A program made the position numbers and the translations under genes. A DNA stretch of 64,000 nucleotides from NCBI GenBank assembly GCA_048359995.1, contig DBGCPK010000017.1, forward strand, positions 137,240 through 201,239, in the 5' to 3' direction. The notes beneath the pieces are model-generated. The model was not told the DNA's origin, ran no database searches, and was given only the letters and a program-made list of their open reading frames with translations. Origin of the DNA: Bacilli bacterium. Its GTDB lineage: Bacteria > Bacillota_I > Bacilli_A > RFN20 > CAG-449. This document shows positions 1 through 64,000 of the stretch, piece after piece (the first letter of the stretch is position 1; each line of letters starts with the position of its first letter).

Positions 1-264
1 ACCGAAAGCGGAGGCAAGATCAGCGTAACGCTTAAAAAGCGAGGCGGACAGGCAGTAGTCAAGGTGTCCGATACAGGTTGTGGAATTTCCGCCGAAACAG
101 GCAAACACATTTTTGAGAAGTTTTATCAAGGCGATACTTCACATTCGCAGGAGGGAAATGGATTGGGACTTGCGCTTGTTAAAAAGGTAATAGACATTAC
201 TGGCGGCAAGATTGAAGTGAGTAGCGAACTCGGCAAAGGCACAACATTTAGAATTACGCTTTAA
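1..264 (+). CDS. Sensor histidine kinase, C-terminal HATPase_c fragment (5' partial at window edge)
   Basis: The frame is open from nt 1. G-box-like motifs GLGLALVKKV and GKGTTFRITL sit at the C-terminus. Confidence 0.75.
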   Translation, partial: TESGGKISVTLKKRGGQAVVKVSDTGCGISAETGKHIFEKFYQGDTSHSQEGNGLGLALVKKVIDITGGKIEVSSELGKGTTFRITL

Positions 265-278
265 GCGAGAGGCAATTT

Positions 279-1223
279 ATGTTCAAAAAATTATGGGAAT
301 GGATAAAACATCCGCATGGTTGGGCATTGGTATCGTTCTATATGTTTACGGCGATCTGCATGGCGGGAGCTATTGTATTCAGTATAGTCTGTCAAGAAAC
401 GAACTTCGATTTCTTCGCATACGTTTTTTACGGATTGGCCGCCATGACATTCGGGTATACAGTCTATACAATTGCGAGGATCATTCCGACGATAAAACGC
501 AAAATCACGGAGAGATTAAAGTCCAACAAATTCACGGCAAACGTATTGGAGGATTACGACTTTAAGACGATGGTGTTTGCACTCTTATCGTTCGGCATGA
601 CGATTGTTTTCGCAATAATGAACCTTGCTAGCGCAATCAGGTACAGACTTATTTGGTACGGCGCGATCGCCGCATACTACTTTGTGCTTATATTGTTTCG
701 TGGCGGAATTTTACTTGCAAATAAAAAGTGCGCGAAGAAATTTGCGGAAAATTCGGACGAATACGAAAAAAGCAAATGGAATATTTATCTCAGCAGCGGC
801 GCTTTCCTTATATTACTCGAATTCGCTATGATAGGTGCGGTTACGCAAATGATGCTGTCCGAGCGGCCTACGCAAAGCGGGGAAATTATGGCGATAACCA
901 ACGCCACATATGCTTTTTACAAGGTCGCAATGGCCGTTTACAATCTGATCAAATCCCGCAAATTCAACAATCCCGTTACCCAATCGTTCCGCAATCTGAA
1001 TTTTGCAGATGCCTGTATGTCTATAGTGTCTTTGACCGTGATGATGATTTCTACGTTTGGTGAAGACAATCCGACGGCGGCATTACAGTATATGAAATAT
1101 ATCGTCGGGTTTGCGATGTGTGCCGTTATCGTAGCGATGGCGACGTTTATGATCATACGGGCTAACAAGAAAATAAATATTTTGAAAGCGAGAGGAGAAA
1201 CCGCAAATGAACGACGAATATAA
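279..1223 (+). CDS. Polytopic integral membrane protein of unknown function
   Basis: 314 aa with about 8 hydrophobic helices. Starts 15 nt after the histidine kinase stop. Confidence 0.5.
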   Translation: MFKKLWEWIKHPHGWALVSFYMFTAICMAGAIVFSIVCQETNFDFFAYVFYGLAAMTFGYTVYTIARIIPTIKRKITERLKSNKFTANVLEDYDFKTMVFALLSFGMTIVFAIMNLASAIRYRLIWYGAIAAYYFVLILFRGGILLANKKCAKKFAENSDEYEKSKWNIYLSSGAFLILLEFAMIGAVTQMMLSERPTQSGEIMAITNATYAFYKVAMAVYNLIKSRKFNNPVTQSFRNLNFADACMSIVSLTVMMISTFGEDNPTAALQYMKYIVGFAMCAVIVAMATFMIIRANKKINILKARGETANERRI

Positions 1224-1611
1224 ATTTAATTACTCTTATTCCGCGCCGAACGAGAGCGAGAGGCGAGAGATAGAGAGCATCAAAAAGCAATATATATCGG
1301 CGCCGAAAAAAGAAGACAAACTTGAACGGTTGCGCGATTTGAATAAGCGTGTTATGCAACCGCCGCTTATAATAAGTCTGACGATAGGAATAGTAGGTAC
1401 GCTCGTTATGGGCGTAGGTTTGACGATGGTCTTAGAGTGGAATATCGTTGCTTGGGGAGTGATGACAGGGATACTCGGAGCGGCAATCGCCGCCTTGGCT
1501 TATCCGATTTACAAAGCGATTTTAAATCGCAATAAACGCAAATACGGCGAGCGGATTATAGAACTTTCCGACGATCTTTTAAATGCGAAAGAAGAAAGCG
1601 AAAGACATTAA
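1207..1611 (+). CDS. Small 2-TM membrane protein, paralog of 2212..2580
   Basis: About 40-aa charged N-terminus, two TM helices, and a basic tail YKAILNRNKRKYGERIIELSDDLLN that matches the paralog's tail. Confidence 0.55.
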   Translation: MNDEYKFNYSYSAPNESERREIESIKKQYISAPKKEDKLERLRDLNKRVMQPPLIISLTIGIVGTLVMGVGLTMVLEWNIVAWGVMTGILGAAIAALAYPIYKAILNRNKRKYGERIIELSDDLLNAKEESERH

Positions 1612-1767
1612 AACCTCGATTGTCCGTCGTGTTTCGTAAAATGCGATAGCGAAGAAAAAGGTAGCACATATTCGGTTGGAAAATGATCGAAAGATCGATC
1701 TTTACACCGACAGACTTGATGATAAGGAAAATGTACTGCCGAAGAGGTTACGATTCGATAAAGAAGT

Positions 1768-1796
1768 AAGGCATTGCAGAATGCCTTTTATTTTAC
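1768..1796 (+). terminator. Putative intrinsic terminator
   Basis: Hairpin AAGGCATTGCAGAATGCCTT followed by TTATTTT. Confidence 0.4.
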
Positions 1797-1894
1797 GATT
1801 TTTTAACAAATAACTTACAAAACGCAAACCTTTTATTTGCAAAATATAAACTTTTATCGGTTAGACTATAAGAACAAAACAGCAGGAGGATTAA

Positions 1895-2023
1895 ATGAAC
1901 GCAATAGAAATAAGGAAATTATCCAAAAGCTTTCGCGGCATGTACGCAGTGGACAATCTGAATATGACCGTTCCGCAGGGGGCGATATACGGCTTTATCG
2001 GTGAAAACGGAAGCGGCAAATAG
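1895..2023 (+). pseudogene. ABC transporter ATP-binding protein remnant, 42 codons ending inside the Walker A motif
   Basis: AGGAGGA RBS then ATG. The product MNAIEIRKLSKSFRG...GFIGENGSGK runs into a TAG stop. No downstream ABC signature or Walker B in any frame. Confidence 0.6.
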
Positions 2024-2211
2024 GAATCGGAGCGATAAGCAATTTGATTTTGAACAAGACGAGTTTGGTTTAAGTAAAATAAGACTTGAAGGGCGGTTTT
2101 CTATTTGCAAATTTTTAACAAAAGAATTACAGATCGCTTACAAAGTATTAGCAAAACGCAAACATCGACCGTTTATAATAACAATCATAAAATCAAAAGA
2201 GGAGATTTGTT

Positions 2212-2580
2212 ATGAAAAATCAAGAGAAGTATATCGAAAAAATCAGGGATAGCTACATCACCCGCGAACATACGAAGTTGGACGATTTGAAAGAACTCGA
2301 CAAAAAGGTAAAACTTTTTCCGTCGGTGTTCGCCTATATCTCCGGCTCTCTTGCGGCGCTTATTCTCGGCGCGGGTATGTGCTTCGCAATGCAAGTAATC
2401 GGCACGCCGCTGATGTCGCCTGCGATGTCAATGACGGTAGGCGTAATTGTCGGGTGCGTCGGCATAATTCTGTGCATAACCAATTACTGCGCGTACAAGG
2501 CGATATTAAAAGCGCGCAAGAAAAAATACGGCAGTCAGATCGTAGCAATCAGTAATGAACTGCTAAATCAAAAAGATTGA
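2212..2580 (+). CDS. Small 2-TM membrane protein, paralog of 1207..1611
   Basis: GAGGAG RBS. Same architecture as the paralog and a similar tail YKAILKARKKKYGSQIVAISNELLN. Confidence 0.55.
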   Translation: MKNQEKYIEKIRDSYITREHTKLDDLKELDKKVKLFPSVFAYISGSLAALILGAGMCFAMQVIGTPLMSPAMSMTVGVIVGCVGIILCITNYCAYKAILKARKKKYGSQIVAISNELLNQKD

Positions 2581-2600
2581 GATAAGGAAATTCGGAAATT

Positions 2601-3701
2601 ATGAAAATCAACAACCCCAAAGTAACTCTTGCAGACGAAGCAAGAAACGGCGTACAGGAAGAAGTCAGAAGCGGTTTTCTCGATTGGCTATTTGAATTCA
2701 ATGTCGAGGGAGACGACGGCGAAAACTATATGATAGGCGGCTCGATTCTGTCTATGGCTCTCGAAAAAATGGACTTGGTCACGATGTGCCTTGCCAAAGG
2801 CAAAGGCAGCGTTCGTCAGCTCAAAAACTCTATTTACAAAATCGGCGAATATCCGGGCGGATGCTTAAACGAGTTTTATCGTAATCCGCAGGGGACGCTG
2901 AAAATCGAAAAGCGCGAACACAGCGTTTTCGTTACCTGTGGTAAAGAATACACGGTGGAGTGTTTCGACGACAACAGATGGCGTTTGAAGGTAGATACCT
3001 GCGACGGAAAGTATAAAGCCGATCTTTGGCACAAGCCTTACGGTTATCCGTTGTGGTATGGCAGAGAAAAGCCTTCGCATCTTACGCAACACTCGATTAC
3101 TTACGGTTATAATTGGGCGGGCGATGTGAAAGGTGAATTTACCTATAACGGCAAGACGGTAAAGGTCAAAGGCACGGGGCAGCGCGAAAGATACGTTGCT
3201 CTCGATAGTTCTGCTGCAGAACTCGGCGGTTGGGAAGATTGGGGCTACATCACATTCAACGAGATTCACTCGTCGATGTACGATATGCGGCTCGGTATGA
3301 AAGATTTTTCGGTTTACGATTTGCAAACGAAAAAGTATTATCCCGAAGGAAAAATGGAAATTACCCACGAAGATTGGATTTTTCTGCGCGAACTTGACGG
3401 ATTCGTACCCGAAACGTACAAGATTCGTATCGAAGTCGAGGATGGTGTTTACGAAGTCAAAGCGCACACCTGCAATGCGCGCACTTGGGGAGTCACGTTC
3501 AAAGTTCCCGATCATCCCGTCGCAACCCTTATGTTCGATAAGGTAGAGGGTACTTTCGCATACAAGGACGGAAAAGTAAAAACTCTTACGGGCGGCAGAG
3601 GAACGATGTCGGTAAGACAATGGCACGCATATCCGAACGTCCTTCCCCGCGAACTTTATTCTGACGAAGTTAAATCGGGCGAAAAATTCGATACGCTGTA
3701 A
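2601..3701 (+). CDS. Hypothetical soluble protein, 366 aa
   Basis: Long ORF with RBS AAGGAAATTCGGAAATT-ATG. No signal peptide and no motif I can name. Confidence 0.5.
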   Translation: MKINNPKVTLADEARNGVQEEVRSGFLDWLFEFNVEGDDGENYMIGGSILSMALEKMDLVTMCLAKGKGSVRQLKNSIYKIGEYPGGCLNEFYRNPQGTLKIEKREHSVFVTCGKEYTVECFDDNRWRLKVDTCDGKYKADLWHKPYGYPLWYGREKPSHLTQHSITYGYNWAGDVKGEFTYNGKTVKVKGTGQRERYVALDSSAAELGGWEDWGYITFNEIHSSMYDMRLGMKDFSVYDLQTKKYYPEGKMEITHEDWIFLRELDGFVPETYKIRIEVEDGVYEVKAHTCNARTWGVTFKVPDHPVATLMFDKVEGTFAYKDGKVKTLTGGRGTMSVRQWHAYPNVLPRELYSDEVKSGEKFDTL

Positions 3702-3895
3702 TAAAAATTCAAGGAGAATGTCCGATTTTTATCCTTTCAAGGTTAGGGCGGTCAGCGCAAAAGCCAATACGAGGTAGATAAGGCAAATCGCAAAGCGGCA
3801 AAAGCGCAAGCGAAAGCAAATGGGGGGAATCATCTCCCAAACAAGGCTTTGTCCAGCAAAAGCGCGATAGCATATTGCGGCGAAAGCAAAAGGCA

Positions 3896-3930
3896 AAATA
3901 ACCACAATCTGCGGATTTGGTTATTTTTTA
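3896..3930 (+). terminator. Putative intrinsic terminator
   Basis: AAATAACCA..TGGTTATTT stem followed by TTTTA. Confidence 0.4.
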
Positions 3931-4138
3931 CGGTTTAAGCGCATTGGCCGCAATTTGAAATTCCTCGGCATTCAAAACAATAGGACAGAGAGATCACTTT
4001 TATGGTGAAAAAACCATATGAAATCGAAAATCCTGCGAAGATTGCCTATATTTACGATGTTTTCCGTTTTTTTAGAATTCGATGTACATTTATTTTTCAA
4101 GATAGTAAAATAATAAATGTTGAAAAAGGAGAAAATAA

Positions 4139-6286
4139 ATGCCAAAGAAAGTTTTCGAATTAGAATTCGAAGGGAAAAAACTGAGCGTTGAAACAGGCGA
4201 AATCGCCAAACAGGCCGACGGGGCCGTTTTGGTTCGACTGAATGATACCGCGGTTTTGTCCACCGTCTGCGCATCGGACGAACCGAAAGATGCGGATTTT
4301 TTCCCGCTGACAGTGGGATATGAAGAAAAGCAATATGCGGTCGGAAAGATTCCGGGAAGTTTTCTGCGCCGTGAAGGACGGCCGGGAGAACACGCGACGT
4401 TGACGGCGCGATTGATCGATCGCCCGATTCGCCCGATGTTCTCGGACGGATTCCGAAACGAGGTTCAAATCGTCAATACGGTGCTGTCGGTCGATCAGGA
4501 TTGCACACCGGAAATGAGTGCGATGTTGGGTTCATCCTTAGCCTTGGGAATCAGCGATATTCCTTTCGACGGACCGATCGCCGGAGTATACGTGGGAAGA
4601 GTAAACGGGAAATTCGTCATCAACCCGACGCTTGAAGAAAGAAATCATTCCGATTTGAATTTAGCGGTTGCCGGTACTGAAAACGCGATTAACATGGTGG
4701 AGGCCGGTGCGCAAGAACTGAGCGAAGAGATCATGCTCGACGCGATTCTCTTCGCGCACGAAGCCATCAAGAAACTTTGCCGTTTCGAGAAAGAGATCAT
4801 TGCCGAAATCGGGAAGCCGAAGAGAACGGTTTCCTTGTATCAGGTTTCCGAAGAGATCGAAAATGATGTCCGCTCCCGAGCGGAAGATCGCTTGATCAAA
4901 GCGGTTTCCATCGTCGATAAATTGGAACGATACGCCAAAATCGATGAGATCGACAACGAAATCCGCGCTTCCTACGAGGAAAAAAACTATAAAGACGATA
5001 AAGAACGCAAGTCGACGATGATGCAGGTAAACGATATTCTCGAACAGATTGTCGCCGACGAAGTTCGGAGATTGATTACGGTCGATAAGATCCGTCCGGA
5101 CGGAAGAAAGGTCGACGAGATCCGTCCGCTGGATGCGCAGGTGGACCTCTTCGCTAGAACGCACGGTTCTGCGATGTTCACGCGCGGTCAGACTCAGGTT
5201 ATTTCGGTAACGACATTAGGCCCTCTTGCCGACGAGCAGATCATCGACAACCTGACGGACGAAGACAGCAAGCGCTTTATGCACCACTACAATTTCCCGC
5301 CGTATTCGGTCGGTGAAGTCGGGAGAATGGGATCTCCGGGAAGAAGAGAAATCGGACACGGTGCATTGGGCGAAAGAGCTTTGAGTTATGTGATTCCGTC
5401 GGAAGAGGAATTCCCGTATACGATTCGCTGCGTCAGCGAAGTCGTCGAATCGAACGGTTCTTCTTCTCAGGCTTCGATTTGCGCTTCGACGATGTCATTG
5501 ATGGCCGCGGGCGTGCCGATCAAAGCGCCGGTCGCCGGAATCGCGATGGGACTCATCACTTCCGGACCGTTAGACGGGCAGCATCCGTATACGATTTTGA
5601 CCGACATTCAAGGTATGGAAGACCACTACGGCGATATGGATTTCAAGGTCGCGGGAACCGACCAAGGAATCACCGCATTGCAGATGGATATCAAGATCAA
5701 GGGCGTTACCAAAGAGATTCTGCAAGAGGCGCTGGCGCAGGCTCACAAAGCGCGCGAACAGATTATGAAAGTGATCAAAGGCGCGATCAGCGCACCGCGT
5801 CCGGACGTAGGAAAATACGCGCCGAAACTGGCTCAGATCCGGATACCGGTCGATCGAATCAAGGACGTCATCGGTTCGCAAGGTAAAGTCATCAACGATA
5901 TCATCGCTAAATGCGACGACGTGAAGATCGACATCGAAGACGACGGCAGAGTGGTGATCTACCATATGGATCGCAAGGCGATCGACAAAGCCGTGGCGAT
6001 GGTCGAAGAAATCGTCCGCGAAGCCAAGGTCGGCGAAGTTTACGAGGGGAAAGTAGTTCGAATCGAATCTTTCGGTTGTTTCGTCAATCTGTTCGGCAAC
6101 GTAGACGGAATGTGCCACGTATCGCAATTGGCTTTGGAAAGAGTCAATCACCCGAAAGACGTGGTGAAGATCGGTCAAACGCTGAAAGTCAGGGTAACCG
6201 AAATCGACGAAAAAGGACGGGTCAACCTTTCTCACAAGGAATTCTGTCCGAAACCTGCCAAGAAACCGGAAGAAAACAAGCAGTAA
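4139..6286 (+). CDS. pnp: Polynucleotide phosphorylase
   Basis: 715 aa. Two RNase PH-like halves and C-terminal KH and S1 domains. GGAG RBS. Confidence 0.95.
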
Positions 6287-6369
6287 GAGCGAGGTCGAAC
6301 GGAGATTTCCGTCGACCTTTTCTTTTGGATAAAAGAGCGAAAAAAACGCAAAATAAATCCGGTGATAAA

Positions 6370-7677
6370 ATGAAATCGATTTGGCTCGAAGATTCGAAAA
6401 AGAAGGAATATCCTATGCTGAGAGGAGAATACGATACCGACATTCTCATCGTCGGCGGCGGTTTAAGCGGTCTTTCTCTGGCATATGAATTGAAAGATTC
6501 CGGATATCGGATTCTCCTTTTGGAACAGAATCGCTTTTATCACGCCACGACCGGATATACGACCGGAAAAATCACTTTTCAGCACGGAAAAATTTACTCC
6601 CGTTTGTATAAAGATTTCGGAGAAAAGACGGCGAAAGCGTATCTGAAAGGAAATCGAAAGGCTATCGCGCATTTGGAAGAAATCATCGAAAGGGAAGACA
6701 TCGATTGCGATTATTCTCCGTGCGATACGGCGATATACCTGAACCGAAAGGAAGCGGAAGAAGAAAAAGCCGCCTATCGAAAATTGGGTATAGAGTTCGA
6801 AGAAACGGCTGACGGCGCATGGATCGGATTGAAGGTGAAAAATCAGGCTGTCTTTCACGTCGTCAAATATCTCGACGGCATATTGAACGTTCTCGACGGT
6901 ATTTCCTCGATTTCGTTATATGAAAACAGCAAAGTCGATCGCGTGTCCGAGAAAGTCGCCTATGGAAAAGAATTTCGCGTCCGCGCGAAACACATCGTCC
7001 TCGCCTGCGCTTATCCCTGCTATCGAAAATTTAATTTTTATTTTCTGCGTCTGAGACCCTCTCTTTCCTTTGTCGGCGTCGGCGAAACGGAAAACGGCTG
7101 TTCTTTTTCGGGAATTCGGGAAGAAAAACCGGTCTTTTCTTTTCGACCTTTGAACGACCGACAAATGCTTTTTGCCGGTTACAGCGAGGATAGTCGGAAT
7201 TTTCCGCCTTATCGGAGTGTCGACTTTTTGCAGGAAATCGCGCGAAAACGATTCGGTTCTTTGCCTTTTTCCGACGTCTGGGTGAATCAGGATTACGCTT
7301 CGGTCGAAGGAAAACCGCTGATCGGGCGGATCAAAGAAGGAATTTATTTTGCAGGCGGTTACAACAAGTGGGGAATCAGCACATCCGTTCTAGCTTCGAC
7401 GATCCTCAAAGATCTGATTCTACGCGGAGAGTCGGAATACGAAGACGCTTTTTCATTGAAAAAAGACCGGAGATATCTTCCGGTCATCGCGAGTTTTTTC
7501 GGCAATATTCCGACTTTTGTCCGATCGAGAATGCAAGGCGGAAAGAAAAAATGCACGCATCTTCGCTGCGGTTTGCGGTACAATCCGATCAGCCGGACTT
7601 TCGATTGCCCTTGCCATGGTTCGCGCTTCGACGAAAACGGCGTTGGTTTCATCGGTCCTGCAAAAAAGGATTTGTGA
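6370..7677 (+). CDS. FAD-dependent oxidoreductase with C-terminal Rieske [2Fe-2S] domain (YhfW-like)
   Basis: N-terminal dinucleotide-binding motif DILIVGGGLSGL. C-terminal CTHLRC...CPCHGS. The start is placed at the internal ATG rather than the Arg-rich track extension. Confidence 0.8.
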   Translation: MKSIWLEDSKKKEYPMLRGEYDTDILIVGGGLSGLSLAYELKDSGYRILLLEQNRFYHATTGYTTGKITFQHGKIYSRLYKDFGEKTAKAYLKGNRKAIAHLEEIIEREDIDCDYSPCDTAIYLNRKEAEEEKAAYRKLGIEFEETADGAWIGLKVKNQAVFHVVKYLDGILNVLDGISSISLYENSKVDRVSEKVAYGKEFRVRAKHIVLACAYPCYRKFNFYFLRLRPSLSFVGVGETENGCSFSGIREEKPVFSFRPLNDRQMLFAGYSEDSRNFPPYRSVDFLQEIARKRFGSLPFSDVWVNQDYASVEGKPLIGRIKEGIYFAGGYNKWGISTSVLASTILKDLILRGESEYEDAFSLKKDRRYLPVIASFFGNIPTFVRSRMQGGKKKCTHLRCGLRYNPISRTFDCPCHGSRFDENGVGFIGPAKKDL

Positions 7678-8703
7678 TCATTCGGGCTTGCTTTGATGCT
7701 GTTTCTGTTCCTCGAGAATATCCCTTTCCTCGTCGTATTCGTCCTCGATTTCGCCGACGAGTTCTTCGAGAATGTCCTCCATGGTCACGATGCCGATGAC
7801 CTTTCCGTTTTTGTTTTTGACGATCGCCATGTGTTTCTTTTCCCGTTGCAAAGTTTTTAAAAGGCGGGAAATCTTGATGCTCGGCTTGGTAAAGACCGGT
7901 TCCATGACGATGGATTTCAAATCGGAAGAATCGTTGAGGAGCATTTCATAGAATTCTTTTTGATAGATCAAACCGTAAATGGTGCTGATATTGGAAGTAT
8001 GGGCAATCGGAAGGCGGGAATGATTGTAGGATTCGAAGATATCCTGAATGGAATCCAAAGAATCGGTATCTTTGACGAAGATGACGTTCTTGGCTTTGGT
8101 CATGATGTCGCCGACTAAAAGATCCCCGTATTCCAACGTGTTGAGAATCAAGTTTTTTTCGATCCCGTTGAGAATGCCGTCCTCGTGAATTTCGTCGACG
8201 AGAATCTGAAATTCTTCTTCGGTCATCACTTCCGGATCTTTGAATCCGCAGATCTTCTTGATTCCTTTCTTAATCAGTTCAAAAAGAAGAGAAATCGGAT
8301 AGAAGATGTAAACTAAAACGTACAGAGGATAGACCGAAACGATCGAGAATTTTTCCGGAGCCATTTTCGCGAAAGTTTTCGGAAAAATTTCACCGAAAAT
8401 CAAAACGCAAACGGTGACGATGATCGTCCCTAATGTCGTAGAAAACGACAGATAAAGGAACAGAATGGTCGCTAACGATGTTCCGACGATATTCACGATA
8501 TTGTTGCCGATTAAAATAGTGGTGAGCAGTTTGTCGTATTTATTTCTGAGTTGAAGCGCGAGTCGAGCGCTTTTGCTTGTTTTGGCGAGTTTTTTCATTC
8601 GGACTTCCGAGAAAGAAGTGAATGCGGTTTCGCTGGCCGAGAAGAAAGCCGATGCCAGCAAAAGAAGAATGAGAGCGGTTAAGATAAGACTGGGGTGATC
8701 CAT
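7678..8703 (-). CDS. CNNM/HlyC-CorC family membrane protein (DUF21 + CBS pair + CorC_HlyC)
   Basis: N-terminal multi-TM domain, CBS pair, and an acidic C-terminal transporter-associated domain. Start taken at MDHPSLIL. Confidence 0.8.
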   Translation of the reverse strand: MDHPSLILTALILLLLASAFFSASETAFTSFSEVRMKKLAKTSKSARLALQLRNKYDKLLTTILIGNNIVNIVGTSLATILFLYLSFSTTLGTIIVTVCVLIFGEIFPKTFAKMAPEKFSIVSVYPLYVLVYIFYPISLLFELIKKGIKKICGFKDPEVMTEEEFQILVDEIHEDGILNGIEKNLILNTLEYGDLLVGDIMTKAKNVIFVKDTDSLDSIQDIFESYNHSRLPIAHTSNISTIYGLIYQKEFYEMLLNDSSDLKSIVMEPVFTKPSIKISRLLKTLQREKKHMAIVKNKNGKVIGIVTMEDILEELVGEIEDEYDEERDILEEQKQHQSKPE

Positions 8704-8867
8704 TTTTGCGTTTTTTTCCTCCTGAATATTAAATAAGATAGCATAAAGTCGGACGATTATCAAGTGAAATCAAACCGCAGGCAGACGAGAAAGCGGGTGG
8801 TTTAACGGAATTTCGCATATCTTTCTTCGAAGTAAATCGCTTTTTTGTCGGAAAGTGCCCCTCAAAA

Positions 8868-8882
8868 ATGCAAGCGCTTTCA
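8868..8882 (+). promoter_or_regulatory. cre-like CcpA operator
   Basis: ATGCAAGCGCTTTCA matches WTGNAANCGNWNNCW. Lies upstream of the pullulanase promoter. Confidence 0.45.
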
Positions 8883-8891
8883 TCTTTTTGT

Positions 8892-8919
8892 TTGAACTGA
8901 AAGATAAATATGTTATGAT
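8892..8919 (+). promoter_or_regulatory. Putative sigma-A promoter for the pullulanase gene
   Basis: TTGAAC, 16-nt spacer, TGnTATGAT (extended -10). Confidence 0.4.
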
Positions 8920-8940
8920 ATCGGTAAATTGGAGGGAAAA

Positions 8941-11649
8941 ATGAAAAAGAAAGTTATTTTGATGGTGCTTTGCTCTTTGGCGCTGGTCGGCTGTTCCGCG
9001 ACAAGAACCGACGGCGTCGAAGACGATCGATTTCCGACGACGGAGGGATCAAGCACTCCGAAAATCGACGATAACCTTGTTCGCGCAGACGAAAACTTGT
9101 CCGAAACGACGGCGATCAAGGTTCACTATGCCCGAAACGACGGCAATTATACGAACTGGGGAATATGGACTTGGCAGTATCAACCGACTTCTACCGACGG
9201 AAAGATGCTGATGTTTACCGAATCGGACGGAGTATATGGAAATTACACGACGATCGATTTGGTCAACGACAGCCGTTATAAAGGCGCGACGACGATCGGA
9301 TTTATCTGCAAAACGCATACCGGTTCCAGCGATACGACTTGGACTCCCGGAAAAACCGACATTTCCTCGGATCGCTTCATCGAAGTTCCGGAAAAGGCGC
9401 CGGAAGGAGTTTACGAAGTCTATCTCTATGAAGGCGTCGAAGAGGTGATGACTTCATTAGAAGAAGCGCTGAAAGACAAGATCGTTTCCAGCGATTTTAC
9501 CGACAAGACGACGATCGTCACGAGCCTGATTCTTTCTGCGGAGGTTTCATCGATCACCGAAGGAATGTTCCACATCTATGAAGACGGAATCGAACAGGAA
9601 TTGGCTTCGTTCTCGTATAAAGATAAAAAGGTGACCGTGCGTTTGAGCAAAGAAGCGGACATCACCAAGACCTATACGGTGAAAGTCGACTTCCCGTCGG
9701 GCGCTTTGCAGATGGACGTGGGGATATCCTGCTTTTACGACGATCAGTCCTTTATCGACAATTACACGTATTACGGCGACGATCTGGGGGTAACTTTCAA
9801 TTCGGACCATTCGACGACGACGTTTAAACTTTGGTCTCCGCTGTCGTCGAAAGTGATTCTCAACCTTTACGATTCCGGGACAACTCCGGAATACGAAGCG
9901 GAAGCGAGCAAACTCGAAGAATACGAATTTGTGCAAACCTATCCGACAAGAAAGATGGAAATGAAAAAGTGCGGGCAAGGTGTGTGGTCAATCACGGTGC
10001 CGGCCAATCTTCACGGGCGTTACTATACCTATACGATAACCAACGGCGCGACGACTTCCGAAGTGGTCGATCCGTACGCCCGTTCTTGCGGCATTGACGG
10101 AAAGCGGGGAATGGTGGTCGATTTCGATAAAATCAACGAAGAGTTGAACTGGGACGAAGTCGTAAGACCCGATCGCATTGAAGACGCAACGGATGCGAGC
10201 ATCTATGAAGTTCATGTGCGCGATGTGACGGTCGACGAAACCTCCGGAGTGGAGGCTTCCAAGCGCGGGACCTATCTCGGTTTGGCGGAGAAAGATACTT
10301 CCTATACTTCGAATGGAAAGACGGTTTCAACCGGATTGTCCAGCATCAAGGAATTGGGAGTCACCCACATTCAGTTGCAGCCGGTTTACGATTATCATTC
10401 CGTCGATGAAGCGACCAAATTAAAATACAATTGGGGTTACGATCCGGAAAATTACAATTGTCTGGAAGGATCTTATTCGACGAATCCTTGGGACGGGCTG
10501 ACTCGGATCAAAGAGTTCAAAACGATGATGAAGTCGATTTCGGAAGAAGGATTGCTCGTCAACATGGACGTGGTTTTCAATCATACGTTCGGATCCGGCG
10601 ATACCAATTTCGAAAAAATCATACCGGGGTATTACCACCGAATGAATTCCGACGGAACTTTCTCCGACGGTTCCGGTTGCGGCAACGAGATGGCTTCGGA
10701 GCGGGCGATGTATCGCAAATTCATCGTCGACTCCTGCAAATTCTGGATGAGCGAATATAACATCGCGGGATTCCGTTTCGACCTGATGGCTCTTTTGGAC
10801 ACGACGACGATGGAAACGGTGTATACGGAATGCGCGAAGATTTACGACAAGGTGATGGTTTACGGTGAACCGTGGTCGGGCGGAACTTCCACCGACACTT
10901 ACATTCAGTCGAACAAGACGACCATTCAAGGGATTAAAGGCGTCGGAGCGTTCAACGACGGATTCCGCAACGCGGTGCGCGGCGATAACTCTTTGAGCGC
11001 GGGATGGATTCAGAATTCGTCGGCTTCTACCGATTCGATCGTTCAGGGCATTTGGGGACAATTCTCCGAGAGTTTGACGAATCCTTTGAAAACGGTCAAC
11101 TACGTTTCCTGTCACGACAATTACACCTTGTTCGACCAAATCGACAGAACGGTCGGAACGACGGCGTCGACGACGCGCAAGGTCGATCAAGCCGAGCAGG
11201 CGCAAGCGATGGTATTTATGAGTCAGGGAATCTCTTTCATTCACGGAGGAGAAGAGTTTTTGAGAACGAAATCGGCGGGAACGGATCAGCAGATTCACAA
11301 CTCCTACAACGCGGGCGATGCCGTGAACAAGTTCGACTATGCCCGCAAGGCGCAATATGCCGATGTCTACGAGTTTATGAAGAAGATCATCGGAATTCGA
11401 AACGAATTTAAAGGATTCCGCCTTCCGTCTTACGATGAAATCAGCAAGGCTTTGAAAGTCACGTCGCAGACTTCGTTGATCGATTATTCGATTACATACG
11501 AAGGTAGCACGTATCGCGTGGTTTCCAACAGCGGCAGCGCTTCGACGATCGCCGATTTGTCCGGATATACTCTCTTGGCGTCGAATCAAAATCGCACATC
11601 GGGGAGCAATTCGATCGCGCAGAACGAAATCTGCGTATTCAGGAAGTAA
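8941..11649 (+). CDS. pulA: Type I pullulanase (GH13) lipoprotein
   Basis: Lipobox LVGC. YNWGYDP motif and the conserved GH13 regions. Confidence 0.9.
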   Translation: MKKKVILMVLCSLALVGCSATRTDGVEDDRFPTTEGSSTPKIDDNLVRADENLSETTAIKVHYARNDGNYTNWGIWTWQYQPTSTDGKMLMFTESDGVYGNYTTIDLVNDSRYKGATTIGFICKTHTGSSDTTWTPGKTDISSDRFIEVPEKAPEGVYEVYLYEGVEEVMTSLEEALKDKIVSSDFTDKTTIVTSLILSAEVSSITEGMFHIYEDGIEQELASFSYKDKKVTVRLSKEADITKTYTVKVDFPSGALQMDVGISCFYDDQSFIDNYTYYGDDLGVTFNSDHSTTTFKLWSPLSSKVILNLYDSGTTPEYEAEASKLEEYEFVQTYPTRKMEMKKCGQGVWSITVPANLHGRYYTYTITNGATTSEVVDPYARSCGIDGKRGMVVDFDKINEELNWDEVVRPDRIEDATDASIYEVHVRDVTVDETSGVEASKRGTYLGLAEKDTSYTSNGKTVSTGLSSIKELGVTHIQLQPVYDYHSVDEATKLKYNWGYDPENYNCLEGSYSTNPWDGLTRIKEFKTMMKSISEEGLLVNMDVVFNHTFGSGDTNFEKIIPGYYHRMNSDGTFSDGSGCGNEMASERAMYRKFIVDSCKFWMSEYNIAGFRFDLMALLDTTTMETVYTECAKIYDKVMVYGEPWSGGTSTDTYIQSNKTTIQGIKGVGAFNDGFRNAVRGDNSLSAGWIQNSSASTDSIVQGIWGQFSESLTNPLKTVNYVSCHDNYTLFDQIDRTVGTTASTTRKVDQAEQAQAMVFMSQGISFIHGGEEFLRTKSAGTDQQIHNSYNAGDAVNKFDYARKAQYADVYEFMKKIIGIRNEFKGFRLPSYDEISKALKVTSQTSLIDYSITYEGSTYRVVSNSGSASTIADLSGYTLLASNQNRTSGSNSIAQNEICVFRK

Positions 11650-11664
11650 AGGGAGGTAACGACA

Positions 11665-13140
11665 ATGAAAAAAGCATGGATTTTGACTCTTTCTCTCTTG
11701 ACTTTGATGAGTCTGAGCAATTGCTCGAAGAAGAAAAACCCTTCGAGTTCGACCGGTTCGAGCATCACGGATACTTCTTCGGGAACTTCTTCCAGTTCTT
11801 CTTATTCCGAAATCGGAAGCGAAACGGCAACCAGCCACAAGGTCGTCTTTTATACCAACATTTCGGGTAGAAAGGACATCTACGTGTTGTATCACGTCGA
11901 AGACGGTCAGAAGATCAAAAAATTCTATATGACGGAAACCGGATATAAATCTTCGCTGTGGTATTACGACGCTTTCGGCACTCGACCGTTTGATTTCGAT
12001 ACGCCGATTACCGGTGATTTAGAACTATATGCCTATCCGATGGCTTACGTTTACGATACCGAAATCAACGAATACGAAGAAACCGGCGATTACGATATAA
12101 GTTGGGTGAATTCGCCGAACTGCTCGTTCGTACTCAATGAAAACGGCACGCTTCCTTCGAAAGCCAATGGTGGGGACGTTATCGAATTCGCAATCTCGTA
12201 TTCTTATTTCGCCATCAGTGAAGCGACGGTAAAAATCGACGATAAAGTGGTTTTGCCGGACGCACGGGGAGTGTACACTCTTCTCGTTTCCGGAGATCAT
12301 ACGATCGTTTCTTCGGGCGTCGAAGTCGGAGAAATCGGCATCACCAGCGCATACACGCTTTGCGTGGGGACGCGTTCCTATAAAATGACCTATCATACCG
12401 GCGATTACGGAAGCGAGTATATGGTTACCGGTGTTCCGATGGAGAAAGGAGACACGTTCTACGTTGAAGATGTAAGCGGGGTCAAATACCGCAAGGTGGA
12501 AAATTCCGGATTCGAAAACGGATTCATCGCGCCGAGAAAAGGTAACTACGACTTCTATTTCAAAGAAGAATCCCAGATGACTTGGGTGACGATCCCGTCG
12601 GCTGTTTATTCTTATACCATCGCCGGCGGAAGCGAAGTGACGATGACTTCTTCGCGCGCCGATGTCCAATTGACTTCCGGAGCGGTTCTCGAAGTCTATA
12701 TGGACGGAGACACTCTTTTGACGACGTATACCGCCGCGAAAGACGGAAAGTACACCATCGTCGTCAACGGAGAAACGGCGACTGTGAGGGAGTATTCCGA
12801 TCAGCCGATCTCCTACACCTATTATTTAAAACCGAATTCCAACTGGCTGATGGACAATGCGAGATTTGCCGCCTATCTTTGGGGAAGCACGGGGAATACT
12901 TGGGTTGACCTGACTTTGGACAGCGGCGATATATACGCGCTGACATTGACGGAGGATCAGGTGACAACATACAATACGGGGTTGATCTTCTGCCGAATGA
13001 ATCCTTCGACTACGCTCAACAATTGGGATAATAAATGGAATCAAACGGGCGATTTAGCCATTCCGACCGACGGAACGAATCTCTACACCGTGGCAGCCGG
13101 CACGTGGGATAATGGCGGAGGCTCCTGGTCCGTTCGTTAA
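11665..13140 (+). CDS. Surface lipoprotein with Ser/Thr-rich linker; putative glycan-binding partner of the pullulanase
   Basis: Lipobox LSNC followed by a low-complexity S/T stretch. Beta-rich and aromatic-rich. 15 nt downstream of pulA. Confidence 0.5.
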   Translation: MKKAWILTLSLLTLMSLSNCSKKKNPSSSTGSSITDTSSGTSSSSSYSEIGSETATSHKVVFYTNISGRKDIYVLYHVEDGQKIKKFYMTETGYKSSLWYYDAFGTRPFDFDTPITGDLELYAYPMAYVYDTEINEYEETGDYDISWVNSPNCSFVLNENGTLPSKANGGDVIEFAISYSYFAISEATVKIDDKVVLPDARGVYTLLVSGDHTIVSSGVEVGEIGITSAYTLCVGTRSYKMTYHTGDYGSEYMVTGVPMEKGDTFYVEDVSGVKYRKVENSGFENGFIAPRKGNYDFYFKEESQMTWVTIPSAVYSYTIAGGSEVTMTSSRADVQLTSGAVLEVYMDGDTLLTTYTAAKDGKYTIVVNGETATVREYSDQPISYTYYLKPNSNWLMDNARFAAYLWGSTGNTWVDLTLDSGDIYALTLTEDQVTTYNTGLIFCRMNPSTTLNNWDNKWNQTGDLAIPTDGTNLYTVAAGTWDNGGGSWSVR

Positions 13141-13258
13141 GACTCAAAATGGATATTGCGAAATATCCATTTTTTATTTGTCGAAATTGCATTTTTGCGA
13201 TGAAGGTGCTACGATAAAATATCATTTGAATGCGGCGATTATGAAAGGAGAGCAAACG

Positions 13259-15049
13259 ATGAAGGAAATGATTCAGTCGATAAAAAGTTGCTGGAAAGAG
13301 ACGATATTTACTCCGTTGCTCATGATCGGAGAAGTTTTGATGGAAGTTTTGATCCCTTATGTCGTCAGCGTCTTGCTGGGATTTTTATATATCATCAATC
13401 AAAATCCGGCACAGGCCGGGAATCTGGCTCTTCGAATTTACGAATCGTTGCAGCCGAAGCTCGGAAATCTCGCGCTCATCTCTTTCGCCGGACTGGCCAT
13501 CGTGATCTGCTCGGCCGTCTCTTTGGTATTTGGCGTTGCCGGCGCGAAAGTCGGTGCAAAAGCGGGAGCAAAATTCGCTCGGAGTTTGAGAGAGAATATG
13601 TATCGGAACATTCAGGAATTCTCCTTCGAGAATATCGATAAGTTTCAGACTTCCTCGCTGATCACGCGTTTGACGACCGATGTTACCAACGTTCAGCAGG
13701 CTTTCGTAATGCTGATCCGGACTTTTGTCCGTTCGCCGATTATGTTCGTCCTTTCGCTGATCATGTGCCTTTCGACCAATGCCGATCTTTCGATCATCTT
13801 CGCGATCGCGATTCCGGTTCTCCTCGTCAGTTTGCTTTGGATCGCGATGTCGGCGCATCCGATCTTTCGCAAAATGTTCGACAAATACGACGCGATGAAC
13901 GAACGGTTGCAGGAAAATCTCATCGGCATCCGCGTCGTGAAATCCTTTAATCGGGAGGATTTCGAAATCGAAAAATTCAATAAGAGCAAAGATGAAATAA
14001 GAGATTTAGGGATCGCGGCCGAGAAAATTCTGGTCTTCAACGGTCCGATCATGAATTTGGTGATGTACGCGAGCAACTTGGCCGTGTGTTATTTCGGGAC
14101 GAAAGGATTCATTATCAAGGGGACGATGGGTGTTCCGGACCTGAACTTGTATCTCTCTTACTGCACGCAGATTCTCAGTTCTCTGATGACGGTTTCGATG
14201 ATGTTCGTCATGGTCGTGATGTCGAAAGCCAGCGTCAACCGAATCAGCGAGGTTCTTCGGGAAAAATCCGCGTTGACGAACAAAGAAAATCCGATTTTCG
14301 ACATTCCCAACGGCGATATCGATTTTGAAAACGTCGATTTTTCCTATACGCGCGATCCGGAAAATCTGAATCTCGAAAACGTAAATCTCCATATCCGTTC
14401 CGGAGAGATGATCGGCGTCATCGGCGGAACGGGTTCGAGCAAAACCACGCTCGTGAGCCTGATTCCTCGACTATACGACGCTTTGAAAGGGACGGTAAAG
14501 GTCGGCGGCGTCGACGTGAGGGATTACGACTTGGAAGCTTTGCGCAACAGCGTCGCGGTCGTTTTGCAGAAAAATGTGCTGTTTTCCGGCACGATACGAG
14601 AGAACCTGAAATGGGGAAACGAGAACGCCGACGACGAAGAAATTCTGGAAGCCTGCAAAAACGCGCAAGCCTATGATTTCGTTCTGCACTCTCCGGACGG
14701 ACTCGATACCGATTTGGGGCAAGGCGGATGCAATGTGTCCGGCGGGCAAAAACAGCGTCTCTGCATTGCCAGAGCCCTTTTGAAAAAACCGAAAGTGCTG
14801 ATTCTCGACGATTCCACCAGCGCGGTCGACACGAAAACGGACGCTTTGATCCGCGCGTCGTTGAGGAAGAACGTGCCGCAGATCACCAAAATCATCATCG
14901 CTCAACGGATGAATTCGATTATGGACGCCGATCGGATACTCGTCCTCGACGAAGGAAAGATCAACGGATTCGGCACGCACGAAGAATTGATGAAGTCCAA
15001 TAAAATTTATCAGGACGTTTACGCTTCGCAGATGAAGGGGGAAGAATAG
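13259..15049 (+). CDS. ABC exporter, fused permease-ATPase subunit 1
   Basis: Six-TM N-terminal domain. Walker A GGTGSSKTT, signature LSGGQKQRL, Walker B ILDD. Confidence 0.9.
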   Translation: MKEMIQSIKSCWKETIFTPLLMIGEVLMEVLIPYVVSVLLGFLYIINQNPAQAGNLALRIYESLQPKLGNLALISFAGLAIVICSAVSLVFGVAGAKVGAKAGAKFARSLRENMYRNIQEFSFENIDKFQTSSLITRLTTDVTNVQQAFVMLIRTFVRSPIMFVLSLIMCLSTNADLSIIFAIAIPVLLVSLLWIAMSAHPIFRKMFDKYDAMNERLQENLIGIRVVKSFNREDFEIEKFNKSKDEIRDLGIAAEKILVFNGPIMNLVMYASNLAVCYFGTKGFIIKGTMGVPDLNLYLSYCTQILSSLMTVSMMFVMVVMSKASVNRISEVLREKSALTNKENPIFDIPNGDIDFENVDFSYTRDPENLNLENVNLHIRSGEMIGVIGGTGSSKTTLVSLIPRLYDALKGTVKVGGVDVRDYDLEALRNSVAVVLQKNVLFSGTIRENLKWGNENADDEEILEACKNAQAYDFVLHSPDGLDTDLGQGGCNVSGGQKQRLCIARALLKKPKVLILDDSTSAVDTKTDALIRASLRKNVPQITKIIIAQRMNSIMDADRILVLDEGKINGFGTHEELMKSNKIYQDVYASQMKGEE

Positions 15050-15050
15050 T

Positions 15051-16979
15051 ATGGCGCGGCAAGTTTTAAGAGGTACGGCTCGCCCGAAAAACGGAAAGAA
15101 AACCTTTTTCCGCCTGATAGCTTATTTCAAAAAGCATCTGTGGCAGTTTGCGATCGTCATTCTGATGATCGTGGTACAGGCGCTGACGTCGCTTTTCGCC
15201 GTCCGCTGCCTCAACGTTTTGATCGACGTCGACATCCCGAATTTGATCGACGCCACCAACGGCGTGCTGGGAGTCGATCTGAATGCGGCGGTCAAAGCTT
15301 TCAACCGAGAAATTCTTTTGATGGGAGTCATCTACCTTTTCAGCATCGTATCGACCTACGTTTACAATCTCCTGATGGCGTATATATCCAGAAGCATTTT
15401 GGCCGAAATCCGCGGCGATATCTTCGTCCATATGGAAAAACTACCCGTTCGCTTTTTCGATAGTCACACGCACGGCGAACTGATGAGTTATTATACCAAC
15501 GACGTCGACGCAATCCGTCAAATGCTCTCTCAGGCGATCCCGCAGATTATTTCCAGCGTGATTACGGTGGTTTCCACTTTCATATATATGCTAATCGCCT
15601 CTTTGGAATTGACTTTGGTATGCGTGGTTATGGTGGTCGTCATTCTCTTGGCTTCCTCGAAGATCGCCAAGAGTTCGGGAAAATATTTCGTGCTTCAACA
15701 GGCGGACTTGGGAAGACTCAACGGATATATCGAGGAGATGATTGAAGGTCAGAAGGTCATCAAAGTCTTCTGCCATGAGAAAAAAGCCAACGAAGATTTT
15801 GACCGAATCAACGAAGATCTGACTGTCTCTTACGCCAAAGCCAACGGCGCGGCTTTTGCTTTCGGACCGTTGACCAACAATCTCAACCATATTCACTACG
15901 CGGTTACCGCTTTGGTCGGCGCCGTTATGATGGTGATGAATTTCAGCTTATTGCCGAGTCAGTCGATGAGCGCGGGATTGTTGATCTCGTTCCTGATTCT
16001 GACGAGACAGTTCGGAATGCCGATTTCGCAAATTTCTCAGCAATTCAATTCCATTATCGTCGCTTTGGCTTCCAGCGAAAGGGTGTTTTCCGTCATCGAT
16101 ATGCCTCCTGAAAAAGACGAAGGTTACGTAACGTTGACTTACGGAAAAAAGGACGAATCGGGAAATATCACCGAAACGGTGGAGAAAACGCCGCTTCCGC
16201 TTTGGAAGCATCCGCATTCGGACGGTACGGTAACGTTGGAAGTCGTCAAGGGAGACGTCGTCTTCGATCACGTCGATTTCGGTTACGACGAACGGAAGCA
16301 GATTCTCCACGACATTTCGCTTTACGCCAAGCCGGGACAAAAAATCGCTTTTGTCGGTTCGACAGGCGCGGGAAAGACGACGATCACCAACTTGATCAAC
16401 CGCTTTTACGACGTGCAGGACGGAAAGATCCGCATCGACGGCATCAATATCAACAAAATTCGGAAGTCCGATCTGAGAAGAACGCAGTCGATCGTCCTTC
16501 AAGATACGCATTTGTTTTCCGACACGGTGTTGGAAAATATCCGTTACGGTCGGCTGGACGCCACAGATGAAGAGTGCATCCGCGCGGCGAAATTAGCGAA
16601 CGCGCACTACTTCATCTCGCATCTTCCGGAGGGCTATCATACGATGTTGGTGAACGACGCGGGAAATTTGTCGCAAGGGCAACGGCAATTGATCGCCATC
16701 GCCCGCGCCGCCGTAGCCAATCCGGCGATTCTGATCCTCGATGAGGCAACATCGTCGATCGATACGAGAACGGAGAGGTTGATCGAAAAAGGCATGGATC
16801 AGTTGATGGAAGGAAGAACCGTGTTTGTCATCGCCCATCGCCTTTCGACGGTGAGAAATTCGCAAGCCATCATGGTTTTGGAAAACGGAAGAATCATCGA
16901 AAGAGGCGATCACGAGTCATTGATTCGTCAAAACGGCAAATACTATCAATTGTATACGGGAGCATTCGAGTTGGATTAG
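15051..16979 (+). CDS. ABC exporter, fused permease-ATPase subunit 2 (heterodimer partner)
   Basis: Walker A GSTGAGKTT, signature LSQGQRQ, Walker B ILDEATS. Confidence 0.9.
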   Translation: MARQVLRGTARPKNGKKTFFRLIAYFKKHLWQFAIVILMIVVQALTSLFAVRCLNVLIDVDIPNLIDATNGVLGVDLNAAVKAFNREILLMGVIYLFSIVSTYVYNLLMAYISRSILAEIRGDIFVHMEKLPVRFFDSHTHGELMSYYTNDVDAIRQMLSQAIPQIISSVITVVSTFIYMLIASLELTLVCVVMVVVILLASSKIAKSSGKYFVLQQADLGRLNGYIEEMIEGQKVIKVFCHEKKANEDFDRINEDLTVSYAKANGAAFAFGPLTNNLNHIHYAVTALVGAVMMVMNFSLLPSQSMSAGLLISFLILTRQFGMPISQISQQFNSIIVALASSERVFSVIDMPPEKDEGYVTLTYGKKDESGNITETVEKTPLPLWKHPHSDGTVTLEVVKGDVVFDHVDFGYDERKQILHDISLYAKPGQKIAFVGSTGAGKTTITNLINRFYDVQDGKIRIDGININKIRKSDLRRTQSIVLQDTHLFSDTVLENIRYGRLDATDEECIRAAKLANAHYFISHLPEGYHTMLVNDAGNLSQGQRQLIAIARAAVANPAILILDEATSSIDTRTERLIEKGMDQLMEGRTVFVIAHRLSTVRNSQAIMVLENGRIIERGDHESLIRQNGKYYQLYTGAFELD

Positions 16980-16991
16980 GAGGAACGAAAG

Positions 16992-17912
16992 ATGCTAGTC
17001 AAAATTTCGGAAGAAGTGCAAAGAGCCTTGAAAGAAGGACTACCGGTCGTGGCTTTGGAGTCGACGATCATTTCGCATGGTATGCCTTATCCCGAGAATG
17101 TGGAGACGGCGTTGAAAGTCGAAGAGATCATACGCGAAAACGGTGCGATTCCGGCGACGATCGGCATCATCGAAGGAGTTCCGATCGTGGGAATGAGTCC
17201 GGAAGAAATCGAGGAATTCGGAAAGAGAAAAGGGATTCTGAAAGCGTCGCGAAGAGACGTTCCGGTCATCATGAGCAAAAAAGCGTGGGGAGCGACGACG
17301 GTCGCCACGACGATGATTTTCGCTTCTTATGCCGGCATCGAAGTTTTTGTAACCGGAGGAATCGGCGGCGTTCACAAGAACGCTCCGCAGACCTTCGACA
17401 TCTCCGCGGATTTGCAAGAATTGGCGCATACCGATGTGACGGTCGTCTGCGCCGGCGCGAAAGCGATACTGGATCTGCCTTTGACGTTGGAGTATCTGGA
17501 AACGTTCGGCGTTCCGGTTTTGGGATACCGATCGGATCATCTCGGCGCATTTTATTCGTCTGATTCCGGATTGAACGTCGATTATCGGGCGGACAGCCCG
17601 GAAGAGATCGCCCGAACGATTCTTTACAAAAGAAAACTGGGTCTCAAAGGCGGGATTTTGATCTCCAATCCGATTCCGAAAGAGCATGAAATTCCGAACG
17701 AAAAGATCAATGCGTTCATCGAATCGGCATTGAAAGACGCCGAAGAGAATCGCATTCACGGAAAGGATATCACCCCTTATCTTCTTTCCCACATCAAAGA
17801 ACAAACGCACGGCGAATCCCTGAAAGCGAATATTCAGTTGGTCTATCACAATGCGAAAGTCGGCGCTTGCATCGCCAAAGCCTACGCGGAAATTCAAAAG
17901 AAAGAAGTATAG
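16992..17912 (+). CDS. psuG: Pseudouridine-5'-phosphate glycosidase
   Basis: Indigoidine synthase A-like family: LESTIISHGMPYP and VFVTGGIGGVH. Confidence 0.85.
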   Translation: MLVKISEEVQRALKEGLPVVALESTIISHGMPYPENVETALKVEEIIRENGAIPATIGIIEGVPIVGMSPEEIEEFGKRKGILKASRRDVPVIMSKKAWGATTVATTMIFASYAGIEVFVTGGIGGVHKNAPQTFDISADLQELAHTDVTVVCAGAKAILDLPLTLEYLETFGVPVLGYRSDHLGAFYSSDSGLNVDYRADSPEEIARTILYKRKLGLKGGILISNPIPKEHEIPNEKINAFIESALKDAEENRIHGKDITPYLLSHIKEQTHGESLKANIQLVYHNAKVGACIAKAYAEIQKKEV

Positions 17913-17941
17913 AACGGAATCAAATTATCGCAACCTGAGTT

Positions 17942-18931
17942 TCATAAATGTCGATTCAGATAATCTTCGATCAAAAGACATTCTTTTTCGGAGGCCTTTT
18001 TTCGGCATTCTTCCGATGTATCTGCCGAAATTCCGACGATTTCATCGCCCCAGAAAGATTCGGTTACCTGATATTTTCCGCCTGTTTCTTCGATGACGTC
18101 GTTGACGAAAACGGCCATATCGATTTTTTCTCCGTTTCGATAAGTCACGATGGTCGGCACTCTTCCGTTGCGATAGGAATCGAACTGAAAATGCGATTTG
18201 AATTGAGTCCATTCTTCCGTACTGCGGATTTCTCCGACTTCGAACAGCGTCAGTTCTTTTCCGTTTTCCGCGAGATAATCGTCGAGAAAACGGCTTTTGA
18301 ATTCCTGACAATCCGGGCAGTCATACCAAGAAAAGAGAATGCTGACTTCGGACGAACTCTGGATCATTTGTTCGATTTTAGACGATGAAAGCGAATTGAA
18401 ACGGTACATAATTTCCTCCCCGTAATAGTCGTATACTTCTGTATCGTTGCCGATGAAGTAAGGAGATGTCGAGCAGTATTTTCCGATCTGTTCGGAAAAA
18501 GATTTGGCAGAAGCGTAAATCTTCGGATCGTATTCGATATAACGGACATCTTTTCCGTCGTCGAAGAGCAACAGTGAAGCGCTGGTAACGATGCTTCTGA
18601 TGCGATATTCTTCGTCATCGGAAAGGAGTTCGGCCGTCTTCCGATATTCTTGAATTTCAATCCAGTAGATCGGAAAAGAGTTTTTTCGGATAAACGATTT
18701 CATCGGCTCTTTGATGCTTTGGCAGGTCTCGCAACCGACCTGTGCGATCGCCAAAACGAAATCTTTTTTCTGCGCGATCAAATCCAGCAAATCTCCGCTG
18801 TCGGTGTAAATGAACGTATCGAGCTGATTTACGCGATCGACAAACATCGTCGCCTCGTTCTTTTTCGAAGAACAGGAAAAAAGAAAGAGAAAATTCAGAA
18901 CGACGAAACATCGAAAAAACTTTTGAAACAT
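17942..18931 (-). CDS. Lipoprotein with two thioredoxin-like CxxC segments
   Basis: Lipobox LFSCSS. CETC and CPDC motifs about 130 aa apart. Confidence 0.5.
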   Translation of the reverse strand: MFQKFFRCFVVLNFLFLFSCSSKKNEATMFVDRVNQLDTFIYTDSGDLLDLIAQKKDFVLAIAQVGCETCQSIKEPMKSFIRKNSFPIYWIEIQEYRKTAELLSDDEEYRIRSIVTSASLLLFDDGKDVRYIEYDPKIYASAKSFSEQIGKYCSTSPYFIGNDTEVYDYYGEEIMYRFNSLSSSKIEQMIQSSSEVSILFSWYDCPDCQEFKSRFLDDYLAENGKELTLFEVGEIRSTEEWTQFKSHFQFDSYRNGRVPTIVTYRNGEKIDMAVFVNDVIEETGGKYQVTESFWGDEIVGISADTSEECRKKASEKECLLIEDYLNRHL

Positions 18932-19060
18932 AAAAGAACCTCTTTTTCATTATAGCACTTCGGAAAACGGTGCGAAACAGTTTCTTTTCGGATTTTATTT
19001 TACATCTTTCGACTTTTCACCGTGATACATTACTGGTGAAAGGGAAATTCGGAGGGAAAA

Positions 19061-19609
19061 ATGAATAATCAGGATTACGAAGTGTTTCTTTTGGCGCGGA
19101 ACTACGCCGATCGGGGAGATTACGAAAAAGCGGTCGAGTTGCTGGAACTTCTTTCGCGAAAGGGAAACCGAAAAGCGATTTTCGAACTGGCGATGCTTTA
19201 CAACGATTTTCAGCCGGAAATTCATCGCCACAAAGCGGTCAATCTGTTCACTCTCGCGGGCGAACTAGGGTATCCGGACAGTTATTATTATTTGGGAAAG
19301 ATCTATTATGAAAAGAAAGAATACGCGGAAGCCTATCGCTTTTTCGAAAAAGGGAAGACCAAAGCGGAAAGCCACCTCTATTTGGGAAAAATCATTTTGG
19401 AAACGCAGTTGAAAAACGTATCCAAAAGAGTCGCTTTCGTGAATTTTCTGGAAGGAAGCAAGAGAAAGGTATACGAATGCGACTACTATCTGGCAATATG
19501 CTATCGTTTCGGTTATGGAATCCGAAAAGACGCGCAGAAAGCGGAATTCTACTTGAAAAAGGCACAGGCGCATCGAATCGACGACAGTTATCATCTTTTG
19601 AAAAACTGA
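19061..19609 (+). CDS. Sel1/TPR-like repeat protein
   Basis: Repeated A-x-YYLG/LYLGKIY helical repeats. No signal peptide. Confidence 0.55.
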   Translation: MNNQDYEVFLLARNYADRGDYEKAVELLELLSRKGNRKAIFELAMLYNDFQPEIHRHKAVNLFTLAGELGYPDSYYYLGKIYYEKKEYAEAYRFFEKGKTKAESHLYLGKIILETQLKNVSKRVAFVNFLEGSKRKVYECDYYLAICYRFGYGIRKDAQKAEFYLKKAQAHRIDDSYHLLKN

Positions 19610-19732
19610 TCGAAGCGAAATGATTCGATAATTCTTTACTTATTTCTTTTAATATTCCGTCACAAAACATTGAAATTCACCGGAGATTATGGCACAATTT
19701 TAGTTGTGGTAAAGAAAGGATTACTGACAGTT

Positions 19733-20434
19733 ATGTACAATTACATTTATACAAATGACGTCAAGGAAGAATGCGTCGTCAGAAAAGGCTGCGATCACGG
19801 ACCTGCACCGATTCCGGAAGAAGGCAAATGGGTTAAATCGAAGCAAATCACCGATATCTCGGCTTTGAGCCACGGCGTCGGCTGGTGCGCTCCGCAGCAA
19901 GGCGCGTGCAAATTGACTTTGAATGTGAAAGAAGGCGTGATCGAAGAAGCGTTGATTGAAACCATCGGCTGCTCGGGCATGACTCATTCCGCGGCTATGG
20001 CTGCGGAAATTCTGCAAGGAAAGACGATTCTCGAAGCGCTCAACACGGATTTGGTCTGCGACGCCATCAACGTGGCGATGAGGGAAATCTTCAAGCAGTT
20101 GGTCTACGGTCGTTCTCAGACGGCTTTCTCGGAAGGGGGACTTCCGATCGGATCTTCGCTCGACGATCTCGGGAAAGGACTTCGGAGTCAGATCGGAACG
20201 ATGTTCGGCACGAAGTTGAAAGGACCGCGCTATTTGGAAATGGCGGAAGGTTATGTGCTGAAAATCGCCCTTGACGACAACGACGAAATCTGCGGCTATC
20301 AATACGTCAATCTCGGCAAGATGATGGAAGCGATCAAAAAGGGAACCGATCCGAAAGTCGCTTACGAATCCTGCATCGGGAAATACGGACGTTTCGACGA
20401 TGCGCCGAAACACATCGATCCGAGAAAAGAATAG
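19733..20434 (+). CDS. NifU/IscU-like Fe-S scaffold-domain protein (divergent)
   Basis: GWCAPQQGAC...IGCSGMTHSAAMA...LVCDAIN matches the IscU three-Cys pattern. Confidence 0.65.
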   Translation: MYNYIYTNDVKEECVVRKGCDHGPAPIPEEGKWVKSKQITDISALSHGVGWCAPQQGACKLTLNVKEGVIEEALIETIGCSGMTHSAAMAAEILQGKTILEALNTDLVCDAINVAMREIFKQLVYGRSQTAFSEGGLPIGSSLDDLGKGLRSQIGTMFGTKLKGPRYLEMAEGYVLKIALDDNDEICGYQYVNLGKMMEAIKKGTDPKVAYESCIGKYGRFDDAPKHIDPRKE

Positions 20435-20445
20435 GAGAAACGAGT

Positions 20446-21447
20446 ATGGCAACCTTTGAAAATCAAGAACGTCGGATGGACGGCATCAATGAATGTTTGA
20501 AAAAATACGGCATCGCGAGTTTGGACGAAGCCAGAGAAATCTGTTTGTCCAAAGGAATCGATGTGGAGAAAATCGTGCTTGGCGTTCAGCCGATCGCTTT
20601 CCAAAACGCCGTGTGGGCGTACACTTTGGGAACGGCGATCGCGTTGAAAGAGAATGCGGCTACCGCATCCGAAGCTTCGCACTTGGTCGGTGTGGGCTTA
20701 CAGGCTTTCTGCATTCCGGGGTCGGTCGCGGAAACCCGTAAAGTCGGACTCGGACACGGCGATTTAGGCGCAATGCTGCTCGACGAGAAGACCGAATGCT
20801 TTTGCTTCTTGGCCGGTCACGAATCTTTCGCCGCGGCGGAAGGTGCGATCGGTATCGCCAGAAACGCCAATAAAGTGAGAGTCAAGCCGCTTCGCGTCGT
20901 GTTAAACGGTTTGGGGAAAGACGCGGCTTACATCATCTCCCGAATCAACGGATTCACCTACGTTCAGACCGAATACGACTTCGAGCATTCCAAATTGAAC
21001 GTGGTTAGAGAAGTTCCGTTCTCGACCGGAGAAAGAAGCGCGATCAAATGTTATGGCGCGGACGAAGTCAACGAGGGCGTAGCGATCATGATTCACGAAA
21101 AAGTCGGTGTATCGATCACAGGAAACTCGACCAATCCGGTTCGATTCCAGCATTTGGTAGCGGGCACCTACAAGAAATGGGCTAACGAAAATAACTTCAA
21201 GTATTTCTCGGTGGCTTCCGGAGGCGGAACTGGAAGAACATTGCATCCGGACAATATGGGCGCGGGACCTTCTTCTTACGGCTTGACCGATACGTTGGGA
21301 AGAGTGCACGGAGATGCTCAATTTGCCGGTTCGTCCTCTGTTCCGGCTCACGTGGAAATGATGGGGCTGATCGGAATGGGCAACAACCCGATGGTCGGCG
21401 CGACGGTTTCCTGCGCAGTGGCAGTGAGTCTCGCACTGAAAAAATAA
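20446..21447 (+). CDS. GGGtGRT family protein (uncharacterised)
   Basis: Contains ASGGGTGRTLHPDNMGAGP. Confidence 0.8.
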   Translation: MATFENQERRMDGINECLKKYGIASLDEAREICLSKGIDVEKIVLGVQPIAFQNAVWAYTLGTAIALKENAATASEASHLVGVGLQAFCIPGSVAETRKVGLGHGDLGAMLLDEKTECFCFLAGHESFAAAEGAIGIARNANKVRVKPLRVVLNGLGKDAAYIISRINGFTYVQTEYDFEHSKLNVVREVPFSTGERSAIKCYGADEVNEGVAIMIHEKVGVSITGNSTNPVRFQHLVAGTYKKWANENNFKYFSVASGGGTGRTLHPDNMGAGPSSYGLTDTLGRVHGDAQFAGSSSVPAHVEMMGLIGMGNNPMVGATVSCAVAVSLALKK

Positions 21448-21456
21448 AAAAGCAAA

Positions 21457-21490
21457 AGAGTCCATCTGCAAAGATGGGCTTTTAATTTGG
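21457..21490 (+). terminator. Putative terminator after the GGGtGRT gene
   Basis: CCATCTGCAAAGATGG hairpin then GCTTTTAATTT. Confidence 0.35.
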
Positions 21491-21606
21491 ACAAAAATGG
21501 GAATAAACTCGCAAAATGTCGAATTTTCCGGAAAATAATAAAAAAATGTAAAAAAACGGCGATTTCATAATAGAATTTTTTGTATATTCTGAAAGGAGAA
21601 TAAACC

Positions 21607-21984
21607 ATGTCTTTAAAAAAAGAGGAAAAGGCAATTACGGAAATCGCCGAGAAGTACAAAAAAACGTTTAGCAATCTGATTAAAAACGGAAAGGAGTCGA
21701 ATCTTCCGCAGTTGTTGAAAGATGAATCGCAACCATATTTTTCTTCGGTCAACATTCTCGATTACGCCAAGGAAAATCTAAATTTCGATCAGCGGTTTAT
21801 CATCCACATTCACTTCTGCCTTTCTTTGATGAAACCGCAGGAAAGGGAAATCATCTGGAAAGAGTTTTTCATCACGCAGACGAGCGAAAATAAGATCAAC
21901 TGGTGGTCATATCATTACGCTCGTTCGACCTACTATCGGATCCGTAACCGCGCGATCCTCAACTTTTACCGCTTATGCGCATAG
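21607..21984 (+). CDS. Small ArpU/sigma-70 region-4-like putative transcription regulator
   Basis: C-terminal EREIIWKEFF...STYYRIRNRAILNFYRL resembles ArpU/RinA-type HTH. GGAG RBS. Confidence 0.4.
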   Translation: MSLKKEEKAITEIAEKYKKTFSNLIKNGKESNLPQLLKDESQPYFSSVNILDYAKENLNFDQRFIIHIHFCLSLMKPQEREIIWKEFFITQTSENKINWWSYHYARSTYYRIRNRAILNFYRLCA

Positions 21985-22847
21985 GGATCGGAGGAGTACT
22001 CATCGCTTTACTCTCTGCTCTTTCTTGGAAAACGGAAGAGAGAGTCTGCATTTTCAAGTCTGCGCATTTAAACTACGAACAGGGGAATTTTTATTTTCAT
22101 TTTCAGGAAATTTCCGGATTTTACGAAATTTTTCAGGTTAAAGTCAACGGAATGACGACGATGAAGGTGAATCATTTGAAAAGGATCTCATCGTTTCCGA
22201 TCGGTTCTTTGAATTACGATGAAAATAACGAAATCCTCGTTTCTTTCGATCAAAAAACGTACGCGTTTTATCTTTTTCCGAAGCGCAAAATCGGATTGCT
22301 CGGAAGCGGATTTTCTTTCAACGATCTGATCGACGACAAGGAGAATATCATCGAATTTCAGGACAGCCAGTATTTCATAATGAGAGATTACGAAGAAGAG
22401 GTGCGGAATGCATTTCCATATTACGATTTCCAAAACCTTCCCGCTTTTTCATTTGACGCGCGGTATATTCTCGGTGAAAAAATCGAAATGGTTGTCTATT
22501 CCGACGGGCTTTTTCCGTCCTTAAACGGCGAGGACGGCTATCATTTTCTTCTTTCGGCGGTAAAAGGGGAGAACGCGTATTCGTTCGCCTATCGAGGGGT
22601 AGATCCGATTTATCATCCGGAAGCCGGTGAGGAATTTCAGCGTTCCGAACTCTGCTTCGGATTGTTTCATCAGGCGAAGCGCGCCGACGTACGCGTCGAG
22701 ATCGACGGACTTTACGGAAGTCCGATCAATCTTTTTTTCACGCAGACGGTCGATCTTTCATCTCCCCTGTTCGGAAATGAGGGAGTATATGCTATACGGA
22801 TTTCCGATTCCGAAAAGGACGAGTACGTCTGGGAGTTTGACTTATGA
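21975..22847 (+). CDS. Hypothetical secreted protein
   Basis: N-terminal hydrophobic signal segment. Start overlaps the upstream stop. Confidence 0.45.
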   Translation: MRIGIGGVLIALLSALSWKTEERVCIFKSAHLNYEQGNFYFHFQEISGFYEIFQVKVNGMTTMKVNHLKRISSFPIGSLNYDENNEILVSFDQKTYAFYLFPKRKIGLLGSGFSFNDLIDDKENIIEFQDSQYFIMRDYEEEVRNAFPYYDFQNLPAFSFDARYILGEKIEMVVYSDGLFPSLNGEDGYHFLLSAVKGENAYSFAYRGVDPIYHPEAGEEFQRSELCFGLFHQAKRADVRVEIDGLYGSPINLFFTQTVDLSSPLFGNEGVYAIRISDSEKDEYVWEFDL

Positions 22848-23176
22848 TCGTTTTGATACTGATCCTTTCATTCGGTCTGGTTTTACCTTTCGAAGCGACG
22901 AGAACCGAAATAAGCCGTTATCTCGATCTGATGCTGCCGTACGTCTATTACGATTCGATTTATCTCGAACAAAACGGCATCTTTCTCGACAAGGAGAGAT
23001 TGATGAACGAGGTCAACGAGGAGATAATCCGTTATTTCGCGGATTTCGATCGCGTGGAATCGGTAAAAACCTTCTATACATTTGACGATCTCACGCTTTC
23101 GTTTTCTCTGCATTACGTCCATTTTTATCGATCGTTTTCGATCGCAAAGGAGATCGCTGCAGATGAAAAAAGATAG
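22844..23176 (+). CDS. Hypothetical small secreted/membrane protein
   Basis: N-terminal TM segment. ATGA overlap with the upstream gene. Confidence 0.4.
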   Translation: MIVLILILSFGLVLPFEATRTEISRYLDLMLPYVYYDSIYLEQNGIFLDKERLMNEVNEEIIRYFADFDRVESVKTFYTFDDLTLSFSLHYVHFYRSFSIAKEIAADEKR

Positions 23177-24047
23177 TCAACGGATTCTGCTATACGCTGT
23201 GATCGCCGTTATCGACTTCCTTTCCGGATTTTATTGGTCGCTCCTATCTCTTGCTTTTCTGACCGCCGTCGAAGGGATTTCCGCGCGAAAACGGCGCGCT
23301 TTCCAATTCAAACTCGACCTTTTGAAAGTCGTCAATCCCCACTTCCGCGACAGAAAAGAAAAACTGGTCCGCGCCTTCGGATCGTCGGATCTGACTTACG
23401 AGGATTACTGCTTGCTTTTGGAAGAACGCGCCGGAAATAAAAACGAAAAAAATTTTTTCTCCGAATTGAGGCGGTGTCGGAATTCCGCGGGTATCCTCCA
23501 CCTGATCCGCGATTACGAATCCCAAATGGAGAAAAGAGAAGAAGAATTGCCTTTTGATCGATGTCTCTTTTCGTTGACGATTTTGCTCTATTCGCTGATT
23601 CTCCCGTATTGCCGACACTCAATTATCTCCTATCTTTGGACCTGTTTGCTAAATTTGAATCTCGTTTTGAACGAATTTTTTCCGCCGAGGTTCTCTCCGA
23701 TCGAAAACTTTTTTCTTTCGTTTAATCGAAAGCTTTCCTATATGTTTCCGAAAGAAAGTTTCGAATCGACGCTTGAAGAATGTCCGAAAATCGCGCGGTG
23801 TTTTGAAACGTTGATCGAAAGCGTCCGGCGACAGGTTTGCGATCCCCGTTTGTTTTCGCATTCCGCGCACGGCATTTTGCTTTCGATGTACGGCGTTCTT
23901 TCTTTTGATACGGCTTTAACACGCCGTGAAATAGAGGAGACGGCTCTGCGAATCCGCGCGAAAAAGAACGAAACCCTTCTCCTCAGGAAAGAGAGAATCT
24001 TCGCCTTGGCTTATCTAGGCGTGATTTTGGGAGGAATCGCCTTATGA
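23163..24047 (+). CDS. Hypothetical membrane protein
   Basis: Two N-terminal TM helices and one C-terminal TM. Start overlaps the upstream stop. Confidence 0.4.
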   Translation: MKKDSQRILLYAVIAVIDFLSGFYWSLLSLAFLTAVEGISARKRRAFQFKLDLLKVVNPHFRDRKEKLVRAFGSSDLTYEDYCLLLEERAGNKNEKNFFSELRRCRNSAGILHLIRDYESQMEKREEELPFDRCLFSLTILLYSLILPYCRHSIISYLWTCLLNLNLVLNEFFPPRFSPIENFFLSFNRKLSYMFPKESFESTLEECPKIARCFETLIESVRRQVCDPRLFSHSAHGILLSMYGVLSFDTALTRREIEETALRIRAKKNETLLLRKERIFALAYLGVILGGIAL

Positions 24048-24346
24048 GGAAAAACCTGATATGGATTTTATCGGGGTTGACTTTTCTTTCTCTGAATTTC
24101 GAGTTCCGCGATCAACTTGCCTGTCGGCAGACGACGGGAATTCTCAAAACCTGCGGGATACTTTTGGAAAATGACATTCGAAAGTACGGTGTTCTTCTTC
24201 CCGCGACCGAAGCGGTATTCGAAAAATATCGCGTCGATTGGAGGATCGACGAGGAAAAAGAGGGATATATTCTGAAAACCACCTATTTTTCCATATGGAA
24301 AAACGGAGACGCCGAGGTTACCTTTTTCGTTGCGATAAGTCGGTAA
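24044..24346 (+). CDS. Hypothetical small secreted protein
   Basis: Signal-peptide-like N-terminus. ATGA overlap with the upstream gene. Confidence 0.4.
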   Translation: MRKNLIWILSGLTFLSLNFEFRDQLACRQTTGILKTCGILLENDIRKYGVLLPATEAVFEKYRVDWRIDEEKEGYILKTTYFSIWKNGDAEVTFFVAISR

Positions 24347-25727
24347 ACACAGATTCGAATTGCGATTTCAAGGTTTCCATATCCCCGTCGTTGTCGATGA
24401 GGTAGTCGCATCGACAAGCGTAACGATCGAATTTCGAACTTCGATTGATGGATAAATCCTGCGCGACGTTTTTCGATTTTCTTTTTCGGAGATGTTCGAT
24501 TTGGAAAGTCGATGAGCAGGTTATGCCGATGGCGTAATCGAAAAGGAGATGAAATCGGGTTTCGAACAGAAGAGGAACTTCGACGGCGGCAAGGGGGCAA
24601 GTTTTTTTCTGCGAAAGAAAGCGACGAACCCGTTCTTTGACCAAAGGGTGAATAAAGTTTTCGAGCCTCTTCTTCAATTCAGGCTGTTTTTCGACGATTT
24701 GCCGCAGGTATCCTCTGGAAATCGTCAGATTGTCATCGAGTACCTGTTCGGAAAACAAGGCGACCAAATGTTTTTTGACTTCGGTTTCTGCGTAGAGTTC
24801 GCCGACGATGGCGTCGCAGGAAAGTACCGGAACGCCCTTATCTTCGAACATTTTGAGAACGGTGGATTTCCCCGAAGCGATTTTTCCGGTGATGGCGACA
24901 GAAATGCCGACATTTTGGCATCTCGGACAATATGTGGTGCCTCTCCCGTGAATTTTGCTTTTCAACAGACGCGTCGAACAGATCGGACAAGGCGTTCCTC
25001 CTTTGCCGTAAACGTTGAGTCGGTTCTGGAAACGCCCGTCGACGCCTTGATCGGGATGATAACTGGAAACGGTCGATCCTCCGGAGAGAATCGCGTCGTT
25101 CAGCGTTTCGACGGAATAGGTCAGAATATCGCGGCAGTTTTCTTTTGTCAGCGCATCGGCTCTGAGAAAAGGATTGAGACGGCACTTGAAAAGCACTTCG
25201 TCGCAATAGATGTTGCCGAGTCCGGAAAGGATACTCTGATCGAGTAAGCACGTCTTGATTTCGGCAGAAGTCTTTTGAAAAATGCGGAAGAGATAGTCCG
25301 GATCTTCGACATCGAAAGGCTCTGGTCCGAGCCGACGGATTTCCGGATGGGCGTCGATTTGATCGGTCGGGCAAAGAAACATAACGCCGAAACGTCGGGA
25401 ATCTTCATAGCAGAGCCTCGTTCCGTCGTCCAAATGGAAAATGACGCGGGTATATCGCCCGATTTCCTCGTCCTTTTGAATGCAACGATATTTTCCTTCC
25501 ATTCGCAAGTGGGAAACGAGACTTCGGTTTCCGTCGAAATGAAAGAGAAGGTATTTTCCTCTCCGAGATACGGAAAGAATCGTTCTTCCTTTCAGTTCGT
25601 TGGCGAATTCTTCCAAGGGACTGTGAATCATCTTCGGATAGAGAATTTCGACATTTTCGATCGTGCGGTGAAGATATCGGGATTCCAAGATTCTCCGTAC
25701 GGTTTCGACTTCCGGTAATTCAGGCAT
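24318..25727 (-). CDS. mutM-coaE: Formamidopyrimidine-DNA glycosylase (Fpg/MutM) fused in-frame to dephospho-CoA kinase (CoaE)
   Basis: N-terminal PELPEVE. Zinc finger CPIC-x16-CPRCQ is followed directly by the CoaE P-loop ITGKIASGKST. No stop and no restart codon between them. Confidence 0.8.
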   Translation of the reverse strand: MPELPEVETVRRILESRYLHRTIENVEILYPKMIHSPLEEFANELKGRTILSVSRRGKYLLFHFDGNRSLVSHLRMEGKYRCIQKDEEIGRYTRVIFHLDDGTRLCYEDSRRFGVMFLCPTDQIDAHPEIRRLGPEPFDVEDPDYLFRIFQKTSAEIKTCLLDQSILSGLGNIYCDEVLFKCRLNPFLRADALTKENCRDILTYSVETLNDAILSGGSTVSSYHPDQGVDGRFQNRLNVYGKGGTPCPICSTRLLKSKIHGRGTTYCPRCQNVGISVAITGKIASGKSTVLKMFEDKGVPVLSCDAIVGELYAETEVKKHLVALFSEQVLDDNLTISRGYLRQIVEKQPELKKRLENFIHPLVKERVRRFLSQKKTCPLAAVEVPLLFETRFHLLFDYAIGITCSSTFQIEHLRKRKSKNVAQDLSINRSSKFDRYACRCDYLIDNDGDMETLKSQFESVFTDLSQRKR

Positions 25728-25739
25728 AGCGGTTTCCTC

Positions 25740-28325
25740 TCATTTGCATTCATACCACGTCTTGGCGATGTTTCCGTCTACTTTCAGTTTGACTTTCAGC
25801 GTATCGACGCAGTTCTCCATGATATTTTTTAAAATTCTCGGCATTTGCTCGACTTCTTCTTTCGGCACTTTGAAGATCAATTCGTCGTGAATCTGCAAAA
25901 CGATTTTGGTCTTGTAATGGTTTTCTTTCAAGAAACGGTCGACTTTGATCATGCAAATCTTCATAATATCCGCGGCAGTCCCTTGAATCGGCGCGTTCAT
26001 AGCGATCCTTTTTCCGAATTCCCGCGTCTGAAAATTCTCGCTGGACAATTCGGGAATATATCTCCGCCGATGGTACAGGGTAGAGCAGTAACCGTTTTCT
26101 TTGGCTTTGGCGATCGTCTCGGTAAAGTAGTCCTTGATTTCCGGAAATTCGTTGTAAAAAGTCTGGATTACCTCTTTGGCCTCTTTTGCACTGGTGGAAA
26201 TCCGTTCGCTCAACCCCCAATCGCTGATGCCGTAGATGATGCCGAAATTGATGGTTTTAGCTTGCCGTCTCAGTTCTTCGGTCAAATGTTCTTCGTCGAC
26301 GTGAAAGATTTTCATCGCGGTCGCGGAATGAATATCGCCCCCTCTATTGAAAACGTCGATCAATTCCCGACAGTCGCTCATCGACGCTAAAACGCGCAAC
26401 TCGACCTGAGAATAGTCCAAACTCAATAGGTAATTGGAATCGTCGTCATAGAAGAACGCTTTTCGAATCGCTTTTCCTTCTTTGGTTCGGGTCGAAATAT
26501 TTTGAAGATTCGGTTCACTCGAAGAGAGCCTTCCCGTCTGCGTCAGCGCCTGATTGAAAATCGTGTGGATTTTTCCGTCATCGTAAAGATAGGCGAGAAG
26601 CCCCTGACTGTACGTGGAAACGATTTTGGAATACTTCCGTTGTTCGATTAAAAGAGGGACGATCGGGTGCTTGTCTTTCAAATAATTCAGCACTTCGATC
26701 GAAGTCGATTCTTTTTTGTTCGACGGAAGGTGAAGACGTGTGAAGAGCAATTCGGCGACCTGCTTCGGAGAAGAGATGTTGAAGGAATATCCGGCGAGGG
26801 AGAAGATTTGATTTTGAATTTCTTCCAGTTTTTCGGTGTATTCGCCGTTGATCTTTTGAAGCACAGCCGCGTTGAGAGGAAATCCCTCGATTTCCATTTC
26901 GCTGAGAATGCAGCAAAGAGGAAGTTCGATTTCGTAATAGAGTTCCCCGTTATCCAAACGATCGATCTGCGCTACCAGTGTCGGATACAATTTTTCCAAA
27001 TAATAAGCCATTTTGTCGCAATAATTTTCTTCCAGAAGAGTTAGATTGTCTTTATAAAGCAAATTGACGCCGAAGTAGCCGAAAATATTGATCGGATCAT
27101 TGGTCAGCGACGGATTGATTATATATGCCGCCAGAGAAAAATCGAATCCGAGTCCGTCGACTTCGATACCCAAAAGGTGAAGCGACACTTTAAGGGCCTT
27201 GTAGTCGTAGGTTATCTTTTTTCGATTCCCGTCTTTCATGAAAGCGAGAAAATCCGGATCGTCAAAATTGCGCCGCGAAAAATAATAAACGCGTCCTTCC
27301 GAAGAGAAGTAAAGTCCGTGAAGGTAAGCCGAATGATAATTTCCTTCGTCGAGATCGGGAATCAGAACGCGAGGATTAGGAATGGAAGAAAAGGCATTGA
27401 TCTCTTCGACTTCGATATTCGGTCGGTCGTTTTGCTCGTGAATCACCTGTTTATCGCGCGGTTTCAGCTTTTTCAAAAGGGAAAAGCACTCGTAGCGCGT
27501 GTAAAAAGAAGAAAGCTGATTGTAATCGTATCCCTGATAGGTCAATTGGTCCAACTGAAAAGGCAATTCCATATTCGTGTCGATCGTCGCCAGTTTCTTG
27601 CAGAGGATACCCTGAGAAGCGTTTTCGCTGATTTTCTGAGCGATTTTAGAGGTCTGACCGCGCATATTCTCGATGATGTTTTCCAGACTTCCGTATTGGT
27701 TCAAGAGTTTGATCGCGGTCTTTTCTCCGATTCCGGGAATTCCTTTCAGATTGTCGCTGGGATCGCCCATCAGCCCTTTGTAATCGCAGACCTGCGCAGG
27801 AGATATGCCCATTTTGTCTTTCAAGGCTTCCGCATCCATCACTTCGATGTCGCTGAGACCTTTTCGGATCATCTTGACGGAAATTCTCTCGTCGATCAGT
27901 TGAAGATAGTCTTTGTCGCTCGTGTAACAATAGGTGCGGATTCCTTCTGCCGACGCTTTCTTGGCGATTGTCCCGGCAATATCATCTGCTTCATAACCTT
28001 CTTGTTCGTAGTAGAAGATTCCCATCGCTTTCAACAGATCGCGAGCAAGCGGAATTTGCAGTTTCAAATCGTCCTCGATCTCTTTTCTTTGCGCTTTGTA
28101 TTCCGGATATTCTTTGTGACGAAAAGTCTTCTTTCCGGTATCGAAACAGACGACGATCCGGTCATCGTCGTCGAGGGAAGAGACGATTTTTCCGATCATA
28201 TTGCTGAATCCGAATAGAGCGTTCGTGGGAAATCCGTCTTTCGTCCGCATGATGTTTCCACTGAAAGAAGTGGCGTAAAATGCTCGGAAGAGCAGGGAAT
28301 TTCCGTCGATAATGTGTAGAATCAT
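25740..28325 (-). CDS. polA: DNA polymerase I
   Basis: 861 aa. 5'-3' exonuclease domain, 3'-5'-like domain, and family A polymerase motifs. Confidence 0.95.
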   Translation of the reverse strand: MILHIIDGNSLLFRAFYATSFSGNIMRTKDGFPTNALFGFSNMIGKIVSSLDDDDRIVVCFDTGKKTFRHKEYPEYKAQRKEIEDDLKLQIPLARDLLKAMGIFYYEQEGYEADDIAGTIAKKASAEGIRTYCYTSDKDYLQLIDERISVKMIRKGLSDIEVMDAEALKDKMGISPAQVCDYKGLMGDPSDNLKGIPGIGEKTAIKLLNQYGSLENIIENMRGQTSKIAQKISENASQGILCKKLATIDTNMELPFQLDQLTYQGYDYNQLSSFYTRYECFSLLKKLKPRDKQVIHEQNDRPNIEVEEINAFSSIPNPRVLIPDLDEGNYHSAYLHGLYFSSEGRVYYFSRRNFDDPDFLAFMKDGNRKKITYDYKALKVSLHLLGIEVDGLGFDFSLAAYIINPSLTNDPINIFGYFGVNLLYKDNLTLLEENYCDKMAYYLEKLYPTLVAQIDRLDNGELYYEIELPLCCILSEMEIEGFPLNAAVLQKINGEYTEKLEEIQNQIFSLAGYSFNISSPKQVAELLFTRLHLPSNKKESTSIEVLNYLKDKHPIVPLLIEQRKYSKIVSTYSQGLLAYLYDDGKIHTIFNQALTQTGRLSSSEPNLQNISTRTKEGKAIRKAFFYDDDSNYLLSLDYSQVELRVLASMSDCRELIDVFNRGGDIHSATAMKIFHVDEEHLTEELRRQAKTINFGIIYGISDWGLSERISTSAKEAKEVIQTFYNEFPEIKDYFTETIAKAKENGYCSTLYHRRRYIPELSSENFQTREFGKRIAMNAPIQGTAADIMKICMIKVDRFLKENHYKTKIVLQIHDELIFKVPKEEVEQMPRILKNIMENCVDTLKVKLKVDGNIAKTWYECK

Positions 28326-31300
28326 TGTTTGTTTTCCTCCATTTTTTCTGCGTAATCGACCAAAAAACTCAAGCCGAAATTCTCGTTGTTCCGAAAAATT
28401 CCTCGCAGGAGAACGGCGTTTCCTTCTTTAAGCAGAGGGCGATATTGCTCTAACTGCCGCGAGAAAAAGACCGCTTCGATTTCCTGGCTGTCGTCAAATC
28501 CGTAGACAATCGCCATTCGGGTGTTGTTTCTGGTCGTAATTTCTTTGGTTTTGGTAATGATAATGCCGATATTCACCGATGCGGAACTCGAAGAAACCGT
28601 GAAAATTTTCTGAATCCGGTGACTCATTACGTATTCCGAATAACGATCGAATAGAGAACCGGAAATCAGAATTCCGATCGTTTCCAGTTCAAGTTCCAGA
28701 TTCAGCCGTTCGTCGTCTTCGACAAAGGCGATTTCCGGTTTCAGTTGCTCGTAGATGTCTTGCGAGAACAGGTTGCGGCTGCCGGCCGCGGTATTGTAAA
28801 ATTCGATTAGGAGAACCAGCGCCTTTCGCATTGTCGCCCGATTGTAAGTAAAACAATCCAATGCGCCGGCGTTGATCAGACTCATCAGATGATCCGCGGA
28901 GAAAGAATAGGGGAGAAGCCGTTGGACGACCTGCTCAAAATCGGTAAAATAGCCTCCCTTTACCCTTTCTTGGACGATGGCTTCGGCTAAGTGCTGAGGC
29001 AAACGTCGGATCGAAGAAAACGGGAGAAGGATTTTGTCGTCTCGGATCGAGTATTCCATTTCAGAACGATTGATGTTCGGGGTGGAAAGGCGAATCTGAA
29101 AGAGGTTGAATTCGTTCAGAAATTTACTGTACCGATCGGAAGAATTTCCCTGAAAAGTCAGCATTGTCGCATAAAAGTGATTCGGGTAATTCGCTTTCAA
29201 ATAGGCCATTTGATAGGCTAAAATCGCATAGGAAACGGAATGAGACTTGTTGAAGCCGTAATTGGCAAATTTGTCGATCCATTCGAAGATTTCTTCGGCG
29301 ATCGGCTTTCCAATACCGTTTTTCAAAGCGCCGTCGATAAAGCGATCTTTCAGCGCGTTCATCTTTTCCGAATCTTTTTTGGCGATCGCACGACGGAACA
29401 AATCCGCGTCGGCGAGGGAAAAAGAACTGATCTTTTGGGCGATTTCCATAATCTGTTCCTGATAGACGATGACTCCGTAAGTCGGTTTCAAAATCCGCTC
29501 GACAAGAGGGTGAGGATATCGGACTTCTTCTCGGTTGTTCTTTCGGGAAGCGTAAAGAGGAATGTTGCTCATCGGCCCCGGTCTGTAAAGAGCCAAAAGG
29601 GCGACGATGTCGTCAAAAGACTGCATTCGAATCGACTTCAAGGCACGCGTGATGCCTTCGCCTTCCAGTTGGAAGATCGCCTGCGTCAGTCCGGCGTTGA
29701 GAACGTCGAAAGTCTTCGGATCGTCGAAAGGAATCTTTTTGATCGAGAACGACGGAAAACTTCGTCGGATCATCGTTTCGCAATAAGAGATGATCGAAAG
29801 ATTTCTCAAACCCAATACGTCCATTTTGAGAAATCCGAGATCTTCGAGATAGGCCGCTTCGAATTCGCTGATCAGTTTTCCGTCCGCGCCGATTTTGGTC
29901 GGAAGAACGTCCCTGAGATCGGAATGGTTCAGAATCACTCCGCCGGCGTGAATGGATTCCTGACGAGGAAACCCTTCGATTTTTTTCGCCAAAGAAATCA
30001 AGGAGAAAAAATAAGGATCGCTGTACAAAGCGCGGAATTCTTCGCTTTTAAGGATCGCTTCGTCGATGCTTTGGTTGCCTTTGATCAAAGCGCAGAGCGT
30101 GTTGATGTCCGCGTTATTCGCGGAAAAGACCTTGCCGATGTCGCGGAGACCTTGCTTCGCTCCGATCGTTTGAAACGTTACGATGTTGGCCATTCGGTTC
30201 GGACCATAACGGGTGTTGATATAGTTGATGACTTCTCCTCGCGCGTAGTCGGCGATATCAATGTCGATATCCGGCATTGTCACCCGGCTCGGATTGAGAA
30301 ACCGCTCGAACATAAGATGATAACGGATCGGATCGACTTCCGTGATTCCCAACAGATAAGAAACCAACGATCCGGCCGCACTTCCTCTGCCCGGTCCTAT
30401 CGGAATCGATCGATTTCTGGCGTAATTGACGTAATCCTGTACGATCAAAAAATAGGAGCAGAAGCCCATTCGGTCGATGATGTCGATCTCGTATTCCAGT
30501 CGCTCCGCATACGTTTCATTCCATTCGACTTGCATCTTTTTGGCGTTTTGAATGCAGAGGAAAAAGAGGTATTTCTTCGTCGACATCTCCGACGATAGAG
30601 GATATTCCAGAAGGCTTCCGCGTTTTTTCGCCAAAGAAAAGGAGATCGCTTCGGCGATGCGGAATGAATTTGCCTTTTCGTCTTCGGTATAGAGGGTATC
30701 TACTGCCCGTTCACTTAAATAGTAATACGGCCCCTCTTCTTCTTTTTTTAATGTCAGACGTTCGTCGTCTCGGATCGCTTCGAGAATTTTTGCCGTCATC
30801 GCGTCCTTTTTATGCTCGTACAGATGCTTCGGAAAAATCACTTTTTCCAGATGATTTTCTTCGGAAAAACGCCGGTAGAGGCGGACGAGTTCCTTATCGC
30901 TTCGGGAATAATATTCGATCCCCAAATAAAACGAATCGTAAATTTCCTCGAATGCAGCGGCGATCTCGCGAAGCCGATTCGGATCTCGTTCGATCAGTCG
31001 GTTTAAATAAGGATTCGAAATCGTCGGTAAAACCATCGTCAGCCCGTTCGCGCGCCTTTTCAGATTTTCGAAGTTTTTTTCTTCCGACAGAAGTCGGCAA
31101 AGGGAAGCGTACCCGTCCTCATCGCGAATATACAGGTAGACGATGATGTCCTCTCCGTCGATCGGGAAGGAGAAATGCGTACCGTAAATCGGGGAAATAC
31201 CGTTCTTCCGGCAAAGCGCGTGGAGTTCCGGACAAGCAAAAAGATTATCCTTATCGGCAACCGCCGCATAGCGAATCCGATTTTTCATGCAGATTTCGAC

Positions 31301-31378
31301 GATTTGTTCGACTTTCAGCGCGCTGGAAAGAAAGGTATATCCGCTGATCACTTGCAATGGCACGTAATTCATCTTCAC
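28322..31378 (-). CDS. dnaE: DNA polymerase III alpha subunit, DnaE type
   Basis: 1018 aa. PHP domain at the N-terminus. 4-nt overlap with the polA start. Confidence 0.9.
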   Translation of the reverse strand: MKMNYVPLQVISGYTFLSSALKVEQIVEICMKNRIRYAAVADKDNLFACPELHALCRKNGISPIYGTHFSFPIDGEDIIVYLYIRDEDGYASLCRLLSEEKNFENLKRRANGLTMVLPTISNPYLNRLIERDPNRLREIAAAFEEIYDSFYLGIEYYSRSDKELVRLYRRFSEENHLEKVIFPKHLYEHKKDAMTAKILEAIRDDERLTLKKEEEGPYYYLSERAVDTLYTEDEKANSFRIAEAISFSLAKKRGSLLEYPLSSEMSTKKYLFFLCIQNAKKMQVEWNETYAERLEYEIDIIDRMGFCSYFLIVQDYVNYARNRSIPIGPGRGSAAGSLVSYLLGITEVDPIRYHLMFERFLNPSRVTMPDIDIDIADYARGEVINYINTRYGPNRMANIVTFQTIGAKQGLRDIGKVFSANNADINTLCALIKGNQSIDEAILKSEEFRALYSDPYFFSLISLAKKIEGFPRQESIHAGGVILNHSDLRDVLPTKIGADGKLISEFEAAYLEDLGFLKMDVLGLRNLSIISYCETMIRRSFPSFSIKKIPFDDPKTFDVLNAGLTQAIFQLEGEGITRALKSIRMQSFDDIVALLALYRPGPMSNIPLYASRKNNREEVRYPHPLVERILKPTYGVIVYQEQIMEIAQKISSFSLADADLFRRAIAKKDSEKMNALKDRFIDGALKNGIGKPIAEEIFEWIDKFANYGFNKSHSVSYAILAYQMAYLKANYPNHFYATMLTFQGNSSDRYSKFLNEFNLFQIRLSTPNINRSEMEYSIRDDKILLPFSSIRRLPQHLAEAIVQERVKGGYFTDFEQVVQRLLPYSFSADHLMSLINAGALDCFTYNRATMRKALVLLIEFYNTAAGSRNLFSQDIYEQLKPEIAFVEDDERLNLELELETIGILISGSLFDRYSEYVMSHRIQKIFTVSSSSASVNIGIIITKTKEITTRNNTRMAIVYGFDDSQEIEAVFFSRQLEQYRPLLKEGNAVLLRGIFRNNENFGLSFLVDYAEKMEENKQ

Positions 31379-31459
31379 TCACCATTTCTTATTATAGAGG
31401 AAAACGGCTTAAAATTATAGTCGTTTGAAAAAAATTAAAACGGTTGCGCGGTCGAAAGA

Positions 31460-32269
31460 TCAAATCAATTCCAGTTCGATCAATTTGCGATAAATTCCGT
31501 CGTGATCGTTATCCGATGCCTGTTCCGCGAAAATGCGTTTCAGTTCTTCCGGCGCATTGCCCATCAGCACTCCTTTGCCGACGATTTTCAGCATCGCTTC
31601 GTCGTTGTAGTTGTCGCCGAACGCCAACGCTTTGAAAAGGTCGATTTTCCGCAATGCGCAAAATCTTTCGACTGCTTCGGCTTTGCCGACACCTTGGGCC
31701 GTGATTTCGATCTGGCAGGAAGAGGATTTGACGACAGTCAATCGGGAGAATCGCTTTTTCAACTCGGCTTCGATCTGATTCGAATTCGACAAAGAGCAAA
31801 TCAGCAGAATTTTGTGAACCGTTCCTTCCGGAATATCGTCCATCGTTCCGGCAATGGCCGTCGTTTTGACGATCCGTTCTTCTTCGGCGATCCTCGGATC
31901 CGCGCGATCTTTGACGATCCATCGATCAAAAGAATAAAGACACCAACTCAGATCATATCCGGCGCCGTCTAAATAGCGGACGATTTCTTCGGCGACGGCT
32001 TTCTCCATCCCACGATGAAAGAGGATGCTTTTATTTTCGTCAAGAACCAATGCGCCGCTGTAAGCGATCAAAGGGCATCGGAGTCCGATCTCGTTCAAAA
32101 TCGGAAAAATACCCGAAGGGCTGCGTGCCGAAACCGGTACAAAGGGAATTTTTGATTTTGCCAGATAGAGAATCGCTTGCCTAGTCAAAGGACGGAGACG
32201 ATGAGAGGAATCCAGCAGAGTTCCGTCGATATCGCTGAAAACGATACTGTAATTTTTCATTTTCATCAC
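31460..32269 (-). CDS. Cof-type HAD-IIB hydrolase
   Basis: FSDIDGTLL motif and a Cof cap domain. Confidence 0.8.
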   Translation of the reverse strand: MMKMKNYSIVFSDIDGTLLDSSHRLRPLTRQAILYLAKSKIPFVPVSARSPSGIFPILNEIGLRCPLIAYSGALVLDENKSILFHRGMEKAVAEEIVRYLDGAGYDLSWCLYSFDRWIVKDRADPRIAEEERIVKTTAIAGTMDDIPEGTVHKILLICSLSNSNQIEAELKKRFSRLTVVKSSSCQIEITAQGVGKAEAVERFCALRKIDLFKALAFGDNYNDEAMLKIVGKGVLMGNAPEELKRIFAEQASDNDHDGIYRKLIELELI

Positions 32270-32465
32270 GATTTCATTTTAACAGGTTTTTTTTGTTTTG
32301 TAGATGCTTATTTCGGAATCGTAAAAAAAGTTTTTAAGGGAAAGAGAGAGAAGAATTCAAAAGTGCTTTTTTAAGAAAAAAAGAGGAAATTTCACGTTGG
32401 AAAGAGACCCGCTCGCTTGGCAGAGACAAAAAATCTACAAATTGCGCGAAAATGCAAAATTATGG

Positions 32466-32494
32466 TTGATTTTCTCAAATTCATTTTCTATAAT
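32466..32494 (+). promoter_or_regulatory. Sigma-A promoter for rpsU
   Basis: TTGATT, 17-nt spacer, TATAAT. Confidence 0.5.
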
Positions 32495-32537
32495 TCTTAA
32501 TGGCAGAAGCGAAAAGGCTTCAAAAGGGGTGAATTAG

Positions 32538-32711
32538 ATGCCAAAAACAGTAGTTCGTGAAAATGAATCGATCGACGATGCGTTGAGAAGATTCAAAAGA
32601 CAAGTCAACAAAGCCGGTACCCTTGCTGAAGCTCGTAAACGCGAATTCTATTTAAAGCCGGGACTCAAAAGAAAAATGAAGTCCGAATTGGCTCGTAGAA
32701 AATCCTATTAA
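32538..32711 (+). CDS. rpsU: 30S ribosomal protein S21
   Basis: 57-aa product [66 protein letters not shown]. Absent from the ORF track because it is under 60 aa. Confidence 0.9.
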
Positions 32712-32720
32712 AACCGACAG

Positions 32721-32758
32721 AATGCCGAATGCGAAATCGTTCGGCATTTTATTTTTTT
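32721..32758 (+). terminator. Intrinsic terminator of rpsU
   Basis: AATGCCGAA...TTCGGCATT stem followed by TTATTTTTTT. Confidence 0.6.
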
Positions 32759-32862
32759 CGACTTATTCCGCATTCGCATATATGAATAAAATGAGAAATA
32801 CGCTCGTTCTGTTCATCTTCAAACCCTTTTCACGAGGAATGTCTTCTTTTTTTTAAATATTA

Positions 32863-32891
32863 TTGACATCGCTATTCGGTATACCTATAAT
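32863..32891 (+). promoter_or_regulatory. Consensus sigma-A promoter for the regulator-potABCD operon
   Basis: TTGACA, 17-nt spacer, TATAAT. Confidence 0.5.
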
Positions 32892-32962
32892 CTTTTCGTT
32901 GTATAGTTTAAAATTACTAAACTTATTTTTTAAAATTATCAAACTCGCAAGGAGGCGGAGAG

Positions 32963-33499
32963 ATGAAAATCGGAAAGAAAATCAAACAACTTCGAACGAT
33001 GTACAATTTGACCCAGGAAGAACTGGCCAATCGTCTCGAATTGACGAAAGGATACATCTCCCAATTGGAGAACGATCTCACCGAACCGTCGATCTCCACG
33101 CTGGAAGATATCGTGCTGGCATTGGGAACCAACCTGAGCGATTTCTTCAAAGACGAGGAAGTCGAAGAGCAGATCGTCTTCCGAAAGGACGACTATTTTA
33201 TCAAAGAGAATCCGGGATACAGCATCACTTGGCTGATTACCAACGCTCAAAAGAATGAAATGGAACCGATTATGGTGACGATTCAGCCGAAATGCCGGAC
33301 CGATATCGATTATCCCCATGAGGGACAAGAATTCGGCTATGTGCTGGAAGGCGAAGTGCTTCTGAGTCTCGGAAATAAAAGATACAGGCTGAAAAAAGGT
33401 GAGTCCTTTTATTACGATTCGTCCATCAATCACAGCTTGAGCAATGTCAAGGATAAAGTCTGCAAATTGATTTGGGTTTCAAGCCCGCCGAATTTTTAA
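32963..33499 (+). CDS. XRE-family HTH + cupin transcriptional regulator (PuuR-like)
   Basis: N-terminal HTH_3 LTQEELANRLELTKGYISQLE. C-terminal cupin-like beta-rich domain. AAGGAGG RBS. Confidence 0.75.
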   Translation: MKIGKKIKQLRTMYNLTQEELANRLELTKGYISQLENDLTEPSISTLEDIVLALGTNLSDFFKDEEVEEQIVFRKDDYFIKENPGYSITWLITNAQKNEMEPIMVTIQPKCRTDIDYPHEGQEFGYVLEGEVLLSLGNKRYRLKKGESFYYDSSINHSLSNVKDKVCKLIWVSSPPNF

Positions 33500-33515
33500 A
33501 GAAGGAGAAGGAAAA

Positions 33516-35027
33516 ATGGAAAATCAAGAGACAATCATCGAACTGGTCGGCGTCAATAAAATGTTTGACGACAGCTACGCGGTGGAAAACTTCAATCTGC
33601 AAGTGAAAAGGGGACAATTCGTTACTTTTCTAGGACCTTCGGGGTGCGGAAAAACGACGACGCTCCGAATGATCGCGGGATTTGAAATTCCGACCAGCGG
33701 CAAAATTCTTCTTAACGGCGAAGATATCGCTCAACTCCCGCCGTACAAACGTCCGGTCAATACGGTATTTCAACGATATGCGCTGTTTCCTCATTTGGAC
33801 GTTTACGACAACATCGCTTTCGGATTGAAACTGAAACGAATCAAAAAGACGGTAAAAGACAAGCGCGGAAAGGAAAAGACGAAGACAGTTCGCCTTTCAC
33901 AGAAAGAAATCGACGAGAAAGTCGTTCGCGCGTTGAAGATCGTCGATCTGGAACAGTTTGAATCCAGAAACGTCACGACTCTTTCCGGCGGACAGCAGCA
34001 AAGAGTGGCGATCGCAAGAGCCATCGTCAACGAACCGCAGATTCTCTTGCTCGACGAGCCTTTGGGTGCATTGGATTTAAAAATGCGCAAAGAAATGCAG
34101 ATCGAATTGAAAGAAATGCACAAAAAACTGGGAATAACGTTTATCTACGTGACTCACGATCAGGAAGAAGCGTTGACGATGTCGGATTTGATCGTCGTGA
34201 TGAAAGACGGCATGATTCAGCAGGTGGGAACCCCGACGGACATCTACAACGAACCGGCGAACGCTTTCGTTGCCGATTTTATCGGCGAGTCGAATATCTA
34301 CGTCGGAACGATGTATGCGAAGAGAAAGGTTCGCTTTTTGGGGAAAGTATGGGATTGCGTCGACGATTTTCCGATTCACGAAAAAGTGGACGTGGTGATT
34401 CGCCCGGAGGATATCCGAATCTGCGAAGCGGAAAAGGGGATCGCCAAAGGTCGAATCGTCGACTGCACGTTCAAGGGAATCCACTACCAGTACACGGTGA
34501 TGGTCGGAAAAAACGAAGTTTTGATTCAGTCGACGTTGCAGTACGAAACGGATATTGAAGTCGGTCTTTCTGTCGAACCGGATCTGATTCACATCATGAA
34601 ACGGGAAATTTCCTCTAACGTCTTCGAAGGGTACGTCAATAAGAACAATCAAGTCTTTTTTGCCGAAGCGGCATGGGATTGCGATCTGACCGGTCTTCTT
34701 CCCCGTTCGCATCTTTCCGAAGAGGGCTATTTGATCGACGAAAAAGGAAAACGTTACGATTTGGAAGACGCGGACGTCTCCGTCGAATTCGATATGAACG
34801 ATGTCGATATCAGCGATAATTTGGAAGAAGGAAACATCACCGGCACGATCATCGAAATGGTGTACAAAGGAGACCATTATCAATTGATCGTCCGGACGGA
34901 AGACGAGGATGATTTTGTCATCGATACCGAATGGACTTGGAATATCAACGATATCGTCAGCATTCGCATTCCGAAAGAAAAGATCAAACTGACGCTGAAA
35001 GGGGATATTTCCAAATATGAAGTTTAG
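33516..35027 (+). CDS. potA: Spermidine/putrescine ABC transporter ATPase with about 130-aa C-terminal extension
   Basis: Walker A GPSGCGKTT, signature LSGGQQQRV, and a TOBE domain. An extra C-terminal domain makes it 503 aa. Confidence 0.85.
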   Translation: MENQETIIELVGVNKMFDDSYAVENFNLQVKRGQFVTFLGPSGCGKTTTLRMIAGFEIPTSGKILLNGEDIAQLPPYKRPVNTVFQRYALFPHLDVYDNIAFGLKLKRIKKTVKDKRGKEKTKTVRLSQKEIDEKVVRALKIVDLEQFESRNVTTLSGGQQQRVAIARAIVNEPQILLLDEPLGALDLKMRKEMQIELKEMHKKLGITFIYVTHDQEEALTMSDLIVVMKDGMIQQVGTPTDIYNEPANAFVADFIGESNIYVGTMYAKRKVRFLGKVWDCVDDFPIHEKVDVVIRPEDIRICEAEKGIAKGRIVDCTFKGIHYQYTVMVGKNEVLIQSTLQYETDIEVGLSVEPDLIHIMKREISSNVFEGYVNKNNQVFFAEAAWDCDLTGLLPRSHLSEEGYLIDEKGKRYDLEDADVSVEFDMNDVDISDNLEEGNITGTIIEMVYKGDHYQLIVRTEDEDDFVIDTEWTWNINDIVSIRIPKEKIKLTLKGDISKYEV

Positions 35028-35814
35028 ATTTCAAAGGAAGTACCTTTCGCTTCCGTACATCTTGTTTTTCCTCTTTTTCGTGATTGCACCGATCGTCCTG
35101 ATCGTGGTTTACGCGTTTACCGATCGCGTCAGCGGCGGTTTCAGTTTCTCCAACTTGGTGAAATTCTTCTCCGATTCGACGAATATCAATGTGCTGATTA
35201 TTTCGTTGGTCTACGGTTTGGTTAATACGGCGCTATGCTTGCTTATCGGTTATCCGATTGCCTACTTCCTTGCCGATCGGAATGTCAATAAATCCGGCGT
35301 ATTGGTTACCTTGTTCATCATGCCGATGTGGATCAATTTCGTTATCCGTACAGGCGCGACCCGCGATCTTCTGTCGTGGATCGGACTTTCCGGCGGGGCC
35401 AATCCGGAATTGGCGACGATTATCGGCTTGGTCTATAACTATCTGCCTTTCACGATTCTTCCTCTCTATACGACGATGCTCAAAATGGATCGGAGTCAAA
35501 TCGAAGCGGGGAAAGATTTAGGAGCGAATCCGGTGCAGAATTTCGTCCGCGTGATCATTCCTCTGACGATGCCGGGAATCGTTTCCGCGGCGACGATGGT
35601 CTTTATGCCGACAATTTCTTCCTACGTCATTTCCGATATTTTGTCCGAATACAATGTGGTCCTATTCGGAAGTTACATCGATCTGTATTTTAATCAGTCC
35701 GACTGGAATTTCGGCTCCTTTATGGCCTTGATAATGTTGGCTTTGATTTTGATCAGCGTCCTGATGACCAGAAAGTTTTCCAAAGAGGAAGGAGGAAAAG
35801 AATCGATATGGTAA
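35017..35814 (+). CDS. potB: Spermidine/putrescine ABC transporter permease
   Basis: Six TM helices and an EAA-like loop. Start overlaps the potA stop. Confidence 0.85.
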   Translation: MKFRFQRKYLSLPYILFFLFFVIAPIVLIVVYAFTDRVSGGFSFSNLVKFFSDSTNINVLIISLVYGLVNTALCLLIGYPIAYFLADRNVNKSGVLVTLFIMPMWINFVIRTGATRDLLSWIGLSGGANPELATIIGLVYNYLPFTILPLYTTMLKMDRSQIEAGKDLGANPVQNFVRVIIPLTMPGIVSAATMVFMPTISSYVISDILSEYNVVLFGSYIDLYFNQSDWNFGSFMALIMLALILISVLMTRKFSKEEGGKESIW

Positions 35815-36614
35815 AAAAGATTTTGGCTAAATGCTACATTTATTTGATTCTCCTGTTGATGTATCTTCCCATTTTAATTCTAGTCGTTTTTTCGTTTACC
35901 GTGAGCGATCAGGTGGGTGTATGGACGGGATTTTCCTTTCAACTTTACTTTGATCTTTTCAAAAATAAAGATTTGATGAACGCGGTGGGAAACACCATGT
36001 TGATCGCTTTCGTCAGCGCATTCGTATCTACGATAATCGGAACTTTGGGCGCAGTCGGCACATTCTATTCTTCGAAAAGAACCAAGAAAGCGGTGGAAAC
36101 TTTGACGCAGATACCTGTCGTCAATGCGGAGATCGTCATCGCGCTTTCTTTGGCCGTTCTCGTCGTCGCTCTGTCTTGGAAATTCAGTTTCTTCACATTG
36201 CTGATCGGACACGTCGTGCTGACCGTAGCGTTCGTCTATCTCAACGTCAAGCCGAAACTGATTCAAATGGATCCGTTTACCTATGAGGCGGCATTGGATT
36301 TAGGCGCTAAACCGGGATATGCTCTTTATAAGGTGATACTGCCGGAGATTCTTCCGGGTATCTTTTCGGGATTTATGATCGCATTTACACTTTCTCTGGA
36401 CGATTTTGTCATCACGCAATATTTGAAAGAACCATCGTTCGAGACGATCTCGACCTATATTCAGAAGATTATCGCCAAACACCCGATTCCTGCCGAAGTG
36501 AGGGCGTTGTCCACATTGATATTCGTCATCGTCCTGTTGGTCGTAGTCGGCAATACGATCAAGAACAATCGCCGAGCCAAGCAGGCCGTGCAAAGAAGAA
36601 AGCGAGGGTATTGA
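35808..36614 (+). CDS. potC: Spermidine/putrescine ABC transporter permease
   Basis: Six TM helices. Start overlaps the potB stop. Confidence 0.85.
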   Translation: MVKKILAKCYIYLILLLMYLPILILVVFSFTVSDQVGVWTGFSFQLYFDLFKNKDLMNAVGNTMLIAFVSAFVSTIIGTLGAVGTFYSSKRTKKAVETLTQIPVVNAEIVIALSLAVLVVALSWKFSFFTLLIGHVVLTVAFVYLNVKPKLIQMDPFTYEAALDLGAKPGYALYKVILPEILPGIFSGFMIAFTLSLDDFVITQYLKEPSFETISTYIQKIIAKHPIPAEVRALSTLIFVIVLLVVVGNTIKNNRRAKQAVQRRKRGY

Positions 36615-36615
36615 T

Positions 36616-38328
36616 ATGAAGAAAAAAATCCGTTTTCTATGCGCTTTGTCGCTATTAACAATCACATCTGTCGGATTTCTTTCTGCGCGCGAAAAAGATT
36701 TTAAGGAAAAAACCGCCTTGAAATCCGCGGAAAAGGACTTCAAGAGCGCCGCTTTGACGATTTACAATTCTTCGGATTACATCGACGATTCTTTGATCGA
36801 CGAATTTGAAGAAAGATACAACTGCCGTGTCAATTACTACACTTTTGACACCAACGAGACGATGTACAATCAATTCACTTTGCAGCCGGAGGGAACTTAC
36901 GACTTGATTTGCACATCGGATTACATGATTCAGCGCATGGTAAGAGAGGGAAGACTTCAACCGTTCGATATCGCCGAAGAATGCCCTGTTTACGATCAAT
37001 ACGCTTCCCAAGAAGTCCGAGGAAAACTGAAAGGAATGCTTGCCGATACCGACGGAGACGGAATTAAAGAAACTTCTCTCGACGAATATGCCGCCGGATA
37101 TATGTGGGGGACGTTGGGAATCATCTACGATCCGTTTTGCAGCGAAACGATTCGCGAAGATGTAAAATCTTGGGACGTATTTTGGGACGAACAGTACAGA
37201 AATTTGATTTCGATCAAAAATTCCATGCGCGATACATTTGTCGTCGGTTTGATGCACGCTTACAGCGGCTCTCCGTATTCGGACGTCGACGATTTGGCCG
37301 TGCAGGCTCGCGAAGTTTTTTTAAGAGAGATGGAAAGTGCCGTTTCCGAAGAAGAAAAGGATAATGCGAGAGAAAAATACAATCGGGTGATCCAGTCGAT
37401 TTTCGACATGGTAATCAATGAAGAGGACTACAAACCTGTGTTGGAAACGGTCAAAAAAGAGTTGATTTCCTTGAAAAAAAATATCTTTGGTTTAGAAGTG
37501 GATTCGGGGAAAAACGATATCATCACCGGAAAGATCAAAATGAATCTCGCTTGGTCGGGCGATGCGGTATATTCCATCGACGTTGCTATGGAACAGCAGG
37601 GGAAAGTTTTGGAATACTATGTGCCGGAAGAGGGAGGAAACGTTTGGTACGACGCGTGGGGATTACCGAAAGGGGCGAATCGGGAATTGGCTTGCCGTTT
37701 CATCGATTTTCTTTCCGAACCGGAGAACGCCGCGCGGAATATGGATTACATCGGATATACTTCTTTCATCACCTGCGACGAAGTCCTCGATTTGGTCACT
37801 TCTTGGTATGGTGTCGGCGAATACTATGAGGGAACGGAATATACCGCTCCATATGTCGACGAAAGCGGAGAAGAAGTAGAGGGATCCGTGGTTGCTTATC
37901 AGGGAAATTTTTATGCTTGCATTCAAGATTCTCTCGGAAATCTTCCGACCGATGAAAACTACTTTGAAAAGATGGAAGAAACACCGGATTTCGATGAGAC
38001 TTACGATCTATCTTATTTGTTCAAGGGGAATATCGACGAATCGAGAAGCGCGGTGATTTATCCATACTTAGAAAGCGCGAACCAGTTGAAAACGCAATAT
38101 CCCGATAAGGATACCTTAGCCCGTTGCGCGGTGATGAACGATTTCGAAGCCGCTAACGACGATGTCGTCATTATGTGGGGGCAAATCAAAGCCTATACCG
38201 ATATGACCCCGTATTATGCGATTTTGATCATCTTCGCTTGCGGAATCTTGGTGGTTTCCGTTTATACTTTGATCGTAAAGAGAAGATCGATTCGCAATAA
38301 GCGACGTCTGTCTTCGATGACTAAATAG
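36616..38328 (+). CDS. potD: Polyamine-binding protein PotD-like, extended, with C-terminal TM anchor
   Basis: Signal peptide. PotD core LTIYNSSDYID...TSDYMIQRMVREGRLQPFD. Internal insertions. C-terminal hydrophobic helix then a basic tail. 570 aa. Confidence 0.75.
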   Translation: MKKKIRFLCALSLLTITSVGFLSAREKDFKEKTALKSAEKDFKSAALTIYNSSDYIDDSLIDEFEERYNCRVNYYTFDTNETMYNQFTLQPEGTYDLICTSDYMIQRMVREGRLQPFDIAEECPVYDQYASQEVRGKLKGMLADTDGDGIKETSLDEYAAGYMWGTLGIIYDPFCSETIREDVKSWDVFWDEQYRNLISIKNSMRDTFVVGLMHAYSGSPYSDVDDLAVQAREVFLREMESAVSEEEKDNAREKYNRVIQSIFDMVINEEDYKPVLETVKKELISLKKNIFGLEVDSGKNDIITGKIKMNLAWSGDAVYSIDVAMEQQGKVLEYYVPEEGGNVWYDAWGLPKGANRELACRFIDFLSEPENAARNMDYIGYTSFITCDEVLDLVTSWYGVGEYYEGTEYTAPYVDESGEEVEGSVVAYQGNFYACIQDSLGNLPTDENYFEKMEETPDFDETYDLSYLFKGNIDESRSAVIYPYLESANQLKTQYPDKDTLARCAVMNDFEAANDDVVIMWGQIKAYTDMTPYYAILIIFACGILVVSVYTLIVKRRSIRNKRRLSSMTK

Positions 38329-38614
38329 CGGAGAGTATGTAGCGATAGCATAATCACAAACGGGTATAAGTCCGGATCCGATCGTGATAAAAACGACGAG
38401 AACGAATCATGCGAGACGCAAAGCAAGCAGAGATAGGAAGAAAGTTAATGAGGAGACGACGATGTTGTTTTAGTGCATCGATAAATCAAAAATTCCCGAT
38501 GCCGCTGGGTGCGAAGAGGAAAGAATCTTTATGCGTAGATCGACGAATATCTTTTTACGATTCGATAATCACCGCAAAGAAAATTCATTGCTCGCAAACG
38601 AAAAAAGAATGTTT

Positions 38615-38715
38615 ATCGTTGACGGATTGTTGAAAAATACATCGATCGTCTAAGAAAAAAGCCCCGAGATCAGGGGCTTTTTGGTTTATTTTCAAGATGG
38701 AGCTAGCGACGGGAA
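38615..38715. repeat. 101-bp direct repeat, copy A (contains an 18-nt copy of the tRNA-Gly 3' end)
   Basis: Matches 39693..39793 at 98 of 101 positions. Includes the GCCCCGAGATCAGGGGC terminator hairpin and TGGAGCtAGCGACGGGAA. Confidence 0.85.
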
Positions 38716-38761
38716 ACAAGTATTTAATGGGGATATTGCAATAGCAATATCGATTTTACAT

Positions 38762-38790
38762 TTGACAAGTTTAAATTTTTGACATATAAT
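38762..38790 (+). promoter_or_regulatory. Consensus sigma-A promoter, antisense to the small peptide gene (candidate antitoxin sRNA promoter)
   Basis: TTGACA, 17-nt spacer, TATAAT. It is followed by a stem-loop at 38792..38828. Confidence 0.55.
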
Positions 38791-38846
38791 AATAGCGAAG
38801 AGTCAGAGAGAACCCCACTTCGCTATTCAATGGGAACTCTGATTTT

Positions 38847-38924
38847 TTATTTTATCAAGAGAATGAGTAGAATAATTATAAGAATTAAGAAGAAATATTT
38901 AAATAAATCCTTTAAGTCTTTCAT
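38847..38924 (-). CDS. 25-aa hydrophobic peptide, type I toxin-like
   Basis: Product MKDLKDLFKYFFLILIIILLILLIK. Strong RBS AAAGGGGGTGAGAGT-ATG. One TM helix with charged ends. Confidence 0.5.
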   Translation of the reverse strand: MKDLKDLFKYFFLILIIILLILLIK

Positions 38925-38929
38925 ACTCT

Positions 38930-38949
38930 CACCCCCTTTCATGGGGGTG
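38930..38949 (-). promoter_or_regulatory. Shine-Dalgarno-sequestering hairpin in the 5' UTR of the peptide mRNA
   Basis: Minus strand reads CACCCCC-ATGAAA-GGGGGTG. The 3' arm is the SD. Confidence 0.45.
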
Positions 38950-38996
38950 TCTCTCTGACCCGAGTTTTTTAACGTCGTTTTCTTTCGACAATTATC

Positions 38997-39026
38997 ATCA
39001 TAATGAGAGGAATGGGAAAAAGTCAA
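38997..39026 (-). promoter_or_regulatory. Putative promoter of the peptide mRNA
   Basis: Minus strand TTGACT, 18-nt spacer, TATGAT. Lies about 65 nt upstream of the ATG. Confidence 0.35.
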
Positions 39027-39067
39027 TGACTTTTCGAAAAGTTCATATTCGAAATCGGTGCTGACTT

Positions 39068-39260
39068 TCAACGTTCCTTTTTCTTCACGACCGGCACCCC
39101 ATACATCGCTAACGGAAGAGTGATTGTAAGATTCTTAGGTTTCCAGTAAATTGTTTTTGTAAGTGAACCATCTTTTTTGACGATTTTAAAATAAGATCTT
39201 TCAGGTAATTCTTTGAGTGTGCAAATACCGATGAAATCACGTGATACTTTTTTTTGCCAT
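39068..39260 (-). pseudogene. RBS-preceded ORF broken at an A8 homopolymer (frameshifted or phase-variable small gene)
   Basis: AGGAGGT, 8-nt spacer, ATG GCA then A8. Frame 0 stops after 7 codons. The +1 frame stays open for about 60 codons (VSRDFIGICTLKELPERSYFKIVKKDG...). Confidence 0.3.
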
Positions 39261-39334
39261 TTTTAAATACCTCCTATATAAATGAAAAAAAGACTTGCTA
39301 AACAAAGAGCAAAAAGGTAAGATAAAAAAGAAGA

Positions 39335-39607
39335 TTACTCAATTAAGTAGTAATCTCCGATTATTGATTGTAAATGTTCTTTGAGAACCTTTACAACTGT
39401 TGGGTTGGTAACCGAAAGGTTACCTTTTTTGATGTTATCGAGAAAGATCTTTTCCAAAGGATTACTTGGATTAGGGCTTACCATCTGCTGATAAAAACTA
39501 TTGTTGATTGAGTTATTATCGCCGATCTGAATCTGTTCGGATTGCGGAGAAACGATCGGTGCGTATTTATTTTTTAAGATTCGGTTTAAAGCGGATATTA
39601 AAGACAT
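39335..39607 (-). CDS. Hypothetical small protein inside the islet
   Basis: ORF is open to 39694. Start is uncertain because of a weak RBS. No recognisable motif. Confidence 0.3.
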   Translation of the reverse strand: MSLISALNRILKNKYAPIVSPQSEQIQIGDNNSINNSFYQQMVSPNPSNPLEKIFLDNIKKGNLSVTNPTVVKVLKEHLQSIIGDYYLIE

Positions 39608-39692
39608 CTCTCTGAAATTGGGACATTCTTCTACGAAAGTAACGGAAGAAGTATATATCCACGTGAAAGAAGAGAGAAGAAAAGTTGCGGTC

Positions 39693-39793
39693 ATCGTCGA
39701 CGGATTGTTGAAAAATACATCGATCGTCTAAGAAAAAAGCCCCGAGATCAGGGGCTTTTTGGTTTATTTTCGAGATGGAGCGAGCGACGGGAA
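39693..39793. repeat. 101-bp direct repeat, copy B (overlaps the genuine tRNA-Gly 3' end)
   Basis: See copy A. The repeat continues into the intact tRNA body. Confidence 0.85.
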
Positions 39794-39849
39794 TCGAACC
39801 CGCATAGCAACCTTGGCAAGGTTGTGTTCTACCACTGAACTACGCTCGC
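39776..39849 (-). tRNA. tRNA-Gly (anticodon GCC)
   Basis: 74-nt cloverleaf by hand fold. Acceptor GCGAGCG/CGCTCGC, T-loop GGTTCGATTCC, anticodon loop TTGCCAA, encoded CCA. Confidence 0.9.
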
Positions 39850-39910
39850 AATGCTTTAAGCACCACTTATTATAAAGAGGTAGCTGAGCATTTTCAAGCA
39901 AAAAAGCCAA

Positions 39911-40225
39911 TTAACCCAAATTCTTTTTGATTTCCTTTTCCAATTGCGGTTTCGGCATAAAACCTATGGAAGAGCCGATGACTTTTCCGTTTTTTAAGTA
40001 AAAAACAGCCGGAATTGCGCTGACGTTGTACTCCATCGCCAGATCCGGAAACTCGTCGGTATCGACTTTGAGGACGACCAGCGAAGAGTCTTGTTCGGCA
40101 ATCTCCGCAAGCACGGGTGCAAGCATACGGCAAGGTCCGCACCATTGAGCGTTGAAGTCGACGACAACTCTTTCGGCATTAAGATGCTCTTTGAATTGTT
40201 CTTTTGAAGTGATTTTGATTTCCAT
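39911..40225 (-). CDS. trxA: Thioredoxin
   Basis: WCGPC active site. 104 aa. Confidence 0.9.
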   Translation of the reverse strand: MEIKITSKEQFKEHLNAERVVVDFNAQWCGPCRMLAPVLAEIAEQDSSLVVLKVDTDEFPDLAMEYNVSAIPAVFYLKNGKVIGSSIGFMPKPQLEKEIKKNLG

Positions 40226-40241
40226 AAATATGAGTTCCTTT

Positions 40242-41054
40242 CTAAATAATCATAAAAAATAGATAAATAAGAATCAAGTGGATCGGAAAGTATAAATACA
40301 TTCCGTATTGTATCCACTTACTATTATATCCTCTTTTGCCATTATAGACCAACAAAAAGAAAACGGCAAATATCGAATTCAATTGAATTTCCGGATTGTC
40401 GATAAAGATATTGACTCCGCGATAGAGCGGATTAAGAAAATAGACGACAAGATTCAAAGAAAGAAGAAGAAAGCAGGACGCGATTTTTCGGATGGCAAAC
40501 TCGTATTGTTCCCGAAAAGTCTCCAAGTCGATTTGAGTAATCTGGCTCATCGCTTCGACGATTCGGGAAGATAGAGGTCGTGCCAAATAAAAGAGAAGAA
40601 TCAGCGTATAACCGAAAAGATCATAATCGGCAGAAAGAGGAATCAGGCGGAAAGAAATCAAAAAGACGAGAATCGTCGGAATGAAGAAGAATGCTTTTTT
40701 CCATAACTCTTTCTTCTCCAAAAAATAAATCCCCGATGCGCCGAGAAAGAGCGTCGTTATGGGATTGCCGAAATATGATTTGCTGAAAATAAAGAACGAC
40801 AGATCGCAGAGAAAAGATAAGAAAAACAACCGAAGAAGGTACGCATTTTTATCATGCGTATGCAGCATGCCCTCGACGATTAAAAAGGCGAAGATAGGGA
40901 AAGAAATCCGTCCAACGGAAATCGCCAGAGCGTATGCAGTCGGTGTAAAAAGAGAAACATCAAAATATCTTCCGATGCGCGCGATGTGATCGACCGTCAT
41001 CGTCAATATGCCGATAATCTTCAAAAAAAGCGAAGAAACTCCCCGACGATTCAT
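40242..41054 (-). CDS. TraX-family membrane protein
   Basis: N-terminal LKIIGILTMTVDHI motif. Polytopic. Confidence 0.7.
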   Translation of the reverse strand: MNRRGVSSLFLKIIGILTMTVDHIARIGRYFDVSLFTPTAYALAISVGRISFPIFAFLIVEGMLHTHDKNAYLLRLFFLSFLCDLSFFIFSKSYFGNPITTLFLGASGIYFLEKKELWKKAFFFIPTILVFLISFRLIPLSADYDLFGYTLILLFYLARPLSSRIVEAMSQITQIDLETFREQYEFAIRKIASCFLLLSLNLVVYFLNPLYRGVNIFIDNPEIQLNSIFAVFFLLVYNGKRGYNSKWIQYGMYLYFPIHLILIYLFFMII

Positions 41055-41055
41055 A

Positions 41056-41862
41056 TCAATAATAGATCAATATCTGAATAAAGGCGACCAAATTGTTGGT
41101 TGCGTGCGCGGTAATCGAAGAAATCAGAGAATCATTTTTATCGTAAGCATAGCAAAGGAGACCGCCGGAAATCAAGTAAGCGGGAAGGTTGAGAAGTTCG
41201 ACTTTTAACGCATTCCAATCGGAGAAAGCCCCGAAGTCGAAGTGAATCAGCCCGAAGACGATCAAGGAAACGACATAAGCCAAATAGCGGTTTTTCTTGT
41301 GAATCAATCCGAAAAGCGAGTAGCGGTAGACGATCTCTTCAAAGAAAGGAGCCAGGACTACCGTAGTCAAAAAGAGAAGAACCGGAGACTGCTTGGTCAT
41401 GTCGATCAAAATACTTTGATTGGCGTTTGCATCGGTTTTGCCGAAAAGCAAAGTGATGATGATGGAGTAAATCGACTGAGCAAAGATCATGATGATGCCG
41501 ATGATGAGACCATTCGTATAGACTTTAGCATCTTTGTACTTTTCGAAGATCGCCGTAAATTGTTTGACCGTCGGAATCGCGATGATAGCAACGGCGATCC
41601 CGAGACCTACCATATAGGTGACGAATTGCAAAATGCTGTCGATTCGATAATATTTTGCCGGATTGTTTTCCAATAATTCTTTATCGAGCGAAACGAAAGC
41701 CGATGATATCGAATAAATCAACGTATAGATCAGGCTGAGTCCGATGAGACCGAGAAGGAAAATAATTACGGCTTTCCAAGCAACGACGCGATCAACGCCG
41801 CTTTTCGGCGTATCTTTTCCTTCTTCCGGATTTGATTCGAGTTCGTAATAATTGTCTTTCAT
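41056..41862 (-). CDS. CPBP family intramembrane glutamic endopeptidase (CAAX protease / Abi-like)
   Basis: Motifs EEIVYR, FGLIHF and HATNN. Confidence 0.8.
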   Translation of the reverse strand: MKDNYYELESNPEEGKDTPKSGVDRVVAWKAVIIFLLGLIGLSLIYTLIYSISSAFVSLDKELLENNPAKYYRIDSILQFVTYMVGLGIAVAIIAIPTVKQFTAIFEKYKDAKVYTNGLIIGIIMIFAQSIYSIIITLLFGKTDANANQSILIDMTKQSPVLLFLTTVVLAPFFEEIVYRYSLFGLIHKKNRYLAYVVSLIVFGLIHFDFGAFSDWNALKVELLNLPAYLISGGLLCYAYDKNDSLISSITAHATNNLVAFIQILIYY

Positions 41863-41981
41863 ACAGACCGCTCCTTATGATAATATAAGTATATACTTTT
41901 AGATGGTATTTTACTATCAAGTTTCAAAAAATTTCAAGATGTTCTTAGCGAACTGCCGAATTCGAAAGATTGGAGAAAGGG

Positions 41982-42593
41982 ATGATTCCAATGCGTACCG
42001 TTAAAGAGAGTGAGCGATCCGTCTACGAAATCAATCGATCAAAATTCTGCGCGGTTCTTTATCCTTTGGATAACCTCGATCAGGCGAAAGTCTTTTTGAA
42101 GAAAACCGAAAAGGATTATCCCAAAGCCGACCACTATTGCTATGCTTATCTGTTCGACGGGTACGAGAAGAATAATGACGCCGGAGAGCCGAGTGGAACA
42201 GCCGGTCGACCGATTTTGGAAACGCTGAAAAGTTTTGGCATCGATCGCGCGCTTTGCGTCGTAGTTCGCTATTTCGGCGGAATCAAACTGGGCGCTTCGA
42301 ATTTGGCGCGCAGTTACGCGAATGCGACAAAATCGGTTTTGGAAAAAGCGGTTGTCTATCAGGTTGTCGACGAAAGGCGCTATGCGATTTCGGTTGATTA
42401 TTCCGATGCAGACGTATTAAAATCTTATTTGGGTAGACGCTCGGTCGCTATCGAGCGCGTCGCCTATGAAGAAAAAGTAATTTTCTTCTGTTCGGCGGAA
42501 GATTTGGACGTCGATGCGATCGTCGACCTGATGAATGGTCGGGTTTCGCTGGAAGAAAAAGAAATGCATCGCGTGTACAGAAAGGCGGAATGA
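41982..42593 (+). CDS. YigZ/IMPACT family protein
   Basis: HYCYAY...GEPSGTAGRPIL. GGAGAAAGGG RBS. Confidence 0.8.
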   Translation: MIPMRTVKESERSVYEINRSKFCAVLYPLDNLDQAKVFLKKTEKDYPKADHYCYAYLFDGYEKNNDAGEPSGTAGRPILETLKSFGIDRALCVVVRYFGGIKLGASNLARSYANATKSVLEKAVVYQVVDERRYAISVDYSDADVLKSYLGRRSVAIERVAYEEKVIFFCSAEDLDVDAIVDLMNGRVSLEEKEMHRVYRKAE

Positions 42594-43453
42594 ATATGGA
42601 AGAAGAAAAGAAGTGCGAAGACTGCGGTGAAGATTGTTCGGGAGACTGCGAACACTGCTCTCAAAAGCCTCGGCAGGGTTTCAAAGTCGAGATGAACGAC
42701 CAATCGAATATCCGATTGATCGTCGGCGTTCTTTCGGGCAAGGGAGGCGTCGGCAAGTCCTTGGTCACATCGCTTCTGGCAAAAGAACTTCGGAAAAAGG
42801 GCATGAGCGTGGGTATTTTGGACGGCGATATCACCGGACCGAGTATCCCCAAGAGTTTCGGCATCAAAGAACCGGCGCATCAGGAAGGCGAACTTCTGAT
42901 TCCTGCCGTCACTTCGACGGGAATCAAAGTGATTTCTTCCAATATGTTTTTGGAAAACGAAGATGACCCGATCATCTGGCGGGGAAGTTTAATCAGCAAT
43001 CTCCTGACGCAGTTTTATAAAGATGTGAAGTGGGGAACGTTAGATGTGCTTCTCATCGATCTTCCCCCAGGAACCGGAGATGTCAGTTTGACGAGTTTTC
43101 AGTCTTTTCCAATCGACGGCGTATTGATCGTAACTTCGCCGCAGGAACTCGTCTCTATGATCGTCAGAAAATCGATTCGCATGGTCGAAATGATGAATTT
43201 GCCCGTTTTGGGTATCGTCGAGAACATGTCTTATGTGGTTTGTCCTAACTGCGAAGAGAAGATTTATGTTTACGGGAAACAGGACTCAAAAAGTTTCAAA
43301 GCGCGATACGGATACGAAAGATTGGCGCAGATTCCTTTCGACGGTGCAATCGCATCTCAGGTGGACAAGGGGAATATCGAAGCGATGAGTCGAACTTATT
43401 TCGACGATGTCGTCGCGATGATTCAGGATATGGAGGATTTGAAACATGAATAA
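42590..43453 (+). CDS. apbC: Mrp/NBP35/ApbC Fe-S cluster carrier ATPase
   Basis: Cys-rich N-terminal extension. Walker A LSGKGGVGKS. CPNC motif. Confidence 0.9.
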   Translation: MNMEEEKKCEDCGEDCSGDCEHCSQKPRQGFKVEMNDQSNIRLIVGVLSGKGGVGKSLVTSLLAKELRKKGMSVGILDGDITGPSIPKSFGIKEPAHQEGELLIPAVTSTGIKVISSNMFLENEDDPIIWRGSLISNLLTQFYKDVKWGTLDVLLIDLPPGTGDVSLTSFQSFPIDGVLIVTSPQELVSMIVRKSIRMVEMMNLPVLGIVENMSYVVCPNCEEKIYVYGKQDSKSFKARYGYERLAQIPFDGAIASQVDKGNIEAMSRTYFDDVVAMIQDMEDLKHE

Positions 43454-44693
43454 TTTTCAGCAAAATCGAAGCGAATTGTACGCGCAACTGGAAGATAACT
43501 CCGCGTGCATTCTTTATTCCGGCGCTTTAAAGCAAGTTTCCGCCGACGAAAATTACCCGTTTAAGGTCAATATGAATTTTTATTATCTGACGGGAATCAA
43601 GCAGGACAATGTCTATCTAGTGGTAAGCAAATATCGAAAACAGATCGAAGAAACTCTTTATGTTTATGAAAATGATCCGGATAAAGTCCGTTGGATCGGC
43701 GCATATCTCTACAAGGAAGAAGCGGAGAGGATTTCCGGAATCAAAGATATCCGTTACTTGGATCGGTTGGACGGAGATTTATGCCGATTGTTGGGCCGAA
43801 AGGGAATTCGCAAGGTTTATCTCGACTTGGAAAAGCCGCCTTTTGAAGGGCAGGTCAATTTCGGTTACGTGTTGAAAAACAAGGTCAATGCGATCGATTT
43901 CGACAAGGTAGTCGAGGACATTTACCCGAAGATCGTCGCTTTACGCGGGATCAAGAAAGCAGAAGAAATCGAGTTGTATCGAGAGAATGTCAGAATCACC
44001 GATCTGGCGCTTCAGGAGGTGATGAAACGCCTGAAAGATCTGGAGTACGAGTATCAGGTTCAAGCGGTTTTCGAAGGGGCTATCCGATTCTTCGGCAATG
44101 CGAACCCGTCTTTCGACACGATCGCCGCTTCCGGAAAAAATGCGGCTATTCTCCATTACCGAAGCAATTCCGCGAAGATGAATCGTTCGGATATGATCCT
44201 GCTCGATCTCGGCGCGGAAAATAATCTTTATCATGCCGATATCAGCAGAACTTATCCGCTTTCCGGAAAATTCGATCCGTTGCAAAAGAAAATTTATCAG
44301 ATCGTATTGGAGTGCAATAAGCATATCATTTCACTGATTCGTCCCGGAAATACGATTCGGAATCTGCAAGATGAAACCGTTCGTTTTCTCGGCGAGGCGT
44401 GCTTGAACGCCGGGTTGATCAACGAATTCGACGAGATACACCGCTATTATTTTCACGGCGTTTCGCATCATATCGGATTGGATACGCACGATCCGTATCC
44501 GCGCTACAATACGACGCTGGTTCCGGGAATGATCATTTCCTGTGAACCGGGCCTTTATTTCGAAGAATTGGGTATCGGCGTCCGTATCGAAGACGATATT
44601 TTGGTTACCGAAAGCGGATGCGAAAATCTTTCTGCCGATATCATCAAAGAAGTCGACGATATAGAGAATTTTATGGCCGTTCATCACATTTGA
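43446..44693 (+). CDS. Xaa-Pro aminopeptidase (M24B)
   Basis: HGVSHHIGLDTHD and pita-bread fold motifs. Confidence 0.85.
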   Translation: MNNFQQNRSELYAQLEDNSACILYSGALKQVSADENYPFKVNMNFYYLTGIKQDNVYLVVSKYRKQIEETLYVYENDPDKVRWIGAYLYKEEAERISGIKDIRYLDRLDGDLCRLLGRKGIRKVYLDLEKPPFEGQVNFGYVLKNKVNAIDFDKVVEDIYPKIVALRGIKKAEEIELYRENVRITDLALQEVMKRLKDLEYEYQVQAVFEGAIRFFGNANPSFDTIAASGKNAAILHYRSNSAKMNRSDMILLDLGAENNLYHADISRTYPLSGKFDPLQKKIYQIVLECNKHIISLIRPGNTIRNLQDETVRFLGEACLNAGLINEFDEIHRYYFHGVSHHIGLDTHDPYPRYNTTLVPGMIISCEPGLYFEELGIGVRIEDDILVTESGCENLSADIIKEVDDIENFMAVHHI

Positions 44694-44756
44694 AAAAATC
44701 GCTCATAAACTCTATTATAGGTAATCGCCCAAACCGCGATGCCTTCGGGAGAGTTT

Positions 44757-46073
44757 ATGACAAAAGAAGAAATCATGCGAACGGCTGAGGAAGAAAACGT
44801 TCGATACATCAAATTGCAGTTTACGGATATGTTGGGGACGATCAAATCGGTGGAAATCCCGGTATCCAAATTGGAAGAAGCTTTGGACGGTAAAATCATG
44901 TTCGACGGTTCGTCGATCGAAGGGTTCGTCCGGATTATGGAGGCGGATATGTATCTGCATCCCGATTTTTCAACATGGCTGATCCTTCCTTTGGAAACGC
45001 AAGAAGGCTACGGTCGTTCGGCTCGAATCATCTGCGATGTCTATTTACCCAACGGACTTCCTTTTCCGGGTGATCCGCGTTTATTGCTGAAAAAATCGCT
45101 GGAAAGAATGAAAAAAATGGGATATTCGAGTTTTAAAATCGGCGTTGAACCGGAGTTTTACCTGTTGAAAAAAGAAGGAGACAAATACGAATTTTCCGAT
45201 CGTTCTTCTTATTTCGATTTAGCACCGCTGGAATCTACGGAAAATACCCGACACGAAATCGTCCTCGAATTGGAAAAATTGAATTATCAAGTTGAAGCCT
45301 CTCATCATGAAGTGGGACCGGGGCAAAACGAAGTCAATTTCCGTTACGATGATGCTTTGGTTACCTGCGACAGGATTCAAACGTTCAAGCAGGTCGTCAA
45401 GCAGGTCGCGAAAAAGAATCATTTGGTGGCCACGTTCATGCCGAAACCATTTGCGAAAATCGCTGGAAATGGTATGCATGTCAATTGCTCTTTGTCCGAT
45501 GAAAGCGGAACGAATCTCTTTTACGATCCCGGACAACCGATGGGACTCAGCCTGCTGTGCAAGAAGTGGATCAGCGGCATTCTCCGCCATTCGCGGGAAT
45601 TCAGTCTGATCACCAATCCGATCGTCAACTCCTATAAGCGCCTTGTCCCGGGATACGAAGCGCCATGCTATATCTGTTGGAGCGATGCCAATCGCAGCGC
45701 GATGGTTCGGATTCCGGCGAAAAGAGGTTCGGGAACGCGCTGCGAGGTCAGAAACGTCGATCCGGCCGCCAATCCTTATTTGATGGCGTTGGTCATTTTG
45801 GAATCCGGATTGGACGGTATCGAATCCGATCGGGATCTCATCGATCCGGTCTATGACAATATTTTCGCTCTGAGTCGCGAGGAAAGAGAAAAACTCGGCG
45901 TCAACAATCTTCCGGAAAACTTGAAAGACGCGCTGAAAGAATTTCGGAAATCGGACTTTATGCGGAAAATTTTAGGAGATCATCTGTTCGAAAAATACAT
46001 TCACGCGAAAGAGATCGAATGGGAACAATACCGAATTTTGATTCATTCGTGGGAATGGGAAAGATATCTTTAA
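44757..46073 (+). CDS. glnA: Glutamine synthetase type I
   Basis: MTKEEI... with GS beta-grasp and catalytic domains. GGAG RBS. Start placed at the internal ATG. Confidence 0.9.
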   Translation: MTKEEIMRTAEEENVRYIKLQFTDMLGTIKSVEIPVSKLEEALDGKIMFDGSSIEGFVRIMEADMYLHPDFSTWLILPLETQEGYGRSARIICDVYLPNGLPFPGDPRLLLKKSLERMKKMGYSSFKIGVEPEFYLLKKEGDKYEFSDRSSYFDLAPLESTENTRHEIVLELEKLNYQVEASHHEVGPGQNEVNFRYDDALVTCDRIQTFKQVVKQVAKKNHLVATFMPKPFAKIAGNGMHVNCSLSDESGTNLFYDPGQPMGLSLLCKKWISGILRHSREFSLITNPIVNSYKRLVPGYEAPCYICWSDANRSAMVRIPAKRGSGTRCEVRNVDPAANPYLMALVILESGLDGIESDRDLIDPVYDNIFALSREEREKLGVNNLPENLKDALKEFRKSDFMRKILGDHLFEKYIHAKEIEWEQYRILIHSWEWERYL

Positions 46074-46160
46074 TTCGGTGGGCGCGAAAGCGCCTTTTTT
46101 GATCGGCTCCGTTGCATTTGTCGACGATTCGAATTTATAATAGTCAAGGGTGAGAGAAAG

Positions 46161-46922
46161 ATGGAAGTTGCGATGACTCTCGATTCTTGGGATAAGTTCG
46201 AAGGCTATGCTTGCTTCGAATCTTTCTTGCTGGTCTTGCTCCGCTTTTCTGCCTTTCATCGGAAAGGATTGACCGATTCCGAATGGAGATTTGTCGCAGA
46301 AGAACTGCGCCGAAGAGATAAAAAGATTTATCTTCTCCTCGACAGAGTGATGTATGACGAGGATTTTCCCTTTTTGGAAGATTGGATTCGTCAGGCGGAG
46401 GAAGTTCCCGTCGACGGCTATTTCGTTTCGGACTTAGGTTTGATCGATTTTCTTCAAAAACAAGGACTTTCTTCCAAAACGATCTATTACTCTCAAACGC
46501 AGGTAAATAGTTTCATGGAAGCCGAATCTTTTCTGAATCGAGGTATCTTTCGCGTCTTTCTTTCCGGCGAATTGACGGATTTTGCCGCGCTTTCGGATAT
46601 CTCCTTTCACGGATCGGTAATTCGCCTTTTCGGTTATACGAATCTTTTTTATTCTCGAAGAAAACTGCTGAATTCGGGAATTCGGTCGGATAAAGACGAA
46701 AACTTTCGTATTCGCGAACAGAACCGAGCGATGAAACTTCGGATTTTTCAGGACGGATACGGCACGTATATCTTTTCGGACAAACCGGAAAATCGCCTCG
46801 ATCGGATCGATTTGCTGGAAAAAAGATTCGATATGGGGTTGATCGACGATCAGTTTGCCGACGAAAAAACGAAAAACGAGATGATTCGCTTATTCTGCGA
46901 GGATACGGAAAATGAAGCGTAA
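46161..46922 (+). CDS. U32-peptidase-like protein lacking the Cys cluster (YrrN-like partner)
   Basis: Similar in length and composition to the small partner of U32 pairs. No CxxxC cluster. Confidence 0.5.
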   Translation: MEVAMTLDSWDKFEGYACFESFLLVLLRFSAFHRKGLTDSEWRFVAEELRRRDKKIYLLLDRVMYDEDFPFLEDWIRQAEEVPVDGYFVSDLGLIDFLQKQGLSSKTIYYSQTQVNSFMEAESFLNRGIFRVFLSGELTDFAALSDISFHGSVIRLFGYTNLFYSRRKLLNSGIRSDKDENFRIREQNRAMKLRIFQDGYGTYIFSDKPENRLDRIDLLEKRFDMGLIDDQFADEKTKNEMIRLFCEDTENEA

Positions 46923-48099
46923 AATCGAATTGCTCGCGCCTGCCGGAAATCCGGAAAAACTGAAAGTCGCCGTACTTTACGGCGCGGATGCGGTGTACCT
47001 CGGAGGAAAGGAATTATCTCTTCGCAATGCTTCTGAAAATTTCAGTTTTCGAGAGATCGAAGAAGGCGTAGAATTCGCCCATTTTCATGGTGCAAAGGTG
47101 TATGTCGCCTTGAACGCTTATCCCGAAGACCGCGATCGAGAAACAATCGACGGAACGCTGAAAAGATTAGACGAAATCGGCGTCGACGCGATCATCGTTT
47201 CTTCGCTGTACATTCTTCGGCGAGCGGCCGAATTGCATTGCCGTTTCGGGCTTCACGTTTCGACGCAGGAATCGGTCACGAATAGATACGGCATCGGTTT
47301 TTTTCGTGACTATTCCGTTTCTCGTGTGATTTTGGCGAGAGAAATGAGTTTGGAACAGATTCGAAGGATCAAAGAAAATGTCGACGTCGATTTGGAAGTT
47401 TTCATTCACGGCGCGATGTGCTGCTCTTATTCGGGGCGATGCACGCTGTCGGATTTTTTCACAGGCAGGAAAGCGAATCGAGGAGATTGCGCTCATCCGT
47501 GCCGTTGGAAATATGCGCTTTATCGGGAAGAAGAAGAGACGGGAACTTTGATGATGGGAAGCAAGGATCTGATGGCGTTAAGAAGACTGCCTGCCTTGAT
47601 CGATGCCGGCATTGCATCGTTGAAAATCGAAGGGCGTATGAAGTCTCTTTCCTATCTGGCGCATACCGTCAAGGCCTATCGAACTTATCTCGACGATATC
47701 TATAACGAGACCGTCGGAAAGAAGGGGAAGTATCTGGCGATGATGGAAAATGCCGTCAACAGAGAGACGACGGAAGGATGGCTGAAAGGGGAATGCACCG
47801 AAGATGACCTGATCGGAGAGTCTTCTTCCACGCCGGTGCAGAATTATCTGGGATTGATTTTGGACTACGATTTCGTTTCAAAAACGGCTCTGATCGCGTT
47901 GAAAAATCCTTTTTCGGTGGGAAAAGAAATCGAAGTTTTTTCCTATGATACGGAAAATCGTTCGTTCGTCGTCGAGGAAATTCTCGATCCTGAAAACCGC
48001 GCGGTGCCGATCGCGGATAATACGTTTTTCCGCTATCGGATCAAGGTGCCGTTTCCGGTAAAAAGTTTCGAAATGCTGATGAAAAAAGCAGTCCGATGA
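46912..48099 (+). CDS. U32 family protein (collagenase-like / TrhP-RlhA-YrrO-type Fe-S hydroxylase)
   Basis: ELLAPAGN...FIHGAMCCSYSGRC...GRKANRGDCAHPCRW. Confidence 0.8.
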   Translation: MKRKIELLAPAGNPEKLKVAVLYGADAVYLGGKELSLRNASENFSFREIEEGVEFAHFHGAKVYVALNAYPEDRDRETIDGTLKRLDEIGVDAIIVSSLYILRRAAELHCRFGLHVSTQESVTNRYGIGFFRDYSVSRVILAREMSLEQIRRIKENVDVDLEVFIHGAMCCSYSGRCTLSDFFTGRKANRGDCAHPCRWKYALYREEEETGTLMMGSKDLMALRRLPALIDAGIASLKIEGRMKSLSYLAHTVKAYRTYLDDIYNETVGKKGKYLAMMENAVNRETTEGWLKGECTEDDLIGESSSTPVQNYLGLILDYDFVSKTALIALKNPFSVGKEIEVFSYDTENRSFVVEEILDPENRAVPIADNTFFRYRIKVPFPVKSFEMLMKKAVR

Positions 48100-48927
48100 C
48101 TACTTTTTGCTGACGAAGATATAGCCGAACGCGTTCGGTCCCCAATGGCAGGCGATCGCGTGGTCGAGATCGTCGACGACTTCCATCTGCGCGCGAAAGC
48201 GAGGATCGCTCATCGCGATCAATGCGTCGAGATTGTCGCGGTTGTACGTCATCGAAGGGATAATCGGATAATTCGGATCGCAGTCCTTTTTGATCAACTG
48301 CGCGGCAAGGTATTTCATCGCGTTTTTCAATCCGATCTTTTTGGTAAACATCTTGACTTTTCCGTCTTCGATGCCGATAATCGGTTTGATATTGACGAGG
48401 CTTCCCAGAATGTAGTCTTTTTTGGAAAGCCGTCCGCCCAAAAAGAGGTATTCCAGCGTTTCCGGAATCGCCATGATGTTGATTCGCGGAATCAAATTTC
48501 GGATTCTTTCGATAATCCGATCGACTGTTTCGTCTCTGTGCGCGTTGATTTCTTCGACGAGAATCCGAATGCCGCCGACGGCCATTCGGGTATCGACTAC
48601 ATGCACTTTCTCTTCGTCTTCGAATAAGAGGCGCAAGGCATTGTACGTGCCTGAGATTTCTCCGGATATCGTCAGAATCAGCACTTCGTCTCCCTGAGAA
48701 AGGTAGTTTTGAATTTTCTCATTTGTCTCCTGCATCGACGGCAGAGAAGTTTTCGGAAATTCCTTTTTGTTGATCAAAAAATCGTAAAAGACCTCATTGT
48801 CAAGGTCAATGCCGTCGCGGTATTCTTTTCCCCCGAGATGAAAGAGGAGGGGGATAATCTCCACCTGATACTTTTCTTTTTCGCATTGCTTGATGCTGCT
48901 CCCGGAATCCACGAATACGCGTAACAT
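48100..48927 (-). CDS. DegV family fatty-acid-binding protein
   Basis: MLRVFVDSGSS... DegV fold. Confidence 0.85.
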   Translation of the reverse strand: MLRVFVDSGSSIKQCEKEKYQVEIIPLLFHLGGKEYRDGIDLDNEVFYDFLINKKEFPKTSLPSMQETNEKIQNYLSQGDEVLILTISGEISGTYNALRLLFEDEEKVHVVDTRMAVGGIRILVEEINAHRDETVDRIIERIRNLIPRINIMAIPETLEYLFLGGRLSKKDYILGSLVNIKPIIGIEDGKVKMFTKKIGLKNAMKYLAAQLIKKDCDPNYPIIPSMTYNRDNLDALIAMSDPRFRAQMEVVDDLDHAIACHWGPNAFGYIFVSKK

Positions 48928-48929
48928 AA

Positions 48930-49646
48930 CTATACCTCCAATTTCAATCTTTTTAAAAGAGGAATGACTTCCTCCATATTCAAGTGAGGAAAATCCGCTC
49001 GCTTCTTTTCATCATAGATAACGAAATTACCGACCATGTAGGTGCGAATTCCGCAGGAAGAAGCGCATAATCCGTCTTCGACTTCGTTGTTTCCAAACAG
49101 GACGACTTCGTCGGGACGTAAAGAAAATTTTTCGAGAAGATCTTTGAAATAATCCGGATTCGGCTTGCAATAACGGGAATTTTCGTAAGTAGTAATCTCG
49201 TCGAAATCCTGTTTTTTCAAATCGACAAACGACATTCGTTTCAAGGTGGCGACTTCCGGAAAGATCGGATTGGTAGAAAGTATCACCAACGAAAAGAGTT
49301 TTTTTGCGCATCGGACGATGTCTTGCGCGAGTGGATTGTCTGAACAGCAAGCGATGGTTTGAGCAAATTCGTCGGCATAGAATTCGTCGAAGATAGCCTT
49401 GTCTTTCCGCTTTTCTTCGCCGTAAACGGAAGCAAATTCATCCCAGAAAACTTCTTCATTCGAGCGTTTTCCGTCATTGAGATACATCCGCTTCGTCCCT
49501 TGCCAGATCGTCTTCATCAGCAAGTCCGGGAGATAACCGTATTCGGTCGCTTTTTTGCATAAAAGCGAAAAATAGAGATCGGTAAATTTTTTCTCGTCCA
49601 TCGGAAGAAGCGTTCCGTCTAAATCAAAAAATATCGCTCGTATCAT
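48930..49646 (-). CDS. HAD-IA hydrolase
   Basis: FFDLDGTL motif. Confidence 0.75.
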   Translation of the reverse strand: MIRAIFFDLDGTLLPMDEKKFTDLYFSLLCKKATEYGYLPDLLMKTIWQGTKRMYLNDGKRSNEEVFWDEFASVYGEEKRKDKAIFDEFYADEFAQTIACCSDNPLAQDIVRCAKKLFSLVILSTNPIFPEVATLKRMSFVDLKKQDFDEITTYENSRYCKPNPDYFKDLLEKFSLRPDEVVLFGNNEVEDGLCASSCGIRTYMVGNFVIYDEKKRADFPHLNMEEVIPLLKRLKLEV

Positions 49647-49697
49647 AACATCCTTTTGCTTGTTTCGATAACGGTCTTACGACCTGAAAAATCAATT

Positions 49698-49774
49698 TGG
49701 TGACCTATACCGGATTCGAACCGGTGAATGATACCTTGAGAGGGTACTGAGTTAAGCCGCTTCTCCAATAGGCC
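49698..49774 (-). tRNA. tRNA-Glu (anticodon CTC)
   Basis: 77-nt cloverleaf by hand fold. GGCCTAT acceptor, T-loop GGTTCGAATCC, anticodon loop CTCTCAA, encoded CCA. Confidence 0.85.
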
Positions 49775-49946
49775 GTGACTATATTGTCATATAATTCGAG
49801 ACCGATTTCAAGCAAAAAAGAAAATCGAAATGATTTTGAGGCCGATCCGCTGCAAATCGTCGTCGAAAAAACGCGTCGCAATCTTGCAAGTCAAAAAAGA
49901 AGAGGATAATTTGCGGATTTCTTTGTCGCGTTTATTCGGATATAGA

Positions 49947-49973
49947 AAAGAGTTGCCGGAGCAACTCTTTTTG
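49947..49973. terminator. Hairpin terminator between malQ and the tRNA-Glu region
   Basis: AAAGAGTTGC-CGGA-GCAACTCTTT with flanking T-runs. Confidence 0.4.
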
Positions 49974-49974
49974 T

Positions 49975-51552
49975 TTAATCGCGATGGGCTTCTTCTGTCA
50001 TTACGGCCAAATGAGCGGCCAATTCGTCGGATAATTCGCTCTTTTCGATGCGGAACTGCCAGTTTCCGGAAGCAACTCCCGGAGTATTCATGCGGGAGTA
50101 TTTGTCCATGTGCAGCAAGTCCTGAGGAGAGAATATGACGACATTGGCACGGCTTCGCATCAAAGCGCCGATCATCGTATCGAGAATATCTTTGTCGTCC
50201 CAAATTTGGAGGTAATCTTTCATCGGGGCTTTTAATTCCGGATGTTCTTCCAGAAAATTGACCATCACATCGTTGTCGTGCGTGCCGAGATAGGCGATGC
50301 AGTTTTCTTCGTAGTTATGCGGAAGAAACGGATTTTTCAGTTTGGCTTCCTTGTATTCCTTTTCGGTATGGCAAGAAGAGAAATCCGCGCCGCCGCGCTC
50401 GTTCGGATCGTCTTCATAGTAAATTCCGGCCAAATGGCGGTTATAGTCGTCGAAAGCGAATTGCATCAGTTTCATTCCCGGGAATCCCGTCTGCGCTTTC
50501 AACGCTTTGACTTCGTCGGTGATTACGCCCAAATCTTCGGCGATGATCTGGCACTTCTTCGTGCATTTTTCCAAGTGGGCGAAGAGATCGTATCCCGGTC
50601 CTTTTACCCATTCGCCGTTGATCGCGGTCTTTTCACCGAAATCGACGGACCAGTAGGATTCGAAGCCGCGGAAATGATCGATTCGGACGCAGTCGAAGAG
50701 TTTCGCCGCGCTTTGCACCCGTTTCCGCCACCAGAAGTAATTGGTCTTTTTCATTTTATCCCAATCGTAGATCGGATTTCCCCAGAGTTGTCCTGTCGCG
50801 GAGAAGAAATCAGGCGGTACGCCTGCCACTTTCACCGGGCGGCGATTTCTGTCGAGCATAAAGAGTTTCGGGTGTCCCCAAACGTCGGCAGAATCGAGGG
50901 AAACGTAGATAGGCATATCCCCGATCAGGCGGATTCCTTTTCGTTTTGCGTGCGCTTTGAGTTTTCGGTATTGTTTGAAAGCTTCATATTGCACGAAAAT
51001 CCAAAACCGATATTCGTCGATATTGGCTTCTTTCGCTTTTCGAATGGCGCTTTTTTTATGAAGACGATAATCCCGTTTCCAATCCTGAAAAGACGCGCCT
51101 CCGTGCAACCCCTTCAAAAGCATGAAACAAGCGTAATCTTCCAGCCAGTAACGATTTTTGCGGTAAAATTTCTGAATTTCGCCTTCTAAAAGCGGATAGC
51201 CGCGGACATATGCTTTGCGGAGAACGTCGAAGCGTTCCTCATAGACTTTGCCGAAATCGACGAAATGAATATTGCTACCGCCTTTGATCTTCTTGACTTC
51301 TTTCTTTTCCAAGAGACCTTCTTTGACCAGAATATCCAAATCGATGAAGTAAGGATTCAAGGCAAACGCCGAAAAACTTTGATAAGGAGAATCGCCGTAA
51401 CTGGTCGGGTTCAAAGGAAGCATCTGCCAGTATTTTTGCTTGCTTTTAACCAAAAATTTGATGAAAGAATGCGCCTCTTTTCCGAATGTGCCGATTCCGT
51501 GCTTGCTCGGCAGAGAAGAAATATGCAATAATAAACCAGAACCTTTTTCCAT
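49975..51552 (-). CDS. malQ: 4-alpha-glucanotransferase (amylomaltase, GH77)
   Basis: 525 aa. LHISSLPS...GIG N-terminus and GH77 motifs. Confidence 0.9.
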   Translation of the reverse strand: MEKGSGLLLHISSLPSKHGIGTFGKEAHSFIKFLVKSKQKYWQMLPLNPTSYGDSPYQSFSAFALNPYFIDLDILVKEGLLEKKEVKKIKGGSNIHFVDFGKVYEERFDVLRKAYVRGYPLLEGEIQKFYRKNRYWLEDYACFMLLKGLHGGASFQDWKRDYRLHKKSAIRKAKEANIDEYRFWIFVQYEAFKQYRKLKAHAKRKGIRLIGDMPIYVSLDSADVWGHPKLFMLDRNRRPVKVAGVPPDFFSATGQLWGNPIYDWDKMKKTNYFWWRKRVQSAAKLFDCVRIDHFRGFESYWSVDFGEKTAINGEWVKGPGYDLFAHLEKCTKKCQIIAEDLGVITDEVKALKAQTGFPGMKLMQFAFDDYNRHLAGIYYEDDPNERGGADFSSCHTEKEYKEAKLKNPFLPHNYEENCIAYLGTHDNDVMVNFLEEHPELKAPMKDYLQIWDDKDILDTMIGALMRSRANVVIFSPQDLLHMDKYSRMNTPGVASGNWQFRIEKSELSDELAAHLAVMTEEAHRD

Positions 51553-51628
51553 TTTTTACACCTCTGTTTCTATTATAATTTCTATGCGCGGTTAAAACAA
51601 TCAATTTCTCGATTTTCGCGGTTTTCCA

Positions 51629-51661
51629 CGCAAAAAAAGAAAGGAAAACAAATTCCTTTCT
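51629..51661 (-). terminator. Intrinsic terminator of the hydrogenase operon
   Basis: Minus strand AAGAAAGGAA...TTCCTTTCTT followed by TTTTT. Confidence 0.55.
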
Positions 51662-51681
51662 TGCGGAAGACGGAACGGAAT

Positions 51682-53412
51682 TCAACTTTTCGAACTGTCG
51701 TGAAAGTGCGTATGAAGAAGTTCGTGCGCTTTTTCCGACCCCGGCTTTCCCAAAAATTCTTCGTAGATCTTCCGGATCGCCTCGTTTTCGGAGGCGACGC
51801 GGACTTTTTGCTCTTTGTCGATCGAGGAAACCGCAGTCTTCCTGCTTCGTAAGACGAAATCCTGATTTTCATCGGAGGAAACGATTTGACCTCCGCCGTT
51901 GATGCAACCGCCCGGACAAGCCATTACTTCGATCGCGTCGAAACGGGCGATTCCGGTTCGGATTCCTTCCAGAACAGCTTTGACGTTTTTCAAGCCCGAG
52001 ACGATCCCCAAGCGCAGTTCTTTTCCGTTTAAAGAGATCGCGGCTTCTATAACGCCATGGAAGACCGCGCTGTTTGAAAAGCGAATCTCCTTTGACGTAC
52101 CCGATAGCGTGCGGACGACGCTTTCCATCACGCCGCCGGTATTGGCGAAGAGAACGCCGCCTCCGCTGAAAGAGGCGAACGGGGGATCGAATTCCGCTTC
52201 ATCGATTTCGTTCAGGAGAACGCCGTGGCGTTTCAGAAGTTCGACGTATTCTTTAACCGTGATCACCAGATCGACGTTTTTCAGCCCGTCGTTTGCCAGT
52301 TCTTCGCGATCGGCCTCGCGTTTTTTGGCTAAACAAGGCATCAAGGCTACGGAGACGATGCTTTTCGGATCGACGTTGGCTTTCTCCGCGTAATAGGTTT
52401 TGATCATCGCACCGAGCATTTCCATCGGAGATTTGCATGAAGAAGGAAGACAAATCAGATCGGGATATTGAATTTCCAAGTGCTTGATCCATCCCGGACA
52501 GCAGGAGGTGATCAAAGGGAGATTTCGGTTTTCTTCAAGTCGTCGAAGAAGTTCGTCGGCTTCTTCCATTACCGTCAGATCGGCGCCGAAATTCGTGTCG
52601 AAAACTTTGTCGAAGCCGACGGCTTTTAACGAAGCAACCATCTTTTTGCTGACATCGGTTCCGGCAGGAAAGTTGAAAGCTTCTCCGAGGGTCACCCGCG
52701 TCGCCGGTGCGGTTTGGATCACGACGGTTTTGGTCGGATCGTTCAGATAATTTTCGAGTCGGTCCAACGCGCTGCTCTGCATCAAAGCACCTGTCGGACA
52801 GACTTGAACGCACTGACCGCAAGTGATGCACTTCGAAGGATCGGAGATGCGCAGTTTGAAATTGCGGTAAGACGGAGAAATCGCCCGAATGCCCTGCAAG
52901 GAATCGCAGACCGCGACGCAGCGACAGCATCGAATGCACTTCGACGCGTTTCGGAAAAGACCGCGCACGTCCGTATAACGGTTTTCATAAGAATGCTCAC
53001 CTTGAAAAGGAATCTCCCGAACGCCGAGTTCTTTCGCCAGATCCTGCAAACGGCAATCGCCGTTTTTCGGGCAGAGCAGACAATCGTTCGGATGATCCGA
53101 CAAGAGCAAGGTCACCGTTTTTTTTCTCGCTTCGACGACTTTCGGAGAGTCGGTGAAGATTTCCATACCGTCGGCGACTTCGGTGGAACAAGCGGCAAAG
53201 AGTTCGTCGCGTCCCTTGATTTCTACTAAACAAACCCGACAAGAAGACGGTCGGTGTTCCAATTGAATTTCCGGTCGGGACAGATAGCAGAGCGTCGGTA
53301 TCCGAATCCCGCGCTTTCGTGCAGCTTTCAGTATCGTCATCGGGGTATCTTCCCGATATTCTTTTCCGTTGATTTTGAAATTCACAATCCGATCCTCCGT
53401 TCTATCTGACAA
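51682..53412 (-). CDS. hydA: [FeFe]-hydrogenase catalytic subunit (HydA, M3-type)
   Basis: N-terminal 2Fe-2S domain, 4Fe-4S domains, and H-cluster motifs TSCCPGW, MPCLAKKREA and EVMACPGGCINGGGQ. Confidence 0.9.
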   Translation of the reverse strand: MSDRTEDRIVNFKINGKEYREDTPMTILKAARKRGIRIPTLCYLSRPEIQLEHRPSSCRVCLVEIKGRDELFAACSTEVADGMEIFTDSPKVVEARKKTVTLLLSDHPNDCLLCPKNGDCRLQDLAKELGVREIPFQGEHSYENRYTDVRGLFRNASKCIRCCRCVAVCDSLQGIRAISPSYRNFKLRISDPSKCITCGQCVQVCPTGALMQSSALDRLENYLNDPTKTVVIQTAPATRVTLGEAFNFPAGTDVSKKMVASLKAVGFDKVFDTNFGADLTVMEEADELLRRLEENRNLPLITSCCPGWIKHLEIQYPDLICLPSSCKSPMEMLGAMIKTYYAEKANVDPKSIVSVALMPCLAKKREADREELANDGLKNVDLVITVKEYVELLKRHGVLLNEIDEAEFDPPFASFSGGGVLFANTGGVMESVVRTLSGTSKEIRFSNSAVFHGVIEAAISLNGKELRLGIVSGLKNVKAVLEGIRTGIARFDAIEVMACPGGCINGGGQIVSSDENQDFVLRSRKTAVSSIDKEQKVRVASENEAIRKIYEEFLGKPGSEKAHELLHTHFHDSSKS

Positions 53413-54853
53413 TCGCTTTCGGTTTCGCCGGACATTTAGCCAGACAAGTGCCGCATTTGACGCATTTTTTCGAGTCGATCGCGAATGCGTTCAAACGCGG
53501 ATTCTTCCCGAAGAGATCGGTTTTGAAGATGGCGTTCACAGGGCAGTTTCTCGCGCACATTCCGCAACCGAGACAATTCGGAGTAACGATCCGATACTGC
53601 ACCAATGCCTTACACGAACCGGCAGGGCATTTTTTGTCGGCGTGGGCAAGGAATTCGCCTTCGAATTTTTCCAAAGCGGACAGGACGATGCCTGCGGACT
53701 TCTTTCCCAAAGCACAGAGCGAGGTTTGGCGGACGTAGAGGGACAGTTCCCTGATTCGGCGGACGTCTTCTTCGCTTCCTTTTCCTCCGATCAAAAGATC
53801 CAAGGCTTCCAAAATTCTTTTGATGCCGATCCGACACGGCGTGCATTTTCCGCAGGTCTCTTCATACAGAGAGCCGAGCGTAAAGCGGAGACGGCTGACG
53901 ATGCAGTCGTTCGCGTCGAAAAAGGTGATGTTGCCATCTTGGAATCGCGATTTCTCCACGCGGAGAATGTCCACATCGAGTTCGTTTTCGTCAAAAAAGG
54001 TATCGCCGATTAAGGCAGCCTTGAATTCTTTCTTATCCTTGATTCCGCCGGCTTGCTCGATGATTGTCCGAAGCGTCGTTTCCGAAGTATATTCGCTTAT
54101 TCCTGCTCGGGTGATCTGACCTGTCAAAGCGAAAAGGGCGGGAATTTCATCATCTTCGGTTTCCCGGGCAATCGGAAGTTGGATAAGTGCTTCGGAAGGA
54201 AAAATAAAAGCATGCGGATAAAGGTCGGGATAAACCGGTTCGGCTCTTCTTCCGTGCAGACTCGCTTTAAAAGCCGAATCGTCCATATGAACGAAATTCC
54301 GCATTCCGATCCGGATTCGGATGTTCAGCGAAAAGTCGATGCCCAGAATTCTTTCACCGACGAGACCGATTTCCCGAGCGTCGAGCAGTGCTTTCTTCAA
54401 GATCTCGGCGGCTTCTCTGTCGCGTTCGTCGATATAAATCATCGCCTCTTCGACCTTTGCAATCCGTGCGGCGATGAGTATGCTCTCGACGATGAGATGG
54501 GGATTCTTTGCGGCGATCGTCTTTCCGAAAAACGTTTCGGGATCGTGATCGGCCAAAGATGTGACGAGAACTTTATCGGGCGAAGAAATACCGGCAATTT
54601 GTTCCAATTTTTCGAGAAGAAGACTTTGCGATTGTCGATCTGTGATCGCTTTCGAACGAATTTTATCGCCGATTTCCGGATGTAGAAGAAGTTCGACGAA
54701 AGCACGGTAAGCACCTTTTCCGATCGCTTCTTCAAGATTCGTCGGATCTTCGATATCGAAGCGGCTTAAAATGGTATTCCGCTTTTTTTCTCCGTATTCC
54801 GCGATTCGTTCCAGGGAAAACGCGGAAAAGTTTTCGGGTGAATGAAATTTCAT
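53402..54853 (-). CDS. NuoF/HydB-like Fe-S subunit with degenerate FMN/NADH site
   Basis: C-terminal CGKCTPCR plus two CxxCxxCxxxCP motifs. The GxGGAGF and GAGAYICGEE motifs are absent. Confidence 0.75.
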   Translation of the reverse strand: MKFHSPENFSAFSLERIAEYGEKKRNTILSRFDIEDPTNLEEAIGKGAYRAFVELLLHPEIGDKIRSKAITDRQSQSLLLEKLEQIAGISSPDKVLVTSLADHDPETFFGKTIAAKNPHLIVESILIAARIAKVEEAMIYIDERDREAAEILKKALLDAREIGLVGERILGIDFSLNIRIRIGMRNFVHMDDSAFKASLHGRRAEPVYPDLYPHAFIFPSEALIQLPIARETEDDEIPALFALTGQITRAGISEYTSETTLRTIIEQAGGIKDKKEFKAALIGDTFFDENELDVDILRVEKSRFQDGNITFFDANDCIVSRLRFTLGSLYEETCGKCTPCRIGIKRILEALDLLIGGKGSEEDVRRIRELSLYVRQTSLCALGKKSAGIVLSALEKFEGEFLAHADKKCPAGSCKALVQYRIVTPNCLGCGMCARNCPVNAIFKTDLFGKNPRLNAFAIDSKKCVKCGTCLAKCPAKPKAIVR

Positions 54854-54862
54854 AGGTACTCC

Positions 54863-55342
54863 TTACTGTCGATTCAGAATTTCTTCGATCTCTTCGACTT
54901 TGACATTGCCGTAGATCCGGTCGTTGATTTGGACGACGGGAGCGAGGGAACACTTTCCGACACAGCGCAACGTCGTCAGCGTGAATTTTCCGTCCGATGT
55001 GGTTTCGCCGTTCTTGATTTTCAGCACTTCCTCGCACTTTTCCAGAACTTTTGCCGCGCCTTTGACATAGCAAGCGGTTCCTAAACATACATTGACGACA
55101 TTCGCGCCCTTGGGAAGCAGAGAGAAGCGATCGCATCCGGAGACCACGCCGAAAACTTCGGAAAGATTTAGATCGAAGCGATCGGCGACGAATTGCTGCA
55201 CCTTCAAGGGAAGATAGCCGAAAATCCTTTGGGCTTCGCAAAGAACATCGAACAAATCGTCGCGGGACTTCTCTTTCGCATATTCATCGAGTTGATGAAA
55301 CATCTCTTCGTTAGTTTGCATAATTCTTACCTCAGCAACCAT
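54863..55342 (-). CDS. hydC: NuoE/HydC-like thioredoxin-like [2Fe-2S] subunit
   Basis: CLGTACYVKG...CVGKCSLAPV. Confidence 0.8.
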   Translation of the reverse strand: MVAEVRIMQTNEEMFHQLDEYAKEKSRDDLFDVLCEAQRIFGYLPLKVQQFVADRFDLNLSEVFGVVSGCDRFSLLPKGANVVNVCLGTACYVKGAAKVLEKCEEVLKIKNGETTSDGKFTLTTLRCVGKCSLAPVVQINDRIYGNVKVEEIEEILNRQ

Positions 55343-55393
55343 TATAACGGAAAAAAGAAAGCGAAAAAACCTTTTCGATAAAATTTTATCTGT

Positions 55394-56554
55394 TTAATGG
55401 TAGCGGATCGTAACGATCTTGCCGCAGTCTTCCAGCGCCTTTTTCAGCGACTCGACGATTTTCATCTTCATCGAAAGGTCGATCGGCAAATCCTTATGCG
55501 CGGGGTTCAACGTTGTGCCGACGAAAAGGTGGACGTGGCTCGCCTGTTTGAGAATCAGATTGGCGATCAAATTCGCGCCGTCTTTCTGTTTCAGCGATTT
55601 GTCGGAAACGCTTTGGGTGTCGAGATATTTCTGCGCCAAATTCAGCACTTTTCCCAGCGTGATGACGCCTTCGGTAACCAAATCGACGCCTTCGATGCGC
55701 GCCGTAGGAGGTACATCGCTGTCAAGGTAGATCAGAGAAGTTTGGATTTCTTTGTTCAAATAGCGGGAAATGATCTTGGAAGTTGTTCCGCCGCAGACGA
55801 TTTTCACACCTTCCTGATTCATAAATTGCTCGGCGACCGAGAAATCGTCTTCCGGATTCATCGGAGGTCCGACTAAAATGTTGACGCTTTTCGGAGAGAG
55901 AATTTTCAACGCGGCGATCGTCGTATCGTCGCCGGGTTCTCCCATATAAAGCGCGTCGCAGGATTCGCCGATCAAAGCCGCGATCTGCCGCGCCGACATA
56001 TCCGGAGTGTAGTTGGCGCAGAGATACTGGGCGATATCCTCGATCGACCATCCTAAATTCATCGTCTTTCCGATGCCGGCGTGAGGCGCGCCGTCGGAAC
56101 AGAAAACCATCGCGTCGCCTTCTTCGGCGGCGATTTCCGAATAGAAAATGGTTTTGTTCATAATCTCTTTCTTCTGTCTTTTCAAAGGAAAAACCTTTCC
56201 GTTTCGCAAATAAATCAACGGGGGATTGTCGAATTCGAAAATATAGCCTTTTCCTTCGTGATCGACGTGAATGACGGTGAATGTCGAATAGGCGACCTTA
56301 CGCACGGAACAGACAGGCAATGTGGAAATCACGGAAGAAACGCATTCTTCGATTTCCGCGCCGTTGGCCAACATCAGGCAGAGCAATTTCGATGTCAAGG
56401 TCGCCAAAATATTGGCTTTCACTCCGGAACCCAATCCGTCGGCGAGAACGATCGTGGTTCCGTTTTCTTTCCGCACGATCTCGACCTTGTCGCCGCAGAG
56501 TTCTTCTCCTACGTGATTCAAAGAAACGTAGCCGTCGTCGATAAAGTACTTCAT
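55394..56554 (-). CDS. PP2C/SpoIIE-type serine phosphatase
   Basis: VLADGLGSGVKA and MVFCSDGAPHAG metal-binding Asp motifs. Confidence 0.8.
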   Translation of the reverse strand: MKYFIDDGYVSLNHVGEELCGDKVEIVRKENGTTIVLADGLGSGVKANILATLTSKLLCLMLANGAEIEECVSSVISTLPVCSVRKVAYSTFTVIHVDHEGKGYIFEFDNPPLIYLRNGKVFPLKRQKKEIMNKTIFYSEIAAEEGDAMVFCSDGAPHAGIGKTMNLGWSIEDIAQYLCANYTPDMSARQIAALIGESCDALYMGEPGDDTTIAALKILSPKSVNILVGPPMNPEDDFSVAEQFMNQEGVKIVCGGTTSKIISRYLNKEIQTSLIYLDSDVPPTARIEGVDLVTEGVITLGKVLNLAQKYLDTQSVSDKSLKQKDGANLIANLILKQASHVHLFVGTTLNPAHKDLPIDLSMKMKIVESLKKALEDCGKIVTIRYH

Positions 56555-56555
56555 C

Positions 56556-58223
56556 TTATTCTTCCTTCAAACTATTTTTAAAATTGACCAGAGCGATTTT
56601 GGCTTCGGCCGTCGATTCGCCCAAAAGGGAAGCGATTTCCTGCACTGCGGCCATCTGTTTGTTGATAACTTGATCGGTAACTTCGATCATTTCCTTTCGC
56701 AGCGCTTTCATCTTTTCGTCGTCGAGGGTTTCGCGGGTTACGTCTTTATAAATGGCGAAAGCCACGCCGTGTTCCTTGACGATCGTAATCGAGACGTCGA
56801 AATACTTTTGATTCCGGTCGTTGAAGACGACGACGGAATCCACGTTTTCGCCCTTTTCCATCGCGATCATCAACTCGGGAAGATCGATGAATTCCTGATA
56901 AAAGCGCCCGATGGCGTTTTTGTCGATTTGAAGATATTCAAAAGACCGTGCATTGGCATCGACCAAAATTCCTTCGCGATTGATCGTGATGATTCCGTTC
57001 GGGGTATGAGTGATGATTTCGTTGGAGATCGATTCGGCTTTGTTTTTCAGATAAGGAAGGCAGTATTCCGGATCGGCCAAACCGTTGAATACGGCAATCG
57101 CCTTTTCGCGGCACGTGTTGTAACCGCAGGCGCCGCAGTTGATTTCGTCTTCTTTCCGATACTTGAATATGCGGTTGAGAATCTTGCGAATTTCTGCTTC
57201 ACTCGGTATTTTCATGTGATTGACCAAAGGAGGATAAGTGTGCGAAAGATCGACCTCGCCGCGGCTCTCTTCGATCGGGCATCCGCGATCTTTTTTCGCA
57301 TATCGGCGAACCAGATAATTGTCCTTGATCTTGTTGTTTTCGGAAATCCGCGCCGGTCCGTTGACGCATCCGCCTTCGCACATATTCATTTCGATGAAAA
57401 GGTGATCGAGTTCGTCGATGTTTTCCAAGATATCCTTGATCGCCGCCACCCCGTCGATTGTGACAAAGTCGTAATTTTCGTGCGTCGAAACAAAAGATTT
57501 GATGATCCCCCGCTGAATCGGATAGAATCTCGCCGGATTGCGGGACGGTTCGTCTTCGCTTTCTTCAAAACCGATATTGTGAAGGGCGAACATCTTCGCG
57601 ATCTCCTCGAAAGTCAATGCATATTCGACGAAAGGGGATTCTTTCGCTTCTTTTTTCTTGGCGATGCACGGACCGACGAAGACGACTTTGACTTCTTCTC
57701 CGAGTTCTTTTTTGATGATCTCGGCGTGAGCGATCATCGGCGAAACGACAGGCGCGACATATTTCAAAGCGTCCGGATAATTTCTTTGAATGAAAGCAAC
57801 GGCGGAAGGACAGGCGGTGGATATCAACGAACGGAAAGCGCCTCCGTCAAGCAGAGAACCATAGGCTTTGGTGACGAAATACGCGCCGACAGCCGTCTCT
57901 TCGACGTAAGCGAAGCCGAGTTTCTTGCAGGCGGAAGCGAAAGAGGAGAAAGAAGAAACGCCGAAATTCGCGATAAAAGAAGGCGCAACGCTTAATGCGA
58001 CACGTCCCGGAAATTCGCGGATCAGGCGTTCGACATTTTCGACATCGGAGACGACCCTTTTGGCGTTCTGCGGGCATACATTCACGCAATGTCCGCAGAG
58101 AATGCAGTTTTCTTCGACGATCTCGGCTTTATTATCGACAAATCGTATGGCTTTGACGGGACATTTTCTCAAACAGGAGTAGCAATCCTTGCAGGAACTG
58201 CTTTCAAAAGAAAGATACTTCAT
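56556..58223 (-). CDS. hydS: Sensory-type [FeFe]-hydrogenase with C-terminal PAS domain (HydS/HfsB-like)
   Basis: Two N-terminal 4Fe-4S motifs. H-cluster motifs STACPSA, VGPCIAKKKEA and EMNMCEGGCVNGP. Extra CGACGYNTC cluster. C-terminal PAS. Confidence 0.8.
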   Translation of the reverse strand: MKYLSFESSSCKDCYSCLRKCPVKAIRFVDNKAEIVEENCILCGHCVNVCPQNAKRVVSDVENVERLIREFPGRVALSVAPSFIANFGVSSFSSFASACKKLGFAYVEETAVGAYFVTKAYGSLLDGGAFRSLISTACPSAVAFIQRNYPDALKYVAPVVSPMIAHAEIIKKELGEEVKVVFVGPCIAKKKEAKESPFVEYALTFEEIAKMFALHNIGFEESEDEPSRNPARFYPIQRGIIKSFVSTHENYDFVTIDGVAAIKDILENIDELDHLFIEMNMCEGGCVNGPARISENNKIKDNYLVRRYAKKDRGCPIEESRGEVDLSHTYPPLVNHMKIPSEAEIRKILNRIFKYRKEDEINCGACGYNTCREKAIAVFNGLADPEYCLPYLKNKAESISNEIITHTPNGIITINREGILVDANARSFEYLQIDKNAIGRFYQEFIDLPELMIAMEKGENVDSVVVFNDRNQKYFDVSITIVKEHGVAFAIYKDVTRETLDDEKMKALRKEMIEVTDQVINKQMAAVQEIASLLGESTAEAKIALVNFKNSLKEE

Positions 58224-58226
58224 ACA

Positions 58227-58472
58227 TTACCTCAACGCGCTCAGGACTTTTTCCGCGAAAATCACGTCGACGTTGTCCGCGTTGACGCCGTAAACCGGTT
58301 GCTGATCGATCATCATCGAAACTCCTTCGGCGCAATGACCTAAGCAGAACGAGGCGGAGAGTTCGATGCGGTTTTCCGGATCGTGAATGCGGATCAGTTC
58401 TTGAATTCGGGTGATCACTTCCCGACTGCCTTTCAGATGACAGGACGATCCGACGCAAATGGATATTTTCAT
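58227..58472 (-). CDS. Small thioredoxin-like [2Fe-2S] ferredoxin (NuoE-like half)
   Basis: CVGSSC ... CLGHC in an 81-aa product. AAGAGG RBS. Confidence 0.6.
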   Translation of the reverse strand: MKISICVGSSCHLKGSREVITRIQELIRIHDPENRIELSASFCLGHCAEGVSMMIDQQPVYGVNADNVDVIFAEKVLSALR

Positions 58473-58841
58473 AAAAAGACCTCTTTTTCATTATAATACA
58501 ATCGACGGCAAAAAAAAATAATTTCGAAAACGGAAGAAGGGAAATCCTAAAAACCGAAGAATCAACGAAATTACAACGAAAATCAATCGATAAACGGAAT
58601 GGCGCGCATCTGATCTTTGACCTGCGCATTTTCATATTCGGTTATCCTATCATTTTTCGTACACGATAACCACAATGATATTCCGCCATCTTTACCTTTC
58701 ATCTTCATTTGCACCATTTTATTAAGTTCCGATCATATGTCACACTCGTTCTCGGTGTTTCACCCTATTTTTGAGCGGATTGTGTGGATTATTTGCCGGA
58801 TAAATGGTAGAATAAATTTCGATTGAACGGGATGTGGAAGA

Positions 58842-59699
58842 TTGAAAATAAGAAATGCGATAAAGGAAGTATCGAATATCTATCCGAATGGATCATTTGA
58901 TATGGGCGAGTGGAAAAAATATATCCGCCGAGTCAATCCCGAACTCGAAGAATTGTGCTTAAAAGATATGCATGAAACAACCGATTCGGGTTTGTATATT
59001 TTTGAAAAAGATTTTTTGCCGGTACTGAATTCAATTCCTCGCGAACCAACCAAGGTAAATGAATTGATAGAGAATTTTAATTCCGTTACGGCGAATTTGG
59101 AAGAAAAGACGATCCGCGCGTTCGGAAAATCCGTTGAGGTGGAAATAATTCTTTATGTAGGATTGTGCAACGGTGCGGGATGGGTGATAAATATCGACGA
59201 TAAAACATACTGTTTATTGGGAGTCGAAAAGATATTGGAACTTAACTGGTACGATAAAGATTCGCTGAATGGACTCATTTATCACGAAATCGGACATGTA
59301 TATCAAAATCAATACGGCGTATTGGAAAGAGAATTCGATAACGGCAGGCAACGATTTTTATGGCAATTATTCACTGAAGGGATAGCCATGTATTTTGAAC
59401 AGACTTTGATCAACGACTTTAATTATTATCATCAAAATAAAGGCGGTTGGTTGGATTGGTGCGATCATCATTTAAAACGAATAAAAAAGGATTTTTACGA
59501 CGAATTAGGCAAGATGACATTCGATAATCAAAGATATTTCGGAGATTGGGTATCCTACGAAGGTCATAATGATGTGGGGTATTATTTAGGAACAAAATTT
59601 GTTCAATTCATATGCGGCATATACAGTTTTGACGACGCTTTATCTTTCGATATCGATCTCGTCGAAAGATTATATTTCGATTTTTTAAATTCAAACTAA
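58842..59699 (+). CDS. Putative Zn-dependent peptidase (HEIGH motif; DUF2268-like)
   Basis: GLIYHEIGHVYQ. Confidence 0.5.
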   Translation: MKIRNAIKEVSNIYPNGSFDMGEWKKYIRRVNPELEELCLKDMHETTDSGLYIFEKDFLPVLNSIPREPTKVNELIENFNSVTANLEEKTIRAFGKSVEVEIILYVGLCNGAGWVINIDDKTYCLLGVEKILELNWYDKDSLNGLIYHEIGHVYQNQYGVLEREFDNGRQRFLWQLFTEGIAMYFEQTLINDFNYYHQNKGGWLDWCDHHLKRIKKDFYDELGKMTFDNQRYFGDWVSYEGHNDVGYYLGTKFVQFICGIYSFDDALSFDIDLVERLYFDFLNSN

Positions 59700-59769
59700 T
59701 GACTTTATTTCGTTTTTGCTGGTATAATGAAAATAAAGATAGAAGAATACTATCGGATAGGAGGTAAAA

Positions 59770-60252
59770 ATGCTATTGGCGTCCGTATTAAACGAATCTT
59801 GGTTTTTCATCGCTGTCTGGATTGCCGTATTCGTGATCGCGCTGATCATCGAACTGGCAACCGAACAATTGATCAGCATTTGGTTCGCGGGCTCTTCCTT
59901 GATCGCCTTGCTTTTGGCTGTCCTTGATGTTCACTGGGCAATTCAGTTGATCGTCTTCGCCGTTGTCGCGGCAATAGCCGTAGGCGTCACACAATATTTA
60001 ATGGTAAAAAAGAAGAGCAATGTCGAATTGAGAACCAATGCCGATGCGATGATCGGAGAAAAGTTAATTGTCCTCGAAAAAGTGGATTCCGATCATTTGG
60101 GCGAAGGAAAATTCCGCGGTTTGTTTTGGAGTTTGAAAAGCGATCAGGTCATCGAAAAGGGCGAATACGCGAGAATCGTCCGCATCGATGGAAACAAACT
60201 GATCGTGGAGAAAGTTTGCGAAGAATCGCAAGAAAGCGAAAGAAAGGAATAA
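59770..60252 (+). CDS. NfeD family membrane protein
   Basis: N-terminal TM helices and a C-terminal OB-fold-like beta domain. Directly precedes the SPFH gene. Confidence 0.8.
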   Translation: MLLASVLNESWFFIAVWIAVFVIALIIELATEQLISIWFAGSSLIALLLAVLDVHWAIQLIVFAVVAAIAVGVTQYLMVKKKSNVELRTNADAMIGEKLIVLEKVDSDHLGEGKFRGLFWSLKSDQVIEKGEYARIVRIDGNKLIVEKVCEESQESERKE

Positions 60253-60256
60253 TTTT

Positions 60257-61204
60257 ATGAAAAATCTACTTTTAATGGATACCGGCGCGATCGTCGGCAT
60301 CGTCGTTCTATCCTTCGTGCTTCTGATGTTAATTGTCGTGATCATCCGTTGCTTTACAATTGTACCTCAGGCGCATACGATCATCGTAGAACGATTGGGA
60401 AAATACAATCGCACGTTGGAGGCGGGATTCCACGCGACGATTCCGTTTATCGAAAAGCGGGTTTCCAGAGTCTCTTTGAAAGAAAAAGTGGCCGATTTCC
60501 CTCCTCAGCCGGTGATTACGAAAGATAACGTTACGATGCAAATCGACACGGTTGTCTACTATCAGATCACCGATCCGCGACTCTATACCTACGGCGTCGA
60601 ACGGCCGATGTCGGCGATCGAAAATTTGACGGCGACTACCTTGCGGAATCTGATCGGCGATTTGGAACTCGACCAGACGTTGACTTCGCGCGATACGATC
60701 AACCATCAGATGCGCTCGATTCTCGACGAAGCGACCGATCCTTGGGGAATTAAAGTAAACCGAGTCGAGTTGAAAAACATTCTCCCTCCGAGAGATATTC
60801 AGGAAGCGATGGAGAAACAGATGCGAGCCGAACGTCAGAAACGTGAAGCGATTTTGCGGGCCGACGGCGAAAAACAAGCGGCGATTCTCTCCGCTCAGGG
60901 CGAAAAAGAGGCGGCAATTCTCCGCGCCGACGCGAAGAAAACCGCGATGATTAAAGAGGCGGAAGGACACGCGGAAGCGCTGCTGAAAGTTTACGAGGCT
61001 CAGGCCAAAGGTATCGAATTGATCAATAATAGCAATCCGAATACGGCTTACGTTACGTTGAAAGGATTCGAAGCTCTGGAAAAAGTGGCGAACGGCAACG
61101 CCACGAAACTGATCATTCCGAGCGAAATTCAGAATGTTACGGGTTTATTGGCGAGTTTAAAGGAAGTCGTCGCCGATTCTCCGAAAGAAAAAAAGAGCAA
61201 ATAA
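60257..61204 (+). CDS. SPFH/band-7 (stomatin-like) protein
   Basis: Stomatin core. C-terminal repeats EAILRADGEKQAAILSAQGEKEAAILRAD. Confidence 0.9.
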   Translation: MKNLLLMDTGAIVGIVVLSFVLLMLIVVIIRCFTIVPQAHTIIVERLGKYNRTLEAGFHATIPFIEKRVSRVSLKEKVADFPPQPVITKDNVTMQIDTVVYYQITDPRLYTYGVERPMSAIENLTATTLRNLIGDLELDQTLTSRDTINHQMRSILDEATDPWGIKVNRVELKNILPPRDIQEAMEKQMRAERQKREAILRADGEKQAAILSAQGEKEAAILRADAKKTAMIKEAEGHAEALLKVYEAQAKGIELINNSNPNTAYVTLKGFEALEKVANGNATKLIIPSEIQNVTGLLASLKEVVADSPKEKKSK

Positions 61205-61267
61205 ACGAAGGGTCCGTTTCTCAAAAGCGGACTCTTTCTTCATCGTTAGGATGAAAGGAGAGAGATC

Positions 61268-62803
61268 TTGATGAAAAAAAGAATACTGAAAAGCGCGATC
61301 GTGCTTCCTTTGGTTTTTTTCTTGTCCGGCTGCCGGTTGATCGGTTTTGACGGCGATTCAAAGGCACCTTCTTTGGATTTAGGTGAATACGCGGGAAATC
61401 GGATTACGCTGGAAATGATCAACCGTTCACAAGGCGTCGTCGGTTTTCCGTCGACCGGAGAGCAGAAGATACTGGTACTTCCGGTCTGTTTTGAAGATTA
61501 CACTTTGGAGAAACTGGCGCTCGATGAAACCGAAGTCGTCGCGAACATCGAAAAGGCGATGTTCGCTCAAAGCGAGGAAACGGGTTGGGAATCGGTCTCT
61601 TCATACTACTCGAAAAGCAGCTATGGCAAACTGAATATCACCGGAGTAGTCGGAGATGTTTTCGTCTTGGATAAAACGTTAAAAGAAGTGGCCTATCTTA
61701 CTTCGACGAAAATAGATTCTTACGATCCGACCTATTACGTCGTGGAAAGTGCGCTGGAACATTTCAAATCGACTTATACGGGCGATATCAAAAGTTTCGA
61801 CAACGACAAAGACGGTTACATCGATGCCGTATGGCTCATATATCTGAACCCGTACTATTCCGATTCTTTTTCTTCCTATTATCTGAAAACGGATTCTTCC
61901 TTTGCTTCGGCTACTTATCAAGACAAAGCGTCCTCGCTTCTTTGGGCGTATACCTATTGGAATTACCAGTCGAAAGCCGATCTTTCATCCCCGACTTCTT
62001 TTTCTTACAGTTGGGCTTCCTACCAGTTTCTCTTTGACGGAGGTTACGAAAAAGAGGGCGTCGATTTGGTTGACGCGCATACGTTTATCCATGAAACGGG
62101 GCATCTTTTCGGGCTGGACGATTATTACAATTACGATTACGGGGTAGAAGATCGAACATCTCCGACCGGCGCGATCGATATGATGGATAACAACGTCGGC
62201 GATCACAACGCGTACAGCAAATATCTCTTAAACTGGATATCTCCGAAACTGATCAAGGAAAGCGGCACTTTTCATTTGGATTCCTTTACCGAAACCGGCG
62301 ATTCGCTTCTTTTGCCTTTGAATATCGGCACTTACAACGATAGCCCTTTCGATCGATATCTGCTCTTCGAATACTATACGCCAACCGGTCTCAATGCGTT
62401 GGACAGCCGAAACGCCTACGATAACGGTATCTTAATGCCGAATGAATCGGGAATGCGGATATACTATGTCGACGCGCGGCTGATTCTTTTGAGTTACTCG
62501 CCGCTTTACGGTTGGATCAACAAAGGATATAGTTCGGAGTATTGCAATACCGACGAGCGGTATACCTTGATTGGGGCGAACAATACGCCGAGTTATTCCT
62601 ATACCGGCGAGAGGCTGATCACGCTTCTTTCCAGTCAGCACCCTCAGAAGAACTATTTCTATCAGGATCGCTTCGACGGTTCGGCGAACGTTTCCGATTT
62701 GTTCACGGAAAAGGACACTTTTTCACTTTATCTCGAAAAGGGAAGTTCGATCTCTTTTGTCTCCGCGGGCGAAGGAATGGACGTCGTCTATTCGGAAAAC
62801 TGA
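61268..62803 (+). CDS. Lipoprotein zinc metalloprotease (HExxH, M6/InhA-like)
   Basis: Lipobox LSGC. FIHETGHLFGLDDYYNYD. Confidence 0.55.
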   Translation: MMKKRILKSAIVLPLVFFLSGCRLIGFDGDSKAPSLDLGEYAGNRITLEMINRSQGVVGFPSTGEQKILVLPVCFEDYTLEKLALDETEVVANIEKAMFAQSEETGWESVSSYYSKSSYGKLNITGVVGDVFVLDKTLKEVAYLTSTKIDSYDPTYYVVESALEHFKSTYTGDIKSFDNDKDGYIDAVWLIYLNPYYSDSFSSYYLKTDSSFASATYQDKASSLLWAYTYWNYQSKADLSSPTSFSYSWASYQFLFDGGYEKEGVDLVDAHTFIHETGHLFGLDDYYNYDYGVEDRTSPTGAIDMMDNNVGDHNAYSKYLLNWISPKLIKESGTFHLDSFTETGDSLLLPLNIGTYNDSPFDRYLLFEYYTPTGLNALDSRNAYDNGILMPNESGMRIYYVDARLILLSYSPLYGWINKGYSSEYCNTDERYTLIGANNTPSYSYTGERLITLLSSQHPQKNYFYQDRFDGSANVSDLFTEKDTFSLYLEKGSSISFVSAGEGMDVVYSEN

Positions 62804-62857
62804 AAACAAAGGCTTTTCTTGTCTTTGGTTTTTTGTTAAAATTAACAATGTGATAAA

Positions 62858-63484
62858 ATGAACTTCGATTATATTTTTTTTGATTTCAACGGAACGATTC
62901 TCGACGACGTCGATCTTTGCCTGAATCTCTTGAACGAGATGCTGGAAGAAAAGCGATTGAAAAAAATCGACAAAGAAAGATATCGGGAGATTTTTACTTT
63001 TCCGATCGTCGATTATTACCGCGCGGCAGGATTCGACTTTACAAAATACTCTTTCGACGAACTGGCTCTTCGATTCATCGAAGAATATCAACCTGCCAGT
63101 TTGAAATGTCCTATGTATCCCCATTTAATCGCGCTTTTGAAACGGTGGAGGAGCGAAGGAAAACATCTTTTCGTCCTCAGCGCCAGCGAAATTCACAACT
63201 TGAAAGAGCAATTGGATCATTTCGGCATTGCCGGTTACTTCGATGAGATTTTGGCTACATCGGACATTTACGCGTCGGGAAAGAAGCAAATCGCCGCGGA
63301 CTTTCTCTTTAAAGAAAGGATACCTCCGGAACGATGTCTGTTCATCGGCGATACCTTGCACGATTTTCAGATCGCCGATTCGCTGCATTGCGCTTCGGTT
63401 CTGGTCGACTTCGGTCATCAAAGCCGCGAAAGGCTTCTTTCCACGGGTAGCAGGGTCATCGCTTCTTACGAGGAATTGCTGTGA
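62858..63484 (+). CDS. HAD-IA hydrolase
   Basis: FFDFNGTILDD. Confidence 0.7.
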   Translation: MNFDYIFFDFNGTILDDVDLCLNLLNEMLEEKRLKKIDKERYREIFTFPIVDYYRAAGFDFTKYSFDELALRFIEEYQPASLKCPMYPHLIALLKRWRSEGKHLFVLSASEIHNLKEQLDHFGIAGYFDEILATSDIYASGKKQIAADFLFKERIPPERCLFIGDTLHDFQIADSLHCASVLVDFGHQSRERLLSTGSRVIASYEELL

Positions 63485-64000
63485 TCAAGGCAGTTCTTTT
63501 CGATTTGGACGGTACGTTGATCGACGACGAAAGGTTTACCATCACTTCCAAAATCATCGAGGGAAAGAAGATCGGTTACGATATCGACGAAGCGACGGCG
63601 AAGAGAAGTCTGGGAATGTCTTACGATAATTCGAAGAGGTATTTCCGCGATCTTTACGGCGCGGATTTTCCTTTTGATTTCTTTCGACGGAAGCGTTTCG
63701 AATACATCGTGGACGATATGCGGAAAAACGGTATCCGATGGAAAGAGGGCGCGGAAGAAATCGTCGCGTTCTGCCGTAAAAACGGGATCAAGACCGCGAT
63801 CTGCACGTCGAGCAGCCGAAAGTATCTGAATGCTTATGCGTCTTTTACAAACCTCTTTTCCGAAATCGACCGGATAGTTTCCGGAGAAGATGTGAAAAAA
63901 GGGAAACCGGATCCGGAAATCTTTCGGATTCCCATCGAAGAATTCGGAATCCGCAGCGAGGAAGCGCTGGTGGTCGAAGATTCGCACAACGGCGTTCGGG
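63481..64000 (+). CDS. HAD-IA hydrolase (3' partial at window edge)
   Basis: GTG start overlaps the upstream stop. LFDLDGTLIDD. Confidence 0.7.
   Translation, partial: MIKAVLFDLDGTLIDDERFTITSKIIEGKKIGYDIDEATAKRSLGMSYDNSKRYFRDLYGADFPFDFFRRKRFEYIVDDMRKNGIRWKEGAEEIVAFCRKNGIKTAICTSSSRKYLNAYASFTNLFSEIDRIVSGEDVKKGKPDPEIFRIPIEEFGIRSEEALVVEDSHNGVR

Follow-up and report, generated by a model that had tools for sequence, protein, structure and literature searches.

A probable decayed remnant of an integrative element at the 3' end of a tRNA-Gly(GCC) gene in an uncultured gut Bacilli lineage

The window (the whole stretch of 64,000 nucleotides that was analysed) contains, between potD and trx, a small islet delimited by two direct repeats, copy A and copy B, the second of which overlaps an intact tRNA-Gly(GCC) gene (Rfam tRNA score, 70.6 bits; table 1). 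The 101-bp repeat reported in the original prediction was confirmed, with 98 of 101 bases matching, mismatches at 38620, 38694 and 38704, and sharp boundaries on both sides. Both copies terminate, as had been claimed, in the final 18 nt of the tRNA gene (TGGAGCGAGCGACGGGAA), and copy B alone runs on into it; at up to three mismatches these are the only two sites of the 18-nt sequence in the 64 kb (one mismatch in copy A; chance, 0.1). The interior is indeed AT-rich, with a GC content of 29-40% (34% overall) against about 42-50% in the flanks and 46% in the window, and the islet is absent from the sister species (L011-L013), so that an atypical composition is combined with a variable presence.

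Table 1. Coordinates of the features of the islet and of its borders.
Feature	Position	Strand	Remarks
Spacer from potD to copy A, lineage-specific	38329..38614		99.65% identical in L002
Repeat copy A, attL side	38615..38715	+	Integrase tail, terminator and orphan tRNA 3' end
Copy A, final 11 integrase codons and stop	38615-38653	+	Frame joins the integrase remnant in copy B only
Copy A, bidirectional terminator hairpin	38656-38682
Copy A, orphan 18-nt tRNA-Gly 3' end	38698-38715		One acceptor-stem mismatch
Predicted antitoxin sRNA promoter	38762..38790	+	TTGACA-17-TATAAT, 12/12 consensus; identical in all aligned strains
Predicted antisense (antitoxin) sRNA	38797..38856	+	Stem-loop, then U-run ending at ~38850; fold -15.5 kcal/mol, z = -2.55
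Predicted toxin mRNA	38797..38990	-	5'-3' clamp: 38945-38959 pairs with 38802-16 (inverted repeat)
Type I toxin-like ORF, 25 aa, MKDLKDLFKYFFLILIIILLILLIK	38847..38924	-	100% conserved in all strains
Predicted toxin promoter	38997..39026	-	TTGACT-18-TATGAT, 10/12 consensus
ORF63, small all-beta ORFan	39068..39260	-	Frameshifted in the window
ORF119, chimeric ORF, 119 aa	39335..39694	-	Deletion junction 39494-39497, 4-bp microhomology
Tyrosine-integrase pseudogene	39540..39731	+	C-terminal ~63 residues, RHT box through LGHSS...Y-x-H to stop
Repeat copy B, attR side	39693..39793	+	Integrase tail, terminator and live tRNA 3' end
Copy B, bidirectional terminator	39734-39760
Copy B, 18-nt 3' end of the live tRNA	39776-39793
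Intact tRNA-Gly(GCC), integration target	39776..39849	-	Sister species identical but for one position

Each copy contains the hairpin AAAAAGCCCCGAGATCAGGGGCTTTTT, which is scored as a terminator whichever strand is read. This hairpin had been described as the tRNA's own terminator placed before the tRNA end; its presence in both copies stands, but it is bidirectional, also ends the integrase gene and must have been supplied by the element, since the sister species have other hairpins after the same tRNA. More generally, the sister species share the tRNA, yet their homology stops one base past its 3' end, where unrelated sequence and different hairpins begin. Judged from the sequence, the element therefore supplied the opening 83 bp of each repeat, made up of the last 11 codons of an integrase, its stop codon and the two-way terminator, and only the remaining 18 bp are the tRNA core. 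The suggestion of an unusually long, 101-bp att core was accordingly abandoned, also because 36 bp of the repeat are integrase codons. The 286-bp spacer on the left of copy A has no match in the sister species, no similarity to integrases and no recognisable homology to elements; possibly it is all that is left of an older element.

The repeat is not an artefact of assembly. The same two copies, with two of the three copy-specific differences conserved, are present in L002, another strain that was assembled independently and whose flanks are 99.6-99.7% identical. In many samples, moreover, short-read Logan contigs that approach from trx end within copy B and those that approach from potD end within copy A, and interior Logan contigs span from one copy to the other.

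The sole integrase-like segment of the 64 kb is the tyrosine-integrase pseudogene, in which the RHT box is mutated to GET and the last 11 codons lie within copy B, so that the islet, first described as integrase-less, is so in function only and still encodes an integrase C-terminus. The stub matches three PHROG integrase families at their C-terminal ends (E = 1e-4 to 4e-3) and the C-termini of XerS/tyrosine recombinases in NCBIfam. No match was obtained with it in a word-indexed protein search or in a scan of IMG/VR; an exhaustive HMMER search was needed to recover P0005, along with P0006 and P0007. P0005 is an intact integrase of 376 aa (PF00589, E = 2.5e-21) with 76% identity to the stub over the C-terminus (HMMER); with BLASTP, 33 of 47 residues are identical (70%, E = 6e-17) in an alignment that reaches the residues encoded inside the repeat. 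The relatives of P0005 in IMG/VR are at most 33% identical. P0006, the second-best integrase match, was discarded as a same-site relative because it adjoins obg and tRNA-Met, a different site.

P0005 adjoins the same tRNA-Gly in two further samples of the species, within an element that has a rolling-circle Rep_trans gene. In one of them (L141) the order is Rep_trans, a 97-aa ORF, the integrase, a terminator, tRNA-Gly and trx, the trx product being 100% identical to that of the window; in the second (L164) a gene for a 474-aa P-loop protein precedes Rep_trans, the 97-aa ORF and the integrase, and the contig ends in the tRNA. In this family the integrase gene points toward the tRNA, and the right arm contributes the integrase stop and a bidirectional terminator, placed directly behind the 3' end of the tRNA that integration restores. 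The integrase stub abutting attR in the window, of which only the C-terminal ~63 codons are left, and its intact homologues at the same junction in the two samples bear out the original reading of the repeats as an attL/attR signature of integration at the tRNA-Gly 3' end. Only the integrase tail is common to the islet and the P0005-type elements (about 75-79% nucleotide identity), whereas terminator, cargo and GC content (47% in the elements versus 34% in the islet) differ, and no direct full-length parent of the islet was found. Elsewhere, L147 exemplifies a site with only a remnant, where a stub of 91 aa is left of the integrase, convergent with tRNA-Gly(GCC), and the core occurs once.

The islet is longer in other strains; in L091 it includes genes for an XRE regulator (HTH_3, E = 8e-9), a 113-aa protein, a KilA-N protein (E = 7e-25) and P0004. 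The window lacks positions 423-1990 of the L091 contig, with 4-bp microhomology at the junction, and keeps 58 bp more of the integrase, while L091 retains 248 bp of the XRE gene instead. Since each holds sequence of the integrase/XRE junction that is absent in the other, the deletions are independent, and deletion alone does not lead from the L091 type to the window. The longer islet and the absence of any islet in the sister species, which have unrelated DNA in the spacer, support the decayed integrative element that had been offered as one of two options. Within the species, an empty or single-repeat site, which would read ...GAATGTTT, one 101-bp unit and TCGAACCCGC..., was not found among the strains sampled: all those with an identical trx carry both copies, apart from the P0005-occupied ones, where the left side is not covered. 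The comparison with relatives that had been recommended thus revealed sister species lacking the islet and no empty site within the species. The divergence of flank and islet between strains is consistent with vertical inheritance.

The search for copies and parents of the interior, also recommended at the outset, led to the longer islet of L091 but to no full-length parent. BLASTN of the 977-bp interior gave no match in phage and plasmid collections, and scans of JGI metagenome DNA with the left junction of copy A and with the tRNA-trx spacer were also negative, so that the species is apparently absent from the JGI metagenome collection. Across viral, plasmid, phage and JGI metagenome collections no copies of the islet were found, and it is known at one locus in one species. 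The islet proteins are ORFans, with two clusters each among 5.8 billion. Neither structural, packaging or replication genes nor similarity to phages was detected for the interior in the phage, plasmid and IMG/VR comparisons that would identify a prophage or phage satellite. The KilA-N gene of the long variant is the only one with phage relatives, at no more than 69% amino acid identity; those in IMG/VR were rejected as parents of the islet, being accompanied by unrelated integrases only and in a different arrangement.

What still functions in the islet is probably a type I toxin-antitoxin-like module, as predicted from promoters, folds and peptide composition. The 25-aa ORF has a 16-residue hydrophobic core, in agreement with the small (<60 aa) hydrophobic peptides of such systems. 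Its predicted mRNA folds with -55.5 kcal/mol (z = -5.76; none of 200 shuffled sequences is equally stable), and a hairpin at 38930-38949 would sequester the Shine-Dalgarno sequence GGGGGTGAGAG, leaving the ribosome-binding site occluded. Over the 3' end of this mRNA a convergent antisense sRNA with its own promoter and terminator is predicted, fully complementary to the toxin mRNA 3' UTR. Its loop (~38817-38840) is hypervariable among strains, with three alleles among otherwise 99.7%-identical ones. The Rfam BsrG model gives a weak hit at 38844-38950 (26.4 bits, E = 0.0026), below its gathering score of 55. The module fell short of every curated family threshold, the peptide having no match in Pfam, NCBIfam, PHROGs or PADLOC and belonging to no toxin family there such as Fst or TxpA, and a degenerate toxin pattern found no match in IMG/VR. 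Type I modules and their stabilising role have been reviewed (PMC6563280); here, cells that lost the islet through repeat-to-repeat recombination would be penalised by the predicted module, which could thereby help to account for the persistence of the islet.

The module adjoins ORF63, a small gene with a slippage-prone poly-A tract. The frameshift in the window falls in this poly-A/T tract, which has 8 bases (39248-39255), whereas tracts of 7 (L002) or 10 bases (L098) leave the frame intact; lengths of 7, 8, 9 and 10 are found overall. ORF63 has no match in Pfam, PHROGs, NCBIfam or PADLOC, an IMG/VR scan was empty, and the pLDDT of its AlphaFold (AF2) model (51) is too low for a fold search. 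The 'hypothetical protein' formerly assigned to the interior, ORF119, proved to be a deletion chimera: part of it is read from the strand opposite the integrase remnant, and to this are joined the final 13 residues of the XRE repressor and 52 residues from the C-terminus of P0004. From this composition it is to be regarded as an accidental ORF created by the deletion. Its 90-aa core has no match in IMG/VR, and P0004 none in Pfam, PHROGs, NCBIfam or PADLOC.

Taken together, these data make it likely, with a probability of roughly 0.7, that the islet is a non-autonomous, decayed remnant (CIME-like, after the cis-mobilizable elements) of an element that integrated into the last 18 nt of tRNA-Gly(GCC) by means of a tyrosine integrase. 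An older, related remnant would have left its integrase tail and terminator beside the tRNA, and a second related element would then have integrated next to it, by sequential accretion or as a tandem copy, through recombination that was either site-specific or homologous, over the arm in common; sequence cannot discriminate between the two kinds of recombination. Both junctions would thereafter consist of an 83-bp element arm and the 18-bp tRNA core, and deletions, independent between strains, would have eroded the element. The length of the repeat would thus be explained by a site that already held a related remnant, so that the 83-bp arm was duplicated; we infer the older remnant from this arm alone. 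The concept of CIMEs and accretion is described in PMC5704250 (section 2.3).

The composite junctions would also result from a single RecA-dependent acquisition, in which a circle carrying the interior and ~100 bp of homology recombined, integrase-free, with a resident integrase tail, terminator and tRNA. The 101 bp at 97% identity would suffice for homologous recombination, the product would be the same as that of accretion, and on its left side the repeat begins within integrase codons rather than at a recognisable att arm site. The right boundary, on the other hand, falls within the tRNA at a distance of 18 nt from the 3' end, where intact P0005 elements also join it, and tRNA-targeting integrases reportedly use positions such as this one. 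Moreover, a resident older remnant is still required, making this unlikely course of events a variant of the accretion model and not a true alternative to it. A local ancient duplication, or an assembly artefact, with no mobile element involved, would agree with the absence of an empty site and with the presence of both copies in the sampled strains; it is nevertheless highly improbable, and effectively refuted, given the integrase pseudogene abutting the tRNA, the low-GC interior, the XRE and KilA-N genes of the long variant, the wholly different spacer DNA of the sister species and the agreement of independent assemblies with many short-read contigs.

More doubtful than homologous acquisition, if less so than duplication, is a minimal cassette that is still mobile (a functional CIME or satellite), which would have lost its own integrase, be moved in trans by P0005-type integrases and carry the toxin-antitoxin module as its only selfish cargo. 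Both att-like repeats are kept with a nearly intact 18-nt core, intact integrases of the same family and target circulate within the species, and CIMEs can be mobilised in cis by related elements (PMC5704250). Against it are the confinement of the islet, with its ORFan proteins, to a single locus of one species, a strain divergence that fits vertical inheritance, the ongoing deletions and frameshifts, which point to decay, and core-adjacent arms unlike those of the P0005 elements; no positive support was found for this reading, the compact mobilisable cassette of the original prediction. Improbable to a comparable degree is the bolder proposal of a minimal selfish cassette borrowing P0005-type integrases, in which an undescribed type I toxin-antitoxin family, its antisense loop diversifying between strains, and a poly-A-switched gene would form a contingency or defence module.

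As a decayed remnant, the islet is an ordinary, well-documented case of a known kind of tRNA-linked structure, and current understanding is not overturned by it. It does provide a sequence-resolved example of the build-up and erosion of tRNA-linked islands in an uncultured gut Bacilli lineage, where one tRNA-Gly is reused by an integrase family and intact, partly deleted and nearly erased occupants coexist in the population. For automated att and island callers it carries a warning, since a seeming '101-bp att site' may consist of an 18-bp core and a duplicated arm of the element. The probable type I module may prove to be a new family, none being known to have been described from this group.

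Among known systems, the closest parallels are the CIMEs and tandem accretions at att sites of the ICESt1/ICESt3-related islands of Streptococcus thermophilus (Pavlovic 2004, Bellanger 2011, reviewed in PMC5704250), with which the islet shares an origin by deletion, reuse of the site by related elements and a tandem or accreted history that explains composite junctions. As in CIMEs, attL and attR are retained (both 18-nt cores with their arms, and one core mismatch in copy A), and integration and transfer genes have been lost by decay, as seen in the truncated integrase, its RHT to GET change, and the independent deletions in the window and L091. The islet differs in its tRNA-Gly target in an uncultured gut Bacilli lineage, in its size of only 1 kb, in being a candidate only for cis-mobilisation, and in a repeat that includes the 83-bp arm because the integrase 3' end and the terminator directly abut the core. 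The elements of L141 and L164, with a membrane P-loop protein, Rep_trans, a small ORF and a tyrosine integrase at a tRNA 3' end, resemble instead the integrative and mobilizable elements of Firmicutes, which combine a Rep_trans/MobT-type protein with a tyrosine integrase at the 3' ends of tRNA or ribosomal-protein genes (PMC5704250). With these the islet has the integrase tail alone in common, no relaxase or Rep being left, and its cargo (the type I module and ORF63, plus XRE and KilA-N in the long variant) and GC content are different.

The predicted module is similar to bsrG/SR4 and txpA/RatA of Bacillus subtilis prophage-like regions (PMC3834814, PMC3531473, PMC6563280) in its small hydrophobic peptide, the convergent antisense sRNA over the toxin mRNA 3' end, the structured toxin mRNA with an occluded ribosome-binding site and the location on the remnant of an integrated element. 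Its peptide, known here from sequence alone, has only 25 aa and carries its charged residues at the N-terminus and not at the C-terminus, and neither the BsrG threshold nor any toxin protein family is reached. Finally, the islet conforms to classical tRNA-linked islands and prophages in its tRNA 3'-end direct repeats at both borders with an intact, regenerated tRNA at one of them, the atypical GC content and the absence in relatives. It departs from them in that the integrase sequence by the junction is reduced to a stub of ~63 codons and no structural, replication or transfer genes are left.

The islet of about 1 kb between potD and tRNA-Gly(GCC), beyond which trx lies, is best read as a remnant resembling a cis-mobilizable element (CIME) and carrying an integrase pseudogene, which supports and sharpens the original prediction of the attL and attR ends of a decayed tRNA-targeting element. 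The 101-bp direct repeats described at its borders were confirmed, copy A (attL side) and copy B (attR side) being identical at 98 of 101 positions, with identity dropping off directly outside both copies on either side. The right end of each is formed by the 3' 18 nt of tRNA-Gly, encoded CCA included, an 18-mer found at only two sites in the 64 kb at up to three mismatches (0.1 expected by chance); the copy A core has one change, in the acceptor-stem part. The hairpin AAAAAGCCCCGAGATCAGGGGCTTTTT, present in both copies, is scored as an intrinsic terminator whichever strand is read and serves the integrase and the convergent tRNA alike.

The islet had initially been described as lacking an integrase, and the pseudogene was missed. 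It translates to DCGETIGAYLFFKIRFKADIKDISLKLGHSSTKVTEEVYIHVKEERRKVAVIVDGLLKNTSIV followed by a stop codon and is the C-terminus of a tyrosine recombinase, containing in order the RHT box (here GET), LGH and the catalytic Tyr in Y-x-H. The stub is matched by the C-terminal ends of three PHROG integrase families (E = 1e-4 to 4e-3) and likewise by the XerS, integron-integrase and tyrosine-recombinase models of NCBIfam; HMMER, run exhaustively over 1.84 billion representatives, yielded three proteins, all integrases or integrase fragments. The top match, P0005, is intact (376 aa; Phage_integrase, PF00589, E = 2.5e-21) and aligns by BLASTP with 33 of 47 residues identical (70%, E = 6e-17), including the repeat-encoded tail ...VAxIVD...; for P0006 and P0007 homology reaches back to the RHT box of the stub. 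No other integrase-like sequence was found within the 64-kb window. Since the stub runs into the repeat, the 101-bp unit is made up of the 11 last integrase codons and stop, the terminator, a 15-nt spacer and 18 nt of the tRNA. Of the 101 bp proposed as att core, these 18 nt stand as the tRNA core, and the remaining 83 bp, which account for the unusual length, are a duplicated element arm.

Table. Positions and gene orders of the features discussed
Feature	Contig	Position	Strand	Remarks
PotD-like protein	window	36616-38328		
Copy A	window	38615-38715		
Predicted antisense promoter	window	38762-38790		opposite strand to toxin
Variable loop	window	38817-38840		
25-aa peptide	window	38847-38924	minus	MKDLKDLFKYFFLILIIILLILLIK
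ORF63 poly-A/T tract	window	39248-39255		codons 3-5
Integrase stub	window	39540-39731	plus	
Copy B	window	39693-39793		
tRNA-Gly(GCC)	window	39776-39849	minus	ARAGORN and Rfam
Spacer content, closest GTDB species	L011	8097-8594		orphan CRISPR array
Spacer content, sister species	L012	7888-10120		GntR regulator, mannose-6-phosphate isomerase, 103-aa gene
Spacer content, sister species	L013	2137-2439		100-aa gene homologous to the 103-aa gene of L012
Longer islet, gene 1 from tRNA side	L091			integrase stub, shorter than the window's
Longer islet, gene 2	L091			XRE/HTH_3 repressor-like gene without N-terminus, E = 8e-9
Longer islet, gene 3	L091			113-aa membrane protein
Longer islet, gene 4	L091	919-1716		265-aa KilA-N protein, E = 7e-25
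Longer islet, genes 5-7	L091			71-aa P0004, then ORF63 and toxin
Intact element	L141			Rep_trans (partial), 97-aa ORF, int (P0005), terminator, tRNA-Gly(GCC), trx
Integrase stub with tRNA-Gly(GCC), another organism	L147	6001-6535		91 aa

The possibility of an assembly artefact, also raised with the original prediction, was examined and ruled out as the source of the two-copy structure, as three sets of contigs agree: L001 is identical to the window; L002, an independent assembly with flanks 99.6-99.7% identical, has both copies and keeps two of the three copy-specific differences; and Logan short-read contigs from many samples extend from the trx end to within copy B and from the potD end to within copy A, with interior contigs spanning from copy to copy.

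Comparison with the three nearest GTDB species demonstrated that the order potD, tRNA-Gly, trx is kept in all of them, with potD-tRNA-Gly spacers of 1.0-3.0 kb unrelated in content to the islet. In each, homology to the window sets in a single base past the 3' end of the tRNA, and the terminator hairpin is a different one. The 83 non-tRNA bases of the repeat are accordingly read as element DNA rather than host DNA. Because the further relatives L012 and L013 hold other cargo, the gap is a general hotspot of gene flux. The L011 array comprises eight copies of the 36-nt repeat GTTTGAGAGTAATGTGAAACAAGGTATGACTCTTAC, the last one degenerate, with 30-nt spacers, and no cas genes lie between potD and tRNA-Gly. 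The PotD-like solute-binding protein of the window is unusually long (570 aa), and its terminus, a hydrophobic segment followed by a basic tail (containing YYAILIIFACGILVVSVYTLIVKRRSIRNKRR) and conserved in relatives, suggests a C-terminal membrane anchor.

Within the islet, the locus of the 25-aa peptide, for which no protein family match was found, probably encodes a type I toxin-antitoxin module, its function being predicted from sequence features. The toxin Shine-Dalgarno lies inside a CACCCCC/GGGGGTG hairpin, the predicted mRNA 5' end pairs with the 3' end (38945-38959 with 38802-38816), and for the 168-nt RNA the folding energy is -55.5 kcal/mol (z = -5.76; 0 of 200 shuffles as stable). 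A predicted promoter upstream of the peptide fits 10 of 12 consensus positions, and the opposite strand has a perfect TTGACA-17-TATAAT promoter, predicted to drive an antisense RNA of about 55 nt with a stem-loop/U-run, complementary to the toxin 3' UTR. This predicted layout is that of bsrG/SR4-type systems (PMC3834814), and the Rfam BsrG model gave a sub-threshold score (26.4 bits, E = 0.0026). Across nine strain contigs the peptide ORF, the two promoters and the hairpins do not vary. Where sRNA and toxin 3' UTR overlap, a comparison of the window with L002 and L092-L098 showed a loop of about 25 nt in three alleles, unrelated to one another and of differing length, in strains whose flanks are otherwise 99.7% identical; its only constant part is a TCGCT motif that base-pairs with AGCGA at the 5' end of the sRNA. 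Prophage-like regions often carry type I modules, for which a stabilising role has been proposed (PMC6563280); by analogy, such a role may be inferred for the putative module of the islet.

The proteins of the islet are close to being ORFans (two clusters each among 5.8 billion), and one such cluster led to L091, a contig of the same species with a longer islet bordered by the same repeat sequences. Its KilA-N protein matches the PADLOC phage defence candidate PDC-S22 over nearly its full length (E = 2.7e-126) and has relatives in many IMG/VR contigs at up to 69% identity; the gene is deleted in the window. L091 positions 423-1990 are absent there, with a 4-bp microhomology at 39494-39497; the deletion joins the last 13 codons of XRE to 52 codons from the C-terminal end of P0004 and so creates ORF119, whose N-terminal portion is just the antisense of the integrase stub. 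The window has 58 bp of integrase that L091 lacks (39533-39590), and L091 has 248 bp of XRE in their place. The two forms therefore arose by independent deletions from a fuller ancestor with divergent XRE and int. The ORF63 tract has eight bases in the window and L001, seven in L002, nine in L091-L097 and ten in L098, and only seven or ten place the gene in frame; this could be slippage phase variation or plain pseudogene drift. At 39294, L002 has 37 bp more than the window (AAAAAAAGAGTTTTTCGAAATAGTCGAAAAACTCAGA), a terminator-like hairpin between ORF63 and ORF119.

Contigs from two other samples of the species, L141 and L164, carry an intact element at this tRNA, which is a live integration site. 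The L141 trx protein is identical to that of the window, and the L141 DNA from tRNA to trx shows about 98-99% identity with other contigs of the species. L164, 96% identical to L141, ends inside the tRNA and adds leftward genes for a membrane peptide of 59 aa, a protein of 474 aa and Rep_trans (424 aa, E = 1e-31). The product of 474 aa, which has hydrophobic segments at its N-terminal end and a Walker A motif, may be a coupling protein. At the DNA level only the integrase tail is common to these elements and the islet (about 75-79% identity), the terminator hairpin being another and the GC content 47% versus 34%; they are relatives of the islet's parent but not the parent itself.

Had the tRNA been naive when integration took place, host sequence native to the site would lie to the left of the attL core; what is found there matches the integrase tail and terminator of the element itself at 97% identity. 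Therefore, either 83 bp of an earlier, related occupant preceded the interior, or a tandem pair was formed, and the older copy would then have been trimmed to 38615 by later deletions. No homology to anything was detected for the 286 bp left of copy A. L147 exemplifies such a resident remnant: there a stub belonging to this integrase family is convergent with a tRNA-Gly(GCC), only one copy of the core is present, and the far side of the tRNA is occupied by an adenine methyltransferase gene. For the second event, recombination by RecA across the 101 bp is less favoured than integrase action within the 18-nt core, given that the right boundary of the repeat coincides with the junction between the intact elements and the tRNA.

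Positive evidence for present-day mobility of the islet was not obtained. In one uncultured species, occupants of a single tRNA coexist at three stages: intact, half-eroded and nearly erased. The toxin-antitoxin module, with its hypervariable antisense loop, is a candidate for a new type I family, and the neighbouring ORF63 has a slippage-prone tract. CIME-like remnants are already well known; the gene set of the intact elements resembles Firmicutes integrative mobilizable elements (IMEs) of the Rep_trans/MobT type, and the history proposed for the islet would follow the pathway of deletion and accretion known from CIMEs and IMEs (PMC5704250).

Follow-up and report, generated by a model that had tools for sequence, protein, structure and literature searches.

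Does the islet located between potD and the thioredoxin gene encode a type I toxin-antitoxin module, in which the mRNA of a short hydrophobic peptide is controlled by a convergent antisense RNA, or do the promoters, hairpins and open reading frames (ORFs) found there have a different meaning? The former possibility was put forward in an initial annotation of the window (the whole 64-kb stretch of DNA that was analyzed). Type I modules are badly under-annotated because the peptides fall below gene-calling limits, and hardly any exploration of them has been done in uncultured Firmicutes-like bacteria of the gut. The features on which the analysis of this locus is based are collected in Table 1.

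Table 1. Features of the candidate module and the surrounding islet, in the order of their positions in the window
Feature	Coordinates	Strand	Basis or remark
Left copy of the 101-nt direct repeat	38615..38715	+	Integrase 3' end, bidirectional terminator, 3' 18 nt of tRNA-Gly
Antisense (antitoxin) promoter TTGACA-N17-TATAAT	38762..38790	+	Promoter scan, 12/12
Predicted antisense RNA, ~55-65 nt, one long hairpin and U-run	38797..38853	+	Folds of three alleles; inferred ends
Long-range helix, 3' arm UCUCUCUGACUC	38800..38811	-	Toxin 3' UTR, inside the antisense-covered region
Hypervariable patch, apical part of the antisense hairpin	38817..38836		Comparison of contigs; three alleles
Candidate toxin ORF MKDLKDLFKYFFLILIIILLILLIK, 25 codons and stop	38847..38924	-	ORF list
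Predicted toxin 5' UTR, ~66 nt	38925..38990	-	Transcription start site (TSS) placed from the -10 position; folds
Hairpin sequestering the Shine-Dalgarno sequence (SD), CACCCCC-AUGAAA-GGGGGUG	38930..38949	-	SD is the 3' arm; aligned to Rfam BsrG SL1
Long-range helix, 5' arm GGGUCAGAGAGA	38950..38961	-	Inverted repeat; minimum free energy (MFE) and centroid structures
Putative toxin promoter TTGACT-N18-TATGAT	38997..39026	-	Promoter scan, 10/12
63-aa gene, unknown function	39068..39260	-	Frameshifted here by the A8 run 39248-39255
71-aa gene (P0004), 3' remnant	39335..39497	-	N-terminus deleted, fused into a spurious 119-aa ORF
Tyrosine-recombinase-like 3' remnant (...LGHSSTKVTEEVYIHV...VDGLLKNTSIV, stop)	39591..39731	+	
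Right copy of the 101-nt direct repeat, 97% identical	39693..39793	+	Runs into intact tRNA-Gly(GCC)
tRNA-Gly(GCC), intact	39776-39849	-	

The candidate toxin ORF and its mRNA

The candidate toxin is the 25-residue hydrophobic peptide MKDLKDLFKYFFLILIIILLILLIK encoded on the minus strand (codons 38924 to 38850, stop codon at 38849..38847), as described in the initial annotation. The ORF coincides with the last 25 codons of a 74-codon ORF (38847..39071) and, as that annotation had noticed, was merged with it in the ORF list; the longer ORF starts with the alternative codon TTG at 39071, and no usable SD precedes this TTG. The very strong SD claimed for the shorter ORF is present, with AAAGGGGGTGAGAGT immediately before the ATG at 38924 (the SD AAAGGGGGTGA lies 4 nt upstream of the ATG, or 7 nt from the G-run). 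The peptide consists of a short charged N-terminus followed by a 15-residue Leu/Ile/Phe helix, contains neither Pro nor Gly, and ends with a single Lys; with its 25 aa and a best 15-aa Kyte-Doolittle mean of 3.61, it qualifies as a small hydrophobic ORF. The 64-kb window contains, counting the two strands together, 573 ORFs that start with ATG and encode 15-60 aa; among these, MKDLKDLFKYFFLILIIILLILLIK is the only one that passes a filter requiring a mean Kyte-Doolittle value of 2.8 or more over 15 aa together with an exactly matching SD of 5 nt or longer. The same filter yielded one match when applied to 361 kb of unrelated phage and ICE loci.

The search of toxin families by peptide profile that had been suggested as a check turned out negative: MKDLKDLFKYFFLILIIILLILLIK has no match to any toxin family, Fst and Hok included, in Pfam and NCBIfam at E values up to 10. 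The sole profile matches in these databases were to phospholamban and can be attributed to transmembrane composition. Nor was MKDLKDLFKYFFLILIIILLILLIK found in the searchable literature. As anticipated for a peptide that routine annotation would miss, the ORF was not called by the gene callers on any of the 20-odd contigs examined. Downstream of the peptide there is no gene that it could lead: this region contains the antisense promoter, a terminator and an att-like piece of the tRNA, and nothing else; for this reason, we rejected the possibility, raised together with the initial annotation, that the peptide is the leader of a larger gene.

The toxin promoter proposed to lie about 65 nt upstream was recovered (39026..38997 in the direction of transcription), with a predicted 5' untranslated region (UTR) of about 66 nt; its hexamers are the same in all related contigs, with one C/T difference in the spacer. 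The perfect 7-bp hairpin in which the SD pairs with a C-run is likewise present. The predicted toxin mRNA folds with -59.6 kcal/mol, compared to -40.5 ± 4.3 kcal/mol for shuffled sequences (z = -4.4), and none of the 200 shuffles folds as well. In both the MFE and the centroid structures, the segment GGGUCAGAGAGA (38961-38950), which is located directly 5' of the SD hairpin, pairs with UCUCUCUGACUC (38811-38800) to form a 12-bp helix that connects the 5' and 3' parts of the mRNA and on which the SD hairpin stacks. The SD is predicted to be unpaired with a probability of 0.0004, whereas the 40 long SD-preceded ORFs of the window have a median of 0.48 and a minimum of 0.007, so that the toxin SD is the most occluded among the SDs compared in the 64-kb window. 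Folding of the 5' UTR thus predicts a translation-blocking structure of the kind proposed in the initial annotation and, in addition, reveals the long-range helix. An alternative interpretation of the SD hairpin as an intrinsic terminator was rejected because the hairpin is not followed by a U-run.

The predicted convergent antisense RNA

On the opposite strand, a perfect consensus promoter is aimed at the 3' end of the peptide gene, in full agreement with the initial annotation. Promoters with at most one mismatch to the consensus occur 3 times in the 64 kb, compared to 0.17 expected, and one of these three is the tRNA-Gly promoter, which indicates that such matches in this window are real strong promoters. 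The RNA predicted to start from the antisense promoter forms a long hairpin with the outer stem GAAGAGUCAGAG/CUCUGAUUUUUU (38797-38808 / 38837-38848), followed by additional U residues. This RNA is fully complementary to the stop codon and the 3' UTR of the toxin mRNA, including the 3' arm of the long-range helix, and would form with the 3' UTR a duplex of more than 50 bp with a predicted energy of about -100 kcal/mol. The convergent geometry of the bsrG/SR4 type that had been inferred for the locus is thereby reproduced for the predicted RNA. Judged by sequence, the antisense gene possesses a promoter and a terminator of its own as well as complementarity to the toxin; the terminator combines a large loop with a weak stem and was not flagged by the terminator scan. 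The hairpin and the U-run are kept in all three sequence alleles of the locus (see below), including the consensus fold.

One element of the initial annotation has to be revised. A stable stem-loop had been assigned to positions 38792..38828, following the antisense promoter. A 10-bp stem-loop does exist there, but its coordinates are 38791..38827, and the view that it belongs to the antisense RNA was not upheld: its 5' arm lies mostly upstream of the expected TSS (~38797), and it is reduced to 5-6 bp in the other two alleles, so that it does not count among the conserved features of this RNA. This stem-loop is allele-specific and probably not a part of the antisense RNA, in which the conserved hairpin is formed by the terminator-like outer stem together with the U-run.

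Comparison with known type I systems

An Rfam scan of the locus produced a single match with E < 0.01, to RF01412 (BsrG), on the toxin strand at 38950..38844 and covering model positions 35-145 of 259. With 26.4 bits, this match stays well below the gathering score of 55; its E value is 1.7e-4 to 3.2e-4 for the searched stretch. In the alignment, the SD stem-loop of the BsrG model (uCAUCcCCuauuGAAaGGgGUGaUG..AUG) is matched with ACACCCCCAUGAAAGGGGGUGAGAGUAUG, and the start codon and the ORF are aligned as well; the similarity is in part forced because any SD/anti-SD hairpin resembles another. A match to SIB_RNA was at chance level (E = 0.9).

The bsrG mRNA has been probed: nt 1-35 pair with nt 232-262 to form helix P1, and the SD is located in SL1 atop P1; SR4 pairs with the 3' part of bsrG, which frees the 5' arm, promotes RNase III-dependent decay and tightens SD sequestration, and the SR4 promoter is stronger than the bsrG promoter (PMC3834814). 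The terminator loop of SR4 serves as the recognition loop (PMC6562991). The locus analyzed here resembles this system in the convergent arrangement of the genes and the complementarity of the antitoxin to the toxin mRNA in its 3' part; in the 5'-3' helix that closes the mRNA and carries the SD stem-loop directly on top (predicted here, probed in bsrG); in the G-rich SD (AAAGGGG(G)UGA) paired with a C-run; in the stronger promoter of the antitoxin (here by consensus match, 12/12 versus 10/12); in the apparent use of the antitoxin terminator loop for recognition; and in the location of the module on a mobile element, which in the case of bsrG is the SPbeta prophage of Bacillus subtilis. There are also clear differences. 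The gathering score of the BsrG family is missed, the peptide, at 25 aa, is charged at the N-terminus and lacks the polar cationic C-tail of the 38-aa BsrG, the antisense RNA is about 60 nt long compared to about 180 nt for SR4, and the SD hairpin has 7 bp without the antitoxin whereas that of bsrG is extended from 4 to 8 bp upon SR4 binding. Thus, the locus appears to work like bsrG/SR4 but, considering the score, the peptide length and the peptide layout, is not demonstrably a member of the BsrG family.

Other type I systems share subsets of these features. Similarly to txpA/RatA and yonT/SR6 of B. subtilis, the locus has a 3'-overlapping convergent antisense gene at a prophage-type site, and RNase III-dependent decay would be expected; in contrast, the toxins of those systems are unrelated and have 58-59 aa, no Rfam or Pfam match to them was detected here, and their antitoxins RatA and SR6 exceed the predicted antisense RNA in length. 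The fst/RNAII pair (par of pAD1) also has a convergent short antitoxin (~65 nt) and an SD inside a 5' stem-loop, and both peptides start with MKDL. However, the 5' segments of the two RNAs in the present locus are direct repeats rather than complementary sequences, and the peptide neither matches the Fst_toxin profile nor contains the APxxxG motif of the Fst/Ldr type. The full-length hok mRNA is kept inert by a long-distance 5'-3' interaction combined with SD sequestration. In aapA1/IsoA1, too, the full-length mRNA is inert due to the 5'-3' interaction and SD sequestration (PMC5416894). The same is predicted for the present mRNA, but the antitoxins of hok/Sok and aapA1/IsoA1 pair with the 5' region of the 3'-processed mRNA, whereas the antisense RNA here overlaps the 3' UTR. 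Neither a Pfam match to Hok/Gef nor a mok-like leader ORF with its own SD was found at the locus. More generally, most type I toxin mRNAs sequester the SD, some of them via 5'-3' UTR pairing (PMC5416894). With regard to size, toxins of 19-26 aa are known, and 15 residues are enough for IbsC toxicity (PMC8309996); the E. coli systems shoB/OhsC and ibsC/SibC share with the present locus this size range and the layout of a polar N-terminus followed by a hydrophobic run, but are proteobacterial and differ in antisense geometry.

The islet as a probable remnant of an integrative element

The module lies within an islet of about 1 kb between the two repeat copies, with a GC content of 33-35% compared to 46% for the window; the islet setting noted initially is thus extended to an att-flanked remnant. 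The repeat includes the last 13 codons of an integrase-like ORF. In the left copy, the terminator (38656-38682) is a possible source of the 3' end of the toxin mRNA, and the 3'-terminal 18 nt of tRNA-Gly (38698-38715) constitute an att-like site. The recombinase, of which the 3' end alone is left, we take to be a tyrosine recombinase on the strength of the motif LGHSSTKVTEEVYIHV; a Pfam search with the 37-aa fragment of this protein returned no match. The locus displays repeats that include the tRNA 3' end, a recombinase remnant and deviant GC content, as expected of an integrative element. Given the repeats, the tRNA end and the deviant composition, the islet looks like the remnant of such an element, probably originating from tandem integrations.

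Decay has affected the components of the islet unequally. In the window, both the integrase and the 71-aa gene have been truncated, and the 63-aa gene carries a frameshift, whereas the peptide ORF, its UTR and both promoters are intact. The TGA stop codon of the 63-aa gene overlaps the TTG codon of the 74-codon frame; an AlphaFold model of the 63-aa protein, of poor quality (pLDDT 52), is all-beta. Fuller versions of the islet in other samples contain an additional 1.57 kb, which comprises a KilA-N gene and a gene for a 113-aa protein. Relatives of the KilA-N gene number in the thousands in phages and ICEs. Of the 45 loci fetched, however, none carries the toxin module or either of the 63-aa and 71-aa genes, which indicates that KilA-N is not linked to the module. 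Type I modules have been shown to stabilize prophages in C. difficile (PMC7699646).

Related contigs and a hypervariable patch in the antisense hairpin

No homolog of the module was detected outside one species in searches of phages, plasmids, IMG/VR, genomes of GTDB species and JGI metagenomes. Specifically, BLASTN of the locus against the phage and plasmid collections gave no match; a DNA pattern scan of IMG/VR gave none for the SD hairpin pattern and one, irrelevant, for the peptide pattern; a pattern scan of one genome per GTDB species gave 14 matches, which is the chance level, none of them from the source species and none homologous; and scans of the JGI metagenomes gave 0 and then 3 irrelevant matches. 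When the neighboring 63-aa and 119-aa ORFs were used as queries against 5.8 billion predicted proteins, relatives were found in this species only.

Within the species, a human-gut metagenome scaffold (L001) is identical to the window, and the locus was found in 13 further contigs from other samples (human-gut metagenome assemblies); ERZ28574532/SAMN07498130 and ERR14047984 are examples of samples with the islet. All contigs but one agree completely in the promoter hexamers, the 5' UTR and the SD hairpin, as well as in the ORF and the two arms of the long-range helix. The exception (L031) contains two extra G in the SD run, a D6V replacement in the ORF, which is identical in the other 12 of the 13 related contigs, and a change of the antisense promoter from TTGACA to TTTACA. 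The divergence among the contigs is about 0.2% overall (between alleles A and C, one substitution per about 555 nt outside the patch described below), so the identity of the ORF is, taken alone, weak evidence.

The locus contains two hotspots of variation, namely the poly-A run (A7, A8, A9 or A10) at the beginning of the 63-aa gene and a patch of 20-29 nt in the antisense hairpin. Three alleles of the patch were identified: allele A, of 20 nt, in the window and L001; allele B in three contigs (L002, L013 and L014); and allele C in eight contigs, including one that recurred in nine samples (28 and 29 nt for B and C, respectively). In addition to the difference in length, the alleles share only 16-20 positions. 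The patch is bordered by the invariant flanks ATCAGAG and GGGGTTCTCTCTGACTCTTCGCTAT, the outer stem and the CCCC/GGR closing segment of the hairpin are kept in all alleles, and a conserved UCGCU is found inside each of them. The toxin mRNA retains the 5'-3' helix, including the 5' arm GGGUCAGAGAGA, and the SD hairpin in all three alleles. For duplexes formed by the loops alone, the predicted energies are -32 to -45 kcal/mol for cognate and -10 to -13 kcal/mol for non-cognate pairs. A search for the donor of the patch sequences in the 64-kb window and the fetched loci yielded only short matches at chance level.

We read the three loop alleles as alternative recognition-loop specificities. The more far-reaching proposal, that the apical loop of the antitoxin is a hypervariable specificity cassette with at least three mutually non-pairing alleles within one gut species, is a speculative one that we regard as doubtful.

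Alternative explanations

Every prediction of the type I reading that could be addressed from the sequence held, and the BsrG-like fold and the Rfam match to BsrG provide further support. It therefore appears reasonably likely, as far as sequence features can tell, that the locus is a cis-antisense type I toxin-antitoxin module of the bsrG/SR4-like kind, kept in the final kilobase that is left of an integrative element decayed at tRNA-Gly. Toxicity of the peptide and its neutralization by the RNA are predicted for this candidate pair by analogy with the characterized systems. The same sequence evidence for expression and control would apply to a genuine small membrane peptide that is under cis-antisense control without being a toxin, such as a holin-like or exclusion accessory protein or a modulator of a membrane protein. 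The lack of toxin family matches and the single C-terminal Lys, in place of the cationic tail typical of many type I toxins, are compatible with such a function. We nevertheless consider it unlikely: almost complete occlusion of a near-perfect SD combined with the 5'-3' lock and an antisense promoter of consensus strength is the pattern of characterized type I toxins, non-toxic small proteins generally need no control of this kind, and all partner genes in the islet have decayed. Another conceivable explanation is that the leftover promoters and hairpins of a dead element flank, by coincidence, an A/T-rich ORF without giving rise to any functional product. The decay of the islet is clear, the divergence of the contigs is too low to demonstrate selection, and no homologs exist elsewhere in the collections searched, all of which would fit a relic. 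This scenario appears quite unlikely, however, in view of the joint rarity of the features, the z-score of the fold and the Rfam BsrG match; moreover, the changes cluster only in the apex of the hairpin, with the hairpin itself preserved and no changes elsewhere in the module.

The remaining two explanations shift the function to a different product. The plus-strand hairpin RNA might be the functional unit, acting in trans as a guide or decoy small RNA (sRNA) of the element with strain-specific targets, so that the peptide ORF would be secondary. A consensus promoter and a conserved stem that frame a replaceable loop of 20-29 nt, with UCGCU conserved in every allele, are suggestive of such an RNA, but the islet has retained no partner protein, the search of the 64-kb window and the fetched loci for a target or donor of the loop sequences yielded nothing beyond chance matches, and the SD lock and the 5'-3' helix on the opposite strand would be left unexplained; we hold this possibility to be very unlikely. 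We assign the lowest probability to the proposal that the real product is the 74-aa protein, a tail-anchored membrane protein translated from the TTG at 39071 through coupling to the 63-aa gene via TTGA, with the SD and the hairpin being incidental. No usable SD precedes the TTG; each of the three substitutions seen within the 49-codon extension changes the amino acid (S>F, K>R and C>F); the GG insertion in L031 frameshifts the long frame but spares the 25-codon ORF; the upstream 63-aa partner is out of frame in most contigs (A8 or A9 runs); and gene callers never called the 74-aa product on any contig. These facts have to be set against the overlap of the TTG with the TGA of the 63-aa gene and against the length of the frame, which is open for 95 codons upstream of the stop (a chance of about 0.03 at the given base composition, by our own estimate).

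A tentative model and its implications

For the type I module that we favor, we propose the following tentative model. The full-length toxin mRNA would be stable but translationally inert. An abundant, short-lived antisense RNA would first contact the hairpin in the toxin 3' UTR via its apical loop; this contact would then zip into the duplex of more than 50 bp, which RNase III would cleave, so that the mRNA is destroyed. If the element, together with its supply of antisense RNA, is lost or shut down, a processed or refolded mRNA could be translated, and the peptide would damage the membrane; such damage upon loss would favor retention of the DNA. We also considered and rejected a switch model, in which binding of the antisense RNA frees the CACCCCC segment and the SD closes as a result. 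The folds contradict this model: free or constrained by the antisense RNA, the mRNA has its SD hairpin closed, and, under constraint folding, CUCUUGA at the ORF end becomes available as a new pairing partner of the freed 5' arm. With the SD hairpin closed with or without the antisense RNA, activation would have to depend on processing or another trigger, as in hok, tisB and aapA1.

If real, the module would represent a new toxin family that employs the experimentally dissected RNA architecture of bsrG/SR4, and a clean case of an addiction module that outlives its mobile element. Its parts could be usable as compact, orthogonal RNA-controlled kill switches or counter-selection markers. Should the apical loop indeed be a specificity cassette, diversifying selection or localized replacement would be implied, producing orthogonal immunity types of an RNA antitoxin, in parallel to the incompatibility loops of plasmids but inside a chromosomal toxin-antitoxin module. 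The recognition loop with its three alleles offers a natural experiment on the evolution of antisense specificity.

An additional feature of the regulatory region is a palindrome of 8-9 bp, GAAAAGTCA/TGACTTTT(T)C, at 39018-39036, which overlaps the -35 hexamer of the toxin promoter.

Architecture of the islet

The 101-nt direct repeat that bounds the islet in two copies extends past the tRNA fragment into the 3' end of an integrase gene and a terminator, which suggests that two related elements integrated in tandem at tRNA-Gly and that a deletion followed. Many short-read contigs end exactly at these repeats. In some strains, the islet harbors an additional 1.57-kb segment (contigs L032 and L079) that encodes a 113-aa membrane-anchored ORF and a KilA-N protein. 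The window represents the deleted form, which lacks this segment, and the deletion generates a spurious 119-aa ORF.

Features in and around the candidate type I toxin-antitoxin module (window coordinates unless a contig is named)
Feature	Position	Strand	Remark
101-nt direct repeat, copy 1	38615-38715
101-nt direct repeat, copy 2	39693-39793
1.57-kb segment	L032 423-1990		absent from the window (~39496)
Palindrome GATATTGCAATAGCAATATC	38732-38751		a short way upstream of antisense -35
Palindrome GAAAAGTCA/TGACTTTT(T)C	39018-39036		overlaps toxin -35
Perfect TTGACA-N17-TATAAT	32863-32891	+	second in the window
Hypervariable patch	38817-38836		also in L002, L011 and L033
TTGA overlap	39068-39071		TTG start and TGA stop
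Poly-A run	39248-39255	-	shortly after the ATG at 39260 of the 63-aa gene

Variation within and next to the module

The apex of the predicted antisense hairpin is formed by a patch of 20-29 nt that occurs in three very different alleles, and the DNA around it is approximately 99.8% identical between samples. The UCGCU motif inside the patch is retained in every allele; in allele A, that of the window, a 10-bp inverted repeat is made perfect by a linked SNP in the flank (A replacing G at 38791).

The module is flanked on both sides by palindromes, which could be operators or weak terminators. The only perfect TTGACA-N17-TATAAT promoter in the window other than the antisense promoter lies at 32863-32891 on the plus strand.

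In the neighboring 63-aa gene, the homopolymer at the start comprises A7, A8, A9 or A10 depending on the sample, and the reading frame is intact in only some samples; this variation could reflect phase variation, transcriptional slippage or decay. This gene ends in a TGA that shares bases with the TTG at which the 74-codon frame begins, and the frame containing the 25-aa peptide runs for 95 codons without a stop.

A similar layout in a Synergistaceae MAG

A chance pattern match in a Synergistaceae MAG (JAISUL010000059.1; locus L016, 2350-2480, minus strand) closely resembles the layout of the module, with a C-run, GAAA and GGGGGTGAGAGC followed by an ATG. A simple promoter scan of this locus detected no sigma-70-type promoter in either the sense or the antisense orientation. 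The ATG opens a 31-aa helical hydrophobic peptide, MKKFAKLAKLALTLLRLALVLAELIRLVKMF, possibly a type I-like toxin that is unrelated and has escaped annotation.

Follow-up and report, generated by a model that had tools for sequence, protein, structure and literature searches.

Organization of the operon

The window, a stretch of 64,000 nucleotides from a Bacilli bacterium, carries on its minus strand six open reading frames (ORFs) between positions 58472 and 51682, which encode a small [2Fe-2S] protein, the hydrogenase HydS, a PP2C phosphatase and the hydrogenase subunits HydC, HydB and HydA, in that order (Table 1). ORF coordinates and Pfam domains confirm the six-gene operon that an earlier note had described at this position, and also its single terminator, represented by one terminator-like hairpin. 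The note's remark that the operon holds no kinase or response regulator was correct and extends to the annotated ORFs of at least 150 aa in the window.

The intergenic gaps are, in operon order, 3, 1, 51 and 9 nt, followed by 16 nt between hydB and hydA when the GTG at 53385, preceded by a GGAGGA ribosome-binding site, is taken as the HydA start; the mechanical TTG start at 53412 gives an 11-nt overlap with hydB. The six genes, including those on both sides of the 51-nt gap between the phosphatase gene and hydC, are probably transcribed together. A ribosome-binding site (AGAGG) lies 8 nt ahead of the ATG of the small protein, and the minus strand has promoter-like hexamers (58743-58716 and 58702-58675), at a frequency not above that in shuffled sequence. 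No Rex-box-like site was found in the upstream intergenic region.

Table 1. Features of the operon and its flanks, with positions in the window
Feature	Position	Strand	Description
Upstream intergenic region	58473..58841	-	common to the operon and a divergent plus-strand gene; presumed promoter
Small thioredoxin-like [2Fe-2S] protein	58472-58227	-	81 aa; PF01257 (2Fe-2S_thioredx), 40 bits; first sensor-cassette gene
HydS, group-C-type putative H2-sensing [FeFe]-hydrogenase	58223-56556	-	555 aa; 2x Fer4, Fe_hyd_lg_C, PF04060 (Pfam)
HydS PAS domain	56739..57017	-	aa ~403-495; sub-threshold PAS_8, PAS_4, PAS_7, PAS_9
PPM/PP2C serine phosphatase, SpoIIE/RsbU/RsbX kind	56554-55394	-	386 aa; SpoIIE/PP2C (Pfam) at aa 1-220
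HydC, NuoE-like [2Fe-2S] subunit	55342-54863	-	159 aa; PF01257, 141 bits
HydB, NuoF-like subunit	54853-53402	-	483 aa; NADH_4Fe-4S, weak Complex1_51K, 2x Fer4
Degenerate FMN/NADH-binding region of HydB	54158..54598	-	aa 86-232
HydA, catalytic group-A [FeFe]-hydrogenase	53385-51682 (GTG, 567 aa) or 53412-51682 (TTG, 576 aa)	-	Fer2_4, NADH-G_4Fe-4S_3, 2x Fer4, Fe_hyd_lg_C, Fe_hyd_SSU
Intrinsic-terminator-like hairpin	51662-51637	-	10 pairs, 6-nt loop, then T-run; 19 nt past the hydA stop

The sensor cassette

The small protein has cysteines at positions 6, 11, 43 and 47, and its gene is conserved upstream of HydS in nine of the loci compared (L001-L005, L007, L008, L013 and L038). HydS consists of two [4Fe-4S] ferredoxin motifs (aa 6-54), an H-domain (aa 75-290; Fe_hyd_lg_C, 166 bits), a Cys4 motif (aa 363-388; PF04060 at E 2e-9, with C363/366/371/388 invariant in the homologue set), the PAS domain and a long C-terminal helix. 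Its H-cluster motifs read STACPSA (L1), GPC (L2) and CEGGC (L3), and all 119 homologues share C138-P139, P185-C186 and C282/C286. When HydS is aligned with solved [FeFe]-hydrogenases, its "listACPsa" matches "iltsCCPsw", placing Ala137 at the first Cys, a relay position that is Ala in 83, Cys in 30 and Ser in 6 of the 119 homologues. Gly184 sits where CpI has Met353. The PAS domain gave no Pfam match at E<0.01, and is indicated by sub-threshold matches, by PAS families annotated in homologues of 45-48% identity and by an AlphaFold model in which residues 410-494 form a beta-beta-alpha-alpha-beta-beta-beta fold (E410-415, E419-423, H425-431, H449-457, E461-468, E473-482 and E487-494; pLDDT about 83-87). 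The features from which the note had argued for a likeness to sensory [FeFe]-hydrogenases, namely an Ala instead of the first paired Cys in L1, an extra Cys4 cluster and a C-terminal PAS domain, were thus all recovered, with no full TSCCP motif after proper alignment; the likeness itself holds through the group C3 architecture and the Ala at the relay position.

The domain composition supports the assignment of HydS to the group C3-type sensory [FeFe]-hydrogenases, with a putative role in H2 sensing. TmHydS, TamHydS, Ruminococcus albus HydS and Thermoanaerobacterium HfsB of this group have the same two [4Fe-4S] motifs, H-domain, Cys4 motif and PAS domain (PMC5037454, PMC10055695, PMC8924675), and Ala137 corresponds to A131 of TmHydS, where Ala likewise replaces the proton-relay Cys, as it does in about 43% of group C (PMC10055695). 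Group C3 also shares the Gly at the CpI Met353 position and a PP2C gene immediately downstream, and HydDB labels the group "phosphatase-linked" (PMC5037454). The position of CpI Met497 is Asn in the window HydS and in 118 of 119 close homologues, and Ser in TmHydS (PMC10055695), but nothing essential sets the window HydS apart from group C3. Published work continues to describe H2 sensing by group C enzymes as putative (PMC8924675, PMC5037454).

The gene that follows hydS after 1 nt encodes a SpoIIE/RsbU-type phosphatase, in agreement with the PP2C assignment in the note, with the PPM fold and the conserved metal-binding catalytic Asp residues, and its residues ~223-386 form a conserved alpha/beta C-terminal domain. 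No STAS, RsbW-like or Ser/Thr kinase families were found in the 35 window ORFs scanned with Pfam, a set that comprised 33 of the larger non-operon ORFs (all >=150 aa) and both operon neighbours and included 8 ORFs without any Pfam match. The sensor cassette stands without an adjoining hydrogenase in two other loci (L037 and L038), which argues for a phosphatase target that acts in trans.

The hydrogenase subunits

HydC retains all four Cys ligands (86, 91, 127 and 131). HydA scores 700 bits against the NF040763 model, carries the motifs TSCCPGW, MPCLAKK and MACPGGC, and keeps every H-cluster motif, all 24 Cys/His residues that are invariant in its relatives and a complete proton-relay set (Cys304 and the Glu, Ser and Arg equivalents).

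HydB is different. The earlier note had taken the downstream enzyme to be of the HydABC type, but this did not stand, since the NuoF-like subunit has lost both its FMN/NADH site and its N-terminal [2Fe-2S] domain. Residue-level alignments to Acetobacterium woodii HydB (7q4v_B) and to canonical relatives revealed that the glycine-rich FMN loop, NADEGDPG, GAxxCGEETAL, NNVET, GGPSGG and GSGG are all replaced or deleted: RGRGGAGFPTG has become TDRQSQSLLLE, NADEGDPGAF has become LADHDPETFF, GAGAFVCGEETAL has become GMRNFVHMDDSAF, and the NNVET region is deleted or altered. The Complex1_51K score is 39.8 bits, a quarter of the 157.6 bits of the canonical paralogue in a sister genome, and the nuoF_fam score is 150 bits with a cut-off of 559. 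The first residue of HydB corresponds roughly to position 126 in the relatives of 632-633 aa, and its gene lies just 9 nt from hydC. The retained part keeps the N3-type [4Fe-4S] ligands (C334/337/340/380; NADH_4Fe-4S, 79 bits), the Cys/His (Zn) site (H404/C409/C414) and eight C-terminal Cys for two [4Fe-4S] clusters, so that all of its 15 metal-binding Cys/His residues are conserved, while 157 of the 347 columns invariant among relatives are kept overall. By alignment, HydB has none of the FMN/NADH motifs checked and its other Fe-S ligands remain; it may have a non-canonical flavin site or a site for another cofactor.

Related loci, divergence and selection

The same order of six genes with canonical subunits was found in six related loci (L002-L004, L007, L008 and L013), and operons of this canonical kind occur across four or more lineages of related gut Bacilli. 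In contrast to the window HydB, the HydB proteins of these six loci are 631-633 aa long, with the N-terminal [2Fe-2S] domain and the FMN/NADH motifs intact. The sister metagenome-assembled genome, which holds the sister locus, also has a second hydCBA (L012, CAAEFC01) that is canonical and sensor-free. Of the two species with the degenerate HydB, the sister alone yielded such a canonical copy, and the sample accessions of three candidate orthologues showed no overlap with those of the source species.

The window lineage differs from its relatives mainly in the hydrogenase subunits. The identity between the window lineage and relatives versus that of the relatives among themselves was 36-39% versus 82-91% for HydB, 50-57% versus 71-80% for HydC and 49-57% versus 60-81% for HydA, but 61-67% versus 60-69% for HydS and 72-78% versus 72-82% for PP2C. 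The acceleration is lineage specific and confined to HydCBA, with HydB most affected, and HydS and PP2C diverge normally. At a dS of about 0.8-1.2, dN/dS was 0.155 for HydB, 0.21 for its degenerate half, 0.22 for the FMN/NADH-binding region and 0.125 for HydA, and hydB is free of stops and frameshifts in two species and several independent assemblies. Because of this dN/dS of 0.16, HydB is not a pseudogene, and purifying selection continues on the three hydrogenase subunits, the degenerate half of HydB included.

The degenerate HydB is rare. Only the source species and a single sister species, at 69-70% identity, carried it, with just two close clusters among 5.8 billion proteins, two fragments as close matches among 1.84 billion cluster representatives and a single GTDB species (L005).

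Discussion

The wiring of a sensor and phosphatase to hydCBA, which the earlier note regarded as unusually compact, is not new but already common and published. The gene order is identical in the six related loci and in published operons where group C3 genes lie beside BfuABC/HydABC genes, and in Hydrogenedentota nearly all group C3 genes adjoin group A3 genes (PMC11406978). As judged from the sequence, the unusual part is instead that the NADH-handling subunit is without its flavin/NADH site yet is maintained by selection. Compared with electron-bifurcating HydABC/BfuABC (A3), the window enzyme has the cluster set of HydA, a NuoE-like HydC and the N3-type, Cys/His and C-terminal clusters of HydB, but it lacks the FMN/NAD(H) site and the N-terminal [2Fe-2S] domain of HydB.

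On balance, and with modest confidence, we favor the reading that an H2-sensing cassette is co-transcribed here with a HydC-HydB-HydA enzyme that is uncoupled from NADH and most likely uses ferredoxin only, beside a canonical HydCBA. Going by the family, HydS would bind or slowly turn over H2, its PAS domain would pass this state to the phosphatase and the phosphatase would dephosphorylate a target encoded elsewhere, steps that would correspond to what is already described, as "putative", for group C3. The HydC-HydB-HydA enzyme, expressed with the H2 sensor, could presumably no longer oxidize NADH or bifurcate at a flavin and would most likely be a ferredoxin-only hydrogenase, with NADH/ferredoxin confurcation left to a second, canonical HydCBA such as the one found in the sister genome. 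Structural work has identified FMN as the hub that links the H-cluster chain with the clusters of HydC and HydB (PMC9499530, PMC11406978), and without FMN the known route from the C-terminal ferredoxin-like clusters of HydB to the H-cluster would be interrupted. By analogy with CpI, HydA may take electrons directly, and HydC and HydB may have a different role.

Such a division of labor would mirror that of Ruminococcus albus (HydABC and HydS-HydA2) and of the Thermoanaerobacterium hfs operon. In hfsABCD and hydS-hydA2, as in the window, one operon joins genes for a small protein, a PAS-containing hydrogenase and a Ser phosphatase to a further hydrogenase gene (PMC11837493, PMC5707799); HfsD and HydA2 are thought to be ferredoxin only, with a separate bifurcating HydABC encoded elsewhere (PMC11837493, PMC5707799). 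However, HfsD and HydA2 are single-subunit enzymes, whereas the partner in the window is a three-subunit A3-derived complex with a NuoF-like subunit devoid of the flavin site, and the route taken here would be the degradation of a trimeric enzyme. Natural HydB variants that abolish bifurcation, as predicted for the window, are also found in Syntrophus aciditrophicus and Syntrophomonas wolfei, whose HydAB/HydABC enzymes are NADH dependent and non-bifurcating (PMC7311640, PMC9304861). The losses are opposite: these HydB proteins keep FMN and NADH binding without the extra clusters, while the window HydB keeps the clusters without the FMN/NADH site. More tentatively, and somewhat short of an even chance, the complex would be a naturally flavin-less HydABC derivative whose Fe-S wiring is kept under selection, co-expressed with the sensor, ferredoxin only or re-routed, and beside a canonical bifurcating paralogue.

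We consider it unlikely that HydB is a relic in the process of being lost and kept as a scaffold or by translational coupling, with HydA acting alone, in the manner of a monomeric ferredoxin hydrogenase, and no electrons passing through the clusters of HydB and HydC. HydB is indeed the fastest-evolving gene of the operon, with fewer than half of the relative-invariant columns kept, the clusters of HydB and HydC lose their known main-chain connection without FMN (PMC9499530), and the sister genome has a canonical paralogue. However, a dN/dS of 0.16-0.21 at a dS of about 1, degenerate half included, the intact reading frame in both species and the full conservation of the metal ligands in the retained part speak against a relic. 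Recruitment of HydC-HydB-HydA into a signaling device, for example, to feed in the redox or ferredoxin state alongside HydS and the phosphatase instead of serving bulk metabolism, is improbable, given that HydA, unlike sensory enzymes, has the full catalytic proton-relay set and H-cluster motifs, that the cassette works without an adjoining hydrogenase in other lineages and that the resemblance in fold concerns a generic alpha/beta subdomain. An ordinary electron-bifurcating group A3 HydABC controlled by an H2 sensor and phosphatase from the same operon, with HydB oxidizing NADH, would fit the gene order and domain families of the relatives' sensor-linked A3 operons and the intact HydA, HydC and C-terminal clusters of HydB, but it is very improbable in view of the replaced or deleted FMN/NADH motifs, the absent N-terminal [2Fe-2S] domain and the low Complex1_51K and nuoF scores.

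Bifurcation by HydABC/Bfu enzymes takes place at a single FMN amid Fe-S clusters by a mechanism that is still debated (PMC9499530, PMC9304861), and a natural, selectively maintained complex that has the clusters without the flavin site offers a useful comparison for this mechanism. If the complex is indeed flavin-less, it would offer a natural "FMN knockout" with which electron movement in Bfu-type enzymes could be tested. Gene content alone is insufficient to assume that A3-type gene clusters bifurcate; metagenomic surveys of the gut and rumen take HydB to indicate confurcating H2 production (e.g., PMC9562222), and degenerate copies would be miscounted in them. The operon adds a case in which the hydrogenase co-transcribed with an H2 sensor is probably not NADH linked, in line with R. 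albus and the hfs operon; a flavin-less enzyme, if real, would represent an independent evolutionary route to the division of labor between HydABC and HydS-HydA2 seen in R. albus.

Organization of the operon and distribution of the sensor cassette

The six genes that the earlier note had described as a hydrogen-sensing operon are indeed co-directional open reading frames on the minus strand, and all of them were assigned Pfam families, Complex1_51K only weakly. The gaps from the gene for the small [2Fe-2S] protein (fdx) through hydB are 3, 1, 51 and 9 nt. The longest reading frame of hydA opens with a TTG at 53412, which creates an 11-nt overlap with hydB; a GTG at 53385, 27 nt downstream of the TTG, is preceded at 7 nt by a GGAGGA ribosome-binding site and would give a hydB-hydA gap of 16 nt and a HydA of 567 aa, the length called in the sister species. 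(In L019, another gene caller took an internal ATG for hydA, giving 552 aa, which would cut into the [2Fe-2S] domain.) The single terminator proposed after hydA was recovered as a hairpin of 10 paired bases with a T-run, just past the stop codon. The neighbouring genes are unrelated: upstream lies a divergent gene, and downstream one for a GH77 4-alpha-glucanotransferase. Judged by this layout, the cassette (fdx-hydS-PP2C) and the hydrogenase genes are one tightly spaced unit. No match to a Rex operator better than chance was found upstream of the operon, and an Rfam search of the window found no riboswitch or other RNA family near it, the only matches being two tRNA genes.

Features of the window, with strand, product length and domain content
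Feature	Position	Strand	Length	Domains or remarks
Small [2Fe-2S] protein	58472-58227	-	81 aa	2Fe-2S_thioredx
HydS	58223-56556	-	555 aa	two Fer4, Fe_hyd_lg_C, PF04060
Phosphatase (PP2C)	56554-55394	-	386 aa	SpoIIE
HydC	55342-54863	-	159 aa	2Fe-2S_thioredx
NuoF-like HydB	54853-53402	-	483 aa	NADH_4Fe-4S, two Fer4, weak Complex1_51K
HydA	stop end 51682	-		Fer2_4, NADH-G_4Fe-4S_3, Fer4, Fe_hyd_lg_C, Fe_hyd_SSU (full set)
Terminator-like hairpin	51662-51637	-		
tRNA gene	39779-39849	-		Rfam
tRNA gene	49701-49774	-		Rfam
Fpg-CoaE ORF	24318-25727	-	469 aa	Fpg N-terminal, H2TH and zinc-finger domains; CoaE
GGGtGRT-family protein and two preceding ORFs	19061-21447	+		PF14057, 607 bits
PNPase ORF	4139-6286	+		
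FAD-oxidoreductase ORF	5911-7677	+		
ORF without Pfam family	279-1223			
ORF without Pfam family	2601-3701			
ORF without Pfam family	11665-13140			
ORF without Pfam family	17942-18931			
ORF without Pfam family	21975-22847			
ORF without Pfam family	23082-24047			
ORF without Pfam family	61268-62803			

The wiring had been thought unusually compact, and this view fails. The order fdx-hydS-PP2C-hydC-hydB-hydA is identical in L002-L004, L007, L008 and L013, the loci of gut Bacilli/Firmicutes MAGs that hold the closest canonical HydBs. In Hydrogenedentota genomes, group A3 (HydABC/BfuABC) genes adjoin nearly all group C3 genes (PMC11406978), and the HydDB definition of C3 is "phosphatase-linked" (PMC5037454). 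The studied operons hfsABCD and Ruminococcus albus hydS-hydA2, like the one here, combine a PAS-hydrogenase and a Ser phosphatase with a hydrogenase (PMC11837493, PMC5707799). The finding as first written is a known arrangement, and the sensor-phosphatase-hydrogenase wiring is not new. The claim that the operon encodes no kinase or response regulator holds, and the window ORFs that were scanned likewise include neither of these, nor a STAS protein. Two other loci carry the sensor genes without adjacent hydrogenase genes, namely L037 (hydS-PP2C, 6282-9161; its contig's phosphatase falls in a cluster named by NCBI from a Bacteroidia MAG) and L038 (fdx-hydS-PP2C, 6054-9167, an NCBI assembly), which points to a target of the phosphatase acting in trans and to fusion into one operon as an option only.

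The sensory hydrogenase and its phosphatase

Aligned to solved [FeFe]-hydrogenases, the HydS segment listACPsa pairs with iltsCCPsw, so that the proton-relay Cys is Ala137 in HydS, as the earlier note had read it. Of 119 close full-length homologues, 83 have Ala at this position, 30 have Cys and 6 have Ser; the ligand Cys, the L2 motif GPC and the L3 motif C..GC are invariant. The same is true of the four Cys of the predicted extra cluster motif, which matches PF04060. The pattern agrees with that of TmHydS, which has A131 and in which other proton-relay residues also differ; of the group C sequences, about 43% have Ala at this position (PMC10055695). No PAS domain in HydS was matched in Pfam at E<0.01. 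The proposed C-terminal PAS domain is nevertheless supported by sub-threshold matches of four PAS families to residues 397-555, by PAS_9, PAS_8 and PAS annotations of homologues at 45-48% identity, and by an AlphaFold model (pLDDT 81.8), in which residues 410-494 show the five-stranded topology of PAS domains and lead into a long helix. Within the phosphatase family, members at >50% identity hardly vary in length, most having 386 aa, and the sources named for the hits include Bacteroidia, Treponema and Erysipelotrichaceae. By these comparisons, the sensor and phosphatase genes are intact.

A HydB without its flavin module

The HydABC-type enzyme proposed downstream stands only in part: HydA and HydC keep their ligands, but the NuoF-like HydB lacks the flavin/NADH module. 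A normal NuoF is ruled out by the nuoF model score (150 bits against a cut-off of 559) and by alignments to PDB and family members. The window HydB has 483 aa compared to 631-633 aa in canonical relatives, and scores 39.8 bits for Complex1_51K compared to 157.6 for a canonical paralogue. Aligned to Acetobacterium woodii HydB (7q4v_B) and canonical relatives, it lacks the N-terminal [2Fe-2S] domain; RGRGGAGFPTG has become TDRQSQSLLLE, CNADEGDPGAF has become TSLADHDPETF, GAGAFVCGEETAL has become GMRNFVHMDDSAF, GGPSGG has become IGDTF and GSGG has become QDGN, and the NNVET segment and the stretch after it are deleted or changed. On these alignments, we consider the flavin/NADH module to be absent.

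All metal ligands are kept in the retained half: those of the N3-type [4Fe-4S] cluster (C334, C337, C340 and C380), the His/Cys site (H404, C409 and C414) and, in the C-terminal 2x[4Fe-4S] domain, eight out of eight Cys. HydC keeps 4/4 Cys. HydA looks catalytically competent: it has TSCCPGW, the relay residues Glu, Ser and Arg, and 24/24 of the conserved Cys/His. Residue 35 of HydC is Cys in the window and the sister species and His in all nine canonical relatives, by this alignment a lineage-specific change alongside those of HydB.

Evolutionary rates, rarity and origin

When the identities of the window lineage to its relatives are set against those among the relatives, only the three hydrogenase subunits prove to be accelerated, HydB most of all.

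Protein identity and dN/dS (window vs sister species; dS about 0.8-1.2)
Protein	Window lineage vs relatives	Relatives mutually	dN/dS
HydS	61-67%	60-69%	0.068
PP2C	72-78%	72-82%	0.033
HydC	50-57%	71-80%	0.057
HydB	36-39%	82-91%	0.155
HydB, degenerate N-terminal half (aa 1-320)			0.21
HydB, C-terminal half (aa 321-483)			0.075
HydA	49-57%	60-81%	0.125

The dN/dS values at this dS show that the window HydB is constrained and not decaying. A pseudogene or assembly artefact is ruled out by the intact reading frame in independent assemblies together with the dN/dS of 0.16.

Only two clusters in 5.8 billion proteins resemble this HydB, one at 98% identity from the same species and one at 69% (480 aa); the next matches are canonical HydBs at 40% identity or less. 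When the degenerate half was run against 1.84 billion representatives in a full HMMER scan, only two fragments came back at 65-68%, the rest being at <=39%. The 69-70% relative (L001 and, in the human-gut MAG "Bacilli bacterium HGM10897", also L005) is encoded in synteny with the window: the operon is the same, and so are its GH77, HAD, DegV and U32 neighbours. We rejected the idea that a distant hydCBA, degenerate from before, had come in by horizontal replacement, as neither search found a closer relative. Since, in addition, the C-terminal ferredoxin domain bears the clade-specific sequence of neighbouring Bacilli HydBs, in-place divergence is the favoured origin. The assembly holding the sister locus also contains L012, where canonical genes for HydC (154 aa), HydB (631 aa) and HydA (573 aa) stand without sensor genes. 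A comparison of samples gave no link between a canonical hydCBA and the window's own species, as the candidate orthologues P0025, P0032 and P0041 come from samples without overlap with those holding it.

The degenerate-half search of representatives also returned further, unrelated NuoF-like proteins, 478-613 aa long (P0250, P0258, P0259, P0254, P0347 and P0367). In these, the FMN/NADH motifs have degenerated or been deleted independently, and CxxCxxC of N3 remains. Loss of flavin may be recurrent in NuoF-like subunits.

Other features of the window

Directly downstream of polA, one reading frame joins formamidopyrimidine-DNA glycosylase (Fpg) to dephospho-CoA kinase (CoaE), and could represent either a genuine fusion gene or a read-through of two genes. 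The GGGtGRT-family gene is preceded by ORFs of 182 and 254 aa without a Pfam match, and the three may form an uncharacterized conserved cluster. The PNPase and FAD-oxidoreductase ORFs overlap by 376 nt as listed; the latter gene probably starts further downstream than 5911, since its DAO domain begins at residue 177. Seven ORFs of 290-511 aa had no Pfam family at 1e-6 (1e-3 for 61268-62803).

Discussion

By sequence comparison, the sensor-linked A3-type operon of this locus includes a HydB that is flavin-less, lineage-specific and under selection, and we found no description of this in the literature searched. In the mechanism that we propose, the PAS domain of HydS would pass the H2 signal on to the phosphatase, which would act on a phosphoprotein encoded elsewhere, and the co-transcribed HydC-HydB-HydA would be incapable of NADH use or of bifurcation at FMN. 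In structures, FMN sits where the H-cluster chain and the clusters of HydC and HydB branch (PMC9499530, PMC11406978), and its loss must therefore change electron routing.

That HydB is a relic or scaffold subunit beside a HydA working alone is unlikely, as purifying selection and ligand conservation both weaken this view. A signalling role for the HydC-HydB-HydA complex is less probable again, and an ordinary bifurcating enzyme, contradicted by the altered HydB motifs, is the most improbable of these. The simplest outcome of the loss of flavin would be a ferredoxin-only hydrogenase, a reading to which we give close to an even chance, with a canonical paralogue, as seen in the sister MAG, serving NADH and ferredoxin confurcation. 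The same division of labour has been proposed for the R. albus and hfs systems, and the organism studied here would reach it by a different route.

Follow-up and report, generated by a model that had tools for sequence, protein, structure and literature searches.

A HydS/PP2C-linked HydABC-type hydrogenase operon from uncultured Bacilli encoding a HydB homologue without flavin, NADH and N-terminal [2Fe-2S] signatures

In electron-bifurcating HydABC hydrogenases, FMN is regarded as the site of NAD(H) interaction and, at the same time, as the hub of bifurcation. Published structures show it about 6 Å away from the N3-like cluster, with clusters C1 and B2 at a distance of about 15 Å. It is the only connection from the N3-like cluster to the HydC/ferredoxin branch and acts as the hub between B1 and C1/B2 (PMC10021017). 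A HydABC variant without B2 exhibits an approximately 10-fold lower bifurcation activity, deletion of the C-terminal ferredoxin domain results in low bifurcation activity, and the B2 cluster tunes NAD(P)+ affinity (PMC10021017). The HydAB(C) enzymes of Syntrophomonas wolfei and Syntrophus aciditrophicus are non-bifurcating and FMN-containing and need no ferredoxin to use NADH (PMC7311640); the extra iron-sulfur clusters are missing from their B subunits (PMC9304861). A flavin-less module comprising SLBB, four-helix Zn and 2x[4Fe-4S] parts is present in CbA5H from C. beijerinckii (8ZQD, 9F46; PMC11760498), and NuoF2 from Nitrospina gracilis has been described as a HydB-type NuoF without FMN site but with extra ferredoxin-like clusters, for which ferredoxin-linked electron transfer was proposed (PMC3578206). 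Beyond this genome-annotation remark, no description of flavin-site loss in BfuB-like proteins was found in the searchable literature. In the hfsABCD system of Thermoanaerobacterium and the HydS-HydA2 system of R. albus, a HydS-type sensor and a serine phosphatase occur together with a putatively ferredoxin-linked hydrogenase, and a separate bifurcating HydABC is encoded elsewhere in the genome (PMC11837493, PMC5707799).

The locus studied here is part of a window of 64,000 nucleotides, i.e. the whole stretch of DNA that was analyzed, and consists of six genes on the minus strand in the order fdx81-hydS-pp2c-hydC-hydB-hydA. They form a single, sensor-linked [FeFe] hydrogenase operon (Table 1). 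Since promoter-like sites are not more numerous in this region than in shuffled sequence, the one upstream of the operon is weak evidence. The succession of sensor, PP2C and hydrogenase genes is repeated in another assembly of the same species (L005) and in two assemblies of a sister species (L001 and L006). HydS shares 61-67% identity with its relatives, a weak PAS_8 match being found on the orthologues from two of them (L002 and L003). The PP2C phosphatase is 95% identical to the copy of the sister species (dN/dS 0.03). The real start of HydC is probably Met8 at 55321, resulting in a protein of 152 aa, because its orthologues begin with MKTNEEMF; all four cluster cysteines (C86/C91/C127/C131) are kept. 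For HydA, the mechanically called reading frame begins at a TTG (53412). The probable start is the GTG at 53385 (567 aa), which is preceded by GGAGG at a distance of 8 nt and from whose equivalent the gene of the sister species is called. All 24 invariant cysteine and histidine residues are kept in HydA, including the H-cluster motifs TSCCP, MPCxxK and MACPGGC.

Table 1. Features of the sensor-linked hydrogenase operon; residue numbers within HydB refer to the 483-aa protein.
Feature	Position	Strand	Basis or remark
Promoter-like site, GTGACA + 16 nt + TAAAAT	58716..58743	-	Upstream of operon; 10/12 consensus positions matched
fdx81, thioredoxin-like [2Fe-2S] protein, 81 aa	58227..58472	-	First gene of operon; Pfam 2Fe-2S_thioredx 40.2 bits
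HydS-type putative H2-sensing [FeFe] hydrogenase homologue, 555 aa	56556..58223	-	Pfam Fe_hyd_lg_C 165.8 bits, FeS and Fer4 domains
PP2C/SpoIIE-type serine phosphatase, 386 aa	55394..56554	-	Pfam SpoIIE 44.2 bits
HydC, NuoE-like [2Fe-2S] subunit	54863..55342	-	Pfam 2Fe-2S_thioredx 141.3 bits
HydB/NuoF homologue, 483 aa, without flavin/NADH motifs and N-terminal [2Fe-2S] domain	53402..54853	-	Profile searches, alignments, motif regex
Former FMN glycine-rich loop, residues 70-81: ITDRQSQSLLLE replacing LRGRGGAGFPTG	54611..54646	-	Alignments
Former NADEGDPGAF loop, residues 99-108: SLADHDPETF	54530..54559	-	Alignments; canonical NADEGDPGAF vs LADHDPETF
Former NADH/FMN motif, residues 183-195: GMRNFVHMDDSAF replacing GAGAFVCGEETAL	54269..54307	-	Alignment
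Four-helix region, residues 317-414: N3-type [4Fe-4S] and candidate Zn ligands	53612..53905	-	Invariant in both alignments (A1, A2)
Ferredoxin-like 2x[4Fe-4S] domain, residues 422-483	53405..53590	-	Pfam Fer4_7
HydA, catalytic [FeFe] hydrogenase subunit	51682..53385	-	NF040763 700.3 bits, Fe_hyd_lg_C 294 bits
Terminator-like hairpin, 10-bp stem then T run	51637..51662	-	20 nt past hydA stop; consensus match only

The ATG start of hydB follows a Shine-Dalgarno sequence, AAGGAG, which shares nucleotides with the stop codon of hydC. The gap between the two genes amounts to 9 nt and therefore leaves no space for an N-terminal domain. As the same gene structure is present in independent assemblies of the window's species (L005 and L020) and of the sister species (L001 and L006), an assembly artefact is ruled out. 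The protein is 37-42% identical to canonical HydBs of relatives and keeps 35% of the columns that are invariant among them. Pfam Complex1_51K yields 39.8 bits (cut-off 31.2), compared with 157.6 bits in a canonical relative, and covers a domain remnant at profile positions 23-130; the TIGR01959 nuoF score (149.6) is below the cut-off of 558.65. NADH_4Fe-4S is matched with 79.1 bits.

Motifs were placed in alignments A1 and A2 to canonical HydBs of 631-633 aa and to the solved HydB chains from A. woodii, T. kivui and T. maritima. In the FMN loop region, the counterpart of canonical GLRGRGGAGFPTG is AITDRQSQSLLLE. The glycine-rich loop (R198-G204 in T. kivui HydB) has become TDRQSQS and F205 is a leucine, such that every glycine and the stacking phenylalanine are replaced. 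D104-P105, corresponding to D232-P233 in T. kivui, and several core residues are kept. In the NADH motif GxGxFxCGEETAL, GEET has changed to MDDS; the EP following the motif is succeeded by deletions of 8 and 10 residues, i.e. 18 residues next to the pocket, and canonical GGPSGGC aligns with GD---TF. A regular-expression search over the whole 483-aa protein did not reveal intact FMN or NADH motifs elsewhere. The N-terminal thioredoxin-like [2Fe-2S] domain (B2), comprising about 125 residues and four cysteines, is missing. The losses proposed in the first-pass annotation, which had been made by eye, are confirmed, and the same holds true for its statement that the N3-type cluster and the two ferredoxin-type 4Fe-4S motifs are retained. 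The N3 cysteines (C334/C337/C340/C380), the candidate Cys3His Zn ligands (C317/H404/C409/C414) and the eight cysteines of the two [4Fe-4S] motifs are all present (16/16 ligands), and the spacing of the Zn ligands matches that of the Zn site C113/H199/C205/C210 in CbA5H (PMC11760498). Residues 405-483 keep 48 of the 49 columns invariant in canonical HydBs, and residues 422-483 form a putative site of ferredoxin docking and electron entry. The predicted model superimposes on T. kivui HydB (8a6t_B) with a TM score of 0.78; pLDDT of the AF2 model falls below 50 at residues 70-77, 102-114 and 184-212, i.e. in the three former cofactor loops, as well as in other short stretches.

The free-standing 81-aa [2Fe-2S] reading frame reported earlier is a real gene. 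Its interpretation as the lost N-terminal domain of HydB, split off to head the operon, was not borne out and is regarded as refuted. Both are thioredoxin-like [2Fe-2S] modules, but the 81-aa protein shares only 22-29% identity with HydB N-terminal domains, no more than with HydC, and 55-63% with the small gene product preceding hydS in canonical sensor-linked operons. An orthologue of 81-83 aa occupies the same position in front of hydS in six relatives, and the HydBs of sensor-linked relatives (632-633 aa) retain their own N-terminal [2Fe-2S] domain, so that both modules co-occur. The sister species copy is 90% identical. On these comparisons, fdx81 is an ancestral component of the HydS sensor module and not a detached part of HydB, whose N-terminal domain has simply been deleted.

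It had also been considered that a second canonical hydB might pair with this hydA. A canonical hydB does exist in the sister genome (MAG HGM10897), where it resides in a separate, complete hydC-hydB-hydA operon (L013); nothing points to its pairing with the window-type hydA because L013 has a hydA of its own. L013 and the sensor-linked locus L006 belong to the same MAG, have GC contents of 51.7% and 51.5% and correlate in their tetranucleotide profiles (r = 0.98); at both loci GC3 of the hyd genes equals that of the flanking genes. Clustering of canonical HydB and HydA at 90% separates a group with 99-100% identity, represented by HGM10897, from one with 96-97%, and the divergence of the latter matches that of MalQ between the two species (97%). 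Judging from this group of near-identical proteins, the window's species probably also possesses canonical hydCBA. The MAGs of relatives bear human-gut labels (HGM, HGUT).

Comparison of the window with the sister species (L001) identifies hydB as the fastest-evolving gene of the operon, with 71% identity of the encoded proteins as opposed to 83-95% for the remaining genes. Operons of canonical relatives show their highest conservation in HydB (85%). Together with the small share of invariant columns kept, this would fit a functionless, decaying relic that drifts after having become redundant with a canonical HydABC, leaving HydA to work alone with ferredoxin like clostridial CpI. We regard this explanation as improbable. 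Overall dN/dS of hydB is 0.155, with 0.19 in the former flavin half, 0.09 in the N3 region (residues 323-404) and 0.05 in the ferredoxin domain (405-483); the reading frame is uninterrupted in all assemblies, the Shine-Dalgarno sequence is strong, and all remaining metal ligands are kept, as are 48 of 49 invariant columns in the ferredoxin domain. Moreover, sequence conservation between the two species is higher in the former cofactor loops (79% identity) than in the rest of the same domain (65%): 12 of 13 residues are shared in the former NADEGDPGAF loop, the stretch of the former NADH/FMN motif is likewise conserved, and TDRQSxx, ADxDPETFFGKTIA and HMDDSAFKASLxGRRxEPVYPDxYPH stand out as conserved new pocket sequences. 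The gene is under purifying selection and is not decaying. In HGM10897, the stand-alone HydB, HydC and HydA share mean identities of 84%, 82% and 65% with relatives, whereas their sensor-linked counterparts reach 40%, 56% and 54%. Acceleration is confined to the sensor-linked HydCBA copy and does not extend to the sensor genes, including hydS. In phylogenetic analysis the sensor-linked copy falls outside the canonical sequences altogether, on a long branch, a position compatible with an old paralogue as well as with a fast-evolving orthologue.

The explanation that we favor, with somewhat better than even confidence, is that of a diverged, HydS/PP2C-linked HydABC that neither uses NAD(H) nor bifurcates and operates with ferredoxin only beside a canonical enzyme. 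HydC, HydB and HydA would represent a rapidly diverged version of the bifurcating HydABC of related Bacilli, its HydB having lost the FMN/NAD(H) site and B2 and retained the N3-like [4Fe-4S] cluster, the Zn hinge and the 2x[4Fe-4S] domain. As FMN is the only link to the HydC/ferredoxin branch in HydABC, NADH-dependent bifurcation by this complex is very unlikely, in line with what the first-pass annotation had proposed for a flavin-less B subunit. Without FMN, the complex would not oxidize NADH either; a ferredoxin-coupled, non-bifurcating hydrogenase, also put forward at that stage, is the most plausible reading, with HydB as a ferredoxin-docking iron-sulfur subunit and HydS/PP2C controlling expression or activity of the hydrogenase. 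One aspect is not fully explained by this model: in the absence of FMN, the clusters of HydC and of the ferredoxin domain look electrically isolated from HydA, and yet they are strongly conserved.

That HydB still binds flavin or NAD(H) in a non-canonical pocket and that the complex continues to bifurcate would be consistent with the overall NuoF fold, with D104-P105 and the retained core residues and with the constraint on the former pocket loops. It is nevertheless highly improbable, given the replacement of all FMN-loop glycines and the stacking phenylalanine, the change of GEET to MDDS, the deletion of GGPSGG and of the 18 pocket-side residues, the absence of B2 and the low Complex1_51K score. 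The same constraint could instead indicate that the former flavin pocket was rebuilt, either as a flavin-independent path between ferredoxin branch and N3, as a site for another ligand or cofactor, or as a Ser/Thr phospho-switch read by PP2C. The longest of the conserved new sequences could reflect such a new ligand or function, but we consider a rebuilt pocket unlikely. A comparably small probability is assigned to HydB, perhaps together with HydC, having become a regulator or scaffold within the HydS/PP2C module, i.e. a phosphorylated PP2C target or a redox input and not a catalytic electron wire. It is always the degenerate copy that is linked to fdx81-hydS-pp2c, the replaced glycine-rich loop is rich in serine and threonine (TDRQSQS), and the new pocket sequence has been conserved although no cofactor role is known for it. 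HydA, on the other hand, keeps every catalytic and cluster residue at a dN/dS of 0.12, and the operon should therefore still encode a working hydrogenase. Furthermore, a kinase gene is absent from the operon, and the same sensor module adjoins a fully canonical HydABC in relatives, so that sensor linkage does not require a regulatory HydB.

Should the favored reading of a ferredoxin-only enzyme apply, uncultured Bacilli may have converted a sensor-linked HydABC accordingly and kept the canonical one. A HydABC without flavin site and B2, whose other metal sites are maintained by selection, offers a natural test of what the remaining iron-sulfur architecture, including HydC, the Zn hinge and the ferredoxin domain, can do alone. 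Hydrogenase classifiers call Group A3 (bifurcating) by the presence of HydB. The present operon would consequently be classed as bifurcating although NADH use appears almost certainly impossible from its motifs. A screen of cluster representatives found HydB-like (BfuB-like) proteins with degenerate flavin motifs in other lineages and in unrelated operons as well; if the pocket was indeed rebuilt, these proteins together would represent an unrecognized class of flavin-free, Bfu-derived electron-transfer modules.

Among known systems, HydB (BfuB) of HydABC from T. maritima (7P5H), A. woodii (7Q4V) and T. kivui (8A6T) is close in having the same partners, a NuoE-like HydC and an M3-type HydA, and in sharing the fold (TM 0.7-0.8), the N3-like [4Fe-4S] cluster, the Cys3His Zn site and the C-terminal 2x[4Fe-4S] domain; the 483-aa protein differs by lacking the FMN loop, NADH motif, GGPSGG, B2 and the residues deleted by the pocket. 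The CbA5H module is homologous to the C-terminal two thirds of HydB, with a phmmer match covering residues 241-476. It is, however, N-terminally fused to an H-domain and devoid of N3 and of any flavin-domain remnant, whereas the protein described here is a separate subunit that keeps N3 and a degenerate Rossmann-like flavin domain. Nitrospina NuoF2 belongs to a complex I-like operon without hydrogenase and reportedly keeps its [2Fe-2S] and NADH-binding domains. Compared with S. wolfei and S. aciditrophicus, the reduction is the opposite one: the ferredoxin-domain clusters are kept and the flavin site is lost. The division of labor would resemble the two-enzyme logic of Hfs and Hyd in Thermoanaerobacterium or of HydA2/HydS and HydABC in R. 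albus. In those systems, a single HydA2/HfsD polypeptide makes up the ferredoxin-linked enzyme, while the genes of the window point to a HydABC-type HydA with HydC and a flavin-less HydB; the separate bifurcating HydABC that accompanies such systems is present in the sister genome HGM10897 and is probably also encoded in the genome of the window.

The HydB homologue of the window (483 aa) scores only 39.8 bits with Complex1_51K as compared with 157.6 bits for a canonical relative and reaches 149.6 against a cut-off of 558.65 with TIGR01959. Its scores for the NADH_4Fe-4S and Fer4 families are normal. When the protein is aligned to canonical HydBs of 631-633 aa (one alignment of 43 sequences) and to the HydB chains in the A. 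woodii, T. kivui and T. maritima structures, the glycine-rich FMN loop and the stacking phenylalanine, named as R198-G204 and F205 in T. kivui (PMC10021017), are replaced by TDRQSQS-L, NADEGDPGAF by LADHDPETF and GAGAFVCGEETAL by GMRNFVHMDDSAF, and GGPSGGC has shrunk to GD-TF. Deletions of 8 and 10 residues lie beside the pocket, and the first ~125 residues, which constitute the [2Fe-2S] domain, are absent. These alignments agree with the motif placements made in the first-pass annotation, and regular expressions for three of the motifs match nowhere in the protein. On the other side, no metal ligand is lost among the 16 that serve the N3-type cluster, the Cys3His zinc pattern and the two [4Fe-4S] clusters, and HydA and HydC likewise retain their 24 invariant cysteine and histidine residues (24/24) and their four cysteines, respectively. 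An AlphaFold2 model (mean pLDDT 74, TM 0.78 to T. kivui HydB), in which stretches with pLDDT below 50 include the three former cofactor loops (70-77, 102-114 and 184-212), is only suggestive of a retained fold because its input alignment is dominated by canonical sequences. Short HydB matches of 402-489 aa, considered as further forms without the N-terminal domain, proved to be truncated gene calls of canonical proteins.

The degenerate hydB belongs to a set of six closely packed genes on the minus strand, all of which receive the expected Pfam and NCBIfam assignments. Weak signs of a single transcription unit are a promoter-like site 5' of the leading gene and, 3' of hydA, a hairpin plus T run; no minus-strand promoter-like site was found between the two. 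The degenerate hydB has a well-defined start, its ATG lying 5 nt after an AAGGAG Shine-Dalgarno sequence that the hydC stop codon TAA overlaps. The two genes share a reading frame and are separated by this TAA plus 9 nt (window 54853-54865), so that tblastn with canonical HydB crosses the stop and pairs the HydB N-terminal [2Fe-2S] domain with the homologous C-terminal domain of HydC. The mechanically called hydA frame begins at TTG 53412, so that its first 11 nt lie within hydB (window 53383-53412); an alternative start, GTG 53385, has GGAGG 8 nt upstream and agrees with the called start in the sister species (567 aa). The public hydA call in another assembly of the same species (L005) begins at an ATG 24 codons further in and would truncate the N-terminal [2Fe-2S] fold.

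Genes of the window operon and loci of related proteins
Feature	Location	Strand	Assignment or context
Thioredoxin-like [2Fe-2S] protein, 81 aa	58472..58227	-	Pfam/NCBIfam
HydS-type sensory [FeFe] hydrogenase homologue	58223..56556	-	Pfam/NCBIfam
PP2C/SpoIIE phosphatase	56554..55394	-	Pfam/NCBIfam
HydC, NuoE-like	55342..54863	-	Pfam/NCBIfam
Degenerate HydB, HydB-like, 483 aa	54853..53402	-	Pfam/NCBIfam
HydA, complete	about 53385..51682	-	Pfam/NCBIfam
Stand-alone canonical operon (L013)	HGM10897 contig 6		hydC 154 aa; hydB 631 aa, all motifs and N-terminal [2Fe-2S]; hydA 573 aa
Degenerate BfuB	L027 7545-13130; L028 3859-9450		Nfn/Stn-type operon: BfuC - BfuB - 1135-aa GltD-fusion BfuA
Degenerate BfuB-like protein	L026		adjoins old-yellow-enzyme-like reductase (Oxidored_FMN/Pyr_redox_2)
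Degenerate BfuB-like protein	L029		stand-alone

The 81-aa gene at the head of the operon had been taken for the split-off [2Fe-2S] domain of HydB, a proposal that does not survive comparison with related genomes. Six relatives (L002, L003, L004, L008, L009 and L014) have the gene order of the window, fdx81-hydS-pp2c-hydC-hydB-hydA, with a first gene of 81-83 aa together with a full-length HydB that still carries its N-terminal [2Fe-2S] domain. The 81-aa protein is 55-63% identical to the small proteins of these relatives, versus 22-29% to HydB N-terminal domains and 23-28% to HydC. The small gene therefore belongs to the sensor module from an early stage, and the N-terminal domain of HydB has simply been lost by deletion. 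In one of the six relatives (L004, 15068-20902) a type II-A CRISPR-Cas locus (cas9, cas1, cas2, csn2) is situated about 1.4 kb 3' of the canonical hyd operon, separated from it by one MFS transporter gene, and is unconnected to the degenerate HydB.

Among 5.8 billion clustered proteins the degenerate form occurs in two clusters only, one with 98% identity to the window protein (same species) and one with 69-71% (sister species), and the next nearest matches are canonical HydBs with about 40% identity. In the sister species the same six-gene operon resides in the same neighbourhood. Between the window and the sister species dN/dS is 0.155 for the whole protein and 0.19, 0.26, 0.09 and 0.05 for the former flavin half, the SLBB part, the N3 region and the ferredoxin domain, respectively, all values being approximate as dS is about 1 and close to saturation. 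Of the 49 ferredoxin-domain columns without variation among canonical HydBs, 48 are kept. Within the former flavin domain the old cofactor loops are 79% identical between the two species and the remainder 65%, at equal dN/dS. The sequence that replaces the NADH/FMN loop, MRNFVHMDDSAFKASLHGRRAEPVYPDLYPH (residues 184-214, 54212-54304), is likewise 79% conserved, above the level of the surrounding domain. The former loops being better conserved than the rest of their domain, the sequence that now fills the old pocket is constrained, and no known cofactor accounts for the conservation of MRNFVHMDDSAFKASLHGRRAEPVYPDLYPH. A pseudogene or relic is rejected in view of dN/dS, the intact ligands, the conserved start signal and the constrained loops.

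In the 64-kb window tblastn with canonical HydB matches the degenerate gene only. The GTDB genome set, which we scanned with one genome per species, covers the sister species (MAG HGM10897) and not that of the window. In this MAG the degenerate operon is located on contig 53 (L006) and a canonical operon stands alone on contig 6 (L013). The two loci are native to one genome because GC content (51.5-51.7%), tetranucleotide profile (r = 0.98) and GC3, which in each hyd locus equals that of the flanking genes, agree, while all other relatives have 27-31% GC. The lineage with the degenerate HydB has 46% GC (window) and 51.5% (sister species) versus 27-31% in the nearest canonical relatives (L002-L014, L021-L025, L030-L032), a marked shift in composition for so narrow a clade. 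The 90% clusters of canonical HydB and HydA contain a group with 99-100% identity to L013 and a group with 96-97% (P0330, P0347), and the divergence of the latter is at the between-species level seen elsewhere, e.g. 97% for MalQ. The organism of the window therefore probably also possesses a canonical operon, to which this subgroup is the sole pointer. The closest homologues of the L013 HydB (P0036, P0032, P0039 and P0025; L021-L025, L030-L032) share synteny with L013, yet a GC content of 28-30% assigns them to other relatives. The stand-alone hydA of one relative (L024, 2824-4410, a short public contig) is split into frames of 268 and 255 aa, probably by a frameshift or assembly error.

The two operons of HGM10897 provide an internal control within a single genome and a single mutational regime: mean identities to canonical relatives are 84% (HydB), 82% (HydC) and 65% (HydA) for the stand-alone copies versus 40%, 56% and 54% for the sensor-linked ones. 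In neighbour-joining trees of HydA, HydB and HydC the canonical copies of sensor-linked and stand-alone operons intermix, and as they do not form separate clades, the sensor-linked type is not an old paralogue class. The degenerate lineage forms a long branch that falls outside every canonical sequence (200/200 bootstraps for HydB), which may reflect long-branch attraction, and L013 is not its sister. Two origins fit these data, an old paralogue and a vertically inherited sensor-linked operon, the HydCBA part of which accelerated once a second copy was present. The sensor genes, which evolve at a normal rate, favour the latter, HydS being 64% identical between the window and L002 as compared with 61% between two canonical relatives.

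Loss of the flavin site is recurrent in the HydB/BfuB family. With HMMER, 1.84 billion cluster representatives yielded 5050 matches, and among the best 150, in which motifs were judged, many full-length HydB/NuoF-like proteins have degenerate FMN/NADH motifs together with intact N3, zinc and ferredoxin cysteines; the three genetic contexts read (L027 and L028, L026, L029) differ. In L027 and L028 the flavin-less B subunit has an N-terminal domain without its cysteines and is flanked by a NuoE-like gene and a BfuA-like protein with Fer2_4, Fer4_20 and GltD-like Pyr_redox_2 domains. A subgroup of motif-degenerate proteins in alignment A3 (P0198, P0202, P0225, P0288, P0297 and P0322) shares the C-terminal tail KAGxVKPxTPxEPIPVGxWKKR, and one protein with this tail is that of L026. 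A literature search for flavin-less HydB in HydABC complexes found nothing specific, and reviews that cover the Bfu family or non-bifurcating HydB broadly make no mention of such a loss; the sole published precedent found is NuoF2 of Nitrospina gracilis, annotated without an FMN site (PMC3578206).

In HydABC, electrons pass from the H-cluster via the HydA clusters to an N3-like cluster about 6 Å from FMN and on to FMN, which feeds the HydC cluster and the N-terminal [2Fe-2S] cluster B2, about 15 Å away, and, after a conformational switch, the C-terminal ferredoxin domain and ferredoxin (PMC10021017; PMC9499530). When B2 is removed, bifurcation falls ~10-fold and NAD(P)+ affinity is no longer under redox control, and removal of the C-terminal domain leaves low bifurcation activity (PMC10021017; PMC9499530). 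From the sequence and this established mechanism we infer that a HydB without flavin site and B2 would neither oxidize NADH nor bifurcate. Without FMN, the distance from the N3-like cluster to the clusters of HydC and the ferredoxin domain should be too long, unless the reshaped, shortened pocket alters the geometry. The ferredoxin domain is conserved almost perfectly, which argues for ferredoxin still being the partner of the complex. The proposal of a flavin-less, non-bifurcating and probably ferredoxin-linked complex is thus upheld, apart from the origin assigned to the 81-aa protein. As CbA5H demonstrates, no flavin domain is needed for a HydB-like SLBB-Zn-Fd module to serve a hydrogenase (PMC11760498). 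The operon is of value mainly as an experiment of nature with HydABC and as a caution when hydrogenases are annotated. It would join a sensor and a phosphatase to a hydrogenase that presumably uses ferredoxin only, beside a separate bifurcating enzyme, an arrangement that resembles Hfs plus Hyd of Thermoanaerobacterium (PMC11837493) and HydS/HydA2 plus HydABC of R. albus (PMC5707799).
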